A DNA stretch of 64,000 bases, taken from IMG/VR virus record IMGVR_UViG_2857349434_000001, positions 1 through 64,000 of that record; one strand, written 5' to 3'. Numbering within the stretch: position 1 is the stretch's first letter; each line of letters opens with the position of its first letter. The DNA comes from a virus (Duplodnaviria; Heunggongvirae; Uroviricota; Caudoviricetes). Below are positions 1-64,000 of the stretch, one piece after another. The position numbers were made by a program, and so were the translations under genes. The notes below the pieces were generated by a model, which was not told the DNA's origin, searched no databases, and saw nothing but the letters and a program-made list of their open reading frames with translations.

Positions 1-46
1 ACTTTTAATCAGTAGGTCTCGGGTTCGAACCCCGACGCGCTCACCA
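1..46 (+). tRNA. tRNA-Lys(TTT), 3' portion only (anticodon loop to CCA); the 5' half lies upstream of the window
   Basis: Read directly: anticodon loop CUUUUAA, variable loop AGGTC, T-arm TCGGG-TTCGAAC-CCCGA, acceptor 3' strand CGCGCTC, discriminator A, CCA at 44-46. Confidence 0.7.
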
Positions 47-110
47 CCTAACTTCTTGAAAAACCTTCGTAATTTCAAATCGTCAAAGAAAAATCAGCAA
101 GCACTGTGTT

Positions 111-1136
111 CTAAAGTGTGTCGGCCTCCATCTGTTCGACGGCCCGGCGAAGGGCCTTCATGTTAAGGTGAGAGTAGCGCTGAGTCATGGACGAGGTCTT
201 GTGGCCCATGAGGTCCTGCGCGGTTTTCTCAGGCGTTCCCGCCTGGATCAGCCAGCTTGCGAAAGTATGCCGCAGGTCGTGGATGTGCAGGTTCGGCATC
301 TCGGCGCGCTTGATGATTTTGTTCCAACGCTTCTGGAAGCTGAACAGCGGCTGGTTCTCCTTCTTGCCCTTGAACACGTAGCCAACACGGTGTGCTTCGA
401 GTGTGTCGGAGAGTGTGTCGAGGGGCGCCTTCGGCAGCGGGATTTCCCTGGGACAACTGTTTTTTGTCCTCTCGCCTCCAAGTTGTATCCGCTTGCGCTT
501 CATATCGATCTCGTCCCAGCGCAGCTGCAGGATCTCTTGGTGGCGCATACCGGTCCAAACACCCAAAATGACGAACAGCTTTTCCTCATAGACCTTGCAC
601 GCGGCAAGCAGCTTCTCGTACTGGTTCCCGCGCCTCACATAGGTGGTGCGCTTGTTCGCGTCTCCGATCTTCCGCTTATCGATGAGCTTCAGCGGGTTGG
701 CGGTGACGCCGCAATCCCAGTCGATGGCGTGTGCCATGAGGGTGCTCAGGAAAGCCAGGTCGCGCCGAAGCTGGACCCTCTTTCCCGTCTGCATCTTGGA
801 TTTGATATAGGTCTTGACCTGCTCTTCATCTAGTAGCCGGATCGCGATGTTCCCAAGCACCTGCACGACGTTGGTTAGGCTCGTCGTGTAGTGGCGCTTG
901 GTCGCCTCGGAGTATGGCTTCGGCCGCGGGTGCTTGAACAGCTTGTCCGTGGCGTCAATAAGCAGCAGATCGTTGGAGCGTAGGAGAGCTGCGTTTAGTT
1001 CTCGCTCAACCCGGTCTGCCTCTTGTTGAGCAGCATCGCGACTTTTGAGGCCAGTTGATTTTCGGATGGTGTTGCCACCGACATGGAGGCGGGCTTGATA
1101 GATTGTTGATCCTTCGCGGAGGTAAATGTCGGCCAT
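111..1136 (-). CDS. int: phage tyrosine integrase
   Basis: C-terminal HDLRHTFAS...GH.....TQRYSHL (R-H-R-Y catalytic signature); N-term MADIYLREGSTIYQARLHVGG..R.STG resembles arm-binding N-domains; track ORF 111..1322 trimmed to Met63; lies next to the tRNA. Confidence 0.85.
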   Translation of the reverse strand: MADIYLREGSTIYQARLHVGGNTIRKSTGLKSRDAAQQEADRVERELNAALLRSNDLLLIDATDKLFKHPRPKPYSEATKRHYTTSLTNVVQVLGNIAIRLLDEEQVKTYIKSKMQTGKRVQLRRDLAFLSTLMAHAIDWDCGVTANPLKLIDKRKIGDANKRTTYVRRGNQYEKLLAACKVYEEKLFVILGVWTGMRHQEILQLRWDEIDMKRKRIQLGGERTKNSCPREIPLPKAPLDTLSDTLEAHRVGYVFKGKKENQPLFSFQKRWNKIIKRAEMPNLHIHDLRHTFASWLIQAGTPEKTAQDLMGHKTSSMTQRYSHLNMKALRRAVEQMEADTL

Positions 1137-1327
1137 TGATGGACCTTTCCCTGTTGTGGAGAAACATCCATCGTGTTCAGCCAAGCGTCGACTTCTGTCA
1201 AGCGGAACCGGAACTGGCGACCAACCCTCTTGGCGCCCGGGATCATACCCCGCGCCGCCCAATAGCGAATAGTCCGATCCGATACAGCCAGCATATCCGC
1301 CAGCTGCTTTGCTGAAACCCAAAGCAC
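995..1327 (-). CDS. AlpA/Xis-like MerR-type HTH protein (excisionase candidate)
   Basis: LADMLAVSDRTIRYWAARGMIPGAKRVGRQFRF..VDAWL fits the AlpA/Xis pattern (SxxTIYR...G.FP.P.K.G.R...W...EV..WL); GTG start inferred; 3' end overlaps int by about 140 nt in another frame. Confidence 0.5.
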   Translation of the reverse strand: MLWVSAKQLADMLAVSDRTIRYWAARGMIPGAKRVGRQFRFRLTEVDAWLNTMDVSPQQGKVHQWPTFTSAKDQQSIKPASMSVATPSENQLASKVAMLLNKRQTGLSEN

Positions 1328-1455
1328 GATAAACCCGCCCTGACGCCTGAAATCTGATGGCTCAGATATGAATGTTGCTGATAGGCAGGCTCTGTACCGG
1401 AATGGGACAAAGGTTCCAAGTGGAAAAATCAACTTATATACAAATTGGTAACATA

Positions 1456-1737
1456 TTAGTGATGCGCTTTATTATACCTCGCTAAAACACGGATGACGTC
1501 GGGGTGAACGGGATAGCCCATCCGCTCCAATAGTTTAACGCCGTCCTTTATGACTTGAAAGGACGGCGTTAAAGCAAACATATCGTCATCGTCGTAATGA
1601 AGATCGAGCTCTGTAGCAAGCTCCAGAAGAAGCTTGCTGATGATCTCTTTGTCAGTCGCTGTTATTTTGTCTTTTTCCGGCATGTCCAGCAATTTCGTCC
1701 ACCCGTTTTCTTTGCGTGCCGTGGGCGGGGAAGCCAA
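1456..1737 (-). CDS. hypothetical protein in a low-GC segment (moron candidate); the true start may be internal
   Basis: 93-aa ORF in a roughly 45% GC stretch; K/E/D/L-rich, unlike the GC-rich antisense artefacts; overlaps the 3' end of the upstream gene and contains the 1535-1572 hairpin. Confidence 0.35.
   Translation of the reverse strand: MASPPTARKENGWTKLLDMPEKDKITATDKEIISKLLLELATELDLHYDDDDMFALTPSFQVIKDGVKLLERMGYPVHPDVIRVLARYNKAHH
1535..1572. other. perfect 15-bp stem / 9-nt loop hairpin (TTAACGCCGTCCTTT...AAAGGACGGCGTTAA)
   Basis: Read directly; no U-tract on either strand, so not a canonical terminator; lies inside the low-GC ORF. Confidence 0.6.
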
Positions 1738-2392
1738 TAATTACCCCCTTCCGCTCGCCGTCAGCACATACGCCACACTGTGTACAACTCACGTCTGTAT
1801 AGGTAGCCGGGCAGACCGCAATCTTTCTACCTTTAGGTGTGGTATTTGCCAAGTCTTTCGTCCGACGCCTGTAGTCGCTTAGGGTTTCGCCCTTTTTTCT
1901 TTGATAATCTGAGTTCAACACCACCGCGACTGGGAGCCCCAGGTCGGCCAGTTCATCAGCCCTCGTTATGCTATCGGCCGAAAGGTTGATGGTGAGACCT
2001 TCGGCGGCTGCTTCCTTAATGATTGCGATGTTTTCAAGGCTAGGTGGCTTGTGCGTAAAGACAATAGCACGCTTTCCGCGGCTAGCCTTAGCAATCTTTA
2101 ATACGCCGTCTCTATCAATTGTGTCCCTTACCCCCGGTAGATCACCAGCCTGGCCATAACGCCAGATTGCACCCCGGTTCAACTTCCTAATGGGTTCAAG
2201 GGCTTTGTCCAGCCCTCCGCCGCGCTCGCCGGCGGTCACCGCGTCCCAGTGGAGCTTCAGAGGACCGGTCATCGCGTAGCAGCCGCCCTTCTTTAACGGG
2301 CAGGCGTCGGGGCAGGTTTCCAGTGAGCTGGTCATCACCGGCATGGGGCCGGTCTTGACGTTCCGGCTGACCAGCGTGGTGTGGTAGTTCAT
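1652..2392 (-). CDS. phage protein with an N-terminal Cys cluster (resembles the GP88 family)
   Basis: MNYHTTLVSRNVKTGPMPVMTSS.ETCPDACPLKKGGCYA plus a C-terminal CTQCGVC; family assignment is from memory only. Confidence 0.45.
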   Translation of the reverse strand: MNYHTTLVSRNVKTGPMPVMTSSLETCPDACPLKKGGCYAMTGPLKLHWDAVTAGERGGGLDKALEPIRKLNRGAIWRYGQAGDLPGVRDTIDRDGVLKIAKASRGKRAIVFTHKPPSLENIAIIKEAAAEGLTINLSADSITRADELADLGLPVAVVLNSDYQRKKGETLSDYRRRTKDLANTTPKGRKIAVCPATYTDVSCTQCGVCADGERKGVIIGFPAHGTQRKRVDEIAGHAGKRQNNSD

Positions 2393-2404
2393 CTTTCCCT
2401 CGCG

Positions 2405-2437
2405 CAAACAAAAAGGGCGCCCCGAAGGACGCCCTTG
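2405..2437 (-). terminator. rho-independent terminator (minus strand)
   Basis: Minus-strand transcript AAGGGCGUCC-UUCG-GGGCGCCCUU followed by UUUGUUUG. Confidence 0.6.
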
Positions 2438-2461
2438 TTCAGTTCCGTTGTTGTGGTCGGC

Positions 2462-2599
2462 TTAGGCCGCTAGAGGGAGCGGCTGCAGGATGCGTAGTTG
2501 GATGTCGGCCGCCTGATAGTTGTCGTGCTGACCGAGGACTCGTCCGTCCGCGTCGGTTACCCACCAGCGGTCCCAGCCCTGCTCAAAGGGCAGCTTCAT
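2462..2599 (-). CDS. small hypothetical protein (45 aa)
   Basis: MKLPFEQGWDRWWVTDADGRVLGQHDNYQAADIQLRILQ..; the tail of a longer Arg-rich track ORF, which was rejected. Confidence 0.25.
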   Translation of the reverse strand: MKLPFEQGWDRWWVTDADGRVLGQHDNYQAADIQLRILQPLPLAA

Positions 2600-2642
2600 G
2601 TTGGCGACATCGGCGCGGGTCAGCACATCGCCGGTCAGTGGC

Positions 2643-2948
2643 TCATAGACTTGAATTTGCAAGGAGGTTCTCCATTTGCTTGCGCTTGCCGGATAAGATC
2701 CGGGCGACAGGCTGGCCTTTGACCAGCAGGACGTCCCCGTGAGCGTCCGGATAGATCTCGATTGGTTTGCAGTTTTGTTCGAGGGCGGTGAGGCCCTCGG
2801 GCGTGATGTTGTCCTTGCCGATCTGGTAGGCGTCGAAGATCCATCCCTTGCGCCACAAAGACGCCGCGGTGTGGTACTCACCACCCTCGGGAAAGACCCG
2901 GTCCCGCAGCAGCGCTCGGATCAGCATGCTCTTCTGTTTCGGGGTCAT
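2643..2948 (-). CDS. hypothetical protein (101 aa)
   Basis: Non-artefact composition; ATGA-coupled to the upstream gene. Confidence 0.55.
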   Translation of the reverse strand: MTPKQKSMLIRALLRDRVFPEGGEYHTAASLWRKGWIFDAYQIGKDNITPEGLTALEQNCKPIEIYPDAHGDVLLVKGQPVARILSGKRKQMENLLANSSL

Positions 2949-3160
2949 GCTGCCTCCGCCTGTTGGGGCGTGACGTTCTCGACTTCCCGGTGGACGATCG
3001 CCTCGCAGTGGTTCTCCAGATCGGCGTGCATGCTGTTGAGGAAGATCTCCTCCGCGACCCCGCTTAAAGTCTCGCCTGGGCCGATTTCATCGGGCTCGAC
3101 GGTGATGGTGAATGTGTGTATGACGGTCTCGACAATCGTCACGTCGTACTTCTTAGACAT
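2945..3160 (-). CDS. hypothetical protein (71 aa, acidic)
   Basis: Start trimmed to Met32 (MSKKYDVTIV..); 4-nt overlap with the downstream gene. Confidence 0.5.
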   Translation of the reverse strand: MSKKYDVTIVETVIHTFTITVEPDEIGPGETLSGVAEEIFLNSMHADLENHCEAIVHREVENVTPQQAEAA

Positions 3161-3170
3161 GGAGTTCCCT

Positions 3171-3398
3171 ATGCCAAAACAGTTTCCAGTGGACCTGACG
3201 GACAAGAGCATGGACGAGCTCGAAGCCATCCATGAGGCCGTGATGCAGGCCAAGCAGGCGAAGGCGATCGAGCACCAGAACGAGCTGATCCGTCAGTACC
3301 AGGAGCTCAAGGTGAAGATGGTGAAGGCTGGGGTGGTGAAGGAGGATCAGCTTCCGAACCTGAAGGTGCGGGGCTGGACAAGGCAGAAGCCAAACTAG
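3171..3398 (+). CDS. hypothetical K/E/Q-rich coiled-coil protein (75 aa)
   Basis: GGAG 7 nt upstream of the ATG; composition is atypical for antisense artefacts in GC-rich DNA; overlaps the 3' end of 3307..3753 on the opposite strand. Confidence 0.45.
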   Translation: MPKQFPVDLTDKSMDELEAIHEAVMQAKQAKAIEHQNELIRQYQELKVKMVKAGVVKEDQLPNLKVRGWTRQKPN

Positions 3399-3753
3399 CC
3401 CTCCACTCTTCCTCGGTGATCCACCGGATCTCCTTGCCGCCAGCTTGTTTCTTGGCGAGGAACAGCGGCACGAAGTCGGGCACCTCGACGTAGGTGCGCT
3501 CGATCACCTCGGGCTCGGCGCCTTGCGGTAATGGCTCCAGGACGGCCCCAGGGGGCGCCACAGGGGCTTCGGGCTGCTCGGCGCTCGCTTCCTTCCTCAG
3601 ACCCATCAGGGCGTTCAGGAAGGCCGCCAGTTCCTCCCGTGACTCGATACGGATGGTAGCGAGCGCGGCCGGTTTCAGGCCAAGCTGACGCCGGTAGGCG
3701 TCAGCGTCGTTCTTCATCGGGAAGAAGGCGCGGTCGGTGTTGTAGACGATCAT
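3307..3753 (-). CDS. hypothetical protein (148 aa) with a Pro/Ser-rich C-terminal tail
   Basis: ATGA-coupled to the upstream gene. Confidence 0.5.
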   Translation of the reverse strand: MIVYNTDRAFFPMKNDADAYRRQLGLKPAALATIRIESREELAAFLNALMGLRKEASAEQPEAPVAPPGAVLEPLPQGAEPEVIERTYVEVPDFVPLFLAKKQAGGKEIRWITEEEWRASLASALSSPAPSGSEADPPSPPQPSPSSP

Positions 3754-4031
3754 GTGCCTGGCTCCCTGAAGAACACGTCGACGATCTCGAAGCCGTTCTC
3801 GTCTTCCTCGACCGTCATGTAGGTGAAGGGCTTGCCCGAGCCCTCGGCGTAGCCCGCCACCGCGGCTGGGTCCGGCTTGATCAGGTTGCTGACGACGTCG
3901 TTGAGCATGAGCTCACCGCGGTCGTACATGCGCTGGGCGATGCGCTGGGCCTGGTCTTCGTCCTCGGCCTCGACGGCGATCTCGATGCCGATCGCGGCCG
4001 AGGCCTCGAAATGCACTCGGAACTGCGCCAT
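3750..4031 (-). CDS. hypothetical acidic protein (93 aa)
   Basis: Start trimmed to Met41 (MAQFRVHFEAS..). Confidence 0.5.
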   Translation of the reverse strand: MAQFRVHFEASAAIGIEIAVEAEDEDQAQRIAQRMYDRGELMLNDVVSNLIKPDPAAVAGYAEGSGKPFTYMTVEEDENGFEIVDVFFREPGT

Positions 4032-4033
4032 GG

Positions 4034-4186
4034 TCAGAACGTGTGCGGCGAGTAGTAGCCGCTGCACAGGCCGAGCTCGTCCATGGCGTTCCCGCAGTTG
4101 CGGGCATAGTCGATGTTGTTGCGGCCTCCGGTGGTGGCACAGCCGGCGCAAAGCAGGGCCATGCCCAAAATGATGAGCTTCTTCAT
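4034..4186 (-). CDS. small lipoprotein (50 aa), absent from the ORF track
   Basis: MKKLIILGMALLCAGCATTGG.. gives a signal peptide plus lipobox L-C-A-G-C; AAGGAA RBS; stop overlaps the start of 3750..4031. Confidence 0.5.
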   Translation of the reverse strand: MKKLIILGMALLCAGCATTGGRNNIDYARNCGNAMDELGLCSGYYSPHTF

Positions 4187-4216
4187 ATCAGGTTCCTTGT
4201 TGGGGGTTGGGGGTGG

Positions 4217-4870
4217 TTAACCGACCTTTTCGAGGTCGTACTTCTCGGCGTAGTGGTCGGCCTTGTCCTTCGGATCGAAGTCCGGGTTGAACCAGATTGC
4301 GAAGAAGTCATCCTTCGCCAGGCCGGCGCCTTCCAGGTCGAGACCGTAGTGGTGGCTGAGGTTCCACTCGAACTGGCGCAGGTACTCGGCCTTTGCCCAG
4401 TCGCTGCCCAGGATCTCGTTGCGGGCCTTCCTCGGGTCCGGGAAGGCTTCTCCCGGCGTCACCGTGTTCACGATTGCCGGAATGATCTCCCAGTCATAGG
4501 CGCCGATCTCGCGGAACCACTCCGGCAGGAGGTCATAGACCTTCAGCACCCACTTGCCGATGTCGATGCTGTAATGGCGCAGCTCGACCGAGCCGACGCC
4601 TATCCGGTACGGGTGCCAGACCGGGTTTGGCTTGTCGGTAGCGACCGTGATCTCGCACAGGTACTCCCAGACGCACAGCGCCGCCTCCATCTCGAGGTGG
4701 CTATAGGCCTCGGGCAGATCCACGGCGATCTCCTGGCGGTAGACGCGAGCGCCGGCCTTGACCAGGTCCTCGGTCTTCGCCCTGGCATCCTTCTCGTCGA
4801 CGGCCAGTTCCCGGACGATGCCCGGCACCTCGTCGTGCTCGCCTTCGATGTAGAAGAGCTCAGCTCTCAT
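4217..4870 (-). CDS. hypothetical protein (217 aa)
   Basis: Start trimmed to Met15; ATGA-coupled to rtcB. Confidence 0.55.
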   Translation of the reverse strand: MRAELFYIEGEHDEVPGIVRELAVDEKDARAKTEDLVKAGARVYRQEIAVDLPEAYSHLEMEAALCVWEYLCEITVATDKPNPVWHPYRIGVGSVELRHYSIDIGKWVLKVYDLLPEWFREIGAYDWEIIPAIVNTVTPGEAFPDPRKARNEILGSDWAKAEYLRQFEWNLSHHYGLDLEGAGLAKDDFFAIWFNPDFDPKDKADHYAEKYDLEKVG

Positions 4871-6246
4871 TTCTTCTTCCTCTGCCAATGCATTTCGCCG
4901 GCCATGATGCAACCGTAGGGGTCGACGTAGTCGACGACCTCGGCCAGCCGGTGCTTATGGATCTGCCGCTGAACCTGCTCGGCGCTTTTGTAGGCGCTGG
5001 GCAGCTCGGACAGGTCCGGGGTGCCCAGGTAGAACCGAGCGTCAAGACCATTGGTCTCGCGCTGCAGGAGCTTGTCCGCGTCGTAGAACATGGTCGCGGT
5101 CTTCATGTACGCCGTCCGGCTCAGGTTCCGGCCGGCGCCGTGGGGCGAGAAGCCCAGGGCTTCGTCCTTGTCGGCGTGCCGGGTGACCATGATCGGCTCG
5201 GCCATGTTCATCGGGATCAGGGTCCGGCCGTCGTCGTCAGGCGAGAAGCCGGCGAAGGATGGTGTGGCGCCCTTGGCGTGGTAGAAGAGGCCGTCGTCGC
5301 GCCGGAACACGAAGTTATGCTCGTTCCAGAACCGATCGACCACGGAGTTGCCGATGCGCTGCTGGATGCGGTCGTGGAGGACGAAGTGGTTCAGCTTCGT
5401 CCACTCGCGGACCAGCTGGAGCGCCTCCCAGTAATCCTGGCCCGCCTCGGTGTCGGCGTCGATCCAGGCGGCCTGGGGGTCGGTCCTGGGCGACACGATC
5501 GCCGTGTGCTTCTTGGCCGCGGCCAGGCCTCGCTTGTAGACGAGCGCGCCGAGGCCACGGGAGCCGTGGTGGGTCACGATCGCCGGCTGGCCGGTCGAGC
5601 GCAGCGTGCCGACGAACAGGAAGTGGTTGCCGTCGCCCTGCGTGCCTAGATTGGTCTCGGCGATGTCACCGTATTTCGTCTGGCGGTCCTGGGTGAAGCG
5701 GTTGTAGTCGAGGTTGGCGCGGAGCGGCATGGGCAAGGCGAAGCCTTGCTTGCGCCCGCCCGGGCCGAAGTGCGTCACCTCCTGGGCGACGTCGAGGATC
5801 TTCTTCAGATCGTCGATGCGCTTGAAGACGGTGATCGCCATCGAGCAGCACACGTCAGCCGAATGGAAACCAGGGTGGATGGCGTTCTTGGTCGCCACCA
5901 CGCCGCCCACCGGGATGATCCCGGCGGGGCAGGCGTCGGGCATGACGACGGCCTTCTCAACGGTCGGCACCCGCACCAGCTTGTCCATGGCCTCGACGAC
6001 CAGGTCGAGGTTCTTCTGCTCGACGTCGTTCTCGGGTTCGAGGAAGACGTTGAACGGGAGGGAGTTGGTACGGAGCGGGATCTCGGGCGGCGCCGGAGGC
6101 AGGAGAGTGCCCACGGTGGCCCGAATGGCATCCTCGTCGCTACCGGACTCCGACATGAGGTTGGCGATCTCGATAGCTTCGCCGAACGACCTTCCTCGGC
6201 CTTTGGGGTCGAAGCCCCAGTCGATCAGCGTCTTGCCGGTGATCAT
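4867..6246 (-). CDS. rtcB: RtcB-family RNA 3'-phosphate ligase
   Basis: Motifs ADVCCSM (cf. DIGCGM), GDGNHF, HHGSRGLG and SPHGAGRN (cf. NHAGAGR); about 459 aa; GAAGGAA RBS. Confidence 0.85.
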   Translation of the reverse strand: MITGKTLIDWGFDPKGRGRSFGEAIEIANLMSESGSDEDAIRATVGTLLPPAPPEIPLRTNSLPFNVFLEPENDVEQKNLDLVVEAMDKLVRVPTVEKAVVMPDACPAGIIPVGGVVATKNAIHPGFHSADVCCSMAITVFKRIDDLKKILDVAQEVTHFGPGGRKQGFALPMPLRANLDYNRFTQDRQTKYGDIAETNLGTQGDGNHFLFVGTLRSTGQPAIVTHHGSRGLGALVYKRGLAAAKKHTAIVSPRTDPQAAWIDADTEAGQDYWEALQLVREWTKLNHFVLHDRIQQRIGNSVVDRFWNEHNFVFRRDDGLFYHAKGATPSFAGFSPDDDGRTLIPMNMAEPIMVTRHADKDEALGFSPHGAGRNLSRTAYMKTATMFYDADKLLQRETNGLDARFYLGTPDLSELPSAYKSAEQVQRQIHKHRLAEVVDYVDPYGCIMAGEMHWQRKKK

Positions 6247-6431
6247 GATGTGCGGTTCCTTCGGTGTTGGATATGGCGCTCGGCGCCCTCGGCGGATTTC
6301 AGCGCGCGCCGGACCTTCTGGGTGGCCTTGGTGGCTCCGCAGCGCTTGAGGAGCCTGCGGGCCTCGCGGAGGTGCTCCAGGGCCCGCAGCACATCCAGGG
6401 CGTCGTGGGCGGTGGCAGGTTTCAGGGCCAT
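6243..6431 (-). CDS. small helical hypothetical protein (62 aa)
   Basis: Trimmed to Met8; ATGA-coupled to rtcB. Confidence 0.4.
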   Translation of the reverse strand: MALKPATAHDALDVLRALEHLREARRLLKRCGATKATQKVRRALKSAEGAERHIQHRRNRTS

Positions 6432-6646
6432 GATGCGCTCGCGTGGTTGCATTCGCCGGGCTCAGGGTACTGGGGAGGGTCGGGCTCGGTGCCCACCAGG
6501 TGGTAACCCTCCGGGATGTCCGGCTCGTACAGCTCGGCGGTGTCGGTCCATCGTCTGGAGACAGGACCAGGCCGTGTGCGCGCGGCGACCTGGATCCAAA
6601 TGCCGTCCGCGTTCGGCTGGTCGTTAGGAACGATCTTCAGGCGCAT
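6422..6646 (-). CDS. hypothetical protein (74 aa)
   Basis: AGGAGGA RBS 6 nt upstream of the ATG; high GC3. Confidence 0.5.
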   Translation of the reverse strand: MRLKIVPNDQPNADGIWIQVAARTRPGPVSRRWTDTAELYEPDIPEGYHLVGTEPDPPQYPEPGECNHASASWP

Positions 6647-6902
6647 TAGGCTCGTCCTCCTCGGCCAGTTCGACGTTCTCGCTCCACAGGCTGTCGATGG
6701 TCATCGCCGGCGATAAACTGACGTCGGGGAGGTCCTCGTCGTCGTAGCGCTTGCCGGAGATCGGGAGCTCGGCGTATTCGTCCTCGCGCAGCTCGATGCC
6801 GTCGCCGACGAGCTCCTTGGCCTTGGCCAGAGCAGCTTCCTCCGTCTCGGCCTTGATGTAGGCCGTGGCGCAAATCTTCAGCTCGATCGAATAGAGGTTC
6901 AT
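6624..6902 (-). CDS. hypothetical acidic protein (92 aa)
   Basis: Trimmed to Met53; GGAGGAGAA RBS. Confidence 0.5.
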   Translation of the reverse strand: MNLYSIELKICATAYIKAETEEAALAKAKELVGDGIELREDEYAELPISGKRYDDEDLPDVSLSPAMTIDSLWSENVELAEEDEPNAPEDRS

Positions 6903-7309
6903 TTCTCCTCCGGCTCTGAGCGAGTGAGCAGCAGGGTGACGGCGCGGGTCAGGAACTCGCAGTCGGCCACCTTCAGTTTCTTGCCGGTCGTGCGCTCCAT
7001 CAGCGCCTCGATCGTGTTGACGATCTCGACCCGGCGCCAATCGCGATTGTGAAACCACGGCTTGATCTGGTCAGCCGGCAGTTCGTCGGCGTCTTCGGGG
7101 ATAAGCTGGCCCTCCAGCCACATGCTGCCGCTGTCGTCCAGGAACACGTTCTGGCCAGCGATCTGACGGGTCTCGGACCCATCCCAATTCACGTCGGTGC
7201 CGTTGCCGTCGAAGTCCCAGGTCCCGTCCTTATCCCAGACGATGCCACATGAGCATGCGAGGATGTCCTCGACGGTGGCGACGATTTCTGATCCGTCAGG
7301 CGCTTTCAT
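6899..7309 (-). CDS. hypothetical protein (136 aa)
   Basis: Coupled overlaps on both sides. Confidence 0.55.
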   Translation of the reverse strand: MKAPDGSEIVATVEDILACSCGIVWDKDGTWDFDGNGTDVNWDGSETRQIAGQNVFLDDSGSMWLEGQLIPEDADELPADQIKPWFHNRDWRRVEIVNTIEALMERTTGKKLKVADCEFLTRAVTLLLTRSEPEEK

Positions 7310-7572
7310 TCGACAACCCTCACGTATTCGGCGTTGGCAAGGTGATCGGCGTAGGCACGGGCCTCCTTGGCCTGCAGCTCGAACTGCTCGGCGAGGCGGC
7401 GGGCGCCGTCGCCGTGCGGGGTGAGGTCGACATGCAGGGTGCCGTCCACCGAGTGGTCAGGCTTCGGCTTGTAGTCGACCAGTTTGCGGAACTCCTTGGC
7501 GTGATCCAGGAAGCGCTCCGCGGCGACCTGGCAGATGTTGGTCAGGGTGCTGGGGTCGATGCGCATGGTCAT
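7306..7572 (-). CDS. hypothetical protein (88 aa)
   Basis: ATGA coupling. Confidence 0.5.
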   Translation of the reverse strand: MTMRIDPSTLTNICQVAAERFLDHAKEFRKLVDYKPKPDHSVDGTLHVDLTPHGDGARRLAEQFELQAKEARAYADHLANAEYVRVVE

Positions 7573-7805
7573 GGTTCCTCCACGTAGCTGGTGACGATGT
7601 GGCCCTCATAAGTCCAATCGCCGTAGCCTGTGATGTTGGGGTCGACATCGATCTTGATCGCGTTCGCGAGGTCGATGTTCGGACGGGTCTGCAGCCAGGC
7701 TGAGATGGCTTGTTCCACCTCGTTGCGCGACAGAAAGATCTCGGTCTTGACAACCTTCTTCTTGACCGTGACGGAGATCTCGGTGTGTTCCCGGGAGAGC
7801 TCCAT
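7569..7805 (-). CDS. hypothetical protein (78 aa)
   Basis: ATGA coupling. Confidence 0.5.
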   Translation of the reverse strand: MELSREHTEISVTVKKKVVKTEIFLSRNEVEQAISAWLQTRPNIDLANAIKIDVDPNITGYGDWTYEGHIVTSYVEEP

Positions 7806-8116
7806 CAGGCGTCCTCCATCTCCACGAGAGCGTTGGTGAGCTCGTTGTCGGAATGGTCCGAGATCACGTCCTCGTCGTTGCCGTGGATCAGCAGCACGGA
7901 GCCGATCTTGGTCTTGTCGTCCGCGCGCCGGAACACCAGTTCGGTGCTGTCGGTGGCGGCGATCTCGGCGGTGATCGCGTCGAAGTCGTTGGACCTGACG
8001 ATCGCGTAGTCCTCGCCGTCGTAGACGGAGACGACATAGCCCAGGTTGAGCGCCTTCCTGACCAGCCGCTTGATGATCTTGGCCTCGGTCGGCCGGACGT
8101 AGCTGGGGAGTGACAT
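7805..8116 (-). CDS. hypothetical protein (103 aa)
   Basis: Trimmed to Met39; GAGGAG RBS. Confidence 0.5.
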   Translation of the reverse strand: MSLPSYVRPTEAKIIKRLVRKALNLGYVVSVYDGEDYAIVRSNDFDAITAEIAATDSTELVFRRADDKTKIGSVLLIHGNDEDVISDHSDNELTNALVEMEDA

Positions 8117-8117
8117 T

Positions 8118-8474
8118 TCAATTCTCCTCGTCGAAATCTTCCTTGGTGACGTAGCGGCCGAGCCGGAGACGGCCCTTGGCGTCGGGGCGGATGAAGAAGC
8201 CGGCTTGGGCCAGCTCGGGGCCGAGCTCATTCAGACCACGGAGCAACTCGGCGGCGCGGCCGGGGAGCGACTGACGGCGCTCGTTGCGCCGGAGGTTGAT
8301 CTGCACCTCCTGGATCTCGCGCCAGGTCTTGGCGCCGGCGTGTCGGAAGAACATCACCTCGGGCTTGGTCAGCTGCAGGAAGCGGTCGATCGTCGTGATG
8401 CCGTAGCGGCGCAGCACGTTTCCGGTGCGCACGCTCAGCTCCAGATCGTCGACCGGGCTATGCGGCGACTGCAT
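8118..8474 (-). CDS. RNA polymerase alpha-subunit C-terminal-domain (alpha-CTD)-like helix-hairpin-helix protein
   Basis: LELSVRTGNVLRRYGITTIDRFLQLTKPEVM...GAKTWREIQEV parallels the RpoA alpha-CTD LELSVRSANCLK..G..T..DL...E.ELL...NLG.KS..EI. Confidence 0.55.
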   Translation of the reverse strand: MQSPHSPVDDLELSVRTGNVLRRYGITTIDRFLQLTKPEVMFFRHAGAKTWREIQEVQINLRRNERRQSLPGRAAELLRGLNELGPELAQAGFFIRPDAKGRLRLGRYVTKEDFDEEN

Positions 8475-8679
8475 CGCGGATCTCCTTCAACAATTCGGGA
8501 ATGCCCTCCTGCAGCTCACAGTCCTCGAAGCCGCGGATGAAGCGCTCGGCGGCGTTGAGCGCCTTGTCCTTGTGCTGGACGTAGTCTTTGAGCGTGCTGG
8601 CCAGGGTGGCGTCGTTGTAGCCGGCCTCGTAGAGGCTGATCAGCTCGGCCACGATGTCGCGATATTTCGGTTTGGACAT
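8458..8679 (-). CDS. hypothetical protein (73 aa)
   Basis: Compact coupling within the operon. Confidence 0.5.
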   Translation of the reverse strand: MSKPKYRDIVAELISLYEAGYNDATLASTLKDYVQHKDKALNAAERFIRGFEDCELQEGIPELLKEIRDAVAA

Positions 8680-8686
8680 GGGTTTC

Positions 8687-8860
8687 CTATGCGAACGAGA
8701 AGAAGCTCCAGCGGCGCGGCCGGCGGAACCTCAGTTTGTGGGTCTTCATCAACTTCTGGATCTTGGCTTCGGCGGTGCGCGCCTCGACCTCGGTGAAGCC
8801 CCGATCGGTCGTGACCTCGGACAGCTTCAGGATCAGCAGCTTGGCCTTGTGGCGGCTCAT
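8687..8860 (-). CDS. small basic hypothetical protein (57 aa)
   Basis: Trimmed to Met82 of the track ORF; ATGA coupling. Confidence 0.4.
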   Translation of the reverse strand: MSRHKAKLLILKLSEVTTDRGFTEVEARTAEAKIQKLMKTHKLRFRRPRRWSFFSFA

Positions 8861-9051
8861 AGTTCGTAGACTTCCTTCATGAGTTCGAGATAGCGGTTGG
8901 GCCGCGGGTGGATGTTGAAGCGCTCGGCGATCGCCGGCCCGTCGCAGTCGTAGAGGCGGGCCACGACGTTGCTCTCGCCCTTCTCGCAGGGCTGGTCGTG
9001 GCACAGCACCCAGTGGCTGTAGCGCTGGCTCCAAATGGCGCGGAGCTTCAT
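8857..9051 (-). CDS. hypothetical protein (64 aa)
   Basis: Trimmed to Met25. Confidence 0.4.
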   Translation of the reverse strand: MKLRAIWSQRYSHWVLCHDQPCEKGESNVVARLYDCDGPAIAERFNIHPRPNRYLELMKEVYEL

Positions 9052-9263
9052 CCCGGCTGGCCCGCAATATAGATGTAGACTGGACCACCGTTGGGGTGGC
9101 CAAGAAGGCCTATTCGGTTCCACTTGTTTAGTAGTTCGAGGAACGAACTACGTCCGACGTGGTTTGTTCTCTGGAACAACTCTTCGTCGGACAGGGACTT
9201 TGCCTCCCGGCTGATGATCGCGCCGTCGCGGACTATCACTCGGGTGAAGATGTGCGTGGTCAT
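9048..9263 (-). CDS. hypothetical protein (71 aa)
   Basis: ATGA coupling. Confidence 0.5.
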   Translation of the reverse strand: MTTHIFTRVIVRDGAIISREAKSLSDEELFQRTNHVGRSSFLELLNKWNRIGLLGHPNGGPVYIYIAGQPG

Positions 9264-9424
9264 GCCAGGCGCTCCTTCAGCAGTTGGATGCTACGTTCCA
9301 ACTGGTCCAGGAACTCGAATTGGTCGTGCCTGCTTGTTTCAGGCCGGAAGACAATTCGGACTTTGCCCAGCTCGCGCTGCCAGCCCAGGCTCTCGAGCGG
9401 CGTCCCTGCGATGAGGACTTTCAT
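9260..9424 (-). CDS. hypothetical protein (54 aa)
   Basis: Trimmed to Met13; its ATG overlaps the ATG of the divergent gene at 9423 (tCATGa). Confidence 0.4.
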   Translation of the reverse strand: MKVLIAGTPLESLGWQRELGKVRIVFRPETSRHDQFEFLDQLERSIQLLKERLA

Positions 9425-9659
9425 GAGGTGGTTTTCTCCAAAGGTGTCTGTTCGAACCAAAAAGGTCGGCGTGCGCCAGGTCGTGTCCTCGGTGGAGGTC
9501 GCGGCGGAGCATCTGCTTCAGTGGGAGAAGCGGGGACCGAAATGGCGGAAGGCAGTTGAAATGTGTTTGGCCGCGATTGAGGGTAAGGTTGAGCCCGACG
9601 ATGTGGGCAAAGCCTTCAAAGCCGCGGCCGAGGAGTCGGGGATGTTGGAAGAGGATTGA
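9423..9659 (+). CDS. hypothetical protein (78 aa) upstream of the DNA ligase
   Basis: GAGGA RBS; stop overlaps the ligase start. Confidence 0.45.
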   Translation: MRWFSPKVSVRTKKVGVRQVVSSVEVAAEHLLQWEKRGPKWRKAVEMCLAAIEGKVEPDDVGKAFKAAAEESGMLEED

Positions 9660-10270
9660 TGCAGACCGAGCGGCTAAAGTTCATCAAGCCCATGAAGCCT
9701 CTGCTCGTGCGGGAGCCGCCAGTGAGCGACGACTGGCTGCACGAGATCAAATATGACGGCTTCCGGGTTCAGCTGATCCTCGACTGGGCCGGCGCTCGTG
9801 CCTTCACGAGGAACGAGCACGACTGGTCGCGGCGGTTCTGGCCGGTGGTCGACGCGGCCGAGAAGCTGAAGGCCAAGTCGTTCATCCTCGACGGCGAGAT
9901 GATCGCCCCTGAGCCTGACGGGCGGCCGAACTTCCTGCAGATGCATTCCCGCATGGCGTGGAATGCCGAACTGCTGGCCTATGTCGCCTTCGACATCCTG
10001 TATCTGGACGGCGAGGATCTTCGCGCCGTGCCCCTGATTGAGCGCAAGGCCAAGCTCTGGCAGCTGGTGAAGCCGGCGACCGGGATCATCCAGTATTCCC
10101 AGCACGTCGAGGGCGGCGGCGCAGATTTCTACGAGGCCGCCCAGCGGATGGGGCTGGAGGGGATCGTCTCGAAGCGTCGGGAGAGCCCCTACAAGAGCGG
10201 GGCGACCGACGCCTGGGTCAAGACGAAGTCGCCGAACTATCTCCGGCGCGAGCGGAAGCGAGCCGCTTAG
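9656..10270 (+). CDS. minimal ATP-dependent DNA ligase (nucleotidyltransferase domain only, 204 aa)
   Basis: Motif I IKYDGFRV (KxDGxR), motif III FILDGEMI, motif IV EGIVSK, motif V WVKTK; no OB domain. Confidence 0.75.
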   Translation: MMQTERLKFIKPMKPLLVREPPVSDDWLHEIKYDGFRVQLILDWAGARAFTRNEHDWSRRFWPVVDAAEKLKAKSFILDGEMIAPEPDGRPNFLQMHSRMAWNAELLAYVAFDILYLDGEDLRAVPLIERKAKLWQLVKPATGIIQYSQHVEGGGADFYEAAQRMGLEGIVSKRRESPYKSGATDAWVKTKSPNYLRRERKRAA

Positions 10271-10403
10271 CGGCCCTGGCGGCTTCCTTGGCGCCGGTCG
10301 CGCCGCGGTAGTCCTTCTTCCCGCCCTTGAGCAGGTTCTTGCCGATGTTCTTGGTCGTGACCGGCTTGCAGCGCTGGTAGAGGTGAGCGGTGTGGGTCAT
10401 CAT
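10218..10403 (-). CDS. small basic hypothetical protein (61 aa)
   Basis: ATGA-coupled to 10400..10732; overlaps the 3' end of the ligase in antisense. Confidence 0.35.
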   Translation of the reverse strand: MMTHTAHLYQRCKPVTTKNIGKNLLKGGKKDYRGATGAKEAARAAKRLASARAGDSSATSS

Positions 10404-10732
10404 GAAATCCTATCGATTGAGTGGTTGCCCCAACCCTTGGCCTCCCAAGGATCGACGCCGGTGTGCTCGCGGATGTAGTCGGCGATCTGCCGCTGGTGGT
10501 TGCTGAGCGCGATGGTGAAGTGAGTTGCCGTGCTGATCGCCGTAGCGATGTGCTGTAGGCCGTTCAGGCCCCACCACATCGAGCAGCACAGGTCGTACAG
10601 CAGGGTCTCGTCGCCGGCCTCGCGCGCCTTCTCGCAGCGGGCGAACATCTTCCCGATGTAGAGGGCGGCAAAGGGCTCGACCTCCTCCGAAATGAAGGGG
10701 ACTGCTTTCTGGATCTCGGCCTTCGTGATCAC
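10400..10732 (-). CDS. hypothetical protein (110 aa)
   Basis: Non-artefact composition. Confidence 0.5.
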   Translation of the reverse strand: MITKAEIQKAVPFISEEVEPFAALYIGKMFARCEKAREAGDETLLYDLCCSMWWGLNGLQHIATAISTATHFTIALSNHQRQIADYIREHTGVDPWEAKGWGNHSIDRIS

Positions 10733-10772
10733 ACCTTGTTCTCCATCCGTTCATAGTGTAGGAATTAATTCC

Positions 10773-10970
10773 ATGCGCATCAGCCCACCCACTATCGAAG
10801 AGTTCGCGTTCCACATCGAGCTGTGGAGCGGCGACAATCTGCGAGTGGATGAGACGCTGGCGGTGGCGCGGAATATCCGCGTGGCGAAGGCCGCCTACGA
10901 GGAGGCGGTGCGGGGGCAGGAGGGCCGCATCGTGAAGCTACGACACGGCGCCCGAGTCATTCTCCCGTAA
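10773..10970 (+). CDS. hypothetical protein (65 aa)
   Basis: Trimmed to Met28; AT-rich upstream sequence. Confidence 0.45.
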   Translation: MRISPPTIEEFAFHIELWSGDNLRVDETLAVARNIRVAKAAYEEAVRGQEGRIVKLRHGARVILP

Positions 10971-11172
10971 GTTTTGCCTTATCGAGCTCCCGGATGAGCC
11001 GGCGCGTTTCCTCGGCCTGCTCGCGCCAGCCGTCACCCAGCTTGAGGTCGGGATGACCTTGCTTGTCAGCTTCCCGGGCCGCGTCTAACTGGGCGGCCAA
11101 TTCCCAGACCAGGCGAAATCGGATCTTGCCGAAATCATCACTGGTCAGGGTGACCTGGCGCATGGGGGTCAT
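10957..11172 (-). CDS. hypothetical protein (71 aa)
   Basis: Trimmed to Met83; AAGGAAAAG RBS. Confidence 0.5.
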   Translation of the reverse strand: MTPMRQVTLTSDDFGKIRFRLVWELAAQLDAAREADKQGHPDLKLGDGWREQAEETRRLIRELDKAKLTGE

Positions 11173-11293
11173 GTCTTTTCCTTGCGTTTGAGGCGCACCA
11201 ACAGACGCAGATCGGCGATCGGCGGGCGTTTCTTGCCGGCGGTGAGCTTGCGCTGGATGCGGCCCTTGAGCTTGTGCTCCTTGCGGGTGAGCC

Positions 11294-11740
11294 TCAACTC
11301 TCCAGCTCGGTCTTGGCCGCGGCGTAGTGGAGCGGGAAGGCCCAGTCGTCCGGGAGGCCGGCCCACGAAACCCACATGCATTCGAGCGTCTCGCCCTCCT
11401 GCTTGACGGCGGAGTCATGGTGGATTGGCCCGTCGTAGCGGGCGATCACCAGGTTGTTGCCGTACTCGTCGGTGACGAGCTCTTGGACCTGTTCGATGAG
11501 CTCGGGCAGTTCCAAGACATAGCCCGTCTCCTCGGCCACCTCACGAGCACCGGCCTGCTGCCAGATCTCGCCTCGCATGTGGTAGCCGCCCGGCAGGCCG
11601 AGTTTGCCGGCGCCGGGTTCGTTGGCACGGCGGATCACCAGCAGCGAGCCCGTGTGCCGGACCAGCATGACGACCACGGTCGGGGTGTTGTCGAATAGCG
11701 GGCGCCCGTCCTTGGTGTGGGCGATGGGTTGGTCGGTCAT
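11294..11740 (-). CDS. Nudix hydrolase
   Basis: Canonical Nudix box GGYHMRGEIWQQAGAREVAEETGY (Gx5Ex7REUxEExGU). Confidence 0.85.
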   Translation of the reverse strand: MTDQPIAHTKDGRPLFDNTPTVVVMLVRHTGSLLVIRRANEPGAGKLGLPGGYHMRGEIWQQAGAREVAEETGYVLELPELIEQVQELVTDEYGNNLVIARYDGPIHHDSAVKQEGETLECMWVSWAGLPDDWAFPLHYAAAKTELES

Positions 11741-12018
11741 GCGTTCTCCTTGATGATGGCCTCGTACTCGCCGGGGCTGTGTTCGCGCAGGAAGGCCAGG
11801 GCCTGTTGGTGGAGCGGCGAGCCGGTCTGAGCCTTGGCGTGGACGTGGCGCCAGGCGTCGACGTCGCGAGTCTCGCCGGTGAAGATGTCGCTGTCGTCCA
11901 GTGCTTGGAGTTGGAACTCGCGATCGCCGTTCTCATTCGAGATCGAGCCCGAGGCCTCGAAGATGTCCCAGCCCTCGGCCTGGGCGTCAGACTGATGTTC
12001 GGGAAGCCACTCGGTCAT
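11737..12018 (-). CDS. hypothetical acidic protein (93 aa)
   Basis: GTG/ATG start; ATGA coupling. Confidence 0.5.
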   Translation of the reverse strand: MTEWLPEHQSDAQAEGWDIFEASGSISNENGDREFQLQALDDSDIFTGETRDVDAWRHVHAKAQTGSPLHQQALAFLREHSPGEYEAIIKENA

Positions 12019-12197
12019 CACCAGTTCCTCCCAGTGGTCATCCAGCGGGCGATGTGCCAGGCCAGGGCACCGAGGGTGAGCAGCGCGATGAAGAAGGCGA
12101 CCGAGATCGGCAGGCCTTGGCGTATCGCCCAGCCGGTGATCGGCGGCGCCCAGATCCCGATGGCGAGGACCAGCGCGAAGTAGAAGAGACCCCTCAT
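12018..12197 (-). CDS. small two-TM membrane protein (59 aa), absent from the ORF track
   Basis: MRGLFYFALVLAIGIWAPPITGW...ISVAFFIALLTLGALAW gives two hydrophobic helices; AAGGAG RBS. Confidence 0.5.
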   Translation of the reverse strand: MRGLFYFALVLAIGIWAPPITGWAIRQGLPISVAFFIALLTLGALAWHIARWMTTGRNW

Positions 12198-12466
12198 AGG
12201 CGGATCTCCTTCACCTTGGCGTCCGGGTCACGGCGCGGGGCCTGGCGGGTGTAGGTGTAGATGCCGTGGTCGTAGGCAACCATCACCGCCCGGGCGAGAT
12301 CGAACTCGGTGTTGTTGTAGCGCTGGTAGGGGAACTCGCCCGAGACCATGCGGGAGAAGTCGTTGAAGCGCACGACCTGCGCGGCCTCGTCGAAGACGGC
12401 GCGGATGATCTGGCCGTCCTTCTGGTAGAGGCGCATGGTGTTGAAGGTGAGATCGGTGGTGCTCAT
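12194..12466 (-). CDS. hypothetical protein (90 aa)
   Basis: Trimmed to Met88. Confidence 0.5.
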   Translation of the reverse strand: MSTTDLTFNTMRLYQKDGQIIRAVFDEAAQVVRFNDFSRMVSGEFPYQRYNNTEFDLARAVMVAYDHGIYTYTRQAPRRDPDAKVKEIRL

Positions 12467-12702
12467 TTGAGGGCCTCGCACTGGGCGGTGAGGTTTGAGT
12501 ATTCCATCAGGTTGCGATCGATCGACGCGACATCCATCAGGAACGCCAGCTGGTGGGTGATCAGCCGGATGGCGGGGTCGGTGCGCTGGTCGACACCCTC
12601 GGCGAGGCACTCTTTGCACGCCTCGTGCAGGGTGAGCGCAATGCCAGATGGATTGCACGCGCCTTGCTGGATCAGCAGGGCGTTCTCGAAGCGATTTCTC
12701 AT
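12463..12702 (-). CDS. hypothetical protein (79 aa)
   Basis: Trimmed to Met40; GGAGATCATC RBS. Confidence 0.5.
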   Translation of the reverse strand: MRNRFENALLIQQGACNPSGIALTLHEACKECLAEGVDQRTDPAIRLITHQLAFLMDVASIDRNLMEYSNLTAQCEALK

Positions 12703-12722
12703 GATGATCTCCGGGAGGCGGT

Positions 12723-12793
12723 CCCAACCATCCACGCCCCGGTGCAGGTGCGACACCGGGCCAACATGCGTTGCCGTTAAGTGGATGGTTGGG
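12723..12793. other. nested inverted repeats: outer 13 bp (CCCAACCATCCAC / GTGGATGGTTGGG), inner 7 bp (CCCGGTG / CACCGGG)
   Basis: Read directly in the 132-bp gap between the genes at 12835 and 12702; no U-tract. Confidence 0.55.
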
Positions 12794-12834
12794 TGGACCG
12801 CGGGAGGAGAGCGGTGCACCTGAAACTGGGAGGG

Positions 12835-13056
12835 TTACGGCAGCTTGTCCGCAATCCTGTGGAGGTGGTTCGCGAGATCGCGAAGGGTGTTGTGGTCCCG
12901 CGGGAGGATGACCTGGCTACGGCCGGGGGTGTTCAGGTTCTCCAGCACGACGAAATCGTGGACCGACTGGACGCTGACGCCGGTCGCCTTGAAGTGGCCG
13001 TTCTGGCCGAGGCCGGTGGGCGCGGAGCGGGCGGGGAAGGGGATGAGGACGTTCAT
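12835..13056 (-). CDS. hypothetical protein (73 aa)
   Basis: ATG with RBS; coupled. Confidence 0.5.
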   Translation of the reverse strand: MNVLIPFPARSAPTGLGQNGHFKATGVSVQSVHDFVVLENLNTPGRSQVILPRDHNTLRDLANHLHRIADKLP

Positions 13057-13283
13057 GCCATCAGCTCCGTCAGGAAGGCGTAGGCCTCATCGACGAGCGC
13101 CGGCAGATCGTCTCCCACGACACACCACGGGCCGTTCGCGCCGTCACGGGTGGGCAGCTGCCCCTCGTCGAAAGGCTCAACGGCCATGAAAGCGCCGGCG
13201 TGATCCGTGTTGAGGCGTGGGTCGCGGTCGCCGACAGTCCAGCCGTGCGACCGCAGGAAGGATATCTTGTCGGCTGTGGTCAT
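13053..13283 (-). CDS. hypothetical protein (76 aa)
   Basis: ATGA coupling. Confidence 0.5.
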   Translation of the reverse strand: MTTADKISFLRSHGWTVGDRDPRLNTDHAGAFMAVEPFDEGQLPTRDGANGPWCVVGDDLPALVDEAYAFLTELMA

Positions 13284-13558
13284 GCTGCGTTCCTCGTGAC
13301 GTCCAGGACGTAGTCCTGATGCAGGGGCGGGAGCAGCTCGGCCTCGAGCTGCTTGAAGCGGTTGCCGTCGACCTCCTCGGAGCGCCAGATCAGGAACCGG
13401 GCGAACTGGCAGGGCCGGCAGATGATCACCTGCTCGGTGCGCACCGCGTTGTAGGCCTCGGTCAGGGTCAGGCCGAAGGCGCGCTTGGCCGCCCTGGCAT
13501 TGGCGGCGTGGTTCTTGTCGACGTCGCTGAGCTTGAAGCGGACGCGGTCACCGGTCAT
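13280..13558 (-). CDS. hypothetical protein (92 aa)
   Basis: ATGA coupling. Confidence 0.5.
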   Translation of the reverse strand: MTGDRVRFKLSDVDKNHAANARAAKRAFGLTLTEAYNAVRTEQVIICRPCQFARFLIWRSEEVDGNRFKQLEAELLPPLHQDYVLDVTRNAA

Positions 13559-13613
13559 GGCGGGCTCCTGGATGGGATGGGGCCCGGGCGGTGCCCGGGC
13601 CGGGTTGGGTTGG

Positions 13614-14468
13614 CTACTTGTTGGCTTCCATGAACGGCACGGTGCCGTTCGGCAGCACGGTGGTGGGCAAGGTGCCGTTCCAGCGTTCGGCCTTGGTCAG
13701 ATCGATGATGAGCGGGTTGTTGGCCAGAGCCGAGGATCGGGCCTTGATCGCATCCGCTTCGGCATCGCCCTGGACCTTCGTGGCGTAGGCCTTGGCGTCA
13801 GCTTCGGCCTTCACGGAGTCAGCGCGGCCCTTGGCCTGGGCGACGGCGATCTCGGCCTTCACCTTTTCCTGCTCGTAGATCTGCTTCTGCTTCTGGACCT
13901 CGACCTCAGCCGTCATTCGAGCTTCGATGGTGGCCTCGTAGGCATCCGAGAAGTCGATGTTCTTGATCTGCACGGAGTCGACCACGATCGGCCCGATGGT
14001 GCCTTGGATCACCGCGTCGGCGATCTCGCGATTGAGCTCGGCGCGCTTCTGGATGGCGAGGACCGCCGTGTATTTGCCGAAGACCGTCTTCACGCTCTGG
14101 GGCACCGTCTGTTCGATGGTGCGCGAGACCAGCCCGTCCACGCTGCCGTAGTTCTGGTAGACGTTCTCCACCTGGCCGTCCGGGATGTGATAGATCACCG
14201 ACACGGCAAGGTTGGCGGTCTGCTGGTCCGACGAATAGGACGGCAGCGCGCTCTCGCCCTCCCATGTCAGCGCGTTCTGCCGGGTGGTGATCTTCACGAC
14301 CGACTGGAAGAACGGCGTTTTGAAGTGCAAGCCTGGTTCGGAGGTCGCGGTGTAGGCGCCGTTGGTGAGCAGGATACCGCGCTGGCCCTGGTCGACGGTG
14401 TAGAAGGAGGAAAAGCCGAGGATGAGGGCGCCGGCAATGGCGGCGCCCAGGGCAATGAGAGACTTCAT
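13614..14468 (-). CDS. SPFH/band-7 (prohibitin/HflC-like) membrane protein
   Basis: N-terminal TM segment, then YTVDQGQRGILLTNGAY... SPFH core and a coiled-coil EAR/K-rich C-terminus. Confidence 0.8.
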   Translation of the reverse strand: MKSLIALGAAIAGALILGFSSFYTVDQGQRGILLTNGAYTATSEPGLHFKTPFFQSVVKITTRQNALTWEGESALPSYSSDQQTANLAVSVIYHIPDGQVENVYQNYGSVDGLVSRTIEQTVPQSVKTVFGKYTAVLAIQKRAELNREIADAVIQGTIGPIVVDSVQIKNIDFSDAYEATIEARMTAEVEVQKQKQIYEQEKVKAEIAVAQAKGRADSVKAEADAKAYATKVQGDAEADAIKARSSALANNPLIIDLTKAERWNGTLPTTVLPNGTVPFMEANK

Positions 14469-14517
14469 GTAATGGTTGGTCCTTGTTGAGGTTGGAGGTG
14501 GGTAGTTCGGTTTCGGG

Positions 14518-14808
14518 TCAGTCGAACCTGACCGTCACGTCCTTGAGGAGACCCTGGCACACCACACCGGAGACGGGTTTGCCGTCCGCTCCGGTGCCAG
14601 TGAAGGTCGAGGAGAAGTGGTCGTTCTTGCTGCAGGCGAACCAGGCGTAGCCGCCGAACCTCACGTCGTGGATGCCCACGGCGTTGAGGGCACGGGTGGC
14701 AGCGCCATGGTCGGCGTCACAGCCGCCCAGGCCGGCTGTGACGAGGCTAAGGACCACGATGCAGACGCCGGCGATTAGGCCGAGCGCCTCTGGCTTGCCG
14801 TCATTCAT
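14518..14808 (-). CDS. small membrane-anchored or lipoprotein-like protein (96 aa)
   Basis: Trimmed to Met14; LIAGVCIVVLSLVTAGLGGCDADHG gives a hydrophobic segment plus a possible lipobox. Confidence 0.5.
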   Translation of the reverse strand: MNDGKPEALGLIAGVCIVVLSLVTAGLGGCDADHGAATRALNAVGIHDVRFGGYAWFACSKNDHFSSTFTGTGADGKPVSGVVCQGLLKDVTVRFD

Positions 14809-15824
14809 GCTGCCTTCTCCATGGGTTCGTACCCGTCGCAGAACCATTCGGGGACGCGGCTGTCATCCTGCCAGTTGGCGCCGTAGGCCTCGTCGACGTA
14901 TTCCTGGAGGTCAGCGGGATCGACGCCCATGTTTTCCAGCACGTCGGCGATGACGTCTGGGTAGTCCTTGCATAGGTCCAGGAGCGAGCGTCTCCGCATG
15001 TCGTAGGACTTCTTGGCCGCGGTCTTCCACGAGCGGGGCGAATAGTAGCGATCGTCCTCCTCATCGACCTCGGATGGATCTCGCGAGATCGGGAGAGCGG
15101 CCCAGTCAACGTTCAGCAGCTTGTTGCGGAGCTCGATCAGGAACGGGACGTCCTGCTGCTCGCGGGTGGTGTGCTGCCCACGGTAGCCGACCGACACATT
15201 GGTGCATTCCGGGATCAGGTGGGAATACTCGGCCGTGTCGGTGTAGACGCCCCAGGAGGAGGGCTTGAAGCCGCCCAGCTGGTCGCCCAGGGCCTGGGCG
15301 AACTTGTCGGAGCACGTCCGGCCCGGGCTCTGGTGGGTGATGATGTCCTCGTAGTCCTGCCGATCAAAGGCGATCGCCGCCTCGAACTCGCGCAGGAAGT
15401 TCGGACACTCGTCGGCCAGGGCGCGCGACCCGATGCATCCGCTCTCCTCGCCGTGGTGGATGAGGTAGAAGCCTGGGATGTCGGCCTTGATCATTTCGGT
15501 CATGAGCCAGATGCCGGCCGTGTCGTCGGCGCCGAGACAGTTCGAGCCCTCGCGGATCGCCCGCTTGGAGAGCTTGAGGATGCCGTCGCGGTAGTCGAGC
15601 GTCTGGATGCCCTCCTTGCGGTGGACGGTGTCGACATGCGACGAGAACATGATCGTGGAGGGCTTGTCCCCCACGAGCAGGTAGAGGTTCAGTTGCTCGT
15701 CACGTTTGAAGCCCAGGGGCGTCAGGTAGGTGTCGATGAACCTCTGCTCCGTAAGGGAGCCTCGGGGGCGCCGATACTGGAACATTTCGAGGATCATGCG
15801 CTCGTCGGCTGACAGCTTGTTCAT
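14805..15824 (-). CDS. M20/M28/M42-superfamily zinc peptidase-like protein
   Basis: SSHVDTV (HxDTV), GADDTAG (GxxDDxxG) and HHGEESGCIGS (EExG) match the co-catalytic zinc peptidase motifs. Confidence 0.55.
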   Translation of the reverse strand: MNKLSADERMILEMFQYRRPRGSLTEQRFIDTYLTPLGFKRDEQLNLYLLVGDKPSTIMFSSHVDTVHRKEGIQTLDYRDGILKLSKRAIREGSNCLGADDTAGIWLMTEMIKADIPGFYLIHHGEESGCIGSRALADECPNFLREFEAAIAFDRQDYEDIITHQSPGRTCSDKFAQALGDQLGGFKPSSWGVYTDTAEYSHLIPECTNVSVGYRGQHTTREQQDVPFLIELRNKLLNVDWAALPISRDPSEVDEEDDRYYSPRSWKTAAKKSYDMRRRSLLDLCKDYPDVIADVLENMGVDPADLQEYVDEAYGANWQDDSRVPEWFCDGYEPMEKAA

Positions 15825-15845
15825 TGTGATGGTCCTTTTGTTGGC

Positions 15846-17324
15846 TTAGGCTGCGAGCCGATCGGGCGCGGTGGTGGAGGTCTGGGCGATCTCAACGTCC
15901 TCGTCGCGGAGGAAGTCGCGGAGATCCGGGAAGGACTCGGTGCTGATGTAGCGACCGTCGCTCAGGCGGATGCGGCGGGACATGTCGAGGTCCCACTTGT
16001 CCGAGTAAGCACAGTGGAAGCCTTCGCGGCGAGCATAGTGTATTGAGACAGACTCGTCGTCGACCGTCTCAACTATATCCTCGTTGGCGACGTACTCATC
16101 CTCGTATTCACAGTATGTGAAGTGCTCGGATGCATACGACTGGCAGTATTCCTCGTCTCCTACAGTAACGCGATGGTCATTACTGTAGACTTCGCCGGTT
16201 CCGTCACAGCGGAAGTAGTTACGGTCAAAGCAACGATCGCAGATACTGGCGCCGTTCGCAGTGATGTAACCTTCCTCGTCGCTGTCGTAGTCACGGGCGC
16301 AGTCGTCGCATTCCGTGTCTTCGTCGTCGTAGCTCAACCCGTTGGTGTTGCGCAGGTTGACGCTGCCCGAGTAGGACAGAACTAGGTAGGTGCCGTCGTC
16401 CTCCGCCTCGTCGGCCACGTCGCAATAAGGCACAACAAAGCCCCGGCCGTATTCGATGCGCTGGATGCGGGCGCTGTGGAAGTCTGAGGCGTAGCCTTCC
16501 TTGTAGCCGGCGTTGATCAGGGCCGCTTCGAGGCGCGGGCCGTCGCCGTACCATTTGGCGTAGTAGAGCTTGCGCTCGGGCCACACCAGGCACCGCGCGT
16601 CGATGTTGTCGATCGGGCCGATATAGGCGATGCCGAGATCAGGGCCGGCGTAGACGCGGGCCGGGTGGCAGGACCCAGACCAGCCGCCCTGGCCGAAGTG
16701 CATGCAGGAACCCAGATAGGCGCCGCGGTAGATCTGCACGATCTCATCCGCGTCCTGGGTGATGTGGACCTCGCGGACGGCATAGTAGGTCGACCACTCG
16801 AGCGCGGCCTCGTGGATCTCCTCCTCGCTCAGCACATCGGCGAAGAACTTCTTCAGGTATTTGCCGGGCTTGATGGGCGTGCGGATGTCGCGGGCACGCT
16901 TCTCGGGCGTCTGGAAGTAGGCGAGCAGACCCTTGGTGGTTTCGCTCGGCGCCGGGAAGTGCTCGATCCAGCGCATGACGTTGTCGCGGAACCAGCGGTG
17001 CTTGTACCAGGGCAGATCGTCGATGCTGGTGATGTAGCGGTTGCGGAGCTCCGGGTGGTAATCGTGCGGCCGGACGGACAGCATGTGGATATGGCTGTTT
17101 GGCCAGGAGCGCGTGGCGACCTCGGGCTTGAGGTTGGAGGCGTAGTCGTAGACCAGGGACCAGGACTTGTCGGCATGGACGATCAGGGCGATCGCATACA
17201 TGTCGAAGTCGAAGTCCAGGCGCAGACCCTCGGTCTCGACGGTGCGGGTGACCCGCGGCTGAATTTCGGTGATGGCGGGCGCAGGTTCTCGCGGGCGCAC
17301 CACCTCCTTGGTGATCTCGTCCAT
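15846..17324 (-). CDS. large hypothetical protein (493 aa) with an acidic CxxC-rich C-terminal region
   Basis: Trimmed to Met25, because the track N-extension would run through the terminator; TECDDC...CDRC..C..C motifs suggest a zinc ribbon; no family recognised. Confidence 0.55.
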   Translation of the reverse strand: MDEITKEVVRPREPAPAITEIQPRVTRTVETEGLRLDFDFDMYAIALIVHADKSWSLVYDYASNLKPEVATRSWPNSHIHMLSVRPHDYHPELRNRYITSIDDLPWYKHRWFRDNVMRWIEHFPAPSETTKGLLAYFQTPEKRARDIRTPIKPGKYLKKFFADVLSEEEIHEAALEWSTYYAVREVHITQDADEIVQIYRGAYLGSCMHFGQGGWSGSCHPARVYAGPDLGIAYIGPIDNIDARCLVWPERKLYYAKWYGDGPRLEAALINAGYKEGYASDFHSARIQRIEYGRGFVVPYCDVADEAEDDGTYLVLSYSGSVNLRNTNGLSYDDEDTECDDCARDYDSDEEGYITANGASICDRCFDRNYFRCDGTGEVYSNDHRVTVGDEEYCQSYASEHFTYCEYEDEYVANEDIVETVDDESVSIHYARREGFHCAYSDKWDLDMSRRIRLSDGRYISTESFPDLRDFLRDEDVEIAQTSTTAPDRLAA

Positions 17325-17351
17325 TTCGCTCTCCAGTGGTGGGGGTGGGAA

Positions 17352-17395
17352 ACAAAAAGGCCCTCGCCGGTGGGCGAGGGCCTTGGGGTGCTTCA
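17352..17395 (-). terminator. rho-independent terminator (minus strand)
   Basis: Minus-strand transcript AAGGCCCUCGCC-CACC-GGCGAGGGCC followed by UUUUUGUUU. Confidence 0.6.
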
Positions 17396-17690
17396 CTCAC
17401 GCAGAAGCTGCTCGGTCTCCATTCAGGCTGGAGACGACACCCGCGTTTAAGGTCGGCGAAGACCCGCGTCAGCGAGGATTAAGGGCTCACCCAGGGGTGG
17501 CCCTAGCGGTCATAGGAATGACTGGTGGTTCCGGTGCGCCATATGCAGCCCGGATGGGCGAGGGATCAGATGGGGGCGCTATGTCTTGCCCTTAGTGGGC
17601 TCAGATGGTGTGGTGCCTGGGCTTGGTTACAACGTCACGGTCATGGTTGCCTCCTGCGTTGGCTCCAGGGTGGGGAGCTGTGGGATCGAA

Positions 17691-17999
17691 CTAGAGAAGG
17701 GCGATGTGCGCCACGAGGTGCGTGGGCGGCGTGGTGCTGAGGTCGGTGAACCCGCACCAGTATTCGTTGCCGACCCTGACGAAGGTCGCGGCGATGTCGC
17801 CGGTCAGGCGCTCCGACATGCGGAAGCCTCCGGCGCAGTAGCGCGGCGGCAGGAGATCCTCGAACTCACGATAGGTCTCGTGGTCGATCTTCCAGAACTT
17901 GCCGAGCATCGAGGCCGGTGTGGTGCCGGTGCGCTGCCAGAGGTTGAGGTTCCGGTAGTGCTGATCCCGGTCACCCTGGGCGCTAGGTAGCTGTTGCAT
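17691..17999 (-). CDS. hypothetical protein (102 aa)
   Basis: Track ORF; reasonable composition. Confidence 0.5.
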   Translation of the reverse strand: MQQLPSAQGDRDQHYRNLNLWQRTGTTPASMLGKFWKIDHETYREFEDLLPPRYCAGGFRMSERLTGDIAATFVRVGNEYWCGFTDLSTTPPTHLVAHIALL

Positions 18000-18216
18000 T
18001 GGGGCGGTCCCATGTGAGGTCGAAGACGTTGACGAAATATTCGGTCCCCTGATCGGGGTGACCTTCGGGGTGGACGTAGACGCGGTTCCTGCCGTTCTTC
18101 GCCCATCCGGTGACGATGTAGGGCTCGCCGCGGAATGAGATGACCTTGTCGCCTACGCGGACAAGTCGGCCGTCCGGGTGGAAAAGGTGGCGGTTAAGGC
18201 TCTGGGTGCGATCCAT
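17983..18216 (-). CDS. hypothetical protein (77 aa)
   Basis: Trimmed to Met28. Confidence 0.45.
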   Translation of the reverse strand: MDRTQSLNRHLFHPDGRLVRVGDKVISFRGEPYIVTGWAKNGRNRVYVHPEGHPDQGTEYFVNVFDLTWDRPNATAT

Positions 18217-18611
18217 TGATCGAAAGTCCTCTGTGCGTCTTCGTTGGTCATGCGTCCGTCCAGCGTGCGGATGTCGGCCATGAGTGGGGCCAGGCACCAG
18301 TCGCAGTCCTCCTCCAGCAGGAAGAACTCGAAGTCCTCCCGGTTGCAGAGTTGGGCATGCGTCACTTTGAACGAGCGACGGCGATAGGGGTGGTTGACGG
18401 CCTTGCCGTAGTCCTCGGCCTGCTCGGGGTCGACGTAGCGACGGATGCGGGCATACTCATCATGGGCGAGGCAGCGGGCGTCGATGACGAAGCCCCCGTG
18501 CGAGGAGCACGAGAAGTAGAAGGCCCCGTTGCGGTTGGTGCGGGTGGAATGGGTGCCGCCGGTGCCCCAGACGGCTTCCGCGATTGAGCGGGCTTGGGAG
18601 TGGGTGAGCAT
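18153..18611 (-). CDS. hypothetical protein (152 aa)
   Basis: Trimmed to Met36; GGAGAG RBS. Confidence 0.5.
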   Translation of the reverse strand: MLTHSQARSIAEAVWGTGGTHSTRTNRNGAFYFSCSSHGGFVIDARCLAHDEYARIRRYVDPEQAEDYGKAVNHPYRRRSFKVTHAQLCNREDFEFFLLEEDCDWCLAPLMADIRTLDGRMTNEDAQRTFDQWIAPRALTATFSTRTADLSA

Positions 18612-18766
18612 GATGCTCTCCTGAAAGGGGTGGCGGTCGTGCGGGGTGGTAAGGCCCGGGCCCGGGAGGTCAGAGGGCACGACACGACCGCCTGCGCCTC
18701 GCGGTGACCCGGGCAAGGGTCAGGGCGAGAGCGGGTTGCAGTTGCTGTTGCTGTTGCTTGGGTGGA

Positions 18767-19195
18767 CTAGGCGGTGGCGCGGCGCTTCAGGATCTCGGCC
18801 ACGATCTCGGGCCGGTAGAACTCGTTGAGCTCGTCCTCGTCCACGGTCTCCTCGGCCACCAGCATCTGGATTTCTTCCAGCTCACGGTCGTTGAACTGGA
18901 CCAGCGTGGGGTCACGGGGGTCGCGCCATGTCTGCTTGGGGGCGTCGTCGTATTTCAGCTGGCGCTCGATGATCACGCGCCAGTGGGTGGGCTCGATACA
19001 GCGGGGCTCGTAGCAGTCCGGCTTGATTGAAATGTTGTCGTGGCCCACTAAGTCCAGCAGGACTCGGGCCGGGTTGCCGACGTGGTGCATGTGGGGCTTA
19101 CCGCGGTGCATCGGACCATCCCAGATCAGGTGGGCGCCGTCGCGGTGGGAGCATTTAGCCACGCGCTCGTGAGGTGGGGTCTTCGGTCTGGCCAT
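18767..19195 (-). CDS. hypothetical Cys/His-containing protein (142 aa), weakly HNH-like
   Basis: CSHRDGAHLIWDG...H.HH...CYEPRCIEPTHW; first gene downstream of the AT-rich regulatory island. Confidence 0.45.
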   Translation of the reverse strand: MARPKTPPHERVAKCSHRDGAHLIWDGPMHRGKPHMHHVGNPARVLLDLVGHDNISIKPDCYEPRCIEPTHWRVIIERQLKYDDAPKQTWRDPRDPTLVQFNDRELEEIQMLVAEETVDEDELNEFYRPEIVAEILKRRATA

Positions 19196-19400
19196 GGGTG
19201 CTCATGTAGGCAGACGGAATAAGGCTAGCAGTAGGAGTGTCACTTCCCCAGAACAAATATTTTTAAATTACTCTAGTACTAAGTTTTGTACGTGTGTCCT
19301 GAGTTAAACTTATTCCGCTAGCCTTATTCCTCCTAATGCGATGGGGAAGAGGAAAAGAAAATAGTACTTAATATAAGGGGAAGACGCCCTAGCAAAATCA
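19196..19400. promoter_or_regulatory. AT-rich (about 38% GC) regulatory island with a 14-bp inverted repeat GGAATAAGGCTAGC (19207-19220 / 19308-19321), three GGAATAAG octamers and the motif TCCCCAGAACAA
   Basis: Read directly; sharp compositional contrast with the surroundings; lies upstream of the minus-strand operon that starts at 19195. Confidence 0.5.
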
Positions 19401-19423
19401 AGGCCTTAGTCCCAGTTCCTCAC

Positions 19424-19576
19424 CTAGTGCTTGATGTCGACGACTTCGAGCACTCTCCCGGCTGGCCGGCGAACCCTGGCCTCGTCGAGGAAACGGATGG
19501 CTTCGAGCCGGTTTCGCTCTATGGCTTCGAGCCGCTGCTCGACCTTGGCCGGCAGGTAATAGGGGTGCTGCATCAT
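19424..19576 (-). CDS. small hypothetical protein (50 aa) MMQHPYYLPAKVEQRLEAIERNRLEAIRFLDEARVRRPAGRVLEVVDIKH
   Basis: GAGGAGG RBS 6 nt upstream; preferred over the Arg/Ala-rich 117-aa track ORF 19398..19751. Confidence 0.45.
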   Translation of the reverse strand: MMQHPYYLPAKVEQRLEAIERNRLEAIRFLDEARVRRPAGRVLEVVDIKH

Positions 19577-19604
19577 GTCGGTCCTCCTCGAATTTGGGCC
19601 AAAT

Positions 19605-19617
19605 CTTACGCCGTAAG
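19605..19617. promoter_or_regulatory. 13-bp palindrome CTTACGcCGTAAG upstream of the 50-aa gene
   Basis: Read directly, about 30 nt upstream of the start codon on the minus strand. Confidence 0.4.
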
Positions 19618-19773
19618 GCTAAGAGCCCGGCGATGTGAGCGCGCGGCGAAAATTCTTGGTGGAGCGCCGAGTTGGCCCGCGCCTGCGCCACCTCCACCCC
19701 AACTCCAAACTCACTTCCACACGCTGACGCTGTACCAGCGGCTAGCCACAACCATAACTAGGCGCAGGCGCAC

Positions 19774-19980
19774 TCACTCACTGGGGACGCACACGATCTC
19801 GCGCCACCCCTTCGGGATGTGGCCCTCGGCTGCCTTCCACGCGGCCACGCAGTCGGCGCCGGCCGCCACAACCTGGCCGTCGACCACGAGCGCATAGAGC
19901 CCCTGTGGCTGCGGGTGTTGCGGCGAGATCCAGTTGACGAGCGCGGCCAGCGCGCTGCCGGCGATGGCAATGCGGATCAT
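19774..19980 (-). CDS. hypothetical protein (68 aa)
   Basis: Trimmed to Met16. Confidence 0.45.
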   Translation of the reverse strand: MIRIAIAGSALAALVNWISPQHPQPQGLYALVVDGQVVAAGADCVAAWKAAEGHIPKGWREIVCVPSE

Positions 19981-20417
19981 TGGATTTCCCCTTCGAAAAA
20001 GACACGCAGATCGGAGAGCTCGCACCCTTGCGATCGGGCGAGCTTCTCGGCTTCGACTTCACAGTGCAGGGCCGTGCCCTTCACCCGCGCCAGCACCTGG
20101 CCCGTGAGGCGATCCTCGATCAGGAACGCGGTCTCGACCCCACGCTGATCCTGCGGCGTGTACAGCCGCTTGGCGTTGCGTCGGACGGGGGCCTGGTGCT
20201 GGCGCGACGGGCGAGCGGATATGCGCTGAAGCGCCTCCCGCTCGTGAGCCGTGCATCCGCGGACGCGCTCCTTCGAGAGCGCGTTCCAGACGCGGTGCTC
20301 CGGCTCAGCCATGGAATGAGCCTGCGTAAAGCCATCCTCCCGCACGAGCACGACGTGCGCCAGACGCTGGCCAAGACGGGGTTTTTGCGTCAGGTCCGGG
20401 AGGACACGCATTCTCAT
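19977..20417 (-). CDS. hypothetical protein (146 aa)
   Basis: ATGA coupling. Confidence 0.5.
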   Translation of the reverse strand: MRMRVLPDLTQKPRLGQRLAHVVLVREDGFTQAHSMAEPEHRVWNALSKERVRGCTAHEREALQRISARPSRQHQAPVRRNAKRLYTPQDQRGVETAFLIEDRLTGQVLARVKGTALHCEVEAEKLARSQGCELSDLRVFFEGEIQ

Positions 20418-20534
20418 TCTCCATGAATTTTTTGGGCCGTAGTGGGCGCGCTAATTGATTGATTGCGCGCGCCTTATGCGCGGACGCGCATGAGGGAGGC
20501 CCGCCCCACGAGGGGGCGGGGTGGGAAGGGGCTG

Positions 20535-21260
20535 TTAGGCCGCCTTCCTCTTCGCTTCGCCCTCGGCCTTGGCCTTGGCGAGCTCTGCCGCCGGGTCGAA
20601 GTCGACCTTGCCGTCGCCCTTGGCCTCGGCGCTGGCCTTGGCGGCCATGGCCAGCTGGATGTGGCCATTCAGCCATTCGGCGAATTGCATGGCCTGCTCC
20701 AGAGTGAGCGCGCTTGCCGCGTGCTTCAGCCCGACCAGCGGATCAACCGGGTTAAGCTCGGCCTCCCGCTTGGCCTTCTCCTCGGCCTCCGCCTCGGCCT
20801 TGGCCTTCTCCTCGGCTTCCGCCTTGGCCTTGGCCTCCGCTTCGGCCTTGGCCTCCGCTTCCGCCTTGGCCTCCGCCTCATCCACAACCGGCTTCACCGG
20901 CAGGTGGCAGAGCTCTTCATAGTCCTTCATGTTGGACACTTCGAGCGCCAGCTTGTGCGCCTCCAGACATTCAGAGGCGAACTTGATGGCCTCATCCAAG
21001 TCCAAGGTCTTCGCGTGCTCCCGCTTCTCCAGCGGGAAGCCTTCCGCATAGGACTTCGTGGCGATCCGCCATGCGTTGCGGAAGGTGGAAGTCGGCGCGG
21101 CCTGTCCGAAGACCTTGGCCTCCAGCGCCTTGCGCGCCGTCGCTCCAGAGGAGCGGCCCATCGCCAGCCAGCAACAGCTGACATAGTAGCCGCCATGCGT
21201 TTTCGTTTCGAGGTCGACCATGCGGCCGACAATGCCGTTCAACGTGTAGCCCGTTGCCAT
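20535..21260 (-). CDS. hypothetical protein (241 aa) with a central EAKA low-complexity repeat linker
   Basis: Trimmed to Met38: GC3 drops sharply upstream, GGAGAG RBS, and the palindromic operators would otherwise fall inside the coding region; the AEAKAEAEAK.. block is encoded by an 18-nt tandem repeat at about 20760-20880. Confidence 0.55.
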   Translation of the reverse strand: MATGYTLNGIVGRMVDLETKTHGGYYVSCCWLAMGRSSGATARKALEAKVFGQAAPTSTFRNAWRIATKSYAEGFPLEKREHAKTLDLDEAIKFASECLEAHKLALEVSNMKDYEELCHLPVKPVVDEAEAKAEAEAKAEAEAKAKAEAEEKAKAEAEAEEKAKREAELNPVDPLVGLKHAASALTLEQAMQFAEWLNGHIQLAMAAKASAEAKGDGKVDFDPAAELAKAKAEGEAKRKAA

Positions 21261-21273
21261 TTCGCTCTCCGTT

Positions 21274-21289
21274 TTGCTCAATTGAGCAA
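21274..21289. promoter_or_regulatory. perfect 16-bp palindrome TTGCTCAATTGAGCAA (operator candidate 1)
   Basis: Read directly, 14 nt upstream of the ATG at 21260. Confidence 0.6.
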
Positions 21290-21339
21290 GTTGTTGATCA
21301 GGCGCATCTTCCCCGTCCCTTGCCCTTCCGGGCTTGGCC

Positions 21340-21355
21340 TTGCTCGATTGAGCAA
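21340..21355. promoter_or_regulatory. 16-bp near-palindrome TTGCTCGATTGAGCAA (operator candidate 2)
   Basis: Read directly; one mismatch to site 1; 50 bp between the two sites. Confidence 0.55.
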
Positions 21356-21584
21356 CTTTCGGTTCGGACATGGCTCCGCCTCGGCCTCCCGAGGGAGGCC
21401 TCGCGGGGGAGCCCCGCCATCAGCAGCAACTCACTGCCGATAACTAAGAATAACCCACCATATCCCCAGAACAATGGAAGGGGTACACGATATTCCTAGG
21501 ATTTCCTTGGCTCGACGCCGGGAATGGACCGACATATACTGCAAAAAATTTTTCGGATTTTTGAGTAATATTACTCCAAACAGA

Positions 21585-21610
21585 AAGGGCGCCCCGAAGA
21601 GCGCCCTTTC
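21585..21610 (-). terminator. rho-independent terminator (minus strand) after the gene at 21689..21916
   Basis: AAAGGGCGC-N8-GCGCCCUUU followed by UUCUGUUUGG on the minus strand; same stem family as the 2405..2437 terminator. Confidence 0.55.
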
Positions 21611-21688
21611 ATCTCGCGTCTTCTTGACCAAAACCCTAGTCCGAACCCGGGGCAGCGGTCAAACGCGTTACTATAGGATAAGTGGATT

Positions 21689-21916
21689 TTAGTTCACGGA
21701 GGCCCTCGGCGGCGAAACCAGCTCCGGCAGGATGTCCTGAACGACGCTGCTCATGGCGTGGAGGATGATCTTCCCCTCCTTCTCACCATAGTGGTCGGCC
21801 AGCAGCATGCCCGCCACCTGGAGCAGACGCGCCGCCCGGTTCTCGACGGTGACCTGATCGGCCCAGGTGCTAGTCAGCTCCTCGACCGCGTGTTGAAATT
21901 GCTGAACTGCCTGCAT
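21689..21916 (-). CDS. hypothetical protein (75 aa)
   Basis: Trimmed to Met18. Confidence 0.45.
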   Translation of the reverse strand: MQAVQQFQHAVEELTSTWADQVTVENRAARLLQVAGMLLADHYGEKEGKIILHAMSSVVQDILPELVSPPRASVN

Positions 21917-22146
21917 CAATGTGTTCCTTTCGGTATGTTGGGCATGCGGGCATGCAGATCCGCACACGTCTTTTTCATCAGCTCCATCGCCTGGTCCTGG
22001 GCCATCGTCTCCAGCAGAAACTCGGCCACCACCTGCAGGGTGACCTCGGCAATCTGCTTGATGGCCACCCCAGCCTGGCGCGCGATGTCCATGTGATCGG
22101 CCACCGCGTCCACCAGCAGATCCAGGTCGTCCTGGTGCTCACTCAT
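21916..22146 (-). CDS. hypothetical protein (76 aa)
   Basis: Trimmed to Met14. Confidence 0.45.
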   Translation of the reverse strand: MSEHQDDLDLLVDAVADHMDIARQAGVAIKQIAEVTLQVVAEFLLETMAQDQAMELMKKTCADLHARMPNIPKGTH

Positions 22147-22194
22147 AGGAGGTCCATTTCTCGTATTCCCACCACTCGTCAGCATCGACAGTTA

Positions 22195-24639
22195 TCACTT
22201 CTTCGAGCCCACAACTGTGACGTAGTTGTAGACGATGTCGGTGCCCCCACTCCGGATCTCGCGCAGCTGTTCGAACCTGAAGGCGCCGGCCAGCTCCTTC
22301 ATCAATGCGTGAAATCTCGTCCGGGGCACACGCATCACACCCCCCGCCATTGCGCAGAAGGCCCAGTATTCGTCGAAAAGGAGATCCCCCGTAGTGCGGG
22401 TCTTGGAAGGAGACAGGCCCTCGTGCTCGCGCACGCCCACCTTGAGACGAGGGCTTTGGGATAAAAAATAACGGACCGAATTGTTCTGGTTCGCCATGTC
22501 GTCGATCACCACCCGGTGGGAGGAGGGCAAGGTGTAGTCCTTGTTCGCCTTCAGCCGAGCCAGGCCCTGGAGCGCCCAGGCGACGATCTGCTCGCGCTCG
22601 GCCGCCAGGATGATCTGGTCGATGTCGATGACCTTCTTCTCGTCCGGGATGCGCCGCGGAAACTCCAGGAACAGCCAGCGACGGTTGAAGCCGTCCGATG
22701 TGTCCTTGGTCTTGGGCGAGTGATTGGACGCGAACCACTGCGCCGCCGTGGGGTGGACGTCGAACGGCGTCTGGTTCTTGTGCTGGACGGTGATCTGCTC
22801 GCCGCAGACGATCTGCTTGAAGATCTCGCCGGCGATCTCTCGCTTCTCCGAGATCTCGCCCGCGAAGTTGACCAGCTTGTCGGCCATCTGCGCCGGCAGG
22901 AACTTGTCGTGCCAGTCGGTCGGAGGGATCGCGGAATAGCTCCCATGGGGCACCAGGCCCTTGAGGATCTCCAGGATGCGGCTCTTGCCGCTGTGTGCTT
23001 GGCCGATCAGGCAGAACGCTCGCTGGAAACGTGGTGCAACTCCCATTAGCGTTACAGCAAGAGCCTCCTGGAGCGCCATCACTTTGTCACCATAGTCCGG
23101 GTCCTCGCCCCAGCAGTCGTCCAGCATCTGCAGGAAGAGCGGGCAGCGGCTGTCCTCCTGGTACCGATAGGGCAGCACGTAGGTGCAGCCATACTCCGGC
23201 GAGTGCGGCTTCAGCACCATGTCCTCGGTCAGGAAGCCGTTGGCGAAGTTCACGCCGATCAGCGCCACGGACTTGAGCTCACCGGCCAGCCGGTTGGCCA
23301 TCAGCTTCACGATCTGGGAGATGTCGGAGTAGCGCCGGCACGCCGGCAGGTTCGAATACTCGTCCGAGATGTGCTTGACGAAGTCGTTCGGGTCGACGAT
23401 CTGCCAGCACGCGCCCTTCCACTGCCAGAACTGGCCCTGGTGGTGCTTCAGCTGGCCGAACTCCTGCATGTCCTTGATCGCGGCCTTGGCGATCTCGGTG
23501 TGGTCGGTGCCGTTGATCTCGCCGGCGCGCAGCTTTTGGAGCTCCTTGCGCAGCGTGCCGACCGTGTAGACGCCCTTGGACGCCGACACGATGAACTTCA
23601 GGATGCGCTCCTCGTCCAGCGACTTGAGCTCGGTGTTGCGCGCGATGCGATCGAGCGCGAACTCGACGGCGCGCGTCCAGCCGGCCGTGTCGGGCGTCAC
23701 ATGGCGCTCGAACTCGACGACCAGGTGGTCGACGATCCGCTCGGCGCCCCATGCCTCGTTCTCCTCGGTGATGACGAGTCCGAGCTTCTCCTTCTCCTCG
23801 GCCGTCAGCCCGTCGTCCCAGCCTTCGGGCAGCGCGCGGCGCTTCTCGCCGGTGACGTCGCGCATCAGGAAGTCGACGACCTTGGTCTGCGCCTTGCCGA
23901 TGTCGACCCCGTCGCCGGCCACCTTCTCGGTGTAGCCCTCGACCCACGCCTTCATCTCGCCCATGGCCTCGACCAGGGTCCGCTCGCCGCGGGTCACGGC
24001 CCGGGCGAGAAGCCCGGCGTTGAAGACGAGCGCGTTGTCGCGCGCGCCGGCCGGCACGAAGGAGGTGATCTTGGTGTTGCCCGACGACGAGAGCTCAAAG
24101 CCCTCGGCCTTCAGGGCTTCCCGTAGGAGCACTTCCACGTTCTTCGGCAGCGCGGGGAGGGCACCGATGACGTCGGTCAGGTCGCAATTGGCCGAATAGG
24201 CCTTGCCCGTGTCCGGGTGGATCGACGGAGGCAGCACGATCTGCGTGCCCTTGGACAGACACTCGAGCAGCATCTGGCCCGCGCCGTCCTTGATGCGGAA
24301 GGTGCGCTCGCCCTCGAACCGGAACGCCAGGACGGCGCCCTTACGACCGACGCGGCGCCACGGAGAGGCCGGCAGGAGCTGTTCGACGATGCGCTGGACC
24401 CTCGGGTCCTCGCTGTCGATGTCGATCGCCACGACGCCGGAGGCCGCGCCCATCGGCAGACCGATGTTGCCGGTGCCCTTGAAGCGCAGCCACTCGTGTT
24501 GCTCGCGCTCGGTCGGCATCCGGTCGGCGAAAACCTGCCAGGCGTCGATCCACGGGTTCTTGAAACCGACCCTCAGAGGGATCGCGGGCTTGCCCAGGGC
24601 CCAATATTTGGGGGCTTCGGAGGCAAAAATACCGGTCAT
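22195..24639 (-). CDS. bifunctional primase-polymerase (Prim-Pol) fused to a D5/P4-alpha-type helicase (814 aa)
   Basis: N-term VAIDIDSED ... GTQIVLPPSIHPDTGKAY (Prim-Pol); central Walker A GQAHSGKS within a D5_N/primase_C-like NTPase region. Confidence 0.8.
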   Translation of the reverse strand: MTGIFASEAPKYWALGKPAIPLRVGFKNPWIDAWQVFADRMPTEREQHEWLRFKGTGNIGLPMGAASGVVAIDIDSEDPRVQRIVEQLLPASPWRRVGRKGAVLAFRFEGERTFRIKDGAGQMLLECLSKGTQIVLPPSIHPDTGKAYSANCDLTDVIGALPALPKNVEVLLREALKAEGFELSSSGNTKITSFVPAGARDNALVFNAGLLARAVTRGERTLVEAMGEMKAWVEGYTEKVAGDGVDIGKAQTKVVDFLMRDVTGEKRRALPEGWDDGLTAEEKEKLGLVITEENEAWGAERIVDHLVVEFERHVTPDTAGWTRAVEFALDRIARNTELKSLDEERILKFIVSASKGVYTVGTLRKELQKLRAGEINGTDHTEIAKAAIKDMQEFGQLKHHQGQFWQWKGACWQIVDPNDFVKHISDEYSNLPACRRYSDISQIVKLMANRLAGELKSVALIGVNFANGFLTEDMVLKPHSPEYGCTYVLPYRYQEDSRCPLFLQMLDDCWGEDPDYGDKVMALQEALAVTLMGVAPRFQRAFCLIGQAHSGKSRILEILKGLVPHGSYSAIPPTDWHDKFLPAQMADKLVNFAGEISEKREIAGEIFKQIVCGEQITVQHKNQTPFDVHPTAAQWFASNHSPKTKDTSDGFNRRWLFLEFPRRIPDEKKVIDIDQIILAAEREQIVAWALQGLARLKANKDYTLPSSHRVVIDDMANQNNSVRYFLSQSPRLKVGVREHEGLSPSKTRTTGDLLFDEYWAFCAMAGGVMRVPRTRFHALMKELAGAFRFEQLREIRSGGTDIVYNYVTVVGSKK

Positions 24640-25094
24640 GCGAGCTCCTTGACGCGCTCTTTCAGCGCCTGGATCTGGTCCTTCGTGCAGATTTCGGTCA
24701 GGAAACCCATGATTTTGGCCTGAAAATCGGCCATTTCCTTCATCGTCCAGACCTTTTCGCGCGCTGCGACCAGCTTCTCGACGAGGCCGGCGCGCGCCTT
24801 GGCGACCTGCAATTTTTCGCTGTGATCGGCATTTCCGAGGCCATCGACCAGCTTTTTCAGGTCGGCCAGGACGACAACAATCTCCTGCTCGACGTATTCA
24901 AGGCGGTCGGTCTCGCCGTCGAAGGTCGGGATCTCGGCCGCACTACCGCGGCTGGTGAGCTCCTTCAAGAAATCGCGGATGTTTTCGGGGTAGGGGGAGG
25001 TATCGAGGTAGGCCGGGTTGTCCTTCATCGACTGAAGAACCACCCGCAGCTGGAGGACAACGGCCTCCGGCAGTGTGGGATAGAAGGGTTGCAT
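24636..25094 (-). CDS. hypothetical protein (152 aa), first gene of the leftward operon
   Basis: Trimmed to Met51 with a GGAG RBS; coupled to the primase. Confidence 0.5.
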   Translation of the reverse strand: MQPFYPTLPEAVVLQLRVVLQSMKDNPAYLDTSPYPENIRDFLKELTSRGSAAEIPTFDGETDRLEYVEQEIVVVLADLKKLVDGLGNADHSEKLQVAKARAGLVEKLVAAREKVWTMKEMADFQAKIMGFLTEICTKDQIQALKERVKELA

Positions 25095-25205
25095 AAGGTA
25101 CTCCGGGTTCGGACACCTCATGTGGGGGCGAATTTTTGAACATCGACCCCGATACTCTAGGACAAGAAGGAAGAAATTCGGAAACAACAGGCCGATATTA
25201 CCCAC
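25095..25205. promoter_or_regulatory. divergent early/late intergenic switch region, lower GC, flanked by the 10-bp inverted repeat CTCATGTGGG / CCCACATGAG
   Basis: Read directly; genes diverge from this point. Confidence 0.45.
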
Positions 25206-26948
25206 ATGAGCCTGTTTGCGGACTTCTACACTCGTCTTGCACAAAAATTCCCGGAAGACGGGACAGAAATGTCCATGTCCGACTTCATCTGCGCGAACAC
25301 CACGCTGCGGAAGAAGCCGTTCTCGCTCAAGGGCTACGAGTTCCAGCGCGCCATCATCGACGACCTACACCTCAACCTCTCGGTCATCAAATGCTCGCAG
25401 GTGGGCCTGACCGAGGTTCAGATCCGCAAATTCCTGAGCTTCCTGAAGCGCACCAACGGCGTCAACGGCATCTTCAGCCTGCCCAACGACGAAATGTACA
25501 AGCGCGTCAGCCAGACCCGCATCAAGCCGATCATCGACGAGGACCAGGTCTTCAACCAGCACGACCCGTCGAAGAAGCCGGTGCGCTCCATGGCGCTCTA
25601 CCAGATCGACGACAGCTTCGGCTTCATCACCGGCGGCAAGGAAGGTGACGCGACCTCGATCAATGCCGACGTCATGTTCAACGACGAGTTCGACCTGACC
25701 GACCAGGAGATCCTGGCGCTCTACGGCTCGCGCCTGCAGGGCTCCGACATCAGGATGCGCCAGGGCTTCTCGACGCCGACCTTCGAGGGCTACGGGATCG
25801 ACTCCTCCTACAAGGCCTCCGACCAGCACGAATACCTATGCCGGTGCGGCTGCGGGCACTGGAACCTACCGGTCTTCAATCCGAAATTCATCCGCCTGCC
25901 GGGCCTCTCCTCGGACATCAACGATCTCAGCGAGATCGACACCGACATGGCGGCCAAGATCGACTTCGACGACAGCTACGTCATGTGCGAGCACTGCGGC
26001 CGCGCGCTCGACCTGGGCGAGCCCAGCATCCGCGAGTGGGTGCCTCGCCACCCTGGCCGGCTCGGCCGCGGCTACTGGGTCAGGCCGTTCGCAACACCCC
26101 GTCTTTCCGTCCGCTACATCGTCACCGAGCTGCTCGACTACAAGCGGAAGAACTCGATGCGCCGCTGGTACAACACCGTGCTCGGCGAACCCTACAACGA
26201 CGCGAATGCCCGCCTCTCCATCCCGGAGATCGAGGCCGTCATGAAAGGCGAAGGAGCCGTAGATGTACCCTTGGGATCTCCAGTGGCTGTGGGTGTGGAC
26301 GTCGGTCAGACCTGTCATGTTGTCGTGGCTCATCTGGGACTATCGGTACCGGTTGTTTTTAAATGGCTGCAGGTTCCATCAGGGGAGCTGAAGGAGACAC
26401 TGGCAGAGCTCCAGGCCAACTACCGGGTTGTCGCCGGCGCCATGGACCTTAACCCCTATGCGCCCACCGCCAGGGAGATCCACGCCGAGTCCAAGGGCGT
26501 CATCGTGCCCGTTGAATATGCGACGAGCCTCAAGGCGGCGCCCGTGACGCTCGTCAAGGACGAGATGGACAACATCACACACGTCTCGTCCAACCGCACG
26601 CAGATCATCGACAAGGTCGTGGGCGCAATCCGCGGCCACTCGATCGCCTTCGCTGGCTATGGCAACAAGAAGCTGATCATTCAAACCCACCTGCAGGACA
26701 TGGTGCGCGTCGAGCTGCCGGAACAGCCGGCCAAATGGGTCAAGCTCACCGGCGACGACCACTTCTTCCACGCGCTCGGCTACCTGCTCCACAGTCTGCG
26801 CGTCCACACCTACATCGAGAGCCAGGTCGAGCAGGAGGAGCGGCAGATGTCGATGCTCTTTGGCCTGGTCCAATCAGTGCAGCAAAACGAGGCAGGGCTG
26901 AACTACAAGACCCGCATTCGGACCCCATCTCTGTTGGGTCTCGGATAG
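25206..26948 (+). CDS. terminase large subunit
   Basis: 580 aa at the head of the late operon; ATPase plus nuclease architecture typical of TerL (GpA/Terminase_6-like); no small subunit seen upstream. Confidence 0.75.
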   Translation: MSLFADFYTRLAQKFPEDGTEMSMSDFICANTTLRKKPFSLKGYEFQRAIIDDLHLNLSVIKCSQVGLTEVQIRKFLSFLKRTNGVNGIFSLPNDEMYKRVSQTRIKPIIDEDQVFNQHDPSKKPVRSMALYQIDDSFGFITGGKEGDATSINADVMFNDEFDLTDQEILALYGSRLQGSDIRMRQGFSTPTFEGYGIDSSYKASDQHEYLCRCGCGHWNLPVFNPKFIRLPGLSSDINDLSEIDTDMAAKIDFDDSYVMCEHCGRALDLGEPSIREWVPRHPGRLGRGYWVRPFATPRLSVRYIVTELLDYKRKNSMRRWYNTVLGEPYNDANARLSIPEIEAVMKGEGAVDVPLGSPVAVGVDVGQTCHVVVAHLGLSVPVVFKWLQVPSGELKETLAELQANYRVVAGAMDLNPYAPTAREIHAESKGVIVPVEYATSLKAAPVTLVKDEMDNITHVSSNRTQIIDKVVGAIRGHSIAFAGYGNKKLIIQTHLQDMVRVELPEQPAKWVKLTGDDHFFHALGYLLHSLRVHTYIESQVEQEERQMSMLFGLVQSVQQNEAGLNYKTRIRTPSLLGLG

Positions 26949-26957
26949 GGGAGCCCT

Positions 26958-27260
26958 ATGGCCAAACTCAACATCGTTCTCGGCTTTGCCGAAGCCCAAC
27001 CCGCCGGCATGAAGCCGGTCATGAGCGACGACGTTGTCGACGTCCAGACGCTCGACGTTACACCCTCCAACCAGGTCTCCGACATCATGTCTGACAAGAC
27101 CGACCAGGTGTGGATGCTGACCGCGATCGGAGGCGACGTCTGGGTCGCGTTCGGCAAGGAGCCGATCGCAGCCGTGGGAGACAGCATCCCACTGATGGCA
27201 GGCGTGCCCTACACCTTCTCCGCAACCCCGACCTTCACTGTGGCGGCGATCTCGGAATGA
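26958..27260 (+). CDS. hypothetical protein (100 aa)
   Basis: Coupled to the neighbouring genes. Confidence 0.5.
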   Translation: MAKLNIVLGFAEAQPAGMKPVMSDDVVDVQTLDVTPSNQVSDIMSDKTDQVWMLTAIGGDVWVAFGKEPIAAVGDSIPLMAGVPYTFSATPTFTVAAISE

Positions 27261-28732
27261 TGCGTCTTGGCCTGGGCCTCGGCCTCACGGCCACTGCAAT
27301 TGCGACCGGGGTGGTGGCACCCCCGCCGGTCGCGCCTGTCTTCCTGCCGACGCTCACCACGGCCCCATCGCTGGTGCTTGGCACCACCCGGCTGGTCGAG
27401 GCCTATTCCGGCCCCGCGGTGCGCGTCCAGCGCGTGTCCGACGACGCCGAGCAGGACATTGGCTTTACCTCGAAATATCTCAGCAAGAGCGCGGCCGACG
27501 CCTTCCGGGGCGTGAGCGACCTGGGCGTCAAGACCTGGTACGATCAGAGCGGCAATGGCTTCCACCAGGCGCAGGCCGCCAAGGTCAACCAGCCTGGTCT
27601 GTACGCGAACGCCTCCTATAACGGTGCGCCTGCGATTTCATTCGACAGTTCCCCGCTGGCAGTCGGCGTTCGCTCCAAGTTCATGGCCAACACGGCTGGA
27701 CCGACCATCGCCAAGGAGGCCTTTACCGAGTTCTATCTGATCGTTCCGTCATTCTCGTTCAACGACAACTACTTCGGCTCGCACCCAGCCGATGCCACCA
27801 CGGTGTCGCTGTACACGCGGACGACCAACGTCGGCCTGCTGGGCAACAACACGTCTCCCTACCTCGACCAGCGAACTGGCATGAAGCGTCCACCGCCGAT
27901 CATCCCTCACGTCCTGCGCTGGCGCGGTGGGCCATCAGGGAAGCAGTTTGGCGTCAACGGTAATACCTTCACGGTGAACACGGCACCTGCCGCCGGGAAC
28001 GTCACAGGCTTTGGCTTAGGTCGCTGGAACAACACCATCCCAAGCTCCTACGACGGCGAGTTCGATATCATCGCCTACGTCTGCTACCCGGCAGCACTTT
28101 CGGATGCTGATTGCGTTCTCGTTGAGACGGCCCTCAAGGCCCAGTGCGGCGTGGTCACCAACCAGTCCGTCAAGATCATCTTCGACGGTGACAGCCGCAC
28201 GGAAGGCTCAGGCAACTCCCAGAACCGGACGTGGCCTAAGAAGCTCCTGGCTTCGATCTCCACGCCGGTCTACGCAACGAACATGGGCGTCGGCGGTCAG
28301 ACCCTCAACACCATGTCGACCAACGTCGCAGCCCGGGTGGCCTCTCAGTACGACGCCTCGTTCGCCAAGAACCTAGTGGTCCTGGGTGGCCCTGGCATCA
28401 ACGACTTCACGGCTGGTGCGACGGCGGCACAAGTTCAAGGGTACATGACGACCTATGCTGCTGGCCTCAACGCCGGTCAGACCCTCGTGGTCGCCACGGT
28501 CCCCCTCCGCTCGACCGAAACCGTTGGCCCGCGCCAAGCCTACAACACATGGCTCCGCGCCAACTACGCCTCGCTCAAGGCTGGCACGATCCTCGTAGAT
28601 CTTGATGCGATCCCAGAGTTCGCGACTTACTCGACGACGTACTGGATCGACATCGTCCATTTCAACGACGCGGGACAGCAGCTTTGGGCTAACGCCTTCA
28701 AGCCTGTCATTGAGGCCCTGATCGCAGCGTAG
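27257..28732 (+). CDS. SGNH/GDSL-hydrolase-domain protein (491 aa) with a hydrophobic N-terminus
   Basis: Trimmed to Met50; the C-terminal half has IIFDGDSRTEGSGN (GDSx block I) plus later G and DxxH-like blocks. Confidence 0.6.
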   Translation: MMRLGLGLGLTATAIATGVVAPPPVAPVFLPTLTTAPSLVLGTTRLVEAYSGPAVRVQRVSDDAEQDIGFTSKYLSKSAADAFRGVSDLGVKTWYDQSGNGFHQAQAAKVNQPGLYANASYNGAPAISFDSSPLAVGVRSKFMANTAGPTIAKEAFTEFYLIVPSFSFNDNYFGSHPADATTVSLYTRTTNVGLLGNNTSPYLDQRTGMKRPPPIIPHVLRWRGGPSGKQFGVNGNTFTVNTAPAAGNVTGFGLGRWNNTIPSSYDGEFDIIAYVCYPAALSDADCVLVETALKAQCGVVTNQSVKIIFDGDSRTEGSGNSQNRTWPKKLLASISTPVYATNMGVGGQTLNTMSTNVAARVASQYDASFAKNLVVLGGPGINDFTAGATAAQVQGYMTTYAAGLNAGQTLVVATVPLRSTETVGPRQAYNTWLRANYASLKAGTILVDLDAIPEFATYSTTYWIDIVHFNDAGQQLWANAFKPVIEALIAA

Positions 28733-28817
28733 GGGTGTGCATCACCGTGCATCGCGCCTCGGTGGGCTCGCCGGAGGCCAGCCCCCATCTGTCCAGTGAC
28801 TTTCATAAGGACATGCT

Positions 28818-30263
28818 GTGGCGGCTTTCGATTTTCTCAGCGCGATCATCCCTGCGAAGAAGAAAGCCAAGGTTGGCGGCACCGCTTCGACGCCCACCTT
28901 CAACCCGCAGCAGGTAGACCGCGTCCTCACCGTCCCGCAGTACCGGGACCACCTCACCGATCTCTTCACGTCCAGGCAGTCCGACGACAGCCGGACCCTC
29001 CTGCAGCAGCTCTTCAAGTTCGACCCGGATGTCTCGGCGGCGATGAACGCCTACCTGACGATGGCGAACACAGACTGGATCGTGCTCGCGCGCGACCTGG
29101 AGCAGAACATCGATCGTGACGCGACCAAGTCGCTGATGCTGGCGATCGAGAAGCTCGGCCGGCCGACCGACTACACCCTGGGCTTCCAGCTGAAGAAGTC
29201 GATGCGCGCGATCGCCGAGGAGCTGCGCTACATGTGCCTGCTCCGCGGTGGCATCGCCGCCGAGCTCATCGTCGACAAGCAGATGCTTCCCGACCGCATC
29301 CGCAACGTCGATCTGTCCACCATCCAGTGGTACGAAAAGAAGCCGGGCGAATACAAGCCGATCCAGAAGATCGCGGGCTCGAACGACGAGACCAATCTCG
29401 ACATCCCAAGCTTCTTCGTCTCGCACTACCGCAAGGACCCGACCTCGATCTACGGCTATTCGCCGTTCGTGTCGTCAATCAACACGATCGCCGCGCGCCA
29501 GCAGGTGATCAACGACCTCTACCGCATCATGCGCCTGACGGGCTTCCCGCGCATGCAGATCGAGGTCGTCGAAGAGGTCCTGACCAAGAACGCGCCGGAA
29601 AACATCAAGCAGGACGACGTCAAGCTGCGCGAGTGGAAGGCCAACCGCCTGGGCGAGATCCGCCAGGTGATCGAGGGCCTCCGCTCCGACCAGCCACTGA
29701 TCCATTTCGACAGCGTGCAGCCGTCGATGATGAACGACCAGAAGCCGGGCGCCGGCGTCGACATCACGGCGGTCATCGAAACGCTCAACGCCCAGAACCA
29801 GGCTGCGCTCAAGACCATGGCGACCGTCATCGGCCGCGGCGCTTCGGGCGTCAACACCGGCTCGGTCGAGGCGCGCATCGCCGCCATGAACGCTGATGAG
29901 CTTAACGAGCCGGTCGCCGAGCTGCTGCAGAACGTCTTCTCCTTCATCCTGCACCAGGCCGGCTTCCAGGGCTTCGCTGAGGTTCAGTTCCGTAAGGCTG
30001 AGCTGCGCCCCGACACCGAACTCGAGCCGCAGCTGACGCTGAAGTCGACCCGGCTGCGCCAGGATCTGTCGGACGGCCTGATCACCGACGACGAGTATCA
30101 CCTGTGGATGTACGGCCGGCTCCGGCCTGACAGCGCGCCGGAGGTCTCCGGCACCAAGTTCGTCACGCCCGTCAAGACGCAGGCCGACAAGGTCAGCCCC
30201 AACTCCGACCCGCTCGGCCGCTCGCTGGCGCCCGAGGGTGGTGAAGCCGCGAGGAGCAACTGA
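28818..30263 (+). CDS. portal protein
   Basis: 481 aa, position after the terminase; GTG start with an AAGGA RBS. Confidence 0.65.
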   Translation: MAAFDFLSAIIPAKKKAKVGGTASTPTFNPQQVDRVLTVPQYRDHLTDLFTSRQSDDSRTLLQQLFKFDPDVSAAMNAYLTMANTDWIVLARDLEQNIDRDATKSLMLAIEKLGRPTDYTLGFQLKKSMRAIAEELRYMCLLRGGIAAELIVDKQMLPDRIRNVDLSTIQWYEKKPGEYKPIQKIAGSNDETNLDIPSFFVSHYRKDPTSIYGYSPFVSSINTIAARQQVINDLYRIMRLTGFPRMQIEVVEEVLTKNAPENIKQDDVKLREWKANRLGEIRQVIEGLRSDQPLIHFDSVQPSMMNDQKPGAGVDITAVIETLNAQNQAALKTMATVIGRGASGVNTGSVEARIAAMNADELNEPVAELLQNVFSFILHQAGFQGFAEVQFRKAELRPDTELEPQLTLKSTRLRQDLSDGLITDDEYHLWMYGRLRPDSAPEVSGTKFVTPVKTQADKVSPNSDPLGRSLAPEGGEAARSN

Positions 30264-30607
30264 TGGCCGTGAACATGAGAGGCAAGGTCATTGAGGCTGG
30301 CTACCCGTGGCGCATCCGCATCGGCTTTCGCAACTCGCTGGTCTTCGACGCGGGGGCGACATTTGCCATGCACGTCCGCGCCAAGGCCGAGGACGCTAAT
30401 CCGATCGTGGCACTGACGACCGCCAACGGCGGCGTAACCATGGTCGACGCGACCACGCTCGACATCAAGATCCCGGCGACGGACGCGAGCATCTGGCCGG
30501 TCGGCAAGACCGTGGTCATGGACCTCGTCCGCACCGATGGTGGCTCGCCCGAGCACCTCGGTCTCCGCCTCCAGGTTCCCGTCCGCAACCCGGTGACGAG
30601 GCTGTAA
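30263..30607 (+). CDS. hypothetical protein (114 aa)
   Basis: ATGA coupling. Confidence 0.5.
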   Translation: MAVNMRGKVIEAGYPWRIRIGFRNSLVFDAGATFAMHVRAKAEDANPIVALTTANGGVTMVDATTLDIKIPATDASIWPVGKTVVMDLVRTDGGSPEHLGLRLQVPVRNPVTRL

Positions 30608-32440
30608 GTGGAAAACATCATCATCATCGATCCGGGTGACGCTGAACTGCTCGTGGATGGCAGCACGACCGGCGACGGCGAAATCATTGTCGACAGCGGC
30701 AGCGGCGAGATGATCGTGCAGGGCGCGCTCGCCGGGGACGGCGAAGCTAGCCTCACGATCGACGGCGTCGGCGTAGCCGGCCCCAAGGGCGATAAGGGTG
30801 ACCAGGGTGACCCGGGCCCCAAGGGCGACAAGGGCGATCAGGGCATCCAGGGAGATCAGGGTCCGAAGGGTGACAAGGGCGACCAGGGCATCCAGGGTAT
30901 TCAGGGAGAGCAGGGCCCGAAGGGCGACAAGGGCGATCAGGGCATCCAGGGTGTCCAAGGTGACCCAGGCCCGAAGGGTGACCAGGGTGACCAAGGCATC
31001 CAGGGCCTGAAGGGCGACAAGGGTGACCAGGGCGACCAAGGCCTGAAGGGTGATCAGGGTGATCAGGGCCCGAAGGGTGACCAGGGCGACCAAGGCCTGA
31101 AGGGCGACAAGGGCGCCGAGGTCTTCTACATCGTGGGCGCCCCCCAGGCGGCCGATGGGCGCGTGGGGGATTTTGCCTACACCGACAGCGCCGACGTCTA
31201 CGAGAAGACCGACGCCGTCACCTGGACCTTCCGCTTCAACACCAAGGGTCCGAAGGGCGATCAGGGCGACCAAGGCCCGAAGGGGGACCAGGGTGACCCG
31301 GGCACTGGCGACATGCTGGCCGCCACCTACGACACCAACTCGGATGGCAAGGTCAACGCCGCCGACGTGGCCGACAGCGCTCCGTGGGCCGGCATCACCG
31401 ACAAGCCGGCGGAGTTCCCGCCGGAAGCCCACACGCACGCCGACGCCACCACGGCCGACTCCGGCTTCATGTCGGCGGCCGACAAGACCAAGCTCGATGG
31501 CATCGCCGCCCAGGCCACGAAGAACGCGACCGACGCCCAGCTGCGCGACCGCTCGACCCACACCGGCACGCAGCCGCTCTCGACGATCTCGGACGCCGGT
31601 ACAGCCGCGGCGAAGAACGTCGGCACCGCTGCTGGTGAAGTCCCAGTGCTCGACAGCGGCGGCAAGATCCCGGCCGCCGTGCTGCCATCCTTCGTGGACG
31701 ATGTGCTCGAGTTCCCTGACCTGGCATCCCTCCCGACCACAGGCGAGTCCGGCAAAATCTACGTCACACTGGACAACAACTGGGAGTATCGCTGGGGCGG
31801 CTCCACCTACATCCGCCTGGTGGCCTCGCCAGGTTCAACCGACGCCGTGCCGGAAGGCGCGACCAACCTCTATTTCACGGCGGCGCGGGCTCTCAACACC
31901 GTCCTGACCGGGTTCTCCATCACCAATGCCGCGGTCACCGCCGCCGACACGATCCTGACGGCGATCGGCAAGCTGCAGGGTCTGATCAACTCGCTGACGA
32001 CGACCGTCGCCGGCAAGGCGAACACTGTCCACACGCACGCGGCCGGCGACATCACCTCCGGCACGATTGCGGACGCACGCCTGGCCGCTCGTCTTGGACC
32101 CGTCTGCCAAACCGTCACCGACATGAACACAGCCACGGCAAACGGCTGGTGGATGGGTAGCGCTATGGCGAATGCCCCGGACGGTAACTGGTATTTCGGC
32201 ATTACCATCACTCACATCGAAGCCCTGTGGCTCCAGCAGGACATCTACGGCTTCACCACCGACGTCGAGGCCGGTGACACCAAGCACTACCGCCGCTACC
32301 GCAAGAACGGTACCTGGGGCAACTGGTTCAAGGTCTATGACAGCGTTGGTGAGCTCGGGAGCATCATTGGTCGCAGCTTGACCATCTCCACCGCGGCCCC
32401 CTCGGGCGGTGTGGACGGCGATATCTGGATCCAGATCTGA
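30608..32440 (+). CDS. collagen-like (Gly-X-Y repeat) fibre protein, 610 aa
   Basis: GDKGDQGDPGPKGDKGDQG... triplet repeats (about 30780-31140), then a non-repetitive C-terminal domain; GTG start. Confidence 0.7.
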   Translation: MENIIIIDPGDAELLVDGSTTGDGEIIVDSGSGEMIVQGALAGDGEASLTIDGVGVAGPKGDKGDQGDPGPKGDKGDQGIQGDQGPKGDKGDQGIQGIQGEQGPKGDKGDQGIQGVQGDPGPKGDQGDQGIQGLKGDKGDQGDQGLKGDQGDQGPKGDQGDQGLKGDKGAEVFYIVGAPQAADGRVGDFAYTDSADVYEKTDAVTWTFRFNTKGPKGDQGDQGPKGDQGDPGTGDMLAATYDTNSDGKVNAADVADSAPWAGITDKPAEFPPEAHTHADATTADSGFMSAADKTKLDGIAAQATKNATDAQLRDRSTHTGTQPLSTISDAGTAAAKNVGTAAGEVPVLDSGGKIPAAVLPSFVDDVLEFPDLASLPTTGESGKIYVTLDNNWEYRWGGSTYIRLVASPGSTDAVPEGATNLYFTAARALNTVLTGFSITNAAVTAADTILTAIGKLQGLINSLTTTVAGKANTVHTHAAGDITSGTIADARLAARLGPVCQTVTDMNTATANGWWMGSAMANAPDGNWYFGITITHIEALWLQQDIYGFTTDVEAGDTKHYRRYRKNGTWGNWFKVYDSVGELGSIIGRSLTISTAAPSGGVDGDIWIQI

Positions 32441-33234
32441 TGACGCTCTACGCCAAAAACGCGGGCGTGATCGCATCTGCCAAGACCTTGTATGTCAAGC
32501 AGGGCGGGGTCTGGGTGCCGGCGAAGCAGGGGTACGCTCGCAACGGAGGTGTCTGGCCGAGTTTCCTGGCCCTCCCGGCTACGATCGCATTCCAGCAATT
32601 TACCGCCTACACGAGTGCGACTGGATCATCCACGACACTTACGTTCGCCAATGTACCTCTTGGGCCGGCGGGGGCTAATCGCTGCATCTTAATGATTATA
32701 CCCCACGTCGTTGGGGGTGGCTCTTCAGGTTTAGTTACTGGTGTAACTTTAGATGGCACACCCATGAAGCTACATGCCCAAGTTAATCTTGCTTTGGGTG
32801 GTTCTGGGGCCGGAATTGCACTGGCGGCTCTCAAGAAGCCAACTGGAACGACTGGAAATGTCGTGGTCACTATGTCTGGCGGCGCCGGCTTCTGGCGGCC
32901 AAATCTGGCGACGTATAACGCACAAAACATCCAGTCGGATGACCCGTTGCAGACCCCACTGGCAGAAAGTCAAGCAACGATCAGTGTCTCCTCCCACACG
33001 TTCTCACATTCAGTGAAGAAAGACGGTGTAGTTATATTCGGTGCTCAATTTTACGGAAACACTACAAACCGTTCCATGAGCGGACTTAGCCGAGACTATA
33101 ATAACGTCTACGGCGCAAGTTGGGAGCATCTTGGTGGTGCATCTGCAATTGCGGCGGATAACGCCGCATTCCCAGTCACTGTTTCTGGAGGAACGACTGC
33201 TGGCTGGAACACCATCATGGCGTCATTCCGATAG
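32440..33234 (+). CDS. hypothetical fibre-associated protein (264 aa)
   Basis: tgATGa coupling. Confidence 0.5.
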   Translation: MTLYAKNAGVIASAKTLYVKQGGVWVPAKQGYARNGGVWPSFLALPATIAFQQFTAYTSATGSSTTLTFANVPLGPAGANRCILMIIPHVVGGGSSGLVTGVTLDGTPMKLHAQVNLALGGSGAGIALAALKKPTGTTGNVVVTMSGGAGFWRPNLATYNAQNIQSDDPLQTPLAESQATISVSSHTFSHSVKKDGVVIFGAQFYGNTTNRSMSGLSRDYNNVYGASWEHLGGASAIAADNAAFPVTVSGGTTAGWNTIMASFR

Positions 33235-33250
33235 CAAGAAGGGCAACCCT

Positions 33251-33868
33251 ATGAGTTTTCTAGTCACCAACCCTGACGACGGTTCATTCGTCGTCCGAGG
33301 TCATCCTGGCTGGCGCACCGGGGACACCCCGGAAACCGCCCGTTTGCTCACCGATGCTGAACTCGTCGAGCACGGCTTCGGCCGTCTGATCATCGACGAG
33401 CAGCCAGCCTACGACCCGGCGAAGCAGACCTGTGAAGCTGCTCCCATCGACCAATGGGTCCTGACGGAGACGACCGCGACGGTGGTTTATGTCGTTACGA
33501 ACCTGAGCCTTGAGCAGCTTCGGGCCAACAAGCTGACGGCGCTCGCGGACAAGCGCTGGAACGTCGAGAACGGTGGCATCGTCATCGGGGGCGCCCCTGT
33601 TCGCACTGATGCCACCAGCCAGTCGAAGATCACCGGCGCGGTGTCGCTCTTCCAGAATGATCCGGATCTCACGTTTATCGACTGGGAGGCCCAGCCTGGC
33701 ATTTGGGTGACGTTCGACGCCGAAACGATGAAGGCGATTGGCATTGCAGTCGGGCGCCACGTTCAGGCTTGTTTCAGTCGAGCGAAGGCCCTGTCTGCAC
33801 AGATCATACAGGCCCAGGATGAGGCTGCGTTGGACGCGATCGACATTGAGAGCGGCTGGCCCTCATAG
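33251..33868 (+). CDS. hypothetical protein (206 aa), possibly a fibre assembly chaperone
   Basis: Trimmed to Met41. Confidence 0.45.
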   Translation: MSFLVTNPDDGSFVVRGHPGWRTGDTPETARLLTDAELVEHGFGRLIIDEQPAYDPAKQTCEAAPIDQWVLTETTATVVYVVTNLSLEQLRANKLTALADKRWNVENGGIVIGGAPVRTDATSQSKITGAVSLFQNDPDLTFIDWEAQPGIWVTFDAETMKAIGIAVGRHVQACFSRAKALSAQIIQAQDEAALDAIDIESGWPS

Positions 33869-33947
33869 TGCATCACCGTGATGCACACCAAGTTTGCGAC
33901 CTGACTAACTAATCACGACATGCACCCCGTACAACACGGGGCATTTC

Positions 33948-35063
33948 GTGAAACAACTACCGAAGACACCTGAGATCATCGCGCGCCTGAAGCAGGCTGG
34001 CGCATCGGTCGACAACGTGTCGGTCTTCGAAGCGATCGCCCTTAACAATCGCCCGCTGCGCAAACGGCACCCGCTCTACAACGGCGCCGTCGCGCAGCGC
34101 TCGCTCCTCCTGGAGATGGCCTTGGCTCTCGAGACCGAGAGCCGGCCATTCCAGATCATGCACAACGGCGAAGATCTGCCGATCGGCCGCGCCTTCCGTG
34201 GACAGGTCGTAGACGGCCAGGACACGGAACTGCGCATCCTCTTCTGGGTCGACAAGACCCACGAGGACAAGATCCAGCAGATCGACAACGGAACCGTTGA
34301 CCAAGTCTCGGTTGGCATCCTGCCGAAGCAGATGATCTGCTCGGCTGACGGGTTCGATTTCTTCGGCCCTAACGCTGACTTCGAAAGCCTATTCACCGGC
34401 ACTACGCCTGACGGCCACACGGTCGGTGAGAACGGCGTCTACTGCAAGATGGTCGGCCTCGAAGCCTTCTTCGAAGTCTCGCTCGTCGGGCAAGGCGGCG
34501 CCCAAAACGCGCGCATCGTGAACAGCGATCAAAGCCACTTCTCGCCTCACATGAAGGCGCTGGCCGCGAAAACCTCTCTCGATCGTCTCGCACTCACCGC
34601 AACAGCAACTATCAGGGAAAAGCCCATCATGGACGTCAAGGAACTCCTCGCCGAACTGCGCGCCACCGAGAAGGACAGCGTCAAGTTCCAGATCGAGAAC
34701 GAGCAGCTCAAGGCCTCGAACGGCACGCTCAAGACCGAGCTCGACGCGCTCAAGGCCCAGCTCGCGAACGCGAACAAGGACGAGCCGGCGATCAAGACCG
34801 AGCTCGACGCGCTGAAGGTTACCCACACCGAGACCGAAGCCAAACTGTCGGCGGCCGACGCGGCTCTCCGCGAGATCTGCAAGAAGGTCCTGACCGCCTC
34901 CGGCCAGGTCGACGCAGCTGTTCCGGAGAAGCTGGAAGAGGTCGTCGCCAAGATCACCGAGACCAAGATCAACCTGGTCGCCGGTGGAAAGTCCCAGGGC
35001 GCCGAGGGTGACCTCGCGGCCTCGGCAGCTCCCGCGGTCGCGTCCTTCCGGACCCGTCGCTAA
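33948..35063 (+). CDS. prohead protease (S78/HK97-like) fused to a coiled-coil scaffold-like C-terminus
   Basis: FEVSLVGQGGAQNARI resembles the conserved E.SLV..PA motif of caudoviral prohead proteases; the C-terminal KTELDALKAQL repeats look like a scaffold coiled coil. Confidence 0.55.
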   Translation: MKQLPKTPEIIARLKQAGASVDNVSVFEAIALNNRPLRKRHPLYNGAVAQRSLLLEMALALETESRPFQIMHNGEDLPIGRAFRGQVVDGQDTELRILFWVDKTHEDKIQQIDNGTVDQVSVGILPKQMICSADGFDFFGPNADFESLFTGTTPDGHTVGENGVYCKMVGLEAFFEVSLVGQGGAQNARIVNSDQSHFSPHMKALAAKTSLDRLALTATATIREKPIMDVKELLAELRATEKDSVKFQIENEQLKASNGTLKTELDALKAQLANANKDEPAIKTELDALKVTHTETEAKLSAADAALREICKKVLTASGQVDAAVPEKLEEVVAKITETKINLVAGGKSQGAEGDLAASAAPAVASFRTRR

Positions 35064-35096
35064 GCGCAACCAGCCAGCCAACAGGAAAACCAACCA

Positions 35097-35498
35097 ATGG
35101 CCACTTACTCTCATCAGAACGTCACGCTGCGCGGGTTCCACTGGGAAGTCTCGTCGCTCACCTTCAACCTCGCCACGGGCATCACCGAGAACGACATCGG
35201 CAAGGCCGTTTCGGTCGACGCCTCCGGCCCCAACAAGGTGAAGCTCTCCGGTGACGGCGACACCATCATCGGCCGCCTCGCGTCCGTCGAAAACCGCTCC
35301 GTCGAAGGCTCTCTTGTGGGCGCCGTCGAGCTGCAGTTCGCCAACACCCTGCCGATCAAGAACGGCTCGGTCGTCGCAGTAGGCGACACCGTGGTCGGCG
35401 CCGGCGCCGGTGAGGTGAAGTCCGCGGGCGCCGCCAACCACAACGCCAACTTCGTCGCCGAAGTCATCGGTTCGATGGCCGTGGTGGTGAAGGTCTAA
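35097..35498 (+). CDS. hypothetical head protein (133 aa), possibly decoration or DUF2190-like
   Basis: Sits between the protease and the capsid gene. Confidence 0.45.
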   Translation: MATYSHQNVTLRGFHWEVSSLTFNLATGITENDIGKAVSVDASGPNKVKLSGDGDTIIGRLASVENRSVEGSLVGAVELQFANTLPIKNGSVVAVGDTVVGAGAGEVKSAGAANHNANFVAEVIGSMAVVVKV

Positions 35499-35531
35499 TC
35501 CAAACCCCGAACGAAACGAGGAAATACCAAA

Positions 35532-36731
35532 ATGCAGTTCAAGCCTCTCTCTCAGGTCAAGCGTCGGGGTGTGGAAGCTCTCGCGGCGTTGAAGTCGGAA
35601 GACCACGGCGCGTCCCGCAGCGCCGGCCAGAAGATCTTGGCCGAAGCCAAGTCCTTCGGCCTCGACATGCGTGACTACCTCAACCTCGCGATCGACGTCC
35701 GTCGCTCCGAGGACGCCGACAAGCTCTACCGCGACGACCGCGGCTATCTGTCGGGCTACGAGGCCTCGCTGGCCTTCCTGAACCTGCCGATCCAGAACGA
35801 CTTCGAGCGCGGCATCGTGCTGGAAGCTGCGTCGGACACGTTCCAGACGTTCCCGGGCGTCCGCGCCATCTTCCCGCAGGTCGTCGATGACGTCGTGCGC
35901 TGGAAGTTCCGCCAGGACAACCTGGAGACGACCCAGGCCATCGTTGGTTCGAGCCGCACGATGTCCGGCGTCGAGCTGATCTCGACCGTCGTGGACGACA
36001 AGCAGGAAGACTACCAGGTCGTGTCGGCGGTTGCCGAGCTCGGCCGCTTCCCGGTCAAGACGATCCGTCTGTCCGAGCAGTCGGTCAAGTTCTACAAGCA
36101 CGGCGGTGGCTATCGCTTCTCGTACGAGTTCGACCGTCGCGCCAGCATCGAGACGCTCGTTCCGTACGTGAACCGTATGGACCGCGAGAAGGAGCTGTCG
36201 AAGGTTCGTTCGGCGACCCACATCCTGATCAACGGCGACGGCGTCAACCCGGCCGCTCCTGTCGTGAAGCAGAAGGACTTCGTGTCCACCGCGACCGACA
36301 AGAAGCTGAACTACGAGGCGCTCCTGCGCTGGCTCGTGGCTCGCGCCCAGGCTGGTATCCCGGTCGACACCGTTGTCGGCAACTGGGACACCTACATCGA
36401 CTGGCTGCTGCTCTTCGCCATTCCGACGTCGAATGCAAACCGCACCGACGCCGAGAACCTGGCGGCCTCGGGCTTCCAGATCGGTGGTGTGCCGATCCTG
36501 CGCGGCACGGTGAACTTCGCCCTGTCGTCCTCGGCTCCGGCCAAGCAGCTCCTGGGCATGTCGCGCGGCGACACGCTGGAAGAGTTGAACGAGGGCGGCT
36601 CGCAGATCGAAGAGACCGAGCGTGCGATCACCAACCAGTCGATCACGTTCACCAAGTCCGAGAACACCGGCTACAAGCTGGCCTTCTCCGACACCCGGTC
36701 GATCTTCGATTACGACAGCACCGACGACTAA
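35532..36731 (+). CDS. major capsid protein candidate (399 aa)
   Basis: Gene order protease to capsid; GAGGA RBS; strong terminator immediately downstream. Confidence 0.6.
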   Translation: MQFKPLSQVKRRGVEALAALKSEDHGASRSAGQKILAEAKSFGLDMRDYLNLAIDVRRSEDADKLYRDDRGYLSGYEASLAFLNLPIQNDFERGIVLEAASDTFQTFPGVRAIFPQVVDDVVRWKFRQDNLETTQAIVGSSRTMSGVELISTVVDDKQEDYQVVSAVAELGRFPVKTIRLSEQSVKFYKHGGGYRFSYEFDRRASIETLVPYVNRMDREKELSKVRSATHILINGDGVNPAAPVVKQKDFVSTATDKKLNYEALLRWLVARAQAGIPVDTVVGNWDTYIDWLLLFAIPTSNANRTDAENLAASGFQIGGVPILRGTVNFALSSSAPAKQLLGMSRGDTLEELNEGGSQIEETERAITNQSITFTKSENTGYKLAFSDTRSIFDYDSTDD

Positions 36732-36737
36732 GAGCCC

Positions 36738-36772
36738 ATGAGCCCGCCGCCCCCAGGGCGGCGGGCCTTCTT
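36738..36772 (+). terminator. rho-independent terminator after the capsid gene
   Basis: GCCCGCCGCCCC-CAGG-GGCGGCGGGC followed by CTTCTTTG. Confidence 0.5.
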
Positions 36773-36784
36773 TGAGGAAACCCC

Positions 36785-37132
36785 ATGATCAAATTGCTTG
36801 CGGAAACGAAGGGCTCGTTCCAGCTCCACGATCTGGCTCACAAGGGCCAGCGCATCCAGGCTCGCCGGCCAAGCGTCGTCGAGAACTCCCACTTCATCCA
36901 GGACCGGATCGGCCGCGGCCAGGTCCGTGTCATCGCCGAGCTCAAGCCCGAAGCCACCGACGCGGATTTCGTCAGCTACCGCAAGGAGAGCGAAGGTGAC
37001 GACCAGCTGGCGATCGACGCCTTCCTGGCCGAGTTCGGCGCCGAGGCGGCCGAGCAGCCGGCCGGCAAGAAGAAGCGCGCCAGCCGGAAGCCCAAGGAAG
37101 AGGGCGGCGAAGGCGACGAAGGTGATGCCTGA
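36785..37132 (+). CDS. hypothetical head-completion protein (115 aa)
   Basis: Position in the head-tail joining block. Confidence 0.45.
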   Translation: MIKLLAETKGSFQLHDLAHKGQRIQARRPSVVENSHFIQDRIGRGQVRVIAELKPEATDADFVSYRKESEGDDQLAIDAFLAEFGAEAAEQPAGKKKRASRKPKEEGGEGDEGDA

Positions 37133-37839
37133 TGCGCACCTTTGAGGCAGGCCGGGACGTAACGATCCCAGTCAACCTTACCTACAACGGTCAACCAGCT
37201 GTCCCGGACTCCGGGACAGCTGTGCTGTCCGTATCGGCCCCGGGCGGCGAGGTACTCTTCACCGAGGACCTGACCACCGGCCCGACCGACGCTGTGATCG
37301 TGGTGACGATCCCGGCCGCGCACAACCAGATCACCACCGCCTTTTCCCGTCGCGTCGTCCGCATCACCGCCGAGCGCGGTGGCATCCCGTTCGACGCCGT
37401 GACGATGTACCGGCTGACGCCCCAGATCCTCTACACCGTGACGCCCAAGGACGTGCGCGGTTTCCTCGGCGTGAACGAGGGTGAGCTGCCGGACGAGGAC
37501 GTCGATCTCGCCGGTGCCTACCTCAATCTCGAGTTCTCGATCGGTCGTGACAAGCTGGCCGCCGCGCTGACCTCCGGCGAGGAGGCCGAGCTGCGCGCCA
37601 ACGAAGCCGTCCTCTACAGCACCGTCCTGGAGCTCATCCCCTCGCTCGCCAACCGCGTGGCCCAGGAGGAGACGGACGGCGCGCTGAGCTTCAAGCGCAA
37701 CGCGCGCAAGGACTTCTCCGATCTGAAGAAGTCGGCGGAGGACCGTCTGTCGGCCGCCCTGGCGGCCATCAACCCGGTGGTCGACCCCGGTTACGCGATC
37801 CTGATCACGACGACTGACGCCGATCCGATCACGGGGTAA
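37132..37839 (+). CDS. hypothetical head-tail connector-block protein (235 aa)
   Basis: Coupled to the neighbouring genes. Confidence 0.45.
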   Translation: MRTFEAGRDVTIPVNLTYNGQPAVPDSGTAVLSVSAPGGEVLFTEDLTTGPTDAVIVVTIPAAHNQITTAFSRRVVRITAERGGIPFDAVTMYRLTPQILYTVTPKDVRGFLGVNEGELPDEDVDLAGAYLNLEFSIGRDKLAAALTSGEEAELRANEAVLYSTVLELIPSLANRVAQEETDGALSFKRNARKDFSDLKKSAEDRLSAALAAINPVVDPGYAILITTTDADPITG

Positions 37840-37841
37840 CC

Positions 37842-38378
37842 ATGGCCAGCCTTCACAGCGCCGCACGCCGGTTCGAAACCCTGATCTTCAAGGAGAACGG
37901 TCAGCCGTTCAACGGCACGATCATGCCGGTCGATGAGGGCAAGATCCCCAGCTACGACTTCGCGTCTCCACGCCTGATGCTCCGCACCACGGTCGAGGGC
38001 GTCGTCAAGGCGCGCGACATCATCCTGGACGACCTCAACCGGCGCTTCATCGTCGCCAACAACGGCTACTCGCCCTACGGCAAGCAGTTCACCTGGAGGC
38101 TCTTCCAGGTGCTGGCCGATCTTTCCTGGAAACGTCAGGCCAGCACGACCGACAATCTCACCGGCCTGAAGAAGGGTCAGCCGCCCCAGGATCTCGGCCT
38201 GATCCCATGCACCGTCGAAATGACGGGTCGCGAATATCCGGAGCCCGCCACCAATCTCTCGGAGGAGACCCGCAGGATCGTCACCGCGGCGCACCTGCAG
38301 CTCGGGGACCAGGTCGACGACGCCGTCGTGCGCAGGCTCGATACGGCGCTCGGAGTGACCTATGCCGAGATCCGCTAA
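37842..38378 (+). CDS. hypothetical head-tail joining protein (178 aa)
   Basis: Coupled to the neighbouring genes. Confidence 0.45.
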   Translation: MASLHSAARRFETLIFKENGQPFNGTIMPVDEGKIPSYDFASPRLMLRTTVEGVVKARDIILDDLNRRFIVANNGYSPYGKQFTWRLFQVLADLSWKRQASTTDNLTGLKKGQPPQDLGLIPCTVEMTGREYPEPATNLSEETRRIVTAAHLQLGDQVDDAVVRRLDTALGVTYAEIR

Positions 38379-39339
38379 GGCCAAGATCACCGCCACCTTC
38401 ACGAAGCAGGGGTCCTCGATAAAAGGGGGCACCGCGTCCGCATCGGTCGGTCGGTCGGTCAATCAGTTCTCCACCTCGGATATGGGGCAGCTCCCTGGCG
38501 TCGTGGCGACCAATCTTGCAAGGACGATCGAACGCTCGAACCGTGTCAACTTTTTCGCCACCAAGGCCGAGACCTTGGCGAAGCGGATCTCGGACGGCAT
38601 CGACGCAGAGCTCCGCAAGATCGGGCAGTTCATCAGCGCCGAGCTGATCGGCCAGAGGTCTGAAACGGAGTACGGCGGCAAGACCTCGCTCGAGATCGAC
38701 GAGTTTGACGAGGCCGGCATCTTCGTCGACTGGCGTAATCTGGCCAACATCACCAGGCGCAAGAAGACCGCCAACAAGGACAAGTTCTTCCTACACACGA
38801 CGGCGCTGCGTTCCGAGATCCGCGCCAAGGCCGGCCCGGGCCTGGTCAACCTGAACACCGGCTTCAGGGCGCGCGGTGGTGGCGGCGTCGTGAGCTACGG
38901 GTGTGTGACGATCCGGCCCTACTACTATGACGACGACACCGGCAAGCGCGTCTACAAGATCGCCGACATCTCGATCAACCTGCTGGCCGGCGCCCCGGCC
39001 AACGTCGTTCGCGCCGTGTTGACGCAGCAGACCTTCAACCAGGACACGACGGTCGCTGGCAACATGCCCGTGCTGGCCCGACTGATGGGACTCAGCGACA
39101 GCGCGATCAAGAAGCTGGAGGGTGGGGTGCTCGACCGCAACCGTCCCAACCCGCGCAACCGGAGTGGCTTCAAGATCGGGTCGGTCCACAACGGTTTCAC
39201 CGGCCAGAGCATGAACTTCTACAGGCCGCTGCTGGAACCGTCCCTCGCATACTTCTTCCAGAAGAGAGTTCCGCTCGCGGTTGAGAAAGCCCTGAACCGC
39301 TATTCGATCGGCAAGGGCCGCACATATGGAGGTGCCTAA
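38362..39339 (+). CDS. hypothetical protein (325 aa)
   Basis: Coupled to the neighbouring genes. Confidence 0.45.
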   Translation: MPRSAKAKITATFTKQGSSIKGGTASASVGRSVNQFSTSDMGQLPGVVATNLARTIERSNRVNFFATKAETLAKRISDGIDAELRKIGQFISAELIGQRSETEYGGKTSLEIDEFDEAGIFVDWRNLANITRRKKTANKDKFFLHTTALRSEIRAKAGPGLVNLNTGFRARGGGGVVSYGCVTIRPYYYDDDTGKRVYKIADISINLLAGAPANVVRAVLTQQTFNQDTTVAGNMPVLARLMGLSDSAIKKLEGGVLDRNRPNPRNRSGFKIGSVHNGFTGQSMNFYRPLLEPSLAYFFQKRVPLAVEKALNRYSIGKGRTYGGA

Positions 39340-39788
39340 TGAGCTACATGAATGTCTGGACGTCCATCGCGGCCTACATCAACCAGCAGATCCAGATGAT
39401 CGCGGCCAACGGCATCGCGCCGGCCAACATGCTTCAGATGTTCGACTGGGAGGCGCATGCCAACATCGAGGAGGCACCAGCCCTACACCTGATCGGGCCG
39501 GCCTCATTGGCGCTCGACGAGGTCACGGACGGGATCTACAGCGCGACCTTCGTGATCGGCGTCGGCTCGTTCAATGATGAGGGGTTGTTCGTCCACCGCA
39601 GGATGGTGGACCACCTTTTCAAATCCCTGAAGACAGGAACGCGGCTATCGGTTTTCGACAGTCAGAGCGAGCAACCGTACAGCTGGCTCAAAATCGTTGA
39701 TGGAACCGCGGTCGCGCCGATGACCAAGGCCAATACGCGAGCGCTGCAATTCATTCAGGCCGAGGCGTTGGTAGATCCGATGGCGTAG
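39339..39788 (+). CDS. hypothetical protein (149 aa)
   Basis: ATGA coupling. Confidence 0.45.
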   Translation: MSYMNVWTSIAAYINQQIQMIAANGIAPANMLQMFDWEAHANIEEAPALHLIGPASLALDEVTDGIYSATFVIGVGSFNDEGLFVHRRMVDHLFKSLKTGTRLSVFDSQSEQPYSWLKIVDGTAVAPMTKANTRALQFIQAEALVDPMA

Positions 39789-39946
39789 TGCGCCTGGAGG
39801 ATAGCCCGGTTGGTCTCGTCTTCCTGGGCGAGAGCCGTCTCAACAAGAACGACGATCTCAGCCGACAAGGAGCGCCGGAGGAAGGTAGCACGGCGCTCCA
39901 AGATCTCCTTCAAGTCGTCGTCCACGTTCAGAGTAATCCGCTTCAT
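39755..39946 (-). CDS. ribbon-helix-helix (Arc/MetJ/CopG-like) DNA-binding protein, 63 aa, antisense to the late operon
   Basis: Trimmed to Met27; MKRITLNVDDDLKEILERRATFLRRSLSAEIVVLVETAL gives a beta-strand then two helices typical of RHH; overlaps the 3' end of 39339..39788. Confidence 0.55.
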   Translation of the reverse strand: MKRITLNVDDDLKEILERRATFLRRSLSAEIVVLVETALAQEDETNRAILQAHYAIGSTNASA

Positions 39947-40055
39947 TTTACACCATTGTGCTGCACACGTTGATTGCTCATGTAGGTGCTGGTGCCCACC
40001 TAACAAGCGCGATTGAAAGATCATTCTGCGCCGATTTCAAAAGGAGCACCACCAC

Positions 40056-40850
40056 ATGGCCGGTAACGCCAAAACCAACAAGTTTATGCTGTCCACGGCG
40101 ACCGTCATGCTCGGTCCCCTTGCTGACCTCCACCAGCTCAACCCGATGGAACATTCGATCGGTCTGGTGAAGAACTTCCAGCTGACCGGCGAAGCCCAGA
40201 TGACGGAGCTCACGCAGGGCATCCGCAATGCGGTTGTCATGTCCGTGCGTACGGGCGAAGGCCTCAAGACCTCCTGTGAGGTCTACGAGTTCACCGCGAA
40301 GAACCTCGCCTATGCTGCCGGTCTCGATGCCACCGGCACGAGCTTCGACGTCGTGGACGAGATGTCGGCCCTGAGCGCCGAGGTGACTGCCGCTGCTTCC
40401 GACATCGTGCTCGCGGTGGCGCCGACGAAGCCGATCGCCGCTGGCGACTACCTCTTCATCCAGAAGGGCCAGGACGACTACGTCCACGTCGTCAAGGTCG
40501 AGACCTGGACCGACGCGACCAAGACGGCAACGCTCGCCGCCGGCTTCGAGATCCCGACCGGCATGACCTTCCCGGTAGGCTCGCGCGTCGGCCGCCTGAA
40601 GAAGGTCGTCGTCGGTCAGACTGTTACCCAGCCCGACCTGGCCTGTAAGGTCACTGGCATCCTGCCGAAGGACAATACGCCGTTCACCATCCTTCTGCCG
40701 AAGGTCAAGGTGACGCGCGGTCTGGGCATCTCCTTCGCGTCGGACAACTTCTCGAACATGCCGTTCGAGATGCAGCCGTACCAGATGGTCACGACCGACC
40801 CGTTCTACGACGAATACGGCGACGGCCAGGCGATCCTGCTGGCGCGCTAA
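40056..40850 (+). CDS. major tail protein candidate (264 aa)
   Basis: Lies just upstream of the chaperone and tape-measure genes; a strong terminator follows. Confidence 0.55.
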   Translation: MAGNAKTNKFMLSTATVMLGPLADLHQLNPMEHSIGLVKNFQLTGEAQMTELTQGIRNAVVMSVRTGEGLKTSCEVYEFTAKNLAYAAGLDATGTSFDVVDEMSALSAEVTAAASDIVLAVAPTKPIAAGDYLFIQKGQDDYVHVVKVETWTDATKTATLAAGFEIPTGMTFPVGSRVGRLKKVVVGQTVTQPDLACKVTGILPKDNTPFTILLPKVKVTRGLGISFASDNFSNMPFEMQPYQMVTTDPFYDEYGDGQAILLAR

Positions 40851-40873
40851 TTTCCAAAAATCCGTAGAACAAG

Positions 40874-40914
40874 ACCTCGCCCGTGACTACATCACGGGCG
40901 AGGTTTTTCTTTAT
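40874..40914 (+). terminator. rho-independent terminator
   Basis: ACCTCGCCCGTGA-CTACAT-CACGGGCGAGGT followed by TTTTTCTTT. Confidence 0.65.
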
Positions 40915-40925
40915 CAGGAGCATCT

Positions 40926-41342
40926 ATGTCGGACGTACTAGAGGATCGTTTTGAGATCGAACAAAACGGCGAGAAGCGCGAAATCTTCATGTCCTTCGGA
41001 CTGCTCAACGAGATCACCGCTCTGATGAGCGAGCCGGCCCAGGCGGCCAGCGTGTACTTCAATCCTGTGCTTCGCGAGCGTGTGCTCCTGGCGGCCCTCC
41101 ACCTGCGTTCCAAATCAGGGAAAATCCAGGAAACGCTCGCGTCCCTTGACGACGTCGAGATCCCAGCTTCGGACATGGAAGCCCTCCTGGCATGGGAGGT
41201 GGATCATGCCATCGGTTTTTTCACTCGTTCAATGGACCGAGTGGTGAAGCTGAAGGGCGCCCTGGAAGAGCTCAATCAGGGCGCGTCTTCACTGAATGGG
41301 TCACCGGCCTCTCGTTCGAAGAAGCAATCATCTGGACGCTGA
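40926..41342 (+). CDS. tail assembly chaperone (G-like)
   Basis: Sits just upstream of the tape measure; a -1 overlapping ORF follows. Confidence 0.65.
   Translation: MSDVLEDRFEIEQNGEKREIFMSFGLLNEITALMSEPAQAASVYFNPVLRERVLLAALHLRSKSGKIQETLASLDDVEIPASDMEALLAWEVDHAIGFFTRSMDRVVKLKGALEELNQGASSLNGSPASRSKKQSSGR
41216..41222 (+). promoter_or_regulatory. -1 programmed ribosomal frameshift slippery heptamer T_TTT_TTC
   Basis: In the G frame the codons read GGT TTT TTC; the -1 ORF (open from 41192) continues CAC...; the overlap geometry is checked against the ORF track. Confidence 0.55.
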
Positions 41343-41593
41343 AGGTCAAGCCGAGCGATCTCCGCGAGGTCTACTGGAGCCACACCTACCAGGACCTCGT
41401 GACCATCGTCCGGCTGAACACGGAAGGAAAGGTAGCGGAACTCGGTCAGCACTTCGACAACCTGGCAACGGTGATCTCGAAGGTGCTCGGCGGTTCCGAT
41501 GACGAGGACGACAATGAGGACGTCACAGTGGTCGAAAGCTGGGATGACCTTGTAGCGGCCTTCAACACGCTAGGGGGTCAAGTTGGCGCTTGA
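41222..41593 (+). CDS. frameshift extension of the tail chaperone (G-T fusion product)
   Basis: The -1 frame is open from 41192 to 41593 and ends inside the tape-measure start; classic G/GT arrangement. Confidence 0.55.
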   Translation, partial: HSFNGPSGEAEGRPGRAQSGRVFTEWVTGLSFEEAIIWTLKVKPSDLREVYWSHTYQDLVTIVRLNTEGKVAELGQHFDNLATVISKVLGGSDDEDDNEDVTVVESWDDLVAAFNTLGGQVGA

Positions 41594-44500
41594 GCAGAAT
41601 GACATCCTGTATGACGTCGACATCGACCTGCAGGATAGTCTTCGAGAAATTGATCAGCTCCGCAGCAAACTGAAAAATTTCGGCGACGACCTAGCCGTCA
41701 ACTCCACCCAAGTCCAGCAGCAGATGCGCAAGGCGGCGCAGGATTACGTCGCCTACATCCGCAAACTCGAGAGCGAGATCCGGTCCCTGCAGAAGCAGGG
41801 CCAGGACAGCACGGCCCACGAAGCTCGTCTCCAGCAGGTCCGCAACCGGCAGCGTGCAGCACCCGCGGCGATCGCCGGCGACTTCGCGCGTGGAACAGAG
41901 GCTTCCCAGGCCAACCGCGCTGTCTTCCAGCGCGAAATCAATGAGATGAAGTCGACGACCGACCAGCTGGTCGCCAAGTACGTCGAAGAGGTCAACAACA
42001 CCTATCTCAAGGCGCTCAAGCGGTCGCTCACCAACTGGGACAATGAGGCCCAGCTCACCCGCAACCGCATGGCCGATCGCAACGCCCGCGCGACGATGGG
42101 CGATGCCGCCTATGGCTTCATGAAACAGCGGGAGAGGCGGGAGCTCAACGGCGGCGCCAACCAGTTCCTGTCGCAGGCCGGCATCCTGAACAACTACGCC
42201 CTGGTCGGCGGCGTCTATAGCTCCGCCTTCAGCCTTGGCAACTTCATCGTCAACCTCGACGCCCAGTTCAAGCAGTTCCAGGCGATCACCGGCTCGACCA
42301 ACCAGGAGATGGGCCTGCTGGAGGACCGGCTGCTGTCGGTATCCGAGAAGACCAAGTTCACCGCGAACGAGATCTCCGAAGCCGCGACCATCATGGGCCA
42401 GGCTGGCATGTCGGCTGGCCAGGTCGCGGAAGCGATCGAGCCCGTCGCCAAGCTGGCGACCGCCGCCGGCACCGAGCTGAAGGACGCCGTCGACCTCGTC
42501 ACCTCGTCGCTTAACATCTTCGGCCTGCAGGCCGGCGAGGCGGGCCACCTGGCCGACGTCTTCACCGCGGCGCTGAACGAGTCGAAGCTGACCCTCGATC
42601 AGCTGTCGGCTGCACTCCAGTACGCCGGCAACACGGCGGCGACCGTGGGCGTCAGCTACAACGAATTGACCGCCGCCGTTGGCGCGATGGCGAACGCCGG
42701 CATCAGGTCGGGCTCGACGATCGGCACCGGCATGCGTCAGCTCCTGGTCGATCTGATCACGCCGTCCAAGAACCTGAAGGCGGAGCTCTCCCGTCTCGGG
42801 CTCTCGCTCGAAGACATCGACCTCAAGTCGCACGGCCTGTCCGGTGTCCTGGAGAACCTGAAGAACGCCGGCTTCGACACATCGAGCGCCTTCAGCGGCC
42901 TAGAGGTGCGTGCCGCCGCCGCCTACACCGCGCTGTCCAACAACCTGGACACCATGTCGGAGCTCCGCCAGAGCTTCCTGCTCACCAACGCGGCGGCCGA
43001 GGCGAACAAGACCCAGATGGAGAGCTTGGCCAATACGGCCAAGAACTTCGGCTCGAACCTCGGCGCCCTGGTCTACACCGCCTTCCAGCCGTTCCTGCGT
43101 ACCCTGCAGAACACCATTGCCGTTGGCTCGAACGTCCTGTCCTGGCTTCGTGAGCTGCAGCCCCTCGTCCAGATCGTGGGCACCACCATCGCCACGATGG
43201 TGTCGGCTGCGCTCCTGGTCCGGCTCGGCCGGCTGGTGGCTGGCCTGATTGGCATCGGCACGGCGGCGACCGGCGCGGCCGGCGCCATGGCGGCTCTGCG
43301 CGCGGCCACGCTGGGCAACCCACTCTTCCTCGGCGCCACGGCGCTGATCGTCGGTCTGCAGCTTCTGTCGTCCTACGGCGACACGATGGGTGCCCTGTCG
43401 GCCAAGCTGGACCGGATCAAGACCCAGCAGGACGAATACCAGGCGGCGGTCGACGCGACCAACGATCGCGTCACGACCCTCACAGCGACGATGGACGACC
43501 TGGCCCAGAAGCAGAAGGCCCTGGACAGCGGCAGTGACATCCTGCGCCAGACCAAGGTCATGGAGGTGCTGTCCACCTTCCAGGAACTGACCGGCGAGAT
43601 CGATGCGTCCACGACCTCGGTCGCTGACCTGATCAAGGCCATGCAGAACCTCAAGGCCGAGATGATCAAGGGCCTGCCGGACCAGTTCGGTCTGCTGATC
43701 GACAAGATCGACGAGAAGACCGGCCTGCTTCGTGAGAGCGCGGAGGACCAGGCGACGGGCAAGGGCAGGTGGGTCGCCTCGTACGCTGCCTCCCGGCGCT
43801 TTGGGAACGGCGGCGCTATCGAGACCCGCAATGTGCCAGTGTTCAACGACAAGGTCGCGCAGGAGTTCGGCAAGGACATCGCCGAGGCGTTCCGCATCTC
43901 CACTGACCAGGAGGATCTCGGAAGCATCAGTGGCCAGCGCGCACAAGCCCTGTCTACCGTGCTGGAGCGCATGATCACCCAGACGTCGTCCAAGATCCGC
44001 CCGCTGAGCGACCGCAACGGCGTGCTTGGCATCGGCGGCGATCTGTCGGCCGAAGAGAGCGCCCAGCTCGCCGAGCTGAAGAAGAACCTGGCGTTCCTGC
44101 AGCAGCTGAAGACGGCCTTCGACCCGATCTCGAGCTCGCTCGTCCAGATCGGTGCTGCTCAGGCCGATCGCAGGGTCCAGGTCTCGAAGCAATCGGCTGC
44201 AACGCTGGCCAGCACCAATGGCTACCAGGCGGCCGACAGGACTGCGCTGGAGACGAAGCAGAACCTGCAGAACCGTCTCGGCGACATCATCAAGTCCGAC
44301 CTGCCGATCGAGCAGACCAAGGAGGCCTACGACGCGCTCGAAACCGAGCTCAACAAGGGCATCGAAAAGATCCAGGGTCAGCTCAGGACCGCAGCTGAGG
44401 AAATGAAGAAGGCCGGCTTCTCGGATGAGGAGATCAAGAAGGCCGTCGATGGCAGCGCGCTGACCGAGGACATCGCCGGCCTGAAGGCCGCGTTCAAGAA

Positions 44501-47024
44501 GGGCGCCGAGGGTTCGATCAAGTCCTTCAACAAGTTCCAGGCCTATCTCGCCGAGAACGAGCAGAAGAACGTCGAGCGCCAGATCGCCGCCGTCAAGAAG
44601 CAGCTGGCCGACGCGCAGAACGAGCGCCAGGTCGACCTCCTGGAGAACCAGCTCTACGCGCTCGACAGCAAGCTGGCGAAGCTGGAGCAGGACGCCTTCG
44701 ACGCCGACCCGGACAAGAAGTTGGGTACCAACGACGCTGACCTGGAGCTCGCCAAGCGCCAGATCCGTGATGCCGCCAAAACGCGCAAGGACGACCTGGT
44801 CCAGTCGGTGATCGACAAGCGCGCCGAGCTCGCGGACGCCGCCAACAAGACGTTCGACGAAAACCTGAACGACCAGCTGAAGCGCGTCCAGGACGAGATG
44901 AAGAACCTCGCCGGGTCGATCGATAACAACTCGACCGCCGACTACATCAAGACGGTCAAGGATAAGCTGGACGAGCTCAACAAGAAGGCCCAGGAGCTCG
45001 CCGGCCAGATCGCCAGTATCAGCGTGTCGCAGGACTACGGCTCGTTTGCCGTGGGCGGCCTGCCTTCTGCAAGCGCCACCGACATCCAGCGCAAGATCAT
45101 TGAGGCTGCGAACAAGGCGGGTATCCCTCCGCAGATCGCGCTCGCCATCGCGTCGATGGAAACCGGCGGTACCTTCGATCCGAACAGCAAGAACCCGAAC
45201 TCGTCGGCCCGCGGCATCTACCAGAACACGGATGACAACTGGGCGAGCCACGGCCTGACACCGGGTGACCGCAGCAGCGTCGAGATGCAGATCTTCGCCG
45301 GCATCGAAGACATGCTGCGCACCCAGAAGGAACTGGGCTCCACCCAACTCTCGTTCCGCGACTACTACGGCGCCCACCTGCTCGGCCAGGGTGGCTACGA
45401 GAAGGTTCTCCAGAACCCGAACGCCAATGCTGTCGGCCTCCTTGGTTCCGACGTCGTGGCCGGCAATGGCGGCACCATCACGCAGACCGCGCAAGAGTTC
45501 CTCGACATGATCATGGCCAAGGCCAGCCAGCACCTGGCCAAGGTCAAGGACATGGTCCAGAAGCCGGTCGACGCGGCCGACGATGCCCTGGACACTCAGA
45601 CCAAGAACCTGACCGAGGGCGCCAGCGATGCCATGCGCTCGGCCACGGAGAAGATCCAGAAAAACCAGGTCAAGGCCGCGACCAAGCTGCTCGACAGCCA
45701 GGCCAAGGCGATCGAGGCCCAGATCAACACCCTGATGGTCCAGTCCTCCAAGGCCAAGGACCCGCAGGCGCTCCAGTCGATCATCGACCAGGTGCAGACC
45801 AAATGGGCCGAGATGACCAAGAAGGAGATCGACTCCTTCACCGCGGCCAACGAGGGCACCGATGGTTTCGACGAGCGCCTGGCGGCCCTCAAGGACCAGC
45901 TGGAGAGCGGCCTCGGCGGCAAGATCGTCACGCTGCTCGACCGCTACCAGAGCGCGATCGAAAACCTCGAGTTCAAGCCCCTGGAGGAAGCTCAGGCCAA
46001 GCTCGCGGCGATGCAGAACCCGCTCTACGCGAGCAAGTACACCGACGCCCAGGTCCAGGACGCCCAACACGACGTGCAGCTCCAGCAGCAGGCTGCTCAG
46101 CAGGAGAAGCTGAACCAGCTTGAGCAGCTTCACACCGTCATCCTGCAGCAGCTGTCGGCGGCCGAGCAGCAGTACGGCGCCGACAGCCAGATCGTGCAGT
46201 CTCTTAAGGAGCGCCAGTATTCGGTCGAGCAGAGCCTCGCCGGCGTGCGCCGGCAGGCCAAGGCCGACACCGACGCTGCAGCCCAGGGCGAGCTGTCGCT
46301 CGCGGACGCAATCCAGGCGGCCAACCGTGCCTGGATGCAGCGCAACGGCATCATGGACCAAAACGGCCAGCTGATCTCGGTCGCTCAGCGTGTCGGTGAT
46401 GCCTGGGGCCAGGTGCTCGATGGCCTGACCAGCTCGATGTCGACGCTGTTCACCGATCTCGCCTCTGGCTCAGTGAAGGCTGGAGATGCTTTCAAGAAGT
46501 TCGGCCTGTCCGTCGTCCAGATGCTCATGCAGATGATCGCCAAGGCGCTCGTCTTCAACATGCTGCAGGGCTTGATGGGTGGTGGCGGTACCTCCGGCGC
46601 CGGTGGTGGCTTGCTGGGGATGCTGTTCGGCGCCGGCGGCATGGCCACCGGTGGCATGATCGCGGGTATCAAGCGCGCGGCTCTCGGCGAGATGATCCCC
46701 GGCGGCACCACGCCGTTCCGCGACAGCCAGCTTCGCAAGGTGATGCCCGGCGAAATGATCCTGCGCGCCTCAGCGGTGAACCAGATCGGCCGTGACTCGC
46801 TGGAGAAAGTCAATGCGCTCGGCAATCGTCGGATCTCGGCTGGCATGCCGCAGTTGCCGGCACCCCCGCCGGCCGACCAGCGCCCGGTCAACGTCTGGGC
46901 CGTGCTGCCGGAAGAGAAGCCGCAGCTCGGGCCGGACGACGTGGTGGCCTACATCGGCGACGACATCCGCCGCCGTGGCGTCACGCGCAAGCTCATTCAG
47001 TCGGTTGCCAGTGGGAAGATGTGA
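41583..47024 (+). CDS. tape measure protein with an internal lytic transglycosylase (SLT) domain, about 1813 aa
   Basis: Long Ala/Gln-rich coiled-coil protein; SLT motif IALAIASMETGG...SARGIYQ; TTG start inferred. Confidence 0.85.
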   Translation: MALEQNDILYDVDIDLQDSLREIDQLRSKLKNFGDDLAVNSTQVQQQMRKAAQDYVAYIRKLESEIRSLQKQGQDSTAHEARLQQVRNRQRAAPAAIAGDFARGTEASQANRAVFQREINEMKSTTDQLVAKYVEEVNNTYLKALKRSLTNWDNEAQLTRNRMADRNARATMGDAAYGFMKQRERRELNGGANQFLSQAGILNNYALVGGVYSSAFSLGNFIVNLDAQFKQFQAITGSTNQEMGLLEDRLLSVSEKTKFTANEISEAATIMGQAGMSAGQVAEAIEPVAKLATAAGTELKDAVDLVTSSLNIFGLQAGEAGHLADVFTAALNESKLTLDQLSAALQYAGNTAATVGVSYNELTAAVGAMANAGIRSGSTIGTGMRQLLVDLITPSKNLKAELSRLGLSLEDIDLKSHGLSGVLENLKNAGFDTSSAFSGLEVRAAAAYTALSNNLDTMSELRQSFLLTNAAAEANKTQMESLANTAKNFGSNLGALVYTAFQPFLRTLQNTIAVGSNVLSWLRELQPLVQIVGTTIATMVSAALLVRLGRLVAGLIGIGTAATGAAGAMAALRAATLGNPLFLGATALIVGLQLLSSYGDTMGALSAKLDRIKTQQDEYQAAVDATNDRVTTLTATMDDLAQKQKALDSGSDILRQTKVMEVLSTFQELTGEIDASTTSVADLIKAMQNLKAEMIKGLPDQFGLLIDKIDEKTGLLRESAEDQATGKGRWVASYAASRRFGNGGAIETRNVPVFNDKVAQEFGKDIAEAFRISTDQEDLGSISGQRAQALSTVLERMITQTSSKIRPLSDRNGVLGIGGDLSAEESAQLAELKKNLAFLQQLKTAFDPISSSLVQIGAAQADRRVQVSKQSAATLASTNGYQAADRTALETKQNLQNRLGDIIKSDLPIEQTKEAYDALETELNKGIEKIQGQLRTAAEEMKKAGFSDEEIKKAVDGSALTEDIAGLKAAFKKGAEGSIKSFNKFQAYLAENEQKNVERQIAAVKKQLADAQNERQVDLLENQLYALDSKLAKLEQDAFDADPDKKLGTNDADLELAKRQIRDAAKTRKDDLVQSVIDKRAELADAANKTFDENLNDQLKRVQDEMKNLAGSIDNNSTADYIKTVKDKLDELNKKAQELAGQIASISVSQDYGSFAVGGLPSASATDIQRKIIEAANKAGIPPQIALAIASMETGGTFDPNSKNPNSSARGIYQNTDDNWASHGLTPGDRSSVEMQIFAGIEDMLRTQKELGSTQLSFRDYYGAHLLGQGGYEKVLQNPNANAVGLLGSDVVAGNGGTITQTAQEFLDMIMAKASQHLAKVKDMVQKPVDAADDALDTQTKNLTEGASDAMRSATEKIQKNQVKAATKLLDSQAKAIEAQINTLMVQSSKAKDPQALQSIIDQVQTKWAEMTKKEIDSFTAANEGTDGFDERLAALKDQLESGLGGKIVTLLDRYQSAIENLEFKPLEEAQAKLAAMQNPLYASKYTDAQVQDAQHDVQLQQQAAQQEKLNQLEQLHTVILQQLSAAEQQYGADSQIVQSLKERQYSVEQSLAGVRRQAKADTDAAAQGELSLADAIQAANRAWMQRNGIMDQNGQLISVAQRVGDAWGQVLDGLTSSMSTLFTDLASGSVKAGDAFKKFGLSVVQMLMQMIAKALVFNMLQGLMGGGGTSGAGGGLLGMLFGAGGMATGGMIAGIKRAALGEMIPGGTTPFRDSQLRKVMPGEMILRASAVNQIGRDSLEKVNALGNRRISAGMPQLPAPPPADQRPVNVWAVLPEEKPQLGPDDVVAYIGDDIRRRGVTRKLIQSVASGKM

Positions 47025-47407
47025 TGCAGACCTTCGACTTTCCTTTCCACCTCGTCGAGGACCAATACCCTCAGAGCTCGACGGTGATCCAGTTTGGTGG
47101 CGGCTACCAGTTCGCCACCAAGCCCAACGGGCCGGACCAGATCACCTTCAAGCTCACCTTCAAGGCGATGTGGTTCTTCGAGCGTAGCCCTGGCGTCGTC
47201 GATCGCGATCGCGATCCCCAGATCAACATGGCGCTCATGCAGGACTTCTATGAGGCTCACCGTCTCTATGAGCCTTTCTACTATCCGCACCCCCGCCGCG
47301 GTCTGGTTGTGGTCCGCTTCGCCAAACCTCTGGCAATCCCGAAGGGCGTCGAGAAGGCCAACGGTATGGTCGAGCAAGTCAATGTGGAGTTCACCCTGCA
47401 GCCATGA
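47021..47407 (+). CDS. distal tail protein (lambda M-like / GTA-like)
   Basis: Position immediately after the tape measure. Confidence 0.5.
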   Translation: MMQTFDFPFHLVEDQYPQSSTVIQFGGGYQFATKPNGPDQITFKLTFKAMWFFERSPGVVDRDRDPQINMALMQDFYEAHRLYEPFYYPHPRRGLVVVRFAKPLAIPKGVEKANGMVEQVNVEFTLQP

Positions 47408-47904
47408 GCGTCGAGGCCAATAAACCCCTGGAGCATATGCAGGACGCCCAGAAGCTGACGGCTGATGGCTATGTGAACCTGTACGAGATCCAGCTGAAGA
47501 CCGAGCCAGTCATCCTTCGCCTGACCGACAGTGTGAGCCGGAAATGGCAGGGCCAGGACTGGGAAATGTTCGGTGTGCAGATCTCCGGCGAGAAGCGCTC
47601 AGCTGATGGTGAGGAGACGCGTCCACAGCTCCAGTTCATCAATCCGGAGGGCGTCTTCAGCACCTTGGTCCGTCAGCGCCTGCTCGACCGCGCGACGGTC
47701 ATCCGCTACCGGCTCCTGCGCGAGCACTACGAAGGCGACGTGCAGATCTACCAGCGGCGCATGTGGTGGATCTCACGCATCTCGAACGTAACGGCCGGTC
47801 AAACGATCGCGGCTGAGCTGCGCGTGATGACCGAGGGTCCGAACAGCCGCATCCCGGCTCGTCAGTTCATCCCGCCGGAGTTCCCCATGGTGAGGCTCGG
47901 CTAA
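47404..47904 (+). CDS. minor tail protein (lambda L-like)
   Basis: Position; coupled. Confidence 0.5.
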   Translation: MSVEANKPLEHMQDAQKLTADGYVNLYEIQLKTEPVILRLTDSVSRKWQGQDWEMFGVQISGEKRSADGEETRPQLQFINPEGVFSTLVRQRLLDRATVIRYRLLREHYEGDVQIYQRRMWWISRISNVTAGQTIAAELRVMTEGPNSRIPARQFIPPEFPMVRLG

Positions 47905-48416
47905 TGCGATACCAGCATCTTCTCGGCCGCCAATTCGCCTGGGGTTCACAGGATTGCTTCGGGCTGCTGCGCGACTTCTACCGAGACCTTTTCGGCATCG
48001 AGCTCCCGAACATCGCGCGACCTGAAGACTTCTACCAGAAGGGTCTAAACCTCTTCGCCGAGAACTACAGGAGCATGGGCTTCAAGGAAATTCAGCTGCA
48101 TCCGTCCGAGATCAAATTCGGCGATGTGGCGGTACAAGCGATCAGCTCGACTTTTGGAAATCACTGCGGCGTGTTCGTTGAAAACGGGCGCTTTTTGCAC
48201 CACCTCTACGGTGGCCTTTCAAAGGTTGACCCGTTCCGGGGAATAGTCAGGAACAACTGCATCGGCTTCTACCGCCATCAGGATGTTCCGAGTGTCACCA
48301 TCGAGACGGAGACACGCGACCTTCGGGACTTCCTGTCGCCGAACAAGCAGAAGCTTTTGGATGAACTTCGAGCAGCAAATTCAGGACCTCAAGACAAAGC
48401 TGACGGACGGCCCTGA
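47904..48416 (+). CDS. NlpC/P60-family peptidase-domain tail protein (like the lambda K C-terminal domain)
   Basis: Catalytic Cys in DCFGLL, His in NHCGVF then HH. Confidence 0.7.
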   Translation: MRYQHLLGRQFAWGSQDCFGLLRDFYRDLFGIELPNIARPEDFYQKGLNLFAENYRSMGFKEIQLHPSEIKFGDVAVQAISSTFGNHCGVFVENGRFLHHLYGGLSKVDPFRGIVRNNCIGFYRHQDVPSVTIETETRDLRDFLSPNKQKLLDELRAANSGPQDKADGRP

Positions 48417-48711
48417 GCGCGTTGGCTTCGTCCTCAAGACGGGCGAAATCGTCGAGGTCCAGAACATCTGCGTCCATTCAGACAACGGCTTCGAAGTTTC
48501 AGGCGCCGACCTTCTAAAATTCCACGACCAGGTCGTCGCCACCTGGCACACCCATCCGGGTCAAAATTCCAATCTGTCGACCAACGACTGGTATGGCTTC
48601 CGCAACTACCCAGACTGGTTGCACCTCATCATCGGCACGGACGGCGTGAGCTCGTACCGGGTCGAGAAGGGGCGCGTCCTCTCGGATCAGAAATGGATCA
48701 ATGAAGGTTAA
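48361..48711 (+). CDS. JAB/MPN (JAMM) domain tail protein (like the lambda K N-terminal domain)
   Basis: WHTHPGQNSNLSTND matches HxHx7Sx2D; trimmed to Met27. Confidence 0.7.
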   Translation: MNFEQQIQDLKTKLTDGPERVGFVLKTGEIVEVQNICVHSDNGFEVSGADLLKFHDQVVATWHTHPGQNSNLSTNDWYGFRNYPDWLHLIIGTDGVSSYRVEKGRVLSDQKWINEG

Positions 48712-49222
48712 GGTATTCCTCCACGGATACTTTGCTAAATTCCATGAAGGCCCGATCGAGGTTGTAGCCAACACTGTCGCCGAAGCGGTGACAGCCGTTA
48801 CCCGCCAGCTCCCTGGCTTCCGCCCCAACGCCGTCCGCGGGCGCCATCGCATCTCAGTCGTGGGCTGCGACAAGGTCGAAGACATCTACCGTCCGGCTAA
48901 GGACGGCGAGGTCCATCTCATTCCCCAGTTTGTTGGCGGCAAGAAGGGCGGGTTCCTCCAGATCCTGCTCGGTGTCGCCCTTGTGGCCGTTGGCTGGTTC
49001 GCGGGCATCGGTTTCCTCGTGCAGGCCGGCGCGCTCGCAGTGCTGGGTGGCATCTCGGCCATGCTCAGCCCGCAGCCGGACAGTGAGGACGGCAAGAAAT
49101 CCCATTACCTCGGCGCCTCCGAAAACACTGTCCAGATCGGGACACGCATCCCGATCCTGTACGGCGAGGACCTAGTCGCCGGCCACTACCTCTCCTTCGA
49201 CACTGACGCAATTCGCACATGA
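48701..49222 (+). CDS. tail assembly protein I-like
   Basis: IPQFVGGKKGGFLQILLG and PILYGE align with lambda gpI IVPRVAGAKSGGVFQIVLG and PVLYGE. Confidence 0.75.
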   Translation: MKVKVFLHGYFAKFHEGPIEVVANTVAEAVTAVTRQLPGFRPNAVRGRHRISVVGCDKVEDIYRPAKDGEVHLIPQFVGGKKGGFLQILLGVALVAVGWFAGIGFLVQAGALAVLGGISAMLSPQPDSEDGKKSHYLGASENTVQIGTRIPILYGEDLVAGHYLSFDTDAIRT

Positions 49223-49229
49223 GGCCAGC

Positions 49230-50258
49230 ATGAAACCCACCCATGAAAAGATGATCGAGGCATTCGGCAAGGCCGGCGGCTTCAGGCCTGCCGAACGCAT
49301 GCTTCGCAGCATGGGTTTCGATATCTCCGAGCGGACGCTTCGGCGCGCGCTGGCCAACATGCCCACGGCGGCCGACGAGCCGTTCACGGTCGACGATGGT
49401 CCGGCGATCGACATCGAGGAGCTCCTGGAGCGCCGCATCCGCGTCTTCGAGAAGAAGAACAAGCAGCGCGAACACGACAAGCTGATCCCGGTCAGGATCA
49501 ATATCGACGGCCCGGTCGGCCTCGGCTTCATGGGCGATCCCCACGTCGACAGCGACGGCTGCAACATCAAGCTGCTACTCCGCCACACCGAGATCTTCGA
49601 CGGTCGCAATGAGGGCATGTTCGGCGCCTGCCTGGGTGACATGTGGAACAACTGGTCCGGCCGCCTCGCGCGCCTATGGGCCGAGCAGACCACGGACGGC
49701 GCCGAAGCCCGCGCGCTGGTCGAATACTTCCTGAGCCGGGTCCACTGGATGTTCGTGATCTACGGCAACCACGATCTGTGGTCCGGCCACTCGAAGATCC
49801 TCGACCAGATGCTCGCCGGCAACGCCGGCGCCGCCCGCGACTGGCGCGCCCGTGTCGGCCTCCGGTTCCCGAATGGCCGCACGCTGAAGATCTACGGCGC
49901 GCACGGGTTCCCGGGCAACTCGCAATACCTGAAGAACTTCGGCGCCGTGAAGAAGGCGCTCTTCGACGGTCAGCACGACATCTACGTCTCGGGCCACATC
50001 CACTCGGCCGGCTACACCCTTGGCGCGCACCCGGGCGCGGAGCGCGCCTTTCACGCCGTCCAGGTCGGCACCTACAAGGAGATCGACAGCTTCGGCGATG
50101 CGATCGGCGCGGAGAACCTGAACCTCTACACCTGCCCGGTGGCGCTGATCGACCCGTATGCCACTTCGCCCCTCAACTTCATCCGCTGGGAATTTGATCC
50201 CGAGCAGGCGGTCGACCGCCTCGCATGGATGCGCAAGCGTTGGAAGGACGGCAAGTAA
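49230..50258 (+). CDS. calcineurin-like metallophosphoesterase with an N-terminal HTH-like segment
   Basis: GDPHVD, GDMWN, GNHD and GHIH motifs; N-terminal GFDISERTLRRAL. Confidence 0.7.
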   Translation: MKPTHEKMIEAFGKAGGFRPAERMLRSMGFDISERTLRRALANMPTAADEPFTVDDGPAIDIEELLERRIRVFEKKNKQREHDKLIPVRINIDGPVGLGFMGDPHVDSDGCNIKLLLRHTEIFDGRNEGMFGACLGDMWNNWSGRLARLWAEQTTDGAEARALVEYFLSRVHWMFVIYGNHDLWSGHSKILDQMLAGNAGAARDWRARVGLRFPNGRTLKIYGAHGFPGNSQYLKNFGAVKKALFDGQHDIYVSGHIHSAGYTLGAHPGAERAFHAVQVGTYKEIDSFGDAIGAENLNLYTCPVALIDPYATSPLNFIRWEFDPEQAVDRLAWMRKRWKDGK

Positions 50259-53200
50259 TGAAGCCCTTTTCCGGGAGCGGCGGTTCCAGCCCCAGCAACG
50301 CCAAGGACAGCTACTTCACCGATGACGTCATCGAGCTGGTCCTGGCTATCTCGGAGGGCCCGATCAAAGGCCTTAAGGGCGACACGGCCAAGAATTTCTA
50401 CGTCGGTGACACGCCGCTCCTGAACTCCAACGGCAAGACCAACTTCAAGGATTTCGAGCTCGACGTGAATGTCGGGTCGGATCTCGGCGAGCTGATTATC
50501 CCGACCCTGGGCGGTCAGGCGTCCAGCACGACCGTCCAGAGCACGTTGTCGCAGAGCATCCCCGTCGTGCGTCAAGGCTCCCATGTCGACATCGACTGGA
50601 TCGAGGTGCGGCTGGTCATCAACCAGCTGGTCCACAACAGCGACGACGGCGCGAAGGGCCGCGACCTCGATCTGAAGATCGAGATCAAGCCCTCCAGCAG
50701 CCCGACCTGGGTGCCGGCGGTGCTCTACGCAGACATGGGGACGACGACCCAGAAGGACGGAAGCGGCCTGAAGGTCATCCAGCGCGACGACATCGAGTCC
50801 GCGATGACCGCAGCGCGCACCCAGGTGATTTGGGATCAGACTGCGCAGCCAAACCCGACCTCCGCGGAGCGCGCCCTCGGCGGCGCCTACGGCAACCGCG
50901 TCTGGTGGATCGACAGCGTTCACGACGACTTCACGCCCAAATTCTATCAGGACAACGCCTGGTTCCAGCCGGACGGCCTGACGACGGCTGGCATCCCGGG
51001 CCGCATGTCGGCGACGTTCGAGGACTCGAACTACATAGCGCTCATCGATCCTGCCAGGACCGACATCAAGCGCACGATCTTCTTCTACGAGACCGGCACG
51101 CCGGTCGGCCCGCGCGTAGGCGACCTCTGGCTCAACCCTGGCACCACGGTCCTGCTGTGGTTCAATGGTGCAGCCTGGGTGAGCTCGATCACGGCAGAAG
51201 CCGGCGCTTACGACCCCACGGCCGGCAACAAGGTCATCTCGCCGGTTGGTTGGCTGCACCTCCACGAGAAGATCACCTCCAATGCTGTGCGCGAGGTGCG
51301 GATCAAGGTCGACCGGATCGGCGATACCTATGATCTACGCGTCACCAAGCTCACGGCCGACAGCGATAGCTTCGCGGACGACCGCACCGACGTGTCGTGG
51401 GAGAGCTTCCAGGAGATCAAGGCTGAGCCGATGCGGTTCCCGCACCTGGCCACCGCGCGCCTCAAGGGACGCGCCAGCGATCAGTTCTCCAGCCTACCTA
51501 CCTTCCAGGGCGTCTATGAGGGCCGAACGGTCAAGGTGCCGTCGAACTACGATCCGGTCACCCGCAACTACACAGGCGTCTGGGACGGCACCTGGAAGCA
51601 GGCCTACACCAACAATCCTGCCTACATCGGCTACGATCTGGTCGAGAACGACCGTTACGGCATGAGCTCGACCTATCCGATCACGCTCGACCCCTTCGAC
51701 GTGTTCGAAGCCGGTCAGTGGTGCGACCGCAAGCTGCCAAGCGGCAAGCCCCAGTTCACCTTCAACATGCTGGTCAAGGATGCCCAGTCGCCGCGGGAGC
51801 TGGCCACCTACATCTTCGGCACCTTCGGCGGCCGGTTCTTCGACGACGGCAACGGCTATGGCCGCATCCGCCTGGACAACGGCGAGGCGCCGGCCGTCCA
51901 CTTGTTCACGAAGGAGAACGTCAAGAGCGGGATCTTCAAATACTCCTACACTGAGATCGAAAGCCGGATCAACGACTACACGGTCTCCTTCAAAAACCCG
52001 GACCTGTTTTACGCCGAGGACCGCCGGCGGGTTTACGATCAGCCCGCGATCGACACCTACGGGCGCGCGCCGGACGACTTCGTGGCGGTGGGCTGCAACA
52101 ACGCCGACGAGGCGGTCTACCGCGCGACGGTGAAGCTGCTGACGGATCAGACCGAGATCGAGACCGTCACCTTTGAGACCGCGCGTGAAGGCCTCTATCT
52201 CGAGCCCTACGAGATTATCCTCGTGTCGGACGACACGATGGACGACGTCATCACCGGCCGCATCAAGAGCACCGATGGCGCGCACCTCATCTTCCTGCGC
52301 GACAACGTGTACCTGGAGGACGGTTTCGACCATGAGATCGTCATCAACCTCGATCAGTTCGAGCTCGCCACCCTGTCGATCGACGCGGCGTCGGTTGGTA
52401 GGCCTACGAAGGTCCTGAAGGTCGTCGAGCAGCTGCCGGCCGGCATCCCCGCCCAAGCCGTCTTCTCTATCGGTCAGGCCGCCAAGGCTTACCGTGTGCT
52501 GACGATCGGCGAGGGCGGCGAAGGCGATGGCGACCAAGAGAGTGTCACGATCAGCGCGATCGAGGTCAACCGCACGAAGTATGCGACCGCTGCGGAGTCT
52601 CCCGGCTCGGTCATCATCGAGATCCCCGAGTTCCCGACCGATCTCTCAGTCGTGTCGAACGCACGCATCACGCCCTTCACTGAGGTGCGCAGCGGGCGCC
52701 CGGTTCAGAACCTGCGGGTCGAGTGGGACCCGCACCCGAACAAATTCGTCCGATCCTATTCGATCAACAGCCGCTTCAACGACGACCAGTGGCAGTTCAA
52801 CGGCGAGGTGAAAGGCCCTCGGTTCGAGCTCTACGACGTCAAGCAGGGCCGCTACATCTTCTCGATCCAGGCGCTGGCCCTGACCGGCCAGAAGTCGGTC
52901 GTCGCCTATGTCGACATCGACCTGAGCGGCGCCGTGCGCGTAGTCGCCCCGATCAAGAACCTGGCCCTGGTCAACCAGTCAGGTGTGAACGGCTCCATCC
53001 ATCTCTTCGACGACGTTCACGCCGATCTGGCTTGGGAGCCTGGCGAGGAAGATCCAGCGCTGTCTTCCTACCTGGTCAAGATCTTCAACGACGGCGAGGG
53101 TCTGCTGCGGACGACTTTCGTCGGCGTGCCGTCCTTCTCCTACAGCTCGTCCATGATCCGCACCGACGCGGCGACCCGCCAGCTGCGCGTCGAGATCACC

Positions 53201-55177
53201 GCCTTCGACATCTTCGGCAACGCATCGGCACCGGTGTCGATGTTCATCAAGAACCCGGCACCGGCGGCGCCCGTGGTTGCGGCTGACCGCGGTTTCGGCT
53301 CCGTCTCCTTCTCCTGGCCAATCGCCGGCCTGATCGACTATGCCGGCGCGCTGCTGTGGCTGTCGCCGACTCCTGGCATTGACCCGACCTCGCGCGCGCC
53401 GGACATGGACATCAACAGCAACACGGTCTCAGTGGCCGTGGAGAGCATGAGCGTCTGCTACGCGGTGGTCGCCCTCTACGACACGCTGGGCAAGGCCGAG
53501 CTGAACTACAGCCAGGAGGTGTTCGCGCAGTCCTACCAGACCGTTGACACCGAGCCGCCGGAGACGCCGGCCGGCTTGGGGCTGTCCACACGGCTCGAGA
53601 CTGTGGATGGGGTTGTCCAGCGCATGATCCTGACGGCTGTCCTGGGCGCGGCGGCCGACGAGGACTTCGCCTACTTCGATTTCGAGATCAAGCAGAACGA
53701 CGGCAACTGGGTCAGCTTCACGTCCAGCACCCCGACGTTCGAGTGGACCGTGCTGCCGCTCCAGACCTATGCGGTGCGCGCCTCGGCGGTGGACCAGATG
53801 GGCAACCGCTCGCCGATGACGGCCGAGCAGAGCCTGGTGACGCCGGAGTGCCCTGAGCTCGCCGATTTGATCAACGGCGGGTCGGTCTCGATCGAGGCCG
53901 GCAAGATCCGTGTCCAGGGCAGCACCATGCTGTCGGACTGGCGCAACCCGGGCGACCTGACGACGATCAACGGCAACAAGTTGGGCACCGGGACCGTGAC
54001 CGCCGACAAGGCCATCTTCGGCCAGCGTGGTGTCCAGGTCGAGGACATCGTCTTCGACTACAACAACCCCTCCGCAAACAAGGTCTCCTGGACCAGTGGT
54101 GTCGTGCGATATACCGGCGACGACGGCAACACGGCCACCCGCACGATCGCAGCCGGCAACGCCACCTGGACGACCGGCACGCTCTTCATCTGCTACACGA
54201 AGAACGCCACTGTGCTGACGGCCACGACCGACCCGCTGGTGGCTTTCGACCACGATGCAATCGTGGTGGCGACCTACAAGGGCGACAAGGCTCTCGACGG
54301 CTCCTACGGGCGCACGATTATCGACGGTGGCCAACTGAAGACCGGCACGGTGATCGCCGACCAGGCCCGGGCCAATTCGATCGACGCCAACGCCATCCAG
54401 TCCGACGCCATCCAGTCGCGCCATGTCGCGGCCGGCTCGATCACCGCCGACAAGATCACGGTCGGCAACGGTGGCAACTGGTTGGACAACGCGGACCTGA
54501 GCGCCGGCCTCAACTACTGGCTTCTGGGCAGGAGCAGCGTGAATGTCCAGGCGCTTATCCGCAACGACATCTACGCCCCGGTTGGCGGCTGTCTGCAGGT
54601 CGCCGAGACAGCGGCGTCCGCGCCGGCTGACTATGGCTATTTCATCTGTGCTGATGCGCTCGGCGCGCAACGCTATTTCCCGGTTATCCCCGGTCAGAAA
54701 TATCAGTTCTCGGTCTACGCCTACATGCTCAACGCTCCGTCGTTCGGCATGATCCGCTGGTATGACTCGGCAGGCGCGATCGTCGCGGACTCTGGCCTGC
54801 CGAACATCGCAGCCCAGAACGGCAATCCCAACTACAACCTGGGCAACTACGCCCGGCCGTTCGTCATTGCGGCCTGTCCGGCGGGCGCCGTGCGCGCGTC
54901 GGTGATCTTCGGCATCCAGGCCAAGACGACCGCTGCCGGCACAGCAGCCTACGGCTTCTTCGTGCGCCCGTTCTTCGGTGAGGCCACACCTTACCAGACG
55001 CAGCCGTCACCCTGGAGCTCAGGTGGTGCAACGGCGATCGCAGGTGGCTCGATCAAGACCAACAATCTGGCAGCGATCTCGGCCGATCTCGGCGACATCC
55101 GTGCCGGCACGGTTGGGTCCCCCGATGGCAAGTTCCTGATCACCCTCACGCAGGGCAAGTTGGAGTGGTTCGAATGA
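50258..55177 (+). CDS. host specificity / central tail fibre protein (lambda J-like)
   Basis: About 1640 aa after the I-like gene; start trimmed to the Met that overlaps the upstream stop (TAATG). Confidence 0.75.
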   Translation: MKPFSGSGGSSPSNAKDSYFTDDVIELVLAISEGPIKGLKGDTAKNFYVGDTPLLNSNGKTNFKDFELDVNVGSDLGELIIPTLGGQASSTTVQSTLSQSIPVVRQGSHVDIDWIEVRLVINQLVHNSDDGAKGRDLDLKIEIKPSSSPTWVPAVLYADMGTTTQKDGSGLKVIQRDDIESAMTAARTQVIWDQTAQPNPTSAERALGGAYGNRVWWIDSVHDDFTPKFYQDNAWFQPDGLTTAGIPGRMSATFEDSNYIALIDPARTDIKRTIFFYETGTPVGPRVGDLWLNPGTTVLLWFNGAAWVSSITAEAGAYDPTAGNKVISPVGWLHLHEKITSNAVREVRIKVDRIGDTYDLRVTKLTADSDSFADDRTDVSWESFQEIKAEPMRFPHLATARLKGRASDQFSSLPTFQGVYEGRTVKVPSNYDPVTRNYTGVWDGTWKQAYTNNPAYIGYDLVENDRYGMSSTYPITLDPFDVFEAGQWCDRKLPSGKPQFTFNMLVKDAQSPRELATYIFGTFGGRFFDDGNGYGRIRLDNGEAPAVHLFTKENVKSGIFKYSYTEIESRINDYTVSFKNPDLFYAEDRRRVYDQPAIDTYGRAPDDFVAVGCNNADEAVYRATVKLLTDQTEIETVTFETAREGLYLEPYEIILVSDDTMDDVITGRIKSTDGAHLIFLRDNVYLEDGFDHEIVINLDQFELATLSIDAASVGRPTKVLKVVEQLPAGIPAQAVFSIGQAAKAYRVLTIGEGGEGDGDQESVTISAIEVNRTKYATAAESPGSVIIEIPEFPTDLSVVSNARITPFTEVRSGRPVQNLRVEWDPHPNKFVRSYSINSRFNDDQWQFNGEVKGPRFELYDVKQGRYIFSIQALALTGQKSVVAYVDIDLSGAVRVVAPIKNLALVNQSGVNGSIHLFDDVHADLAWEPGEEDPALSSYLVKIFNDGEGLLRTTFVGVPSFSYSSSMIRTDAATRQLRVEITAFDIFGNASAPVSMFIKNPAPAAPVVAADRGFGSVSFSWPIAGLIDYAGALLWLSPTPGIDPTSRAPDMDINSNTVSVAVESMSVCYAVVALYDTLGKAELNYSQEVFAQSYQTVDTEPPETPAGLGLSTRLETVDGVVQRMILTAVLGAAADEDFAYFDFEIKQNDGNWVSFTSSTPTFEWTVLPLQTYAVRASAVDQMGNRSPMTAEQSLVTPECPELADLINGGSVSIEAGKIRVQGSTMLSDWRNPGDLTTINGNKLGTGTVTADKAIFGQRGVQVEDIVFDYNNPSANKVSWTSGVVRYTGDDGNTATRTIAAGNATWTTGTLFICYTKNATVLTATTDPLVAFDHDAIVVATYKGDKALDGSYGRTIIDGGQLKTGTVIADQARANSIDANAIQSDAIQSRHVAAGSITADKITVGNGGNWLDNADLSAGLNYWLLGRSSVNVQALIRNDIYAPVGGCLQVAETAASAPADYGYFICADALGAQRYFPVIPGQKYQFSVYAYMLNAPSFGMIRWYDSAGAIVADSGLPNIAAQNGNPNYNLGNYARPFVIAACPAGAVRASVIFGIQAKTTAAGTAAYGFFVRPFFGEATPYQTQPSPWSSGGATAIAGGSIKTNNLAAISADLGDIRAGTVGSPDGKFLITLTQGKLEWFE

Positions 55178-55596
55178 GCAACTGTCGCGGCTATCTCAAG
55201 GACGTCGATGGTGTGAAGCGTATGCGGCTGGTGAAACCCGGCTATGACGCCAATGACGAGAACGTCCCTGGCAACAAGGTCATCTTCGACAGCAAGGATC
55301 TCGGCGTCATGACGATCCTGGAGGTTGGGGAATACCACTGGACGAACGTCAAAGACTCCGGCGGTCTCGTCCGGGTCCGCAGTTGGGACTACGGCTTCGT
55401 GCCGTTGTGCGTGTTCCAGTGGCAAATCAACACGCAACCCTATTGGTCGAACCACGCTGTCGGTGAGGAGGCTGGAGCTGACCAGCTGGTGAAGGTCGCT
55501 CTCGACGGGATCTACGTCAGCATGATCTGGAGCTACTTCACCGTCTATCCAAACATCGGCCTACGCTGGCAAGCTTTCAGGATGCCCGCAATATGA
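55165..55596 (+). CDS. hypothetical protein (143 aa), paralog 1 of 3
   Basis: Shares the N-terminal motif R.(V/S)KPGYD(A/V)(N/D)... with the next two genes. Confidence 0.5.
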   Translation: MVRMSNCRGYLKDVDGVKRMRLVKPGYDANDENVPGNKVIFDSKDLGVMTILEVGEYHWTNVKDSGGLVRVRSWDYGFVPLCVFQWQINTQPYWSNHAVGEEAGADQLVKVALDGIYVSMIWSYFTVYPNIGLRWQAFRMPAI

Positions 55597-56048
55597 TCAA
55601 GCGAGGCATCTTCCAGCTAACTGGGGCAGAACCCAAGCTTCGGATTTCGAAGCCTGGTATCGACGTCGACACGGCGGGGCCAACAGATTTCCTGCTCCAT
55701 GAGGATTTTCTCTACACACAACCGTATTTCGCGCAGTTCGTCGCTTGTCCATTCGCCGGTCGGACGACCACGGGCTATGTCGAAGCCGCGGTGCCCGTGG
55801 CTATTCCAAATGTGACCTCCGATCCGCTGATCAACGTTTGGATCGTGCAGAGCGATGGTCCGATTTCCTATCCATGCCAACGCGGTCAGGGTTCCGGCAA
55901 CAGCGGAAGCGGCTTCAACATCGACGCCTACTATGTTCGATACAAGGTCGACAGTGGAACCCAGGTAACGGTCTGGTTCATGAAGCCCGACACGAGCAAA
56001 AAGTCGCCCCAGGGGGCATACCTCATGTGCTTTAGGAAGCCTCAATAA
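55593..56048 (+). CDS. hypothetical protein (151 aa), paralog 2 of 3
   Basis: KLRISKPGIDVDTAGPTDF. Confidence 0.5.
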   Translation: MIKRGIFQLTGAEPKLRISKPGIDVDTAGPTDFLLHEDFLYTQPYFAQFVACPFAGRTTTGYVEAAVPVAIPNVTSDPLINVWIVQSDGPISYPCQRGQGSGNSGSGFNIDAYYVRYKVDSGTQVTVWFMKPDTSKKSPQGAYLMCFRKPQ

Positions 56049-56494
56049 TGCCAAGAGCAAGAATTAGCGCCCAAGGACTGGAAATTGCAAAGCAGGGCTA
56101 TGACGTTGACACGGCAGCACCCGAGAATATGGCGTTCGACAAGAATTACGTCGCGTTGCGCCTTGCCTATACCGGCGTTCTGACGGTCGTGAACTTCTCA
56201 GGCTTCATGTCGGACAAATATCGACAGGCCATTTTTGTCTTCCCCACGCCGTTCCTAAAGCCCCCACTGTGCATGGTTGCGGGCCAGCGCTCTGACGGGG
56301 CAACGGACCAGACAACTTTTCTTGGCATTGCAGCTTCGGACCAGAGCAACATGGCTTGGCACGAGCCGGTCTACCAAATCATCACGACCACCACCCAGAT
56401 GGAGCTCTACGTCAGCAAGACCAGCTGGGGGAATAACGCGAGCCGTACCGTCAACTGGCGCTACTGGGTATTCCGCAACACGCTGGAGGACTGA
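56048..56494 (+). CDS. hypothetical protein (148 aa), paralog 3 of 3
   Basis: IAKQGYDVDTAAPENMAFDKNY. Confidence 0.5.
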   Translation: MPRARISAQGLEIAKQGYDVDTAAPENMAFDKNYVALRLAYTGVLTVVNFSGFMSDKYRQAIFVFPTPFLKPPLCMVAGQRSDGATDQTTFLGIAASDQSNMAWHEPVYQIITTTTQMELYVSKTSWGNNASRTVNWRYWVFRNTLED

Positions 56495-56496
56495 CC

Positions 56497-56673
56497 ATGA
56501 AGCGCAACAAAGGCATCATCGCCTATGGCACCGACGAGGACCGCGCCAAGCTCGCGGTGCTCTCCACCCTGACTGGCAAAACAGCGTCCGACTGGATCGT
56601 CCAGGAGATCCGCCGGCAGTATGCCACAGCCTTCGGTGACACGCCCCCAGAACGCATCATAGCGCAGCACTAG
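56497..56673 (+). CDS. small RHH-like protein (58 aa), absent from the ORF track
   Basis: MKRNKGIIAYGTDEDRAKLAVLSTLTGKTASDWIVQEIRRQY gives a beta-strand plus two helices. Confidence 0.45.
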   Translation: MKRNKGIIAYGTDEDRAKLAVLSTLTGKTASDWIVQEIRRQYATAFGDTPPERIIAQH

Positions 56674-56725
56674 CTCTGAACAAAAACTCGTTGGACGTCT
56701 TATATTGCCAGGAGGTTTCCAGGGG

Positions 56726-57076
56726 ATGTTTATGTCCGAACAAGAGCTCAAAGGCGTCGTTATCAACGGCAAGGTTATCTCGGCCGTTGTTGGCTGTGTC
56801 GCCATCATCACGGCGCTCTTTAGTTCAATCGGATACGTGACCTATCAAGGGTTCGAGCTGACCCAGGCGAAGGAAGACATCCAGAAACTCGAGACCAAGG
56901 TCGACACGCAGGTCGCGCAGCTCAAGGCCCAGATCGACTCTTCGAACCAGCAGAGCCGCCAGGACTTCAAAATGATCCTGGACAAGGTCGACGCGCTGAC
57001 CGGCGAGGTAACAAAATTGACGATCGCCGTGGGAAACGTCCAGTACAAGCAGGACAACACGCCGCTCCGGCAGTGA
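56726..57076 (+). CDS. single-TM plus coiled-coil protein (117 aa)
   Basis: GGAGG RBS; hydrophobic VISAVVGCVAIITALFSSIGYV segment followed by a heptad-like region. Confidence 0.5.
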   Translation: MFMSEQELKGVVINGKVISAVVGCVAIITALFSSIGYVTYQGFELTQAKEDIQKLETKVDTQVAQLKAQIDSSNQQSRQDFKMILDKVDALTGEVTKLTIAVGNVQYKQDNTPLRQ

Positions 57077-57133
57077 TGCACAGTGCAGCATGGCTGGCCG
57101 AACAACGGCCAGCCACGGCCCCATATACGGGCC

Positions 57134-57367
57134 ATGATGAAGTGGCTACACCCCGACTGGAAGAAGAAGCTTAGGCACGCCTGGAGCGTGCGCTTCCTGG
57201 CGCTCGCCGCCCTGCTGGCGGCCATGCAGGCGATGCTGCCGTACCTGCCGGCCTTCCTGACGCTCTCGCCCCAGGTGACAGGCGTCGTGACGGGCCTTGT
57301 CGTGTTCGGCGCCTTCATCAGCAACGTCTTTGTCAGCCAGAAGGTCTTCCGCAATGACCAGAATTAG
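57134..57367 (+). CDS. holin candidate (77 aa, two TM segments)
   Basis: Trimmed to Met18; VRFLALAALLAAMQAML and VVTGLVVFGAFISNVFV; lies immediately upstream of the endolysin. Confidence 0.55.
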   Translation: MMKWLHPDWKKKLRHAWSVRFLALAALLAAMQAMLPYLPAFLTLSPQVTGVVTGLVVFGAFISNVFVSQKVFRNDQN

Positions 57368-58067
57368 CATCGCGCCCTCAAAGCGGGGCGCGCAGGCCGT
57401 CATCGGGGCGCTCGCCTTCGCCGCCGCCTCCGGCTGGACCTACTGGCAGCAGCCGGCTCCGCTTCCCGACCAGCCCAAGCCCATCGTGCAGATGGTCCGG
57501 CCGGCCGTCGTGGCGCCGGCGCTCACGCCCGAGAAGCTCATCCGCCAGCAGATCGCCGCGGGCAAGATCCCTCCGGCTGTGCGCCTGGCCGTCGACCACC
57601 TGATCATCCCCTGGGAGGGCCTGGTGCTGAAGTCGCACTGGGACAAGTTCTCGAAGCGCTACGACATCTGCTACGGCGACACGCTGATCGACGGCAAGCC
57701 CGTCAAGCCTGGTATGGTCGTCACCAAGGCCTACTGCGATGCGCTGCTGATCAAGCGGGTCATCGCCGACTATTACCTCCCGCTGGTCGACGGCGTGAAG
57801 GGCTACGCCATTGCGCCGGACTCGGTCCAGGCCTCCATGCTCTCGGGCGCCTACAATTTCGGCGTCGGCCGGCAGAAGAAGTCGACGACCTCGAAATTCG
57901 TCGGCACGCGTGAATACGCCAAGGCCTGCGCGGCCCAGCTCGTCTTCATCAAGTCCGGCGGCCACGAGGTTCAGGGGCTGAAGAACCGCCGTGGCATGGG
58001 CGACAAGCAGCGCAAGGGTGAGGGCGAGATCTGCCTGAGCGGCCTGCCCCAGAAGGGTAAGCGCTGA
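57354..58067 (+). CDS. GH24 lysozyme-type endolysin with an N-terminal signal-anchor (SAR-like)
   Basis: EGLVLKSHWDKFSKRYDICYGDTLIDG parallels the T4/lambda lysozyme E...D...T core; the N-terminal AQAVIGALAFAAASGW acts as the signal-anchor. Confidence 0.7.
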   Translation: MTRISIAPSKRGAQAVIGALAFAAASGWTYWQQPAPLPDQPKPIVQMVRPAVVAPALTPEKLIRQQIAAGKIPPAVRLAVDHLIIPWEGLVLKSHWDKFSKRYDICYGDTLIDGKPVKPGMVVTKAYCDALLIKRVIADYYLPLVDGVKGYAIAPDSVQASMLSGAYNFGVGRQKKSTTSKFVGTREYAKACAAQLVFIKSGGHEVQGLKNRRGMGDKQRKGEGEICLSGLPQKGKR

Positions 58068-58165
58068 TGGAACCGATCCTCGAAGCCCTGATCAATGAAT
58101 ACGGCCCAGGGCTCCTGCTCTGCGCCGTCCTCGCCCTCTCTGTAATCATCGCGCTGGTGATCTGA
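58067..58165 (+). CDS. 32-aa hydrophobic peptide between the endolysin and the spanins
   Basis: MEPILEALINEYGPGLLLCAVLALSVIIALVI; tgATG coupling on both sides. Confidence 0.35.
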   Translation: MEPILEALINEYGPGLLLCAVLALSVIIALVI

Positions 58166-58479
58166 TGCCACCCTGGTTGTCCCTTCTGCTCCTCCGCGCC
58201 GCCATCGTGATTGGCGTGTTCCTGGCCGGCTTCGGCTACGGCTGGATGAAATACGAGAACGCGGCCGAGGTGGCCTCGCTCAAGAAGCAGGTGACCCAGC
58301 TGCAGACCAACGTCGCGATCTTGGAGGCCGACTCCAGCCAGGCTGTGGCTGACGCCGGCAAGCTCGCCCAATACGAAAAGAACGCAAAGGAGCAACGGGA
58401 TGCGATCGTTCCGAAGAAGCGCACTCTCTGTTTTGACGGTGATGATGCTGGCCGGGTGCGCAACCTCTGGAAAGGTTGA
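58165..58479 (+). CDS. i-spanin (Rz-like)
   Basis: N-terminal TM segment plus a coiled coil; contains an embedded or overlapping lipoprotein gene. Confidence 0.6.
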   Translation: MPPWLSLLLLRAAIVIGVFLAGFGYGWMKYENAAEVASLKKQVTQLQTNVAILEADSSQAVADAGKLAQYEKNAKEQRDAIVPKKRTLCFDGDDAGRVRNLWKG

Positions 58480-58711
58480 GCTGCCTCCACTCCCGGAGGA
58501 TCTCCGTGTCTGCTTCGAGAAGATGGTCGGGCCTTTCCCGGAGGGCAAGCCGATCGATGACTTGATGGTATTCGACAAGCTCGACGAGTTCATCAAGTCC
58601 GACAGGACGAAGACGGCCTGCGGTAAGCGACTGATCGCCATCTTCGACGCGGCTGGTGACCCGAAGGCCCTGGCTAAGTTGTTGCGTTCGAGCAAGGCTC
58701 GCACTAAGTAG
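58400..58711 (+). CDS. o-spanin (Rz1-like lipoprotein) overlapping the 3' end of the i-spanin gene in another frame
   Basis: MRSFRRSALSVLTVMMLAGCATSG gives a lipobox. Confidence 0.6.
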   Translation: MRSFRRSALSVLTVMMLAGCATSGKVELPPLPEDLRVCFEKMVGPFPEGKPIDDLMVFDKLDEFIKSDRTKTACGKRLIAIFDAAGDPKALAKLLRSSKARTK

Positions 58712-58738
58712 GTCTTCCTATAGTAATAGGGGGTCTAT

Positions 58739-59056
58739 TTGAGAAAGCTAATATACTTGGCGCTTATGTGCGTCTTTGCTTCGCCCGCGGGCGCCGTGTC
58801 ACGACTTGACGGCTGGGTGGAGCAGGCCTCGAACGTCCGCTACTTCGACGTGGACGAGAGCGACCCCGAGAAGGTGCTCGTGTTCGCCATCTGGTACAAC
58901 GACGACGAGGCCAAATTCAGCGCGCAGCGTGTGTGCGCCCTGGACGAGAAGATCTCGACGGTCTGGTGGGGAGATCTGGGCTCCTACAACGAGCACCACG
59001 GCAACGTTCGCGCAGCTGCGCGCGACAGCTTCTACGATTGCAAAAAGGGCCGCTGA
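58739..59056 (+). CDS. secreted hypothetical protein (105 aa) with a signal peptide
   Basis: MRKLIYLALMCVFASPAGA then a soluble domain; end-of-genome moron position. Confidence 0.5.
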   Translation: MRKLIYLALMCVFASPAGAVSRLDGWVEQASNVRYFDVDESDPEKVLVFAIWYNDDEAKFSAQRVCALDEKISTVWWGDLGSYNEHHGNVRAAARDSFYDCKKGR

Positions 59057-59066
59057 CGCGGCCCTT
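59040..59066. terminator. convergent (bidirectional) terminator hairpin between the secreted-protein gene and the ribonucleotide reductase gene
   Basis: AAGGGCCGC-TGAC-GCGGCCCTT; on the minus strand it is followed by UUUUUGC; the + stop codon lies in the loop. Confidence 0.55.
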
Positions 59067-59108
59067 ATACGCTTCCCCGTATAAACGAGGCTTATACGCG
59101 AACGCGTA

Positions 59109-61520
59109 TCACTTGTTGAAGTCGACCGGACACGCCCCGCTCTCGCAGTCGATGTGGACCTTGTCCACGTCCTCCGCCATCTGTTCAGCGATCGAGGCGA
59201 CAATCGCCTCATAGCGCGCCTTGGTGACAGGTTCCTCCGGCTGATACTCGTAGGACAGGGCGTCGACCTTCGGCAGCACCGACACGGCGCGCACCGTGTT
59301 GATGTTGGCATCCATGACCTTCGAGTATTCCTTGTAGCTCACCTTCTTGGGATCGTACTTCAGCGTGTAGGAGACCTGGTTGCCACCCTCACGGCCGATC
59401 CAGAACGTCTCCAGGAGCCTGAGCCAGCGGAACTGCTCCTCCATCGTCGCCTCGGACGCCGTGACGACCTCCGGCATGCCCAGCTGGCAGATCACCTGGG
59501 AGGTGGGGAAGCCGACGATCGTGGTGCCGGCGTAGCTCTGCAGCTCCTTGGTCGGATAGCCCTTGGCGGCGTATTCGGCCACCAGTGGGTCGTCAGAGCG
59601 GAACTGGACCCAGCGGAGGTACTCGCGCATGGGAGGCAGGTGAGCGCCCTCGGTGAGGCCGAAGAGCTTGCTGGTCGTGCCGGCCGGCTTGATGGTCCGG
59701 CGGGTGTGCGGGAACACGACGCCGAGATCCCGGCTGTAGCTGCTGGCCTCTTCGTCGACCACGCCGGCGAGCTCCTTCAGGCGGAGCCAGAAGGGCAGGG
59801 CGCGCGCGGCCGGCATCGGCATGAAGTTGCCGTTGGCGTCCTGCACCTGGTGGCCGTCACCGTCGATGGAGATCAGATCCCGGAAGGTGAGGCCGAAGCG
59901 CGCCCAGGCCCACTCCAGGATGCCCGTCAGGGACACCCCGATGCGGTTCGTGCGCTTGACCTCCCGGTCGTACATCGAGGACATGAGGTTGGTGCGGATC
60001 AGAGCGCGGGTGATATGGCGTGTGGCCTGTTCCTCTTCCCAGCTGTCGTTGGCGTGGAAGAGCGCCAGGTCGCCGATCACGCAGAAGGCGCCCAGGATGT
60101 AGAGCACGATCTCGCCGCAGGGGTTCACGATGAACTGGTAGACGTGATCCATGACCAGCTCGGCCATGGCGATCTGCATCTCGCGGAAGTCCTCGCCGCC
60201 GAACTTGGCGTAGGGGTAGACCAGGTAGTCGTCGGTGCCTTTGCGGTTGACGCTCAGCTTGGAGACGTTGAGGAAGCCGGTCTCGCCGGTGAGATCGTGG
60301 TACTGGCGGCGCTTCATGGCCTCGTTCAGATCGTGTGCCCACTTCTCCAGGCCGGTGAGCTCGATGCCGTTGCGCAGCATGTGCTTGGCACGGCGGAGGC
60401 ACTCGTAGAACTCGTCGTCGACCGCGACCGAGTTGTTCGAGGACCAGAGGAACGAGCCGTACTGCGGGAGGCCGGCCATGCTGTCGACCTCTTCCCAGCT
60501 GCGGCCGATGAACTCGATCGGGCGCTTGAGGTCGATGAAGGCGAAGATGCCGGGGTCTTTCCAGTATTTGGTCGCGATGCGCGCAGCGCGACGGGCGCCG
60601 CCCACCAGGACGCATTCGGCCAGATAGTGGTCGGCGTACATCGCCGCTGCCCATTTCGGCATGTCGAGGCCGCGTAGGCGAGCCACATTGGCGATCGCGC
60701 CCATGAGCGGGCCGGGGCCGGAGGCCGGGCGGTTCTGCATGCCCTTGATCGGCTCGCCGAAGCCGCGGACCTTGCTGAAGTCGAGGATGAGGAAGTGGTC
60801 GGTCAGGCCCTTGTAGGTGGCGACCTCGATCTCCTCCACGGCCTTGGCCCAGCCCTCACGGCTGTCGTCCACCATGTGGTAGATAGTCTTCTGGCCGGCG
60901 TGGAGGTGCATGGCCTCGCGCGGCGTCATGTAGCCGGAGATCCGACCAGACAGCACGTCAGGGTGGGTGTTGTCGATCACGCAGACCACGCGCGGCTGGA
61001 TCGTCCAGTCGACGAGCATCAGGGCGTCGTCGTAGCTCGAGCCCACGCCGGAGCCGGAGAGCAGCAGCTGGAAGGCCATGGCGCGGAACATCGCCGTCGA
61101 GCAGTTGGTGAAGACCTCCATCGGGCGGTCCTTCTGGCGGATGTCGCCGTGCTGAAGATGGCGGCCGGAGAGCAGGATGGTGCCCTCGGCGATGTGGTAG
61201 CGGAGGCCGTCCAGGTCGTAGCAGTGCGGGTGGAGAGAGGTGTTGCCCTCGGCCACGCGCAGAGCGACGTCGGCCCAGGTCTCGCGCCGCGTCTCCGGCT
61301 TACGGCCCATGAACGGTACGGTCTTGTCGTCGACGATCTTGATCAGGGGGAAGGTAAGGCTTAGTGCGGACCACCACGACTTGTAGTCGGGGTCGGCGGG
61401 GTTAAGAGAGACGGAGCGCGCGCCTGCCCATTCGGTCTTCGCTTCGTCGGTGAGGATCAGGCGAGAAACGGTGCGCTCGGCGACACCCTGGCCCATCCCC
61501 GGAAAGAAATCTCGGGACAT
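59109..61520 (-). CDS. ribonucleotide reductase, probably class II (adenosylcobalamin-dependent NrdJ-like)
   Basis: 803 aa; thiyl-radical loop NPCGEI; C-terminal CESGAC pair. Confidence 0.7.
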   Translation of the reverse strand: MSRDFFPGMGQGVAERTVSRLILTDEAKTEWAGARSVSLNPADPDYKSWWSALSLTFPLIKIVDDKTVPFMGRKPETRRETWADVALRVAEGNTSLHPHCYDLDGLRYHIAEGTILLSGRHLQHGDIRQKDRPMEVFTNCSTAMFRAMAFQLLLSGSGVGSSYDDALMLVDWTIQPRVVCVIDNTHPDVLSGRISGYMTPREAMHLHAGQKTIYHMVDDSREGWAKAVEEIEVATYKGLTDHFLILDFSKVRGFGEPIKGMQNRPASGPGPLMGAIANVARLRGLDMPKWAAAMYADHYLAECVLVGGARRAARIATKYWKDPGIFAFIDLKRPIEFIGRSWEEVDSMAGLPQYGSFLWSSNNSVAVDDEFYECLRRAKHMLRNGIELTGLEKWAHDLNEAMKRRQYHDLTGETGFLNVSKLSVNRKGTDDYLVYPYAKFGGEDFREMQIAMAELVMDHVYQFIVNPCGEIVLYILGAFCVIGDLALFHANDSWEEEQATRHITRALIRTNLMSSMYDREVKRTNRIGVSLTGILEWAWARFGLTFRDLISIDGDGHQVQDANGNFMPMPAARALPFWLRLKELAGVVDEEASSYSRDLGVVFPHTRRTIKPAGTTSKLFGLTEGAHLPPMREYLRWVQFRSDDPLVAEYAAKGYPTKELQSYAGTTIVGFPTSQVICQLGMPEVVTASEATMEEQFRWLRLLETFWIGREGGNQVSYTLKYDPKKVSYKEYSKVMDANINTVRAVSVLPKVDALSYEYQPEEPVTKARYEAIVASIAEQMAEDVDKVHIDCESGACPVDFNK

Positions 61521-61553
61521 AAAAAACCTCTCAGTTCGGTGGGAACTGAGAGG
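61521..61553 (-). terminator. rho-independent terminator (minus strand)
   Basis: CCUCUCAGUU-N7-AACUGAGAGG followed by UUUUUU. Confidence 0.6.
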
Positions 61554-61605
61554 TAAGAAATCAAAATCTTGTATGTCAGTGATGCAATTTGCTCACCCTA
61601 TAGTA

Positions 61606-62172
61606 TCACCACTTTTTTCCGCCGACGCCCTTACGGTGTTCGGCGGTGTGGTCTTTCCTGACCTTGTTGAAGGCCGTCTTCTCAAGGTAGGCGCCGTCGA
61701 GATCATAGTCCCACTTGTTGGCGTATTCCTTGATCCGCTCCAGCGTGTTGTAGAGCTGCTCGCCGATCAACCTACGGGCCTCGGGGAAATAGTCACGATC
61801 GTTGTAGCAGAGCTCGCCGAGCTCCACGACCATCTTTGAGATGTCGAACAGGGCAGCACCCTTGTTGTCGGGGAGCGGTTCCAGGCTGTAGCCGCCAGGG
61901 CGGATGTCGTAGCCATAGGCGCCGGCGAAGTCGCCGATGCGAATGATGGCGTCGACCAGTTCCACCTCGGCCGCGGGGCGGAGAGGCAACTTGTCGTCCA
62001 TCAGGCCCTTGCGCTCGCCCTCCATCGCCTCGGCGATCTCTGACACGACGAGCATGAGCAGCTCGTCCTTGTCTCGATCCAGGCGAGCGCCGGTGTCTAG
62101 GTCGTGCCACCACTTGGCATTGTTCTGGTGGCATTCGTAGGCGAGCTGGTTGTAGGAGAGACCGTTGATCAT
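61606..62172 (-). CDS. MazG-like nucleotide pyrophosphohydrolase candidate (188 aa)
   Basis: Trimmed to Met35; LVVSEIAEAMEGERK resembles the MazG EExxE helix; weak call. Confidence 0.4.
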   Translation of the reverse strand: MINGLSYNQLAYECHQNNAKWWHDLDTGARLDRDKDELLMLVVSEIAEAMEGERKGLMDDKLPLRPAAEVELVDAIIRIGDFAGAYGYDIRPGGYSLEPLPDNKGAALFDISKMVVELGELCYNDRDYFPEARRLIGEQLYNTLERIKEYANKWDYDLDGAYLEKTAFNKVRKDHTAEHRKGVGGKKW

Positions 62173-62378
62173 TCGAAACCTCGTCTGATGAGCGCGGCGA
62201 CCACGACGCCTGTCCAGGCACCGGCGCCAAGCGCGGGGATTTGCATGTCGAAGGGGGAGGGGAAGGTGAGCCACAGGCCGTACGCGATGACGCCGGCCAG
62301 TGGTGGCACCACGATCAGGCAGATGAGCGCCGTGATCGTGGTGAAGGTCTCGATGACCTTACGCACTGGGTGACTCAT
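62169..62378 (-). CDS. small membrane protein (69 aa)
   Basis: Trimmed to Met36; two hydrophobic helices. Confidence 0.45.
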   Translation of the reverse strand: MSHPVRKVIETFTTITALICLIVVPPLAGVIAYGLWLTFPSPFDMQIPALGAGAWTGVVVAALIRRGFE

Positions 62379-62985
62379 AGGGCCACGGTGGGAACCTGGT
62401 GCCCGGGTCCAGGAAGCCGTCCACGAGGGGGATCGGCGTGCCCACTTCAGCCGGGTTCGGTGGATAGCCTGGGAGGCTCTCACTCAGCTCTTCGAACTGA
62501 CCTGCGATGACCTCGTCATTGGCAAGGTTCCTGACCGTCTCCTCCGAGAGCTCGTCCAAGACGATGGTAGCCTTGAGCTCGGCCTGCTGGCGCTGCCGGA
62601 GACGCTCCTTGTGGACCGCCTTCAGACGCTCGACCCATTCCTCGCCCTGGTGGAGGAGATCGGCCTCGACCTGGGACTTGCGCCGGTTGTCGATCAGCGT
62701 GCCGTGGGCGGCTGCGTCGATCAGGATCGAGCAGCACGCCTTGACGGCGCCGAGGTTCTTGACGAACGTGTCGCGGGTCAGCTCCTCGCCGACCTTGTAG
62801 AGCTGCAGGTGGCGCATGGCCGCCTCGACGTACGTCATGGCCTCGACCATGGTGTCCCGCCAGTTGTGCGGGTCGTACTTCAGCATCCCGTCGTAGAGGG
62901 CCTCCAGCTCTGCCAGCTGGGCGGAGAGCGGGATGTAGGCCAGCGGGGGCTTCTTGTCGCCGAAGGCTTGCTTGGGATTAGACAT
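62359..62985 (-). CDS. hypothetical protein (208 aa)
   Basis: Track ORF; reasonable composition. Confidence 0.5.
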   Translation of the reverse strand: MSNPKQAFGDKKPPLAYIPLSAQLAELEALYDGMLKYDPHNWRDTMVEAMTYVEAAMRHLQLYKVGEELTRDTFVKNLGAVKACCSILIDAAAHGTLIDNRRKSQVEADLLHQGEEWVERLKAVHKERLRQRQQAELKATIVLDELSEETVRNLANDEVIAGQFEELSESLPGYPPNPAEVGTPIPLVDGFLDPGTRFPPWPYESPSA

Positions 62986-63508
62986 GGAGCAGGCCCTCCT
63001 TGACGAAGAGCTTGGTCAGCTCGGTCTCGCAACGACGCTGGCCCCAGAAGTCGACCTTAACGCCGCCGAGCGGTTCCCAGAACTTGGCGTTCCAGGGCTC
63101 GTCGAAGACCTGGAGCATCTCGTCCGCGCAGATGCGACGGTCGTATTGCTCCAGCTCCTCCATGTGTTCCCACGGCTCGTTGACGGACAGGAAGATCACG
63201 CGGAGCATGGCCTTCTCCAGGGCGCTGTAGCCGTCGATCGCACGCTTGATCGGGTTCGGGAGATCCAGCAGACCAAAGCCTTCGGACGTGTCGTGCAGGA
63301 TGGCGGCCCGCCGGAGGTGCTTCGGCACCTGGCGGTAGAGCTTCACCTCATGCTCGGCCACGTAGTAGGGCTTCTTGGTCTGGCCGGAGTAGCGGGGAAG
63401 ACGAGAGAGCGCGCGGATGGCGACCTTGAAGTCGACATCGGTGACCTGGAAGTCCAGCGGATTTACCAGGCGCATGTTGCCCAACAAGATACGAGGATCA
63501 GCTCCCAT
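62978..63508 (-). CDS. HD-domain 5'-deoxynucleotidase (YfbR-like)
   Basis: YYVAEHEV...ILHDTSEGFGLLDLPNPIK parallels the YfbR H...LHDASE..TGDLPTPVK. Confidence 0.6.
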   Translation of the reverse strand: MGADPRILLGNMRLVNPLDFQVTDVDFKVAIRALSRLPRYSGQTKKPYYVAEHEVKLYRQVPKHLRRAAILHDTSEGFGLLDLPNPIKRAIDGYSALEKAMLRVIFLSVNEPWEHMEELEQYDRRICADEMLQVFDEPWNAKFWEPLGGVKVDFWGQRRCETELTKLFVKEGLLHV

Positions 63509-63905
63509 GGAAGAACCTCCTCGGCGCGGTCGGACGGCGGCGCGGGATCAGGTACTGGACGACCCAGCCCTGGTCGATCGACTGGCACATCTCGTGGGTG
63601 CCCTGATCGAACTTGTGACGGGCGTCCTTCAACACCTCGTCGAACTCCTCGGCCCATTCGGTGCCACACCGCTTGATCGCGATGACGTGCTTGCGCACAT
63701 GCTCCCGGCCGAGCTCCTTGATGTCCGCGGGGCGCGGGCAGGCAGGAGGAAGAGTGGAGACTGCTGTCGGCCCGTAGCGGGCCACCAGAGAGTGGTAAGG
63801 AAGACCAAGACGACGGGCGACCATCGACAGATTGCCGCCCGTTTTCTTGATCTCTTCTTCTACTAGAGTATCAATTGCTGTTCGCTTCATTTGCCTCAAG
63901 CTCAA
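63498..63905 (-). CDS. Fis-type HTH DNA-binding protein (135 aa)
   Basis: GGNLSMVARRLGLPYHSLVARY resembles the Fis/NtrC C-terminal HTH GGN.S.AAR.LGI.R.TL.RK. Confidence 0.45.
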   Translation of the reverse strand: MSLRQMKRTAIDTLVEEEIKKTGGNLSMVARRLGLPYHSLVARYGPTAVSTLPPACPRPADIKELGREHVRKHVIAIKRCGTEWAEEFDEVLKDARHKFDQGTHEMCQSIDQGWVVQYLIPRRRPTAPRRFFHGS

Positions 63906-64000
63906 TGTAATAATCGGCTTGAGGGTATTTGTGGCTGACCAGCAGGATCTGCGAGATACGACTTGCGAGATACTCTAGGGTAAGCGCAGTATTATGGGCG

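Follow-up and report, generated by a model that had tools for sequence, protein, structure and literature searches.

Known phage RtcB ligases and related RNA-repair systems

Phage T4 mends anticodon-loop breaks made by an abortive-infection nuclease with the enzymes Pnkp and Rnl1: a kinase-phosphatase heals the ends, and an ATP-dependent ligase then seals the 3'-OH/5'-P. The repair of PrrC-cut tRNA-Lys by T4 is cited as a precedent in PMC12409363. The logic proposed for the RtcB described here is the same, with another chemistry: unlike the T4 enzymes, RtcB ligases seal 2',3'>P/5'-OH ends directly. A role of phage RtcBs against tRNA cleavage was proposed in 2011 for actinobacteriophages (PMC3203893), and the same counter-defence by RNA repair was put forward in PMC7824862 (2021) and PMC13313380. 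That phage RtcBs oppose immunity systems cleaving tRNA or rRNA has been assumed ever since 2011; we found no demonstration of it, nor experiments on any phage RtcB, in the searchable literature. Phage RtcBs are already common (we counted 491 phage records carrying one) and their role against tRNA cleavage has long been suspected; the RtcB described here is a real but ordinary finding, and its locus brings no new principle. What the locus does bring is a natural test set, i.e., close Mesorhizobium prophages that differ exactly by RtcB between the same two flanking genes. Both kinds of prophage, compared on hosts that have or lack ribonuclease defences, could answer the question cleanly.

Phage RtcBs of the family PHROG_1075 include those of the Rhizobium phages RHph_X66, RHEph10, and V1VFA-S, and of Bradyrhizobium phage BDU-MI-1. 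The RtcB studied here shares with them a full-length profile match that includes an N-terminal extension, the same catalytic residues, and a position by itself amid small hypothetical early genes. Those phages are virulent, have 115-121 kb, and some also carry Rnl2 and an HD phosphohydrolase, whereas ours is a temperate siphophage of ~72 kb in which RtcB is a presence/absence cassette near the integration module. RtcBs of the same clade are found in virulent Rhizobium and Bradyrhizobium phages (52-55% identity over 100% of the length), and a search of contigs with the RtcB protein as sole query retrieved only two distant loci. The RtcB-like ligases of actinobacteriophages (e.g., Cluster K1 mycobacteriophages) have the same proposed role but are only ~25% identical to ours. 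In Cluster K1, RtcB is accompanied by tRNA genes of the phage; ARAGORN detected no phage tRNA gene in the 64-kb stretch of DNA analysed here (the window).

Among cellular systems, the RtcB of E. coli (RtcBA/RtcR operon) belongs to the same family, has the same fold and active-site residues, presumably performs the same chemistry, and likewise lacks an archease partner. The phage protein differs from it by its N-terminal extension, its MPDAC motif, the lack of RtcA, RtcR, and a sigma-54 context, and a score of 85.6 bits for the E. coli-type equivalog model NCBIfam NF007153, below the cutoff of 407. RtcB2-PrfH, which is cellular rather than viral, combines PrfH with a paralogue of RtcB that mends RNA of the translation apparatus after toxins have cut it (PMC9223846, PMC13166195) and protects E. 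coli from colicin E3 (PMC9223846). Our RtcB has no PrfH neighbour and reaches 50 bits for the RtcB2 model (TIGR03073), below its cutoff of 271.8.

A temperate Mesorhizobium phage encoding an intact RtcB

The element is a temperate Mesorhizobium siphophage of ~72 kb. The features discussed below are, in order along the window:

1..46, plus strand: att core, 46 nt spanning anticodon loop to CCA in the 3' part of tRNA-Lys(UUU) (identity to the tRNA gene)
111..1136, minus strand: tyrosine integrase, 341 aa (ORF; PF00589 on the called gene in Logan contig L003)
2413..2436, minus strand: terminator-like hairpin, best on this strand (10-bp stem with 7 GC pairs, T-rich tail)
3307..3753, minus strand: p148, downstream backbone gene (tblastn in related prophages)
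3750..4031, minus strand: p93, small ORF, mosaic indel (sub-threshold DpnD/PcfM-like Pfam match, E=1.5e-4)
4034..4186, minus strand: 50-aa putative secreted protein or lipoprotein, beginning MKKLIILGMALLCAGC (ORF preceded by AAGGAA)
4217..4870, minus strand: p217, 217 aa, backbone gene 3' of RtcB (start overlaps the RtcB stop)
4867..6246, minus strand: RtcB-family 3'-phosphate/5'-OH RNA ligase, 459 aa (Pfam, PHROG, alignment to P. horikoshii RtcB, AF2 model)
6243..6431, minus strand: p62, small basic ORF of 62 aa 5' of RtcB (sequence; stop overlaps the RtcB start)
9656..10270, plus strand: minimal ATP-dependent ligase (DNA_ligase_A_M, 4.7e-30; RNA_ligase, 7.5e-6, just below the cutoff)

The att core adjoins the integrase gene. 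Contig L003 contains the same phage in attP form, lacking the 5' half of the tRNA, and the relative L011 is found integrated next to an entire tRNA-Lys(TTT) gene with the identical 46 nt. As the original prediction had it, the phage integrates in tRNA-Lys; RtcB is located in its non-structural arm, which is transcribed leftward. ARAGORN found no complete tRNA gene in the window. We saw no att-core repeat of at least 13 nt that could mark attR, because the phage is longer than the window. It had also been suggested that integration into tRNA-Lys hints at PrrC, whose target is the same tRNA. We know of no PrrC in the host, and the match is a coincidence of DNA integration-site choice: integration uses DNA identity and regenerates the tRNA gene, which has no tie to RNA cleavage and leaves the link to PrrC unsupported. 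Another relative uses tRNA-Lys(CTT) as its integration site.

The 459-aa ORF contains the motifs ADVCCSM, GDGNHF, HHGSRGLG, and SPHGAGRN, from which a full-length RtcB had been proposed, and the profile searches agree. It matches PF01139, the Pfam family of RtcB, with 125 bits (cutoff 27, E=6e-36), and PHROG_1075 ("tRNA splicing ligase") with E=3.1e-96, residues 1-459 covering profile positions 6-451 of 459. In the alignment with P. horikoshii RtcB, residues D131, C134, N207/H208, H226, H310, and H369 correspond to D95, C98, N202/H203, H234, H329, and H404, i.e., no catalytic Cys or His is lost. The metal ligands are predicted to be D131, C134, H208, H226, and H310, with His369 as the predicted acceptor of GMP. 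These catalytic positions do not vary among 29 aligned members of the clade and are at least 98% conserved in 119. The AF2 model (pLDDT 89.7) has an RtcB fold: all 16 PDB structures matched at E<=1e-3 are RtcB or RTCB, the best being 1uc2 (E=1.7e-25, TM 0.66). With all catalytic residues intact, the protein is predicted to be a catalytically competent RtcB. Its helical N-terminal extension of ~50 aa is kept within the clade and had no Pfam match in the profile scan. The His of the MPDxH motif is here a Cys (MPDAC), and this residue, C106, is at least 90% conserved in the clade.

RtcB as a single-gene cassette

The genes around RtcB are tightly packed. A 4-nt ATGA overlap is found on each side of RtcB, joining the p62 stop to the RtcB start and the RtcB stop to the ATG of p217. 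The primase and accessory genes share the strand of RtcB, while the terminase-to-tail module is on the opposite one. The hairpin at 2413..2436 is likely the end of the leftward operon holding RtcB, and no comparable terminator-like hairpin occurs between RtcB and 2436..2413. A sigma-70 promoter scan gave nothing near RtcB, which is weak evidence in the case of an alphaproteobacterium since the consensus is of E. coli type. Pfam scans of the ORFs at 18-25 kb for a repressor or early promoter region also gave nothing.

RtcB is present in four of the nine syntenic contexts examined, and p217 homologues without RtcB occupy the other five. Whether or not they contain RtcB, related Mesorhizobium prophages agree in the genes that flank its site, and the junctions are exactly at the ATGA gene boundaries. 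In L092, for example, p217 comes straight after a p62 of 92% identity. Judging from these junctions, RtcB is a precise single-gene cassette between the backbone genes p62 and p217. The original prediction had placed it in a dedicated operon with p217, the 50-aa lipoprotein, and small proteins. This does not hold, because p217 directly follows p62 in syntenic prophages lacking RtcB. The other supposed members vary on their own. The 50-aa ORF is absent from L011 (the closest relative), L012, and L008; p93 is absent from L011, and in L092 it comes after p217, with 93% identity. By this comparison both genes are separate mosaic indels. As for the outer genes, p62 is absent from L008, and homologues of p148 (tblastn, 59-88% identity) are found in L006, L008, L011, L012, L092, L094, and L096, with or without RtcB. 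The predicted translational coupling of RtcB and p217 is visible in their overlap, but a partnership does not follow from it, since ATGA-type overlaps run along the whole operon. More generally, that genes of an early phage operon are translationally coupled is no evidence that they function as partners.

In four diverged phages (the one in the window, L011, L012, and L008), p217 comes immediately after RtcB and its start overlaps the RtcB stop; across these phages RtcB is 69-95% and p217 54-68% identical. In L014, L032, L118, and Bradyrhizobium phage BDU-MI-1, an ORF with the p217 core is found at a distance of 1-5 kb from RtcB. One might thus regard RtcB, p217, the lipoprotein, and the small ORFs as one coupled repair module, with p217 as cofactor or end-healing partner. 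We find this highly improbable, as the comparative data largely refute it: p217 lacks RtcB in five of nine contexts of the same synteny, RtcB is missing within 10 kb of the p217 core at 37 of the 42 IMG/VR loci that have this core, p217 is missing within 5 kb of RtcB at about 75 of 80 RtcB loci, and the closest relative has neither the lipoprotein nor p93. Compared with solved structures, p217 shows no archease-like or other known fold. On the RtcB-less synteny and the two reciprocal surveys, we reject p217 as a partner of RtcB. Its conserved core (approximately residues 52-140, with the segments EAALCVWE, ...R..GS.ELRH..., and YDWEIIP) has a confident predicted structure and is part of a wider uncharacterised domain family. 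It is quite unlikely, in our view, that this core is a new RNA-conflict factor in the RtcB pathway of rhizobial phages. As such it might inhibit a host ribonuclease, act as its decoy, or process ends, for example. This would explain its occurrence near RtcB, adjoining or 1-5 kb away, in several phages, temperate and virulent, that are otherwise unrelated.

The usual partners of RtcB, archease and RtcA, are not among the neighbouring genes in HMM searches, and neither are RtcR, PrfH, and Pnkp (Pfam, NCBIfam, and PHROG scans, together with precomputed Pfam calls). The called genes within the 8-kb flanks have no Pfam family of RtcA or RtcR, the RtcB neighbourhood has no PrfH or RF domain, and no T4-type Pnkp was found, the only ATP-dependent ligase being the one at 9656..10270. 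Clustering of ORFs across 85 RtcB loci revealed no neighbour family in more than 15 of them; the most frequent one, p136-like, occurs in 15 at variable distance and on either side. The clustering thus brought up no conserved partner anywhere in the clade. In one Mesorhizobium locus, a 68%-identical RtcB stands alone among non-phage genes. From gene context, RtcB here appears to be stand-alone and partner-independent, its neighbours being merely neighbours. The PADLOC defence-system models matched none of RtcB, p217, p62, p93, p148, p136, lig204, and DUF7227.

Possible functions of the RtcB cassette

Counter-defence by RNA repair, a long-standing hypothesis in the literature, seems the most plausible role here. 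We lean, with modest confidence, towards the whole explanation that a stand-alone RtcB cassette serves this purpose in the lytic phase. The cassette would be transcribed within the long leftward non-structural operon together with replication and accessory genes, so RtcB would most likely be made in lytic growth; the presence of the same clade in virulent rhizobial phages, and of RtcB in 491 phage records, also points to lytic use. Using GTP and Mn2+ and forming a His369-GMP intermediate, RtcB would seal RNA 2',3'-cyclic-phosphate or 3'-phosphate ends to 5'-OH ends. Its substrates would be tRNA or rRNA that metal-independent ribonucleases of the host have cut, such as anticodon nucleases and effectors of HEPN or MazF type, and joining the pieces again would keep translation running. 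Metal-dependent tRNases such as PARIS AriB leave 3'-OH/5'-phosphate breaks (PMC12409363), which RtcB cannot seal; this would restrict it to countering a single class of nucleases. Some observations speak against counter-defence: the window has neither phage tRNA genes nor an end-healing enzyme, and about half of the related prophages lack RtcB.

Since the phage is temperate, RtcB expressed from the prophage might instead guard translation in the lysogen, to the benefit of the host rather than of lytic growth. The threats would then be outside ribonuclease toxins (bacteriocins, contact-dependent inhibition toxins) or stress-induced RNA damage. The lone 68%-identical RtcB of the same clade among non-phage genes in Mesorhizobium assemblies suggests that cells find RtcB useful alone, and RtcB2-PrfH offers a parallel in its protection against colicin E3 (PMC9223846), although our protein scores far below the RtcB2 model and has no PrfH. 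RtcB also overlaps both of its neighbours, no promoter-like site was detected around it with the E. coli-type consensus, and its clade is carried by virulent rhizobial phages. Such lysogenic conversion is thus unlikely.

Two other readings concern the substrate. The RtcB of E. coli is able to use 3'-phosphate ends of DNA as substrate, and a paralogue in Myxococcus caps 5'-phosphate ends. RtcB might likewise seal or cap 3'-phosphate breaks in phage or host DNA, perhaps with the ATP-dependent ligase, which lies 3.4 kb away and is conserved in this phage group. We hold this to be very unlikely: the ligase gene has the opposite orientation and occurs with or without RtcB, so the two genes are not linked. 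The sequence itself does not tell a DNA from an RNA substrate. As RtcB is the tRNA-splicing ligase of archaea and animals, it could also join fragments of the phage's own RNA, e.g., after intron excision or programmed cleavage. This we consider extremely improbable, given that the window has no tRNA gene except the att fragment, that no splicing endonuclease was found near RtcB, and that half of the related prophages can dispense with RtcB.

A putative lipoprotein gene downstream of p217

The 50-aa ORF had been predicted as a hidden lipoprotein gene of the RtcB module. It does occur at 4034..4186, with AAGGAA 8 nt upstream of its ATG, but as an independent indel it does not belong to such a module. 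Its N-terminus resembles a signal peptide, with MKK and a hydrophobic stretch followed by C-A-G-C. Compared with the lipobox [LVI][ASTVI][GAS]C, positions -1 and -2 fit, while the Cys at -3 is non-canonical. A 48-aa ORF with 58% identity occupies the same place in the related prophage L096, which supports this being a real gene.

Identity of RtcB and its gene

Four consecutive ORFs occupy 4034..6431 on the minus strand:

6243..6431, minus strand: p62 (small ORFs are named by their length in amino acids)
4867..6246, minus strand: RtcB, 459 aa, with the motifs ADVCCSM, GDGNHF, HHGSRGLG and SPHGAGRN
4217..4870, minus strand: p217
4034..4186, minus strand: 50-aa ORF, starting MKKLIILGMALLCAGC

The start of RtcB overlaps the stop of p62 in an ATGA, its stop overlaps the start of p217 in the same way, and AAGGAA lies 8 nt 5' of the ATG of the 50-aa ORF. 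As an observation on the sequence, the original prediction was correct as written: ORFs, quoted motifs and overlaps are all present. As ATGA-type overlaps are the rule along the whole leftward operon, this coupling is not specific to RtcB.

The 459-aa ORF matches the Pfam RtcB profile (125 bits, cutoff 27) and, over its whole length, the phage "tRNA splicing ligase" profile PHROG_1075 (3e-96). Its residues D131, C134, N207/H208, H226, H310 and H369 align to D95, C98, N202/H203, H234, H329 and H404 of the Pyrococcus horikoshii RtcB, which we take from published structures to be the two-metal site and the guanylylated histidine. All are invariant across 29 aligned relatives, and in a set of 119 their conservation is 98% or more. 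The AlphaFold model (pLDDT 89.7) matched RtcB/RTCB structures only in the PDB (n=16; best E=1.7e-25, TM ~0.65). To judge from sequence, the phage has a genuine and intact RtcB that stands alone. Orthology to the E. coli-type RtcB and to the PrfH-associated RtcB2 was rejected, both scores being far under the NCBIfam cutoffs. The clade of phage-type relatives is set apart by an N-terminal extension of ~50 aa (residues 1-50; three helices, no Pfam match), which is conserved, with G4, L7, W10 and G11 nearly invariant. The MPDxH of canonical RtcBs, around residues 104-106, reads MPDAC in the clade, with Cys instead of the His.

Of 50,697 phage records, 491 have an RtcB homologue. Among cultured phages, the nearest are virulent ones of Rhizobium and Bradyrhizobium (52-55% identity). 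More than 6,000 relatives at E<=1e-20 were among the matches listed from the protein database, and the contigs that carry many of them are as long as a phage genome; a protein of 95% identity already bears the annotation "RtcB family protein [Mesorhizobium sp.]". The RtcB of the window thus joins a well-populated known kind. Some of the virulent relatives with RtcBs of this clade have genes for an Rnl2-type RNA ligase and an HD phosphohydrolase too, with an NMN adenylyltransferase/NUDIX protein and a nicotinamide phosphoribosyltransferase downstream; in Rhizobium phage RHph_X66 (L001 1-930, 8381-10875), RNA-repair and NAD-salvage genes share one region.

The phage and its attachment site

The left end of the window carries the integration module:

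1-46: 3' part of tRNA-Lys(UUU), anticodon loop to CCA, by sequence identity
111..1136, minus strand: tyrosine integrase, next after the 46-nt tRNA-Lys part

A Logan contig of the same phage (L003, 72.3 kb) is 100% identical to window positions 1..14246 and runs past the 46-nt core into non-tRNA sequence, and therefore has the attP form. The first base of the window is exactly the first base common to attP and tRNA-Lys. The closest relative, L011, adjoins a complete tRNA-Lys(TTT) with the same 46 nt, and the more distant L008 adjoins a tRNA-Lys(CTT). No second copy of the att core was found within the 64-kb window, which fits a phage longer than 64 kb. This 72.3-kb contig comes from run SRR8741104, and because the phage is there in its attP form, excised or circular (L003 14200..14300), it may be active and inducible.

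From ~25 kb, the plus strand encodes the large terminase, the tape measure and a J-like tail fibre; the minus strand encodes a primase, a peptidase, NUDIX and many small genes including RtcB. Homologues come from Mesorhizobium almost throughout, and we class the element as a temperate siphophage of Mesorhizobium. Its leftward arm is non-structural and has RtcB placed between the genes for replication and the integration module; that this region is early we infer from the gene layout.

RtcB is exchanged as a single gene

There are ~26 close homologues of p217, nearly all from Mesorhizobium. The gene directly follows RtcB in four diverged phages (window/L003, L011, L012 and L008), and the same early-operon synteny occurs without RtcB in five other contexts (L006, L007, L092/93, L094/95 and L096/97). 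The order there is ligase (opposite strand), alpha-CTD-like gene, p136, small ORF, p217 and p148, with no RtcB within the 4-6 kb fetched on each side. In L092, p217 (71% identity) comes immediately after p62 (92% identity), and alignment of this junction with the window gives a difference of exactly the RtcB ORF, with edges at the overlapping stop/start codons. The 50-aa ORF and p93 are absent in L011 and have homologues in L096 and L092, respectively, which shows that these small genes, too, are independent. The proposal of a dedicated operon partnership does not withstand these distributions. The whole stretch is a mosaic of single genes exchanged independently.

Archease and RtcA, the usual partners for which a profile search had been suggested, were not found in the neighbourhood of RtcB, nor were RtcR, PrfH, Pnkp or a match to a known defence system. 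In two Mesorhizobium genomes (L009/L010; GCA_004017345.1 and GCA_003999085.1, 6001-7464), the clade is represented by a 487-aa RtcB (68% identity, in a cluster of 31 sequences) that stands alone among non-phage genes (Crp-like regulator, SDR, MarR/AsnC), an arrangement that looks like gene exchange between phage and host. About 3-6 kb from it are a DUF982 gene and an ATP-dependent ligase of 299 aa. Judging by these gene contexts, RtcB evidently works without a dedicated partner.

Reciprocal surveys gave a similar picture. Among 80 IMG/VR loci with the RtcB clade (45-80% identity), three have a p217-like ORF within 5 kb; conversely, RtcB is within 10 kb of the p217 core in 5 of 42 IMG/VR loci (four distinct). 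In INPHARED, a p217-like ORF was found in Bradyrhizobium phage BDU-MI-1 only, 4.7 kb from RtcB. The residual association is weak and can be explained by shared host range and early-region location; we keep a true association only as a novel case of low probability. When the flanking ORFs of 85 RtcB loci were clustered, 15 loci were the most that any family reached. The commonest, p136 (6899..7309, minus strand; 15 of 85 loci), lies at variable distance on either side, occurs in RtcB-less prophages too and has no family annotation.

The core of p217 (residues ~52-140) belongs to a wider family (477 representatives at E<=1e-3, 50% clustering) with a near-invariant EAALC.WE and invariant R98, D126 and P131. 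Members are often stand-alone (110-140 aa) or fused to unannotated regions, and the larger relatives have no annotated domains. The p217 model is confident (pLDDT 94.6), and a structure search with it gave no meaningful neighbour and no solved analogue. An archease identity was rejected.

Possible function

A counter-defence role for phage RtcB has been proposed for Cluster K1 mycobacteriophages in 2011 (PMC3203893), jumbo phages in 2021 (PMC7824862) and Rhodococcus phages in 2026 (PMC13313380); in the literature that we searched, no phage RtcB had been put to an experimental test. Here, RtcB would be made alongside the other products of the leftward operon in lytic growth, would re-seal 2',3'-cyclic-phosphate/5'-OH breaks left in tRNA or rRNA by metal-independent ribonucleases, and would so restore translation for the phage. 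We weighed this mechanism against lysogenic conversion, a role at DNA ends and processing of the phage's own RNA. Lytic RNA repair seems the most likely, and its support is indirect: the enzyme has an intact catalytic centre, its gene behaves as an accessory cassette, as is typical of counter-defence genes, the operon is tightly packed with no promoter-like site detected around RtcB, and strictly virulent phages keep the same clade.

The range of nucleases at issue is probably narrower than originally listed. PIN-domain nucleases have metal-dependent chemistry, which makes VapC-type toxins doubtful as a source of RtcB-sealable ends. The AriB nuclease of PARIS cuts tRNA-Lys(UUU) to 3'-OH/5'-phosphate breaks (PMC12409363), which RtcB cannot repair. 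A link had also been drawn between the tRNA-Lys attachment site and PrrC. For integration, attP has to match the 3' part of the tRNA gene in DNA sequence, and an identical gene is regenerated. One relative in which p217 follows RtcB in the same way integrates at another lysine tRNA gene, CTT, and some relatives of the same phage group lack RtcB altogether. Nothing ties the choice of attachment site to tRNA cleavage, and we treated its match to the PrrC target as a coincidence. In practice, the locus is useful mainly for its natural set of prophages with and without RtcB, on which the long-standing repair hypothesis could be tested.

Other genes of the phage

Further genes were annotated as follows:

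1652..2392, minus strand: Cys-rich DUF7227 protein, 246 aa (1.2e-83; PHROG_2554)
8118..8474, minus strand: 118-aa protein with RNA polymerase alpha C-terminal-domain fold (PF03118, 3.9e-11), early operon
9471..10270, plus strand: DUF982 gene (62 aa) and ATP-dependent ligase, opposite to the early operon
11294..11740, minus strand: NUDIX hydrolase, early operon (weak match to PADLOC candidate PDC-S07, 4.5e-6)
59109..61520, minus strand: ribonucleotide reductase, beyond the tail genes (PHROG_367, 4.7e-90)

The ligase is minimal (204 aa, nucleotidyltransferase domain only; DNA_ligase_A_M 4.7e-30, RNA_ligase weak at 7.5e-6) and is kept in related prophages with or without RtcB, in forms of 200-205 or 287-291 aa. 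Should its substrate be RNA, both end chemistries would be covered in this phage. The alpha-CTD-fold protein, common to all related Mesorhizobium prophages (L011, L092, L094 and L096), may be a device for host-transcription takeover. The DUF7227 gene lies between the terminator-like hairpin of the early operon and the integrase, and has the same position in L008 and L011.

What the first reader, a model, noticed from the sequence alone, without database searches (positions are those of the whole stretch)
13614..17324. Four-gene operon: large Cys-rich protein, M20/M28-like peptidase-like protein, small lipoprotein-like protein and SPFH/band-7 protein, bounded by a strong terminator
This membrane-associated module (15846..17324, 14805..15824, 14518..14808, 13614..14468) has no phage function I recognise. 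SPFH proteins normally partner with NfeD-type membrane proteases. Here the partner is a zinc-peptidase-like protein plus a 493-aa protein with an acidic CxxC zinc-ribbon tail. A strong terminator lies just upstream (17352-17395) and a 365-bp non-coding stretch beyond it. This is the best candidate in the window for an undescribed accessory, superinfection-exclusion or defence-like system carried as prophage cargo.
Basis: inference. Interest (0 to 1): 0.65.

Follow-up and report, generated by a model that had tools for sequence, protein, structure and literature searches.

The report
Conserved phage early-gene pair plus membrane cargo
The four genes are real but are not one defence system: two form a widespread, uncharacterised cytoplasmic enzyme pair of phage early regions, and the other two are swappable envelope genes that happen to sit next to it.

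Summary
All four minus-strand genes, their domain calls and the upstream terminator are confirmed. They are not a conserved four-gene unit.

A (15846-17324) and B (14805-15824) are an obligate pair. In 119 loci that encode an A relative, B lies immediately downstream on the same strand in 107. The pair includes the core early genes KP34p10/p11 of lytic Klebsiella and Pectobacterium podophages.

C (a T4 gp39.1-like lipoprotein) and D (an SPFH protein) occupy a variable slot. One close relative carries different genes there and another carries none.

PADLOC gives no hit. The unit continues downstream without a terminator. A conserved, structured ~235-nt leader ends in the upstream terminator.

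Best reading: a short-lived early takeover or counter-defence enzyme pair, plus independent envelope cargo. The function is inferred, not shown. The finding is moderately interesting.

The parts
17340..17584 (-). Conserved, structured ~235-nt non-coding leader that ends in the intrinsic terminator, 25 nt before the A start codon
   Evidence: Roughly 95% identical by eye over the conserved core among four relatives (not computed separately), while the A proteins are only 68-80% identical. RNAalifold gives 5-6 hairpins, and 4 pairs show compensatory changes. MFE is -99.3 kcal/mol with z = -3.26. No Rfam family matches.
17357..17384 (-). Intrinsic-terminator stem (12 bp, 9 G-C pairs, loop of 4) followed by TTTTGTTT
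   Evidence: sequence read.
17627..17644 (-). Conserved mini-ORF (M-T-V-T-L-stop here, M-K-L-stop in relatives) behind a strong AGGAGG ribosome-binding site (17650-17655)
   Evidence: Alignments; sequence.
15846..17324 (-). Gene A: a 492-aa soluble acidic protein and member of a large uncharacterised superfamily (4,721 clusters at 50% identity). It is a distant homologue of KP34p10 (phrog_6980) and PhiM1_09 (phrog_13313).
16320..16766 (-). A core, aa 187-335. Its beta1-alpha1-alpha2-beta2-beta3-beta4-alpha3-beta5-alpha4-beta6-beta7 order matches GNAT topology. Invariant residues are C207, M208, H220, P221, D229, R244, W248, Y259, G260, Y300 and D302.
15891..16319 (-). A tail, aa 336-478. A CxxC...CxxC zinc ribbon (C339/C342/C362/C365) is followed by beta-hairpin repeats that each carry one conserved Cys (C373, C405, C438).
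15849..15875 (-). Disordered C-terminal tail of A ending ...DRLAA, an ssrA-like Ala-Ala-COOH signature conserved across the superfamily
   Evidence: pLDDT below 50 for residues 484-492. 120 of 225 family members end in AA, against 4.8% of neighbouring genes (Fisher p = 5e-16). Remote KpV475, Peat1, Pasto and BDU-MI-1 homologues also end in AA.
14805..15824 (-). Gene B: a 339-aa soluble di-zinc exopeptidase or amidohydrolase of the MH clan, with M28-like single-domain architecture and a small conserved C-terminal helical domain
   Evidence: PHROG 4191 at 5.9e-76. Aligns to PepT 3gb0 over the HxD, GADD, GEESG and GxxH motifs. H63, D65, D100, E126, E127, D154 and H218 are invariant in 101 homologues. 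48 of 50 members hit Pfam M28.
14518..14808 (-). Gene C: a 96-aa lipoprotein (lipobox LGGC) homologous to T4 gp39.1 (phrog_902). Its start overlaps the B stop codon (ATGA).
13614..14468 (-). Gene D: a 284-aa SPFH/Band-7 protein with one N-terminal membrane segment and an Ala/Glu/Lys-rich C-terminal region. It resembles HflK/HflC but scores below their equivalog cut-offs.

Best explanation
The region is a stretch of the long leftward early transcription unit of a temperate siphophage. The host is probably a Mesorhizobium-type bacterium, judged from the closest homologues. The region holds two unrelated things.

(1) A-B is a tightly linked cytoplasmic two-protein module that phages, and some integrated or plasmid-like elements, express soon after entering a cell.
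- A combines a fast-evolving N-terminal domain and a zinc-ribbon/Cys-repeat tail with a conserved GNAT-like core. I infer that the variable parts recognise a target. I infer that the core is an acyl- or aminoacyl-transferase-like catalytic or ligand-binding unit that uses the invariant Cys207/His220/Asp229 and the Y-G-D-x-x-R loop.
- B is a catalytically intact di-zinc exopeptidase or amidohydrolase.
- I propose that A and B act together or in sequence on a host protein, peptide or small molecule, to take over the cell or disarm its immunity.
- I also propose that A's conserved Ala-Ala-COOH tail makes it a ClpXP substrate, so the activity is transient ('hit and run'). Alternatively the tail is trimmed by B as a timer.

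(2) C (a T4 gp39.1-like lipoprotein) and D (an HflK/C-like SPFH scaffold, most likely facing the periplasm) are independent envelope proteins in a swappable cargo slot downstream of B. They probably protect or alter the envelope early in infection, through membrane integrity or superinfection exclusion.

The structured leader and terminator in front of A probably gate expression of the block. It could act as an antitermination- or attenuation-dependent delayed-early checkpoint, or it could be a separate small RNA.

Shown here: gene identities, the linkage statistics, intact B active-site residues, the fold-level resemblance, the AA tail, the variable slot and conservation of the leader.

Inferred: complex formation, the substrate, a counter-defence role, ClpXP dependence, topology and timing.
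For: Linkage:
- B follows A on the same strand in 107 of 119 loci. Four of the 11 loci without B are truncated.
- The pair persists in remote homologues. hhalign of the A profile against KpV475 gp10 gives 98.3% probability (E = 2e-14), and against the Peat1 large ORF 96.2% (E = 2e-9). Each of those ORFs sits directly upstream of its peptidase gene.
- The corresponding KP34p10/p11 and PhiM1_09/_10 are core early genes placed before the primase (PMC4411677, PMC6115819).

Early or entry position:
- In phage Pasto, A-B directly follows ArdA and lies upstream of the phage RNA polymerase gene.
- In BDU-MI-1, A-B is followed by rIIA.
- In sphingomonad genomes the neighbours are ParB-like, DUF7146-Toprim and YAcAr genes. 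DUF932 and RadC-JAB genes recur among the pooled neighbours of all loci.
- In this window A-B lies between a Prim-Pol/D5 primase and NUDIX, ligase, RtcB and integrase genes, in the same orientation except for the plus-strand ligase.

Enzymology:
- All di-zinc ligands and the catalytic Glu of B are invariant in 101 homologues.
- Mean identity to A is 0.45-0.53 for the core, against 0.12 for the N-terminal domain and 0.23-0.28 for the tail.

AA tail. Ala-Ala-COO- is the key ClpX determinant of the ssrA tag and of related degrons (PMC7652416).

Independence of C and D:
- The slot between B and the conserved o13280 gene holds C + SPFH here.
- It holds a 50-aa ORF + SPFH + a further 56-aa ORF in L003, a 56-aa ORF + Phage_VG64 in L125, and nothing in L124.
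- C homologues occur alone in 1,061 phage records, including T4-like phages.
- D homologues occur in 339 phage records without A-B.

Leader.
Against: - Physical interaction between A and B was not tested.
- Position next to primase or Toprim genes would fit a replication-linked role equally well.
- Only about half of the sampled superfamily ends in AA, and sphingomonad members end in -GA.
- Ends such as EAA or DAA may be poorer ClpX degrons than LAA.
- A occurs without B in 7 loci that have room for it (for example the Rhizobium plasmid locus L005). B-like peptidases occur without an A-like neighbour in the Thermus and Lactococcus phages examined.
- Only 10 PLSDB plasmids carry A, so the link to conjugative elements is minor.
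- Expression timing in this prophage is unknown, and no sigma-70-like promoter was detected in 13000-18800.
Confidence: 0.55

Rival explanations
1. All four genes form one membrane-associated accessory system for defence or superinfection exclusion, carried as prophage cargo. The zinc peptidase and the Cys-rich protein replace NfeD as partners of the SPFH protein.
For: The four genes are co-oriented and tightly packed, and B and C overlap by 4 nt. The nearest relative, L003/L004, also has A, B and SPFH in the same order. In Pasto-like phages an SPFH gene lies about 3.3 kb downstream of A-B.
Against: The set of four is found in no other locus. C is absent from all 119 loci, and D lies within 6 kb in only 6. 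Orthologous phages L124 and L125 keep A-B without C or D. A and B have no membrane segment. PADLOC gives no hit. A-B are core genes of strictly lytic podophages. There is no terminator or promoter isolating the block.
Confidence: 0.05
2. A-B is right as a pair, but it serves the element's own DNA replication or nucleotide metabolism rather than host takeover or counter-defence. One example would be processing or loading a primase or helicase.
For: In KP34-like and PhiM1-like phages A-B sits just upstream of the primase, helicase and DNA polymerase genes. In sphingomonad islands it neighbours DUF7146-Toprim primase-like and ParB-like genes. In this window it is in the same leftward unit as the Prim-Pol/D5 primase.
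Against: The neighbours are otherwise extremely variable: most neighbour clusters occur in fewer than 5 loci. In Pasto the pair sits beside ArdA and far from the replication genes. The variable N-terminal domain and tail on a conserved core fit better with adaptation to diverse host targets. Neither protein shows a nucleic-acid enzyme signature.
Confidence: 0.13
3. C and D, independently of A-B, are lysogen-expressed moron-type cargo. They would give the host superinfection exclusion, or would modulate FtsH through an HflK/C-like cage and so influence the lysis-lysogeny decision.
For: C and D lie in a variable slot, as morons typically do. D's best curated matches are HflC and HflK (E about 1e-12). 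Both proteins carry an N-terminal signal or anchor. SPFH genes are scattered across many unrelated phages.
Against: No promoter or terminator frames C-D, and C is translationally coupled to B. In Pasto the SPFH gene is a pre-RNA-polymerase early gene of an Autographiviridae genome, and gp39.1 sits in an early-gene region of lytic T4. D scores far below the HflK/HflC cut-offs. A 2026 phage-genomics paper read here states that the role of phage SPFH genes remains unclear (PMC13239085).
Confidence: 0.2
4. A-B processes the element's own proteins and has no host target. One version is N- or C-terminal maturation. Another is a self-contained timer in which B trims A's Ala-Ala tail.
For: B is an exopeptidase-type enzyme with an intact active site. 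Its obligate partner carries a conserved, disordered Ala-Ala C-terminus. In the close relatives B itself ends in -AA.
Against: This does not explain why A has a conserved enzyme-like core and rapidly diverging recognition domains. The AA end is missing in about half of the sampled family. No conserved third partner was found in these loci.
Confidence: 0.1

Closest known systems
KP34p10/KP34p11 and PhiM1_09/PhiM1_10 early-gene pair of Drulisvirus and Phimunavirus podophages (phrog_6980 or phrog_13313 plus phrog_4191)
   Same: The order and strand are the same: a large Cys-rich protein immediately followed by the peptidase. B is a clear member of phrog_4191 (5.9e-76). The A core is homologous by profile comparison (98.3% and 96.2% probability). 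A ends in Ala-Ala in both. Both pairs lie in an early region.
   Different: The window's A is too divergent for the PHROG profiles (E = 0.007). It has a different N-terminal domain and is 90-160 aa shorter. The host phage is a temperate siphophage rather than a lytic podophage. The third conserved gene of those genera (phrog_4317, downstream of B) was not looked for in this window; here the slot after B holds C and D. The function of the reference pair is itself unknown.
MH-clan di-zinc exopeptidases: Pfam M28, M20 and M42, for example peptidase T (PDB 3gb0)
   Same: The HxD, GADD, GEE, D and H metal-ligand and catalytic motifs are all present and invariant. 48 of 50 family members hit Pfam M28.
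   Different: The roughly 115-residue lid/dimerisation domain of M20 enzymes is missing. The window protein scores just under the M28 gathering cut-off (19.3 against 21.3 bits). It carries an extra conserved C-terminal helical domain. Substrate and polarity (amino- or carboxy-peptidase, or deacylase) are unknown.
GNAT-fold transferases, including the aminoacyl-tRNA-dependent branch (MprF, FemA, ATE1)
   Different: Z does not exceed 5.0 and sequence identity is 7-12%. No Pfam or PDB profile match was found. The canonical Q/R-x-x-G-x-G/A motif is replaced by Y-G-D-x-x-R. An invariant Cys/His pair lies in the alpha1-alpha2 loop. This is a resemblance of fold, not membership.
SPFH scaffolds with protease partners: HflK/HflC-FtsH and stomatin-NfeD
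   Same: D has a bona fide Band_7 domain, an N-terminal membrane segment and an Ala/Glu/Lys-rich C-terminal region (coiled-coil character not tested). Its best curated matches are HflC and HflK.
   Different: D scores far below the HflK/HflC equivalog cut-offs. No NfeD domain was found in C. The neighbouring peptidase B is cytoplasmic and is linked to A, not to D. D is a swappable gene.
T4 gp39.1 (phrog_902), a small conserved protein of T-even and many other phages
   Same: 43% identity over 61 residues (E = 5e-17), with both Cys conserved. The RB69-like and window versions carry a lipobox.
   Different: The function of gp39.1 is unknown. In other phages it stands alone, with no link to a peptidase or an SPFH protein.
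ssrA-type ClpX degrons ending in Ala-Ala-COOH
   Same: A has a disordered C-terminal tail ending in LAA, as does the ssrA tag. The feature is strongly enriched across the A superfamily.
   Different: The tail is genetically encoded, not added by tmRNA. Many members end in EAA, VAA or DAA, and about half do not end in AA. ClpXP dependence is untested.

Membership tests
SPFH / Band 7 (PF01145), for D | SPFH domain above the Pfam gathering score | tested here: met
   112.8 bits against a 23.6 cut-off, E = 2.4e-32, residues 24-201.
SPFH / Band 7, for D | N-terminal membrane anchor | tested here: met
   Maximum Kyte-Doolittle 19-residue window of 2.13 at residues 4-22.
HflK/HflC FtsH modulators, for D | Score above the NCBIfam equivalog cut-off | tested here: not met
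   HflC 47.9 bits against 134.4. HflK 46.3 bits against 159.4.
Stomatin-NfeD operon, for C + D | An NfeD-domain membrane partner encoded next to the SPFH gene | tested here: not met
   C has no Pfam hit at E <= 0.1 and is instead a T4 gp39.1 homologue. The upstream partner differs in every SPFH-bearing relative.
MH-clan di-zinc peptidase (M28/M20), for B | Five metal ligands plus the catalytic Glu and Asp in the canonical order | tested here: met
   H63, D65, D100, E126, E127, D154 and H218 align to the PepT motifs. They are invariant in 101 homologues.
Pfam Peptidase_M28, for B | Score above the gathering cut-off | tested here: inconclusive
   The window protein scores 19.3 bits against 21.3. 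48 of 50 family members match, with a best E of 3e-9.
M20 subfamily (PepT, ArgE, DapE), for B | Inserted lid/dimerisation domain between the fourth and fifth metal ligands | tested here: not met
   B residues 139-201 span what is residues 154-330 in 3gb0, so about 115 residues are absent.
KP34p10/p11-type early pair, for A + B | B belongs to phrog_4191 | tested here: met
   E = 5.9e-76 over residues 7-273.
KP34p10/p11-type early pair, for A + B | A is homologous to the large protein upstream of the peptidase (phrog_6980 / phrog_13313) | tested here: met
   hhalign gives 98.3% (E = 2e-14) and 96.2% (E = 2e-9). Foldseek matches KpV48, Nobby and CB5 proteins. Plain hmmscan gives only E = 0.0069.
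KP34p10/p11-type early pair, for A + B | A immediately upstream of B on the same strand | tested here: met
   21-nt gap in the window. 107 of 119 loci show the same arrangement.
GNAT superfamily, for the A core | Canonical beta1-alpha1-alpha2-beta2-beta3-beta4-alpha3-beta5-alpha4-beta6 topology | tested here: met
   DSSP element order of residues 187-297 in two AF2 models.
GNAT superfamily, for the A core | A significant structural or profile match, and the Q/R-x-x-G-x-G/A cofactor motif | tested here: not met
Known anti-phage defence systems (PADLOC-DB 2.0) | Any component matching a defence-protein model | tested here: not met
   0 families for all four proteins at E <= 0.1.
T4 gp39.1 / phrog_902, for C | Sequence homology, with a signal or lipobox | tested here: met
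   phrog_902 at 2e-19. BLASTP to T4 gp39.1 at 5e-17. Lipobox LGGC after a hydrophobic segment with KD 2.54.
ClpX C-motif-1 (ssrA-like) degron, for the A tail | An accessible C-terminus ending in Ala-Ala-COOH | tested here: met
   A ends ...DRLAA, and pLDDT is below 50 for residues 484-492. The enrichment is about 9-fold by odds ratio (31% against 4.8%), p = 5e-16.
ClpX C-motif-1 (ssrA-like) degron, for the A tail | ClpXP-dependent turnover | not testable with these tools
   This needs half-life measurements in wild-type and clpX or clpP hosts, with an AA-to-DD control.

The most novel reading that the evidence does not exclude
A-B is an undescribed two-enzyme system of mobile elements. A would be a GNAT/Fem-like transferase with interchangeable target-recognition domains, working with a di-zinc exopeptidase. 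Together they would remodel the termini or side chains of host proteins, or destroy a peptide-based immune signal, immediately after DNA entry. A built-in Ala-Ala ClpXP degron would then switch the activity off. On this reading it is a new class of counter-defence or host-takeover machinery, present in thousands of phage lineages including therapeutic Klebsiella phages.
Probability: 0.25. Interest if true: 0.75.

Novelty: new member of a known kind. Interest (0 to 1): 0.45.

Why it matters
The useful result is a different one.

A-B belongs to a very large pair of gene families. The A superfamily alone has about 4,700 clusters at 50% identity. The pair is fixed in the early region of many phages, including KP34-like Klebsiella phages that have been isolated and characterised with phage therapy in mind. 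It also occurs in some integrated elements. A has no Pfam family, and the related PHROG families are labelled 'unknown function'.

The analysis gives concrete handles for experiments:
- obligate adjacency of the two genes;
- an intact di-zinc active site in B;
- a GNAT-like core in A with invariant Cys, His and Asp;
- variable recognition domains in A;
- a conserved ClpX-type Ala-Ala tail on A.

If the pair proves to be a counter-defence or takeover enzyme system, it would assign a function to hundreds of phage genes now labelled only 'putative peptidase' or 'hypothetical protein'. The swappable slot holding the SPFH and gp39.1-like genes, and the conserved structured leader, are smaller but testable leads on phage envelope cargo and early-operon control.

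Tried and rejected
- Megablast of 13000-18000 against the phage and plasmid collections gave no match.
- PADLOC gave no hit for any of the four proteins.
- Pfam, NCBIfam and a PDB sequence-profile search gave nothing significant for A.
- Rfam found nothing, either on the whole window at gathering thresholds or on the leader at E <= 1.
- Exact-pattern scans for the leader in viral and metagenome contigs gave 0 hits. nhmmer found it only in the four close relatives.
- The afdb50 fold library was unavailable.
- I followed a lead that B's C-terminal domain is Clp_N-like (Pfam E = 0.077; a ClpC1 chain in the PDB search, E = 0.2). Only 4 of 50 homologues hit Clp_N, with a best E of 0.019, so I dropped it as unsupported.
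- The idea that C is the conserved partner of the SPFH protein was rejected. The gene upstream of the SPFH gene differs in every relative.
- The idea that A-B is mainly a conjugative-plasmid module was weakened. Only 10 PLSDB plasmids carry A.
- Literature searches on phage SPFH function, KP34 peptidase function and the PHROG identifiers gave no functional data. The Iyer et al. 2009 amidoligase paper was not held.

Full report
**1. Observation**

Each has strong homologues, so none is a chance ORF.
- D hits Pfam Band_7 at 2.4e-32 and phrog_200 at 7e-57.
- B hits phrog_4191 'peptidase' at 5.9e-76, with a weak Pfam M28 hit.
- C hits phrog_902 at 2e-19.
- A has no family hit, but 146 database homologues up to 80% identical.

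The ATG at 17324 is supported by an identical N-terminus in the closest homologue and by a GGAGAG ribosome-binding site. The longer GTG ORF would cross the terminator. The terminator is real: a 12-bp stem with 9 G-C pairs at 17357-17384 followed by TTTTGTTT.

Three corrections are needed. First, the terminator lies upstream of A. After D there is only a hairpin with no T-run, and the next co-oriented gene starts 55 nt later. The four genes are therefore part of a longer unit. Second, A and B are soluble acidic proteins without any hydrophobic segment; only C and D have one. Third, the 366-bp gap includes the terminator.

**2. Setting**

The window is a temperate siphophage-like genome. It has an integrase at 111-1322, a leftward early block and a rightward block of large late-type ORFs starting near 25206 (not scanned against families). 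The early block holds a Prim-Pol/D5 primase (22195-24639), DUF7007-like and DUF1419 genes, then A-D, a NUDIX gene, a plus-strand ATP-dependent ligase, RtcB and DUF7227. There is no near-identical DNA in the phage or plasmid collections. The closest relatives are Mesorhizobium-derived contigs.

**3. Linkage**

I fetched loci encoding A relatives from IMG/VR (80 loci), GTDB genomes (32 loci) and individual look-ups. I then searched their six-frame ORFs with profiles of A, B, C and D.
- Of 119 loci with A, 108 contain B, and in 107 B lies immediately downstream on the same strand.
- Four of the 11 exceptions are truncated contigs.
- D lies within 6 kb in six loci: the nearest relative (L003/L004), three Pasto-like phages where it sits about 3.3 kb away beyond a MarR-type regulator and an integrase, and L086.
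- C lies in none.

Among the closest orthologous phages, the interval between B and the conserved next gene (o13280) is a variable slot:
- C + SPFH in this window;
- a 50-aa ORF + SPFH (95% identical) + a further 56-aa ORF in L003;
- a 56-aa ORF + Phage_VG64 in L125;
- nothing in L124.

So A-B is the conserved unit, and C and D are independent cargo.

**4. Reach of the pair**

tblastn finds B-like peptidases in 401 phage records, mostly Klebsiella, Pectobacterium and Vibrio Autographiviridae. In KpV475 and Peat1 the gene directly upstream of the peptidase is a large hypothetical protein. Profile comparison shows these are distant homologues of A, at 98.3% (E = 2e-14) and 96.2% (E = 2e-9) probability, sharing the SCM...HP.R.Y...YG core and the CxxC tail. 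They define phrog_6980 and phrog_13313, both labelled 'unknown function'.

Published comparative genomics lists the corresponding genes, KP34p10/p11 and PhiM1_09/_10, as core genes in the early region before the primase (PMC4411677, PMC6115819). Foldseek of the A model against BFVD recovers the same uncharacterised proteins from Klebsiella, Shigella, Vibrio, Pectobacterium, Pseudomonas and Caulobacter phages. A profile search of 1.84 billion representatives gives 4,721 clusters at E <= 1e-3.

The positions are consistent with early expression.
- In the Bradyrhizobium podophage Pasto the pair follows ArdA directly and precedes the phage RNA polymerase gene.
- In BDU-MI-1 it is followed by rIIA.
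- In sphingomonad genomes it sits among ParB-like, DUF7146-Toprim and YAcAr genes. DUF932 and RadC-JAB genes recur among the pooled neighbours of all loci, though their source loci are not resolved.

Only 10 PLSDB plasmids carry A. More distant B-like peptidases in Thermus and Lactococcus phages have no A-like neighbour.

**5. Anatomy of A**

AlphaFold2 with a 62-sequence alignment gives a confident model (pLDDT 89; core-only model 94.5). The model divides into five parts:
- a beta-rich N-terminal domain (aa 17-95);
- a helical segment (96-186);
- an alpha/beta core (187-335);
- a CxxC...CxxC ribbon followed by hairpin repeats that each carry one conserved Cys (336-478);
- a disordered tail.

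Mean identity to A is 0.12 for the N-terminal domain, 0.45-0.53 for the helical segment and core, and 0.23-0.28 for the Cys-rich tail. This is a conserved engine with fast-evolving flanks.

The invariant residues are C207, M208, H220, P221, D229, R244, W248, Y259, G260, Y300 and D302.

**6. The Ala-Ala tail**

A ends in ...DRLAA. The same ending is common across the family:
- 46 of 62 aligned homologues end in AA;
- 120 of 225 fetched family members do so (EAA 43, LAA 40, VAA 19);
- 35 of 113 non-identical locus ORFs do so;
- only 4.8% of neighbouring genes do so (Fisher p = 5e-16).

The remote KpV475 (...EEAA), Peat1 (...QDAA), Pasto (...AEAA) and BDU-MI-1 (...RAAA) proteins also end in AA. 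The terminal Ala-Ala-COO- is the main ClpX determinant of the ssrA tag and of related natural degrons (PMC7652416).

The simplest reading is that A is built to be short-lived. Alternatively the tail is a substrate or ligand of its exopeptidase partner. B ends in -AA in the window and its two nearest relatives, but only weakly so across the family (12 of 99, p = 0.008).

**7. Anatomy of B**

B aligns to peptidase T over the SHxDTV, GADD, GEESG and GxxH motifs. H63, D65, D100, E126, E127, D154 and H218 are invariant in 101 non-identical homologues. 48 of 50 members hit Pfam M28. The M20 lid domain is absent, because B has about 62 residues where PepT has about 176. B is therefore a catalytically intact, single-domain di-zinc exopeptidase or amidohydrolase. 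It also has a small conserved C-terminal helical domain (V..YP...A..LE..G). A weak Clp_N similarity did not hold up (4 of 50 members).

**8. C and D**

C has a lipobox (LGGC) and is a homologue of T4 gp39.1 (43% identity, E = 5e-17). The RB69-like version also has a lipobox. Homologues occur alone in 1,061 phage records.

D is a genuine SPFH protein with an N-terminal anchor. Its best curated matches are HflC and HflK, but far below their cut-offs. Homologues are scattered over 339 phage records, including jumbo, N4-like, P1 and haloarchaeal viruses. A 2026 phage-genomics paper read here states that the reason for SPFH genes in phage genomes remains unclear (PMC13239085).

No NfeD domain was found in C, and no neighbouring gene was identified as one. 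The gene upstream of the SPFH gene differs in every relative.

**9. Leader**

The ~235 nt before A (17340-17584) are roughly 95% identical by eye across four relatives whose A proteins are only 68-80% identical. They fold into 5-6 hairpins with four compensatory pairs and z = -3.26, and they end in the terminator. Upstream lies a conserved 3-5-codon mini-ORF behind AGGAGG. There is no Rfam match and no further copies in the collections searched. The element could be a small-RNA gene or an attenuation or antitermination checkpoint for the A-D block.

**10. Mechanism and rivals**

Best-supported explanation (0.55): A-B is an early, transient, cytoplasmic enzyme pair that acts on a host target for takeover or counter-defence. 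A would be the recognition and transferase-like subunit, B the exopeptidase, and ClpXP the off-switch. C and D are independent envelope cargo. The linkage, the active site, the fold resemblance, the tail and the variable slot are shown here. The substrate, complex formation, timing and counter-defence role are inferred.

Rivals:
- a single four-gene defence system (0.05), contradicted by the linkage census, the absence of membrane segments in A and B, PADLOC and presence in lytic phages;
- a replication-linked role for A-B (0.13);
- C/D as lysogen-expressed exclusion or FtsH-modulating cargo (0.20), which is compatible with the main model for A-B;
- a self-processing or timer-only role (0.10).

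**11. Novelty and score**

All four genes fall into catalogued phage protein families of unknown function, or are remotely related to such families. The window adds a divergent member in a temperate rhizobial phage, so I rate it a new member of a known but functionally uncharacterised kind. Interest is moderate (0.45). The claimed system is not real. The A-B pair, with its conserved degron-like tail, intact peptidase and GNAT-like core, is a well-defined candidate for an undescribed early phage function.

Noticed in passing
window 17340-17584 (-), with mini-ORF 17627-17644 (-) and ribosome-binding site 17650-17655: A ~235-nt non-coding element ending in the terminator is more conserved than the flanking genes. 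It is structured (z = -3.26, four compensatory pairs) and has no Rfam match. Upstream lies a conserved 3-5-codon mini-ORF with a strong ribosome-binding site. It could be a small RNA or an attenuator/antitermination leader.
   Followed up: partly
window 13582-13600 (-): Directly after the D stop codon sits a perfect hairpin, GCCCGGGC-acc-GCCCGGGC, in which each arm is itself palindromic. It has no T-run, so it is not an intrinsic terminator. It could be an RNA-stability or processing element between D and the next gene.
   Followed up: no
window 4867-6246 (-), 9656-10270 (+), 11294-11740 (-), 1652-2407 (-): The same early region carries RtcB (an RNA ligase), a short ATP-dependent DNA/RNA-ligase-like protein on the opposite strand, a NUDIX hydrolase and a DUF7227 protein. 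This looks like an RNA-repair and nucleotide-hydrolysis set of the kind associated with countering host nucleases or signalling nucleotides. Similar ligase and RNA_pol_A_CTD-like genes also occur near an A homologue on a Rhizobium plasmid (L005).
   Followed up: partly
window 62359-62985 (-) and 59109-61520 (-): A protein with the N-terminal domain of dATP/dGTP diphosphohydrolases (PF18909; MazZ/DatZ-type from memory) lies near an 803-aa protein that matches only the insertion domain of B12-dependent (class II) ribonucleotide reductases. This hints at manipulation of the nucleotide pool. I did not look for a PurZ-like gene.
   Followed up: no
window 17691-17999 (-) and 18153-18716 (-): The genes just upstream of the leader match DUF1419 (at its gathering cut-off) and, below cut-off, DUF7007. 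From memory, both families are typical of rhizobial plasmids and integrative elements. This fits an accessory-gene pool shared between phages and other mobile elements.
   Followed up: no
L007:6712-7173 and L008:4903-5337: In KP34-like and PhiM1-like phages a third conserved gene (phrog_4317, about 150 aa, unknown function) directly follows the peptidase. It was not looked for in the window or its relatives, so the reference module may have three genes in those genera.
   Followed up: partly
L001:6781-6984, L012 about 10813-10935, L013 about 10354-10461: In Pasto-like phages the SPFH gene is preceded by a tiny single-pass membrane protein (35-67 aa) with a similar C-terminal KKG-x-N motif. It could be a phage-specific SPFH partner that is absent from the window.
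   Followed up: partly
window 14805-15824 (-), C-terminus; L003 and L125 B genes: B also ends in Ala-Ala in the window (...EKAA) and in two close relatives (...DLAA). Across the family only 12 of 99 B proteins do so. In this clade both partners may therefore be ClpX-labile.
   Followed up: partly

Follow-up and report, generated by a model that had tools for sequence, protein, structure and literature searches.

Two long palindromes of one type lie ahead of a gene for a 241-aa orphan protein in a Caudoviricetes genome, of which we analysed a stretch of 64,000 nucleotides (the window), and the question raised by this locus is what recognises them and at which step they act on the gene. A first-pass annotation, made from the sequence, had taken them for an operator pair of a dimeric repressor guarding an antirepressor or toxic gene, as in a P22 immI region where Mnt/Arc-type RHH proteins repress ant. 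The features of the locus are collected in Table 1.

Table 1. Features of the palindrome locus in the order of the gene strand (strand: -, gene strand;., both strands)
Feature	Position	Strand	Description
Intrinsic terminator	21584..21610	-	-27.2 kcal/mol, z = -4.55; tail UUUCUGUUU
Second, different dyad	21563..21576	.	GAGTAATATTACTC; perfect 14-bp palindrome, directly after the terminator
AT-rich block	21518..21560	.	A5T6 tract, then AGTATATGTCGGTCCATTCCCGG
Upstream promoter element	21478..21488	-	GTGTACCCCTT; just 5' of the -35 hexamer
Promoter P1, sigma70-type (predicted)	21447..21474	-	-35 TTGTTC 21474..21469, -10 TATTCT 21452..21447, 16-nt spacer
Hairpin H0	21416..21444	-	5'-terminal leader hairpin; -17.1 kcal/mol, z = -4.16
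GC hairpin H1	21383..21400	-	GGCCTCCC-GA-GGGAGGCC; core of a longer stem-loop, 21372-21413
Motif A	21367..21382	-	AGGCGGAGCCATGTCC; diverged copy of the module motif
Distal dyad	21340-21355	.	TTGCTCGATTGAGCAA, gene-strand reading TTGCTCAATCGAGCAA; copy with one mismatch
Hairpin H2, module B	21322..21333	-	GCCC-GGAA-GGGC; kept despite indels
Motif B	21301..21316	-	ACGGGGAAGATGCGCC; fits extended consensus pause, predicted RNA 3' end 21304
Proximal dyad	21274-21289	.	TTGCTCAATTGAGCAA; perfect 16-bp palindrome
Shine-Dalgarno and start codon	21258..21270	-	GGAG 21270..21267, ATG 21260..21258; AAACGGAGAG-N-ATG conserved in relatives
Gene for 241-aa orphan protein	20535..21260	-	First gene after P1
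GC hairpin downstream of gene	20500..20521	-	13 nt after the stop codon

The two dyads, which are separated by 50 bp (66 bp from centre to centre), were confirmed as non-random and strongly conserved. They were the sole matches to the dyad with three or fewer mismatches in the window (0.13 expected), a count of two was reached by 1 of 100 shuffles, and the whole window holds three perfect 16-bp palindromes in total. Homologues were found to keep the palindromes, both being present in all 13 distinct relatives that have this dyad type in two copies, 12 of which had been found via protein similarity, independently of the dyad. A chance origin was rejected. Across about 30 sites the arms TGCTC/GAGCA were invariant except for one base (in L021_B), with five of the six arm pairs of each dyad showing no variation at all, and changes were limited to the 4-bp centre (AATT, AATC, AAAT, GATT or AGTT) and the outermost position. 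Invariant arms around a variable, A/T-rich centre are the pattern expected from a dimer reading two half-sites. Within each locus both copies were always of the same type: two relatives at 35-40% protein identity (L027 and L029) carry TGCTG-N4-CAGCA in both copies, three others (L030, L031 and L026) carry different dyads at the same position, and in the most distant relatives GC-rich dyads with a UGCG or UGC centre resemble ordinary RNA hairpins. Relatives have one, two or three copies, and the spacing between dyads ranges from 61 to 68 bp among loci, which makes strict helical phasing for looping unlikely. On inspection the dyads did not match CcrM, CtrA, LexA or NtrC-type sites, and kissing-loop pairing between the two dyad hairpins was rejected since the loop variants lack complementarity.

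Met38 of the open frame had been put forward as the true start of the gene, which would leave both dyads non-coding, and this was supported both by codon composition and by the homologues. GC3 fell from 0.85 in the gene body to 0.51 in the extension of 37 codons, every homologue begins M(A/T/S)GYTL at the Met38 position (21260), and the extension is open and in frame in this window alone. An origin of the palindromes as a coding repeat (LAQLSK/VAQSSK) was rejected on the same GC3 value and because each relative has the extension in another frame or interrupted by a stop. The proximal site had been described as overlapping the ribosome-binding site and start region; it was found instead to end at 21274, 3 nt from the Shine-Dalgarno sequence and clear of the ATG.

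The only conserved promoter is P1, which lies 92 and 158 nt upstream of the dyads. Its pattern, YYGTT(C/G)-N16-TAnnnT, recurred with its position unchanged in each of the 12 loci that extend far enough upstream, with conserved hexamers and a variable spacer sequence. The upstream element was found in every locus (as GGTGTACTCCTT in the cultured Caulobacter siphophage Seuss) and its combination with the -35 hexamer was unique in the window, where 0.07 matches were expected by chance. P1 was absent from the list of a simple consensus promoter scan, presumably on account of its weak -35. Transcription is predicted to start near 21441, and as P1 is upstream of both dyads these would lie within a transcribed leader of 186 nt, at about +92 and +158. 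Further upstream, the AT-rich island (21440-21585) reported by the first-pass annotation was recovered, with 40% GC compared to 62% in the window, as was the terminator. The T-rich tail of this terminator is on the gene strand in all relatives, and L006, L026 and L030 have another stem with a T tail at its position. It ends the upstream PrimPol-helicase transcription unit; A and T runs flank its hairpin, so it may act in both directions, and the hits to Rfam were terminator-like and all sub-threshold. The second dyad was kept in relatives, with symmetric substitutions in Seuss (AGTGATATCACT) and L031 (ACTGATATCAGT), and the AT-rich block was conserved down to relatives at 29% protein identity and carries a conserved -10-like TATACT on the + strand at 21535-21540.

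With P22 immI the locus shares a dedicated dyad pair of one type ahead of a single, specially and tightly controlled phage gene, and a fast-evolving product with a likely degradation tag suits a potent regulator. Every other feature of an immI-like switch that was examined failed, however. The sites lie away from the promoter, no regulator gene adjoins them, and neither the ORFs proposed to encode RHH repressors (39755-39946 and 56497-56673; no Pfam hit) nor the neighbouring ORFs (21689-21967, 21916-22185, 19977-20417 and 19774-20025) gave an RHH hit. The ORF called Fis-like gave a sub-threshold HTH_8 hit only, and a scan of about 50 ORFs for DNA-binding repressors yielded an alpha-CTD-like protein and a sub-threshold HTH_8 hit only, so a classical phage-encoded repressor was set aside as the binder. 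The product has no Ant, KilA, Bro or other known domain, and the genome resembles those of the siphophages Seuss and JWF. It is thus highly improbable that an RHH repressor of the Mnt/Arc type, encoded elsewhere in a prophage, acts here on promoter operators of an antirepressor or toxic gene, and on the features examined this proposal is largely refuted. What stands of the proposed operator pair is the symmetric-dimer pattern, seen in the invariant arms and in symmetric arm swaps among relatives; what falls is the idea that a promoter is guarded.

The leader was found to consist of two tandem copies of one module, in which a GC-rich hairpin is followed by the motif ACGGGGAAGGTGYGYC and then by the dyad. 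The GC hairpin that had been noted upstream of the sites is present (H1), not as an isolated feature but as one of several co-varying leader RNA hairpins. In a comparison of 10 leaders, H0 and H1 each showed compensatory, two-sided changes in three of six pairs; in L004, L005, L009 and L006 the sequence of H1 has been replaced and its pairing retained, and the H2 loop varies (GGAA, GAAG, GAGA, AGA). The covariation score was 0.207 compared to 0.106 in shuffles, and was reached by none of 500. These hairpins co-vary as RNA structures would, whereas the dyad arms do not. No Rfam covariance model matched the leader at its gathering threshold, where sub-threshold terminator-like hits were the only ones, so a known RNA family was rejected, as was a conserved upstream ORF or leader peptide, reading frames not being conserved among relatives.

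The motif spans 27 to 12 nt before the dyad without a gap in all 35 modules compared. Motif B is the only close match in the window, and motif A holds the ATG that creates a spurious 278-aa ORF, in a frame that is not conserved. The most constant positions, G-25 (33/35), G-24 (35/35), Y-15 (33/35) and G-14 (33/35), equal G-11, G-10, Y-1 and G+1 of the consensus elemental pause, G-11 G-10 ... T-3 G-2 Y-1 G+1, as quoted for E. coli and not for alphaproteobacteria (PMC6062546). At the pause positions T-3 and G-2 the modules have T in 24 and G in 21 of the 35. The dyad in each case has its start 15 nt beyond the 3' end predicted for the paused RNA, and the 3' base of the leader hairpins lies 13-18 nt from that end; in the his pause the hairpin is about 10-12 nt from the paused 3' end. 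The coinciding invariant positions and an RNA hairpin upstream are shared with his-type and consensus pauses (PMC6062546, PMC6336406); the hairpin base lies further off, at 13-18 nt compared with about 11 nt. A reading of the motif as a sigma54 or ECF promoter was discarded on inspection, the spacing and the -12/-10 elements being a misfit.

The 241-aa protein belongs to a small orphan family of 31 representatives. Its N-domain (residues about 1-120) is of an all-helical, basic family type, basic in 21 of 24 members with the window's own copy neutral (pI 6.9), and is followed by an acidic, Glu/Ala/Lys-rich helical linker and a short helical segment ending in Ala-Ala. The N-terminus, MATGYTLNGIVGRMVDLE, is not arginine-rich. 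Searches of Pfam, PHROGs and NCBIfam gave no hits for the protein and 24 family members, and structural comparison gave no match for the protein, its N-domain fitting no known DNA-binding fold; nucleic-acid binding by this domain is nevertheless plausible from its sequence features. The two C-terminal alanines, conserved in 22 of 24 aligned members, resemble a ClpXP degradation tag of the ssrA-like kind.

Taking these observations together, we tentatively favour the reading, to which we give a nearly even chance, that a symmetric, dimeric protein specified by the phage recognises both dyads as duplex DNA, in a sequence-specific manner, and blocks or captures RNA polymerase in the course of elongation; the gene downstream would most simply encode it. 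RNA polymerase would pause at the motif with the bound protein standing directly in front of it, and the protein would then do one of two things: stop elongation, as a roadblock that shuts off the early operon, or engage the polymerase at the pause. By its closeness to the Shine-Dalgarno sequence, the proximal site may also affect translation, and an unstable autoregulator tagged with Ala-Ala would give a short pulse of expression. In favour of this reading, dyad specificity (TGCTC, TGCTG and others) appears to co-evolve with the orphan protein family; the helix TSTFRNAWRIA is invariant in seven aligned type-I proteins, save for W-to-Y in L010, and differs in proteins of the other dyad types. 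The unit is also self-contained: the cassette and the gene are all that L006 has in common with this phage, and leader and gene have stayed together in the rearranged locus L027. Two points count against DNA operators: a distance of 90-160 nt from the start site, on its downstream side, would be unusual for them, and the dyads adjoin a ribosome-binding site, with the start codon of gene 2 inside a third copy in L020, a placement typical of RNA translational operators. Dimer-bound dyads far downstream of a promoter that stop elongating RNA polymerase do exist in lac O2, the CcpA cre and the CodY sites, and the sites here are alike in being dyad-symmetric and well downstream of the promoter. They differ from those roadblock operators in that the putative sites are held in fixed register with an RNA hairpin and a consensus-pause-like motif, and are duplicated in tandem. 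We know of no described roadblock with such a tandem arrangement of hairpin, pause and dyad.

The same leader could be read at the level of RNA, with the dyads as leader hairpins bound by a phage-specific RNA-binding protein and the motif as their linear partner, in a nut-like order of boxA, spacer and boxB; such binding would lead to processive antitermination in the operon, translational autorepression or both, the latter suggested by the proximal hairpin ending 3 nt before the Shine-Dalgarno sequence. In lambda, the early promoter is followed by nutL, a linear element with a phage-specific hairpin, and then by the gene for the unstable regulator N. The present locus is like this in its order of promoter, leader and first gene, in having a linear motif that precedes a phage-specific hairpin by a constant distance ahead of the first gene after P1, and in the likeness of its hairpin copies within one phage, which is the logic of boxA and boxB. 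The sites would moreover be transcribed, other leader elements are clearly RNA structures, each dyad forms an RNA hairpin of about -7 kcal/mol, the hairpins found in this place in distant relatives are GC-rich and have a UGCG or UGC loop, the third module of L020 holds the gene 2 start codon in its hairpin, and a strong terminator lies 4 kb downstream (17384..17357). Against it, about 30 sites show variable loops on stems of invariant sequence, in contrast to boxB-N and the MS2 operator, where the reverse is seen; in the RNA most sites have a C-A mismatch in place of the outermost pair; no Rfam family matches; and the protein lacks an arginine-rich N-terminal motif, has a folded N-domain and is double the size of N. 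The motif also differs from boxA in following a hairpin and fitting a pause signal. We regard this as a serious but unlikely alternative.

If no phage repressor binds the dyads, a host factor might, and the detection of no phage-encoded DNA-binding repressor leaves room for a Mesorhizobium transcription factor recruited to time or condition the operon. Where type-I loci are named, they are from Mesorhizobium or an unclassified alphaproteobacterial MAG, and L006, from the same genus, shares with this phage the cassette and gene only, in an otherwise unrelated background. Against a host factor, the dyad type switches between TGCTC and TGCTG among similar cassettes in step with the protein subfamily. 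A full-text literature search for the dyad sequence found no paper, and no matching regulon motif is known to us. We consider this origin of the binder to have a slim chance.

The search for cultured relatives bears on a further alternative. No cultured phage with the gene was matched by tblastn with the 241-aa protein and P0016 as queries, megablast with 6 kb found nothing, and the primase was the sole lead to Seuss and JWF, siphophages of about 80-85 kb that are the nearest relatives in culture. The gene order in common with Seuss runs from an opposite-strand large terminase through a small gene, a PrimPol-type primase and a further small gene to a terminator, and continues alike with an AT-rich block with a dyad, GGTGTACTCCTT, TATTCT, a leader with dyads and the gene. 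The positional orthologue, gp3 (CPT_Seuss3, 223 aa, hypothetical), is like the family in starting ..YTGRAISAVATQVTGLE.., in having a Pro/Glu/Ala linker and in ending KAA; hhalign, with E = 0.058, gave no significant homology between gp3 and the family. The dyads of Seuss are different ones (TTGTCGCGCGACAA and GAGAGC-N6-GCTCTC), and just a part of the module motif can be recognised there. Both gp3 and its upstream region lie inside the 1,748-bp terminal repeat of Seuss, whose boundary falls between the AT-rich block (just 3' of it) and the GTGTACTCCTT element. The genome had been called a prophage, and this is uncertain: its likeness is to Seuss and JWF, and the genome paper of Seuss, which describes replication, rII and lysis genes and the terminal repeat, mentions no lysogeny genes, whereas one homologous locus lies within a 699-kb bacterial contig.

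This position near a terminal-repeat boundary raises the possibility that the dyads are genome-end DNA sites, for a packaging protein of the small-terminase kind or a replication initiator. Analogues exist in the R sites of lambda cosB ahead of Nu1 and in the dyad-symmetric iterons of ori, to which the unstable O protein binds. In line with such a role, in relatives four independent contigs break off no more than 40 nt past the gene, at the site of the downstream GC hairpin, the GC skew changes sign at 19.2-19.7 kb where the gene strand does not, a PrimPol-helicase gene adjoins in most loci, the annotation of Seuss has no small terminase, and an N-terminal domain, long helix and C-terminal segment are a layout typical of small terminases and initiators. 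A replication origin at the dyads themselves was rejected by GC skew, the sign change being 1.5-2 kb away. The dyads lie 150-220 bp inside the putative boundary and not on it, however, and they occur in one, two or three copies among relatives; their fixed pause-like register, the co-varying hairpins and the adjacent ribosome-binding site point to control of expression. The terminal repeat, furthermore, is known from Seuss and not from this Mesorhizobium phage, and the homology of gp3 to the family is weak. A genome-end function is distinctly improbable on this evidence.

Returning to DNA sites that act on elongating polymerase, a bolder version would make the cassette a new, modular elongation checkpoint, in which a short-lived phage protein, bound just beyond a programmed pause, would take hold of host RNA polymerase or let it go and so gate early transcription from the first promoter beside a Seuss-like terminal repeat. 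Control would then be phage-specific, as in immunity, and exerted during elongation, not initiation. We offer this as speculation that is improbable. If the preferred reading is true, the locus would represent a compact, portable cassette, present in tandem copies, in which programmed pausing of the polymerase is linked to a protein bound to DNA at a specific sequence, placed before an orphan early gene of a poorly studied group (Seuss, JWF and Mesorhizobium phages). It would assign a function to a protein family so far without annotation, supply naturally occurring pairs of protein and site specificity (TGCTC, TGCTG and others), and give a handle on the start and shut-off of the first transcription unit in terminally redundant siphophages. 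Read conservatively, the locus still offers in its leader a well-defined new cis-regulatory element, for which Rfam has no entry.

The two dyads that the first-pass annotation had placed upstream of the 241-aa gene, one perfect and one near-perfect 16-bp palindrome 50 bp apart (66 bp between centres), were present as claimed; the observation holds up, and the arrangement proved more elaborate than first described. With up to 3 mismatches allowed, these were the sole occurrences in the 64-kb window (expected 0.13), two being reached in 1 of 100 shuffles; perfect 16-bp palindromes numbered three in total in the window. The GC hairpin, AT-rich island and terminator described upstream were likewise real. 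The proposal that the gene starts at Met38 was borne out by GC3 (0.51 in the first 37 codons vs 0.85 in the remainder), by the homologues, all of which begin with M(A/T/S)GYTL at the equivalent of Met38, and by the upstream frame, which is not conserved, the upstream ATG in relatives being in the wrong frame or meeting a stop. The 278-aa ORF, the longest reading frame at this place, is thus not the true gene. Both palindromes are therefore non-coding, and the proximal one, which had been said to overlap the ribosome binding site, stops 3 nt short of the Shine-Dalgarno sequence.

Features of the dyad region, in gene-strand order for the elements upstream of the gene
Feature	Position	Strand	Remarks
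Stop codon of small upstream gene		gene	First element
Strong terminator	21610..21584	gene	Hairpin, -27.2 kcal/mol (z = -4.55); U-rich tail
AT-rich island	21440-21585		40% GC vs 62% overall
14-bp perfect palindrome GAGTAATATTACTC	21576..21563	gene	Directly past terminator
A5T6 tract and block AGTATATGTCGGTCCATTCCCGG		gene	After 14-bp palindrome; then variable stretch
-10-like TATACT	21535-21540	+
GTGTACCCCTT	21488..21478	gene
TTGTTC	21474..21469	gene	Then 16-nt spacer of free sequence
TATTCT	21452..21447	gene
Leader		gene	186 nt, after TATTCT, up to gene
Hairpin H0	21444..21416	gene	Opens leader; -17.1 kcal/mol, z = -4.16
GC hairpin GGCCTCCC-GA-GGGAGGCC	21383-21400
278-aa ORF	21371..20535	-	Rejected
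Distal dyad TTGCTCGATTGAGCAA	21340-21355	read on +	One mismatch
Proximal dyad TTGCTCAATTGAGCAA	21274-21289	read on +	Perfect, 16 bp
Met38 ATG	21260	-	GGAG 6 nt 5'

A hexamer pattern, YYGTT(C/G)-N16-TAnnnT, recurred in all 12 of the loci that reach far enough upstream, from which we infer a promoter of the sigma70 type (P1), its start lying at about 21441. Neither the promoter element nor the motif of the leader recurs elsewhere in the window. The 14-bp dyad is conserved, with symmetric substitutions in relatives (AGTGATATCACT in phage Seuss, ACTGATATCAGT in the distant locus L031), and may thus be a separate protein-binding site. On the plus strand, the TATACT, conserved in relatives as TATACT, CATACT, TATTCT or TTTACT, faces the two-way terminator hairpin (region 21535-21612) and could direct a ~70-nt RNA away from the gene; alternatively, its conservation may reflect a terminal-repeat boundary.

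Homologous loci were gathered by protein similarity, a search unbiased as to palindromes, from Mesorhizobium genomes, an alphaproteobacterial MAG, IMG/VR contigs and metagenomes, with one extra locus added by DNA-pattern search. Both palindromes were found in 13 of 13 distinct close loci, and because their spacing ranged over 61-68 bp, strictly phased looping is unlikely. The intergenic region was more conserved than the flanking genes, with the ~200 nt just 5' of the ATG nearly invariant between loci whose proteins were only 60% identical. Identity across these phages was 45-61% for the 241-aa protein, 70-77% for the next gene, 82-84% for PrimPol and 85% for TerL. The 241-aa protein diverges much faster than its neighbours PrimPol and TerL while the leader is nearly invariant, a pattern that would likewise be in keeping with an early protein used in host interaction or anti-defence. 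The protein family is small (31 cluster representatives in an exhaustive profile search); neither it nor the leader element had an entry in Rfam, Pfam, PHROGs or NCBIfam, and a search of a full-text library turned up no paper with the dyad sequence.

Each palindrome was aligned together with the 45 bases preceding it, which yielded 35 modules in 19 loci; all 35 aligned gap-free in the order of a GC hairpin, the motif A C G G G G R A G G T G Y G Y C at -27..-12, eight variable bases plus AAC, and the palindrome. The most invariant motif positions were G-24 (35/35), G-25, G-19, Y-15 and G-14 (33/35 each) and C-12 (31/35). The consensus pause sequence quoted for E. coli is G-11G-10T-3G-2Y-1G+1 (PMC6062546; cf. 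PMC6336406), and with the RNA 3' end set at -15, the positions G-25, G-24, Y-15 and G-14 correspond to G-11, G-10, Y-1 and G+1 of this E. coli consensus. Under this hypothetical mechanism the palindrome would lie at +15..+30, immediately ahead of a paused polymerase, with the reservations that the hairpins stop 13-18 nt short of the predicted RNA 3' end and that the consensus is one quoted for E. coli. The distal module of the window carries a diverged motif, AGGCGGAGCCATGTCC, in which the false start ATG of the 278-aa ORF sits.

Further GC hairpins, including the one first described, follow 3' of H0. In ten leaders, on which RNAalifold and direct counting of the pairs agreed, two-sided changes occurred in 3 of 6 pairs of H0 and 3 of 6 of H1, whereas 5 of 6 arm pairs in each palindrome never varied. 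Covariation scored on five specified helices (H0, H1, H2 and both dyads as local hairpins) was 0.207, a value attained by none of 500 shuffles (0.106), with far lower values in sliding controls. Within one transcript, the ordinary hairpins thus evolve as RNA structures and the palindrome arms are constrained as sequence.

Dyads in loci more distant from the window
Locus (protein)	Identity to window protein	Modules	Dyad
L028 (P0008)	46%	1	TGCTCAATTGAGCA
L027 (P0013), L029 (P0014)	35-40%	2	TGCTG-N4-CAGCA in both copies (symmetric C-to-G swap)
L031 (P0018)	31%	1	CGCTAC-TGCG-GTAGCG
L026 (P0016)	29%	1	TCCCC-TGC-GGGGA
L030 (P0020)	28%	1	TTCTGA-TTT-TCAGAA

Across the loci a dyad was always present, its sequence was subfamily-specific and copies within one genome always agreed, which points to a sequence-specific trans-acting factor co-evolving with the dyads. 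Locus L020 has a third hairpin-motif-palindrome module (1270-1340) ahead of the operon's second gene, the start and first codons of which are supplied by the module's palindrome, GTGCTCAAATGAGCAA. Recognition of double-stranded DNA by a dimer, judged about twice as likely as an RNA operator though somewhat short of even odds, would fit the arms (invariant with one exception in ~30 sites), their symmetric substitutions, the free yet A/T-rich centre and the C-A mismatch usual at the outermost position on the RNA strand. An RNA operator, the less likely of the two, would fit the transcription of the sites, their position beside the ribosome binding site or, in L020, on a start codon, and the look of the most distant dyads, which resemble ordinary GC hairpins whose loops are UGCG or UGC. 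The proposed operator pair survives in modified form: the sites are real, but they lie in a transcribed leader and are coupled to pause-like motifs.

As to the binder, no conventional repressor was found among ~50 ORFs scanned, whose functions included ligase, RtcB, NUDIX, SPFH, class II RNR, MazZ-like hydrolase, PrimPol-helicase and one alpha-CTD-like protein. The immI-like scheme of RHH proteins controlling an antirepressor fails. The ORFs annotated as RHH gave no match; the supposed Fis-like ORF gave only a sub-threshold HTH_8 match. What Mesorhizobium sp. LHD-90 (locus L006) has in common with this phage is confined to the segment that begins at the AT block and runs through the gene's N-domain (L006 6677-7345, matching window 21587-20907), so the cassette is transferred as a whole between backgrounds that are otherwise unrelated. 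A further short protein-level match (L006 7776-7985 vs window 1665-1456, 50% over 70 aa) lies at the low-GC left end of the window. In L027 the surrounding gene order differs and the leader-gene linkage is retained; by such comparisons, cassette and gene travel together.

The product comprises an N-domain, a strongly acidic linker and a short C-terminal helical segment. The N-domain is all-helical (AlphaFold pLDDT 85.7 overall, >90 over most of residues 30-120) and basic in 21 of 24 family members; the Glu/Ala-rich linker varies in length among relatives. The helix TSTFRNAWRIA is invariant in seven aligned proteins from loci with the TGCTC/GAGCA dyad, except for W-to-Y in L010, and differs in other dyad types. 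Given the cassette-gene linkage, the basic N-domain and this dyad-type-specific helix, autoregulation, in which the product would bind its own leader dyads, is the most economical guess, and only a guess; no fold match was found in PDB or BFVD, and a host factor may bind the dyads instead. Proteins tagged by ssrA, and CtrA, carry a C-terminal ClpXP recognition tag, which the Ala-Ala end of 22 of 24 family members resembles, suggesting an unstable protein.

Relatives of the PrimPol-helicase occur in Achromobacter phage JWF, Caulobacter phage Seuss, Xylophilus phage Lumi and a group of Acinetobacter phages, all of ~80-85 kb. Local gene order in Seuss is identical to that of the window, and its record marks a terminal repeat of 1,748 bp. 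The AT-rich block and GGTGTACTCCTT stand on either side of the inner boundary of this repeat, so promoter, leader and the counterpart gene gp3 all lie within it. Seuss gp3 (223 aa) is similar to the 241-aa family in N-terminus and layout, with a KAA end, but its sequence homology to the family is weak. Tandem repeats with CCCGCGAGCGGG hairpins (6340-6470) occupy the Seuss space from terminator to AT-rich block; because of their overlap with the annotated ORF gp4, that ORF may be spurious. If the Seuss layout applies, P1 would lie furthest out of the promoters at one end of the genome, and the gene would be among the first expressed; this genome-end setting also keeps alive the rival reading that the dyads may serve packaging or replication.

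Four independent contigs of Mesorhizobium relatives (L002, L003, L005 and L007) stop 0-40 nt past the gene's stop codon, within a GC hairpin or immediately beyond it (window equivalent 20500-20535), and L002 terminates in a folded-back copy of that hairpin, which suggests that these ends mark a physical DNA end or repeat boundary. The sign of the GC skew switches at 19.2-19.7 kb, where GC content falls to 56%, and minus-strand genes continue unbroken from 10.4 to 25.2 kb across the change; the interval 19200-19700 is a candidate for an end of the genome, a landmark of replication or a mosaic joint. A strong terminator (17384..17357) probably bounds the operon.

Elsewhere in the window, a 118-aa ORF (8118-8474, minus strand) carries an RNA polymerase alpha-subunit C-terminal domain (PF03118, E = 3.9e-11; partial rpoA matches in NCBIfam) and could disturb transcription that relies on UP elements or activators. 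A MazZ-like dATP/dGTP diphosphohydrolase N-domain (62359-62985, minus strand) raises the question of modified (2-aminoadenine) DNA. The window also encodes a class II ribonucleotide reductase (59109-61520, minus strand), RtcB (4867-6246, minus strand) and an ATP-dependent DNA ligase (9656-10270, plus strand).
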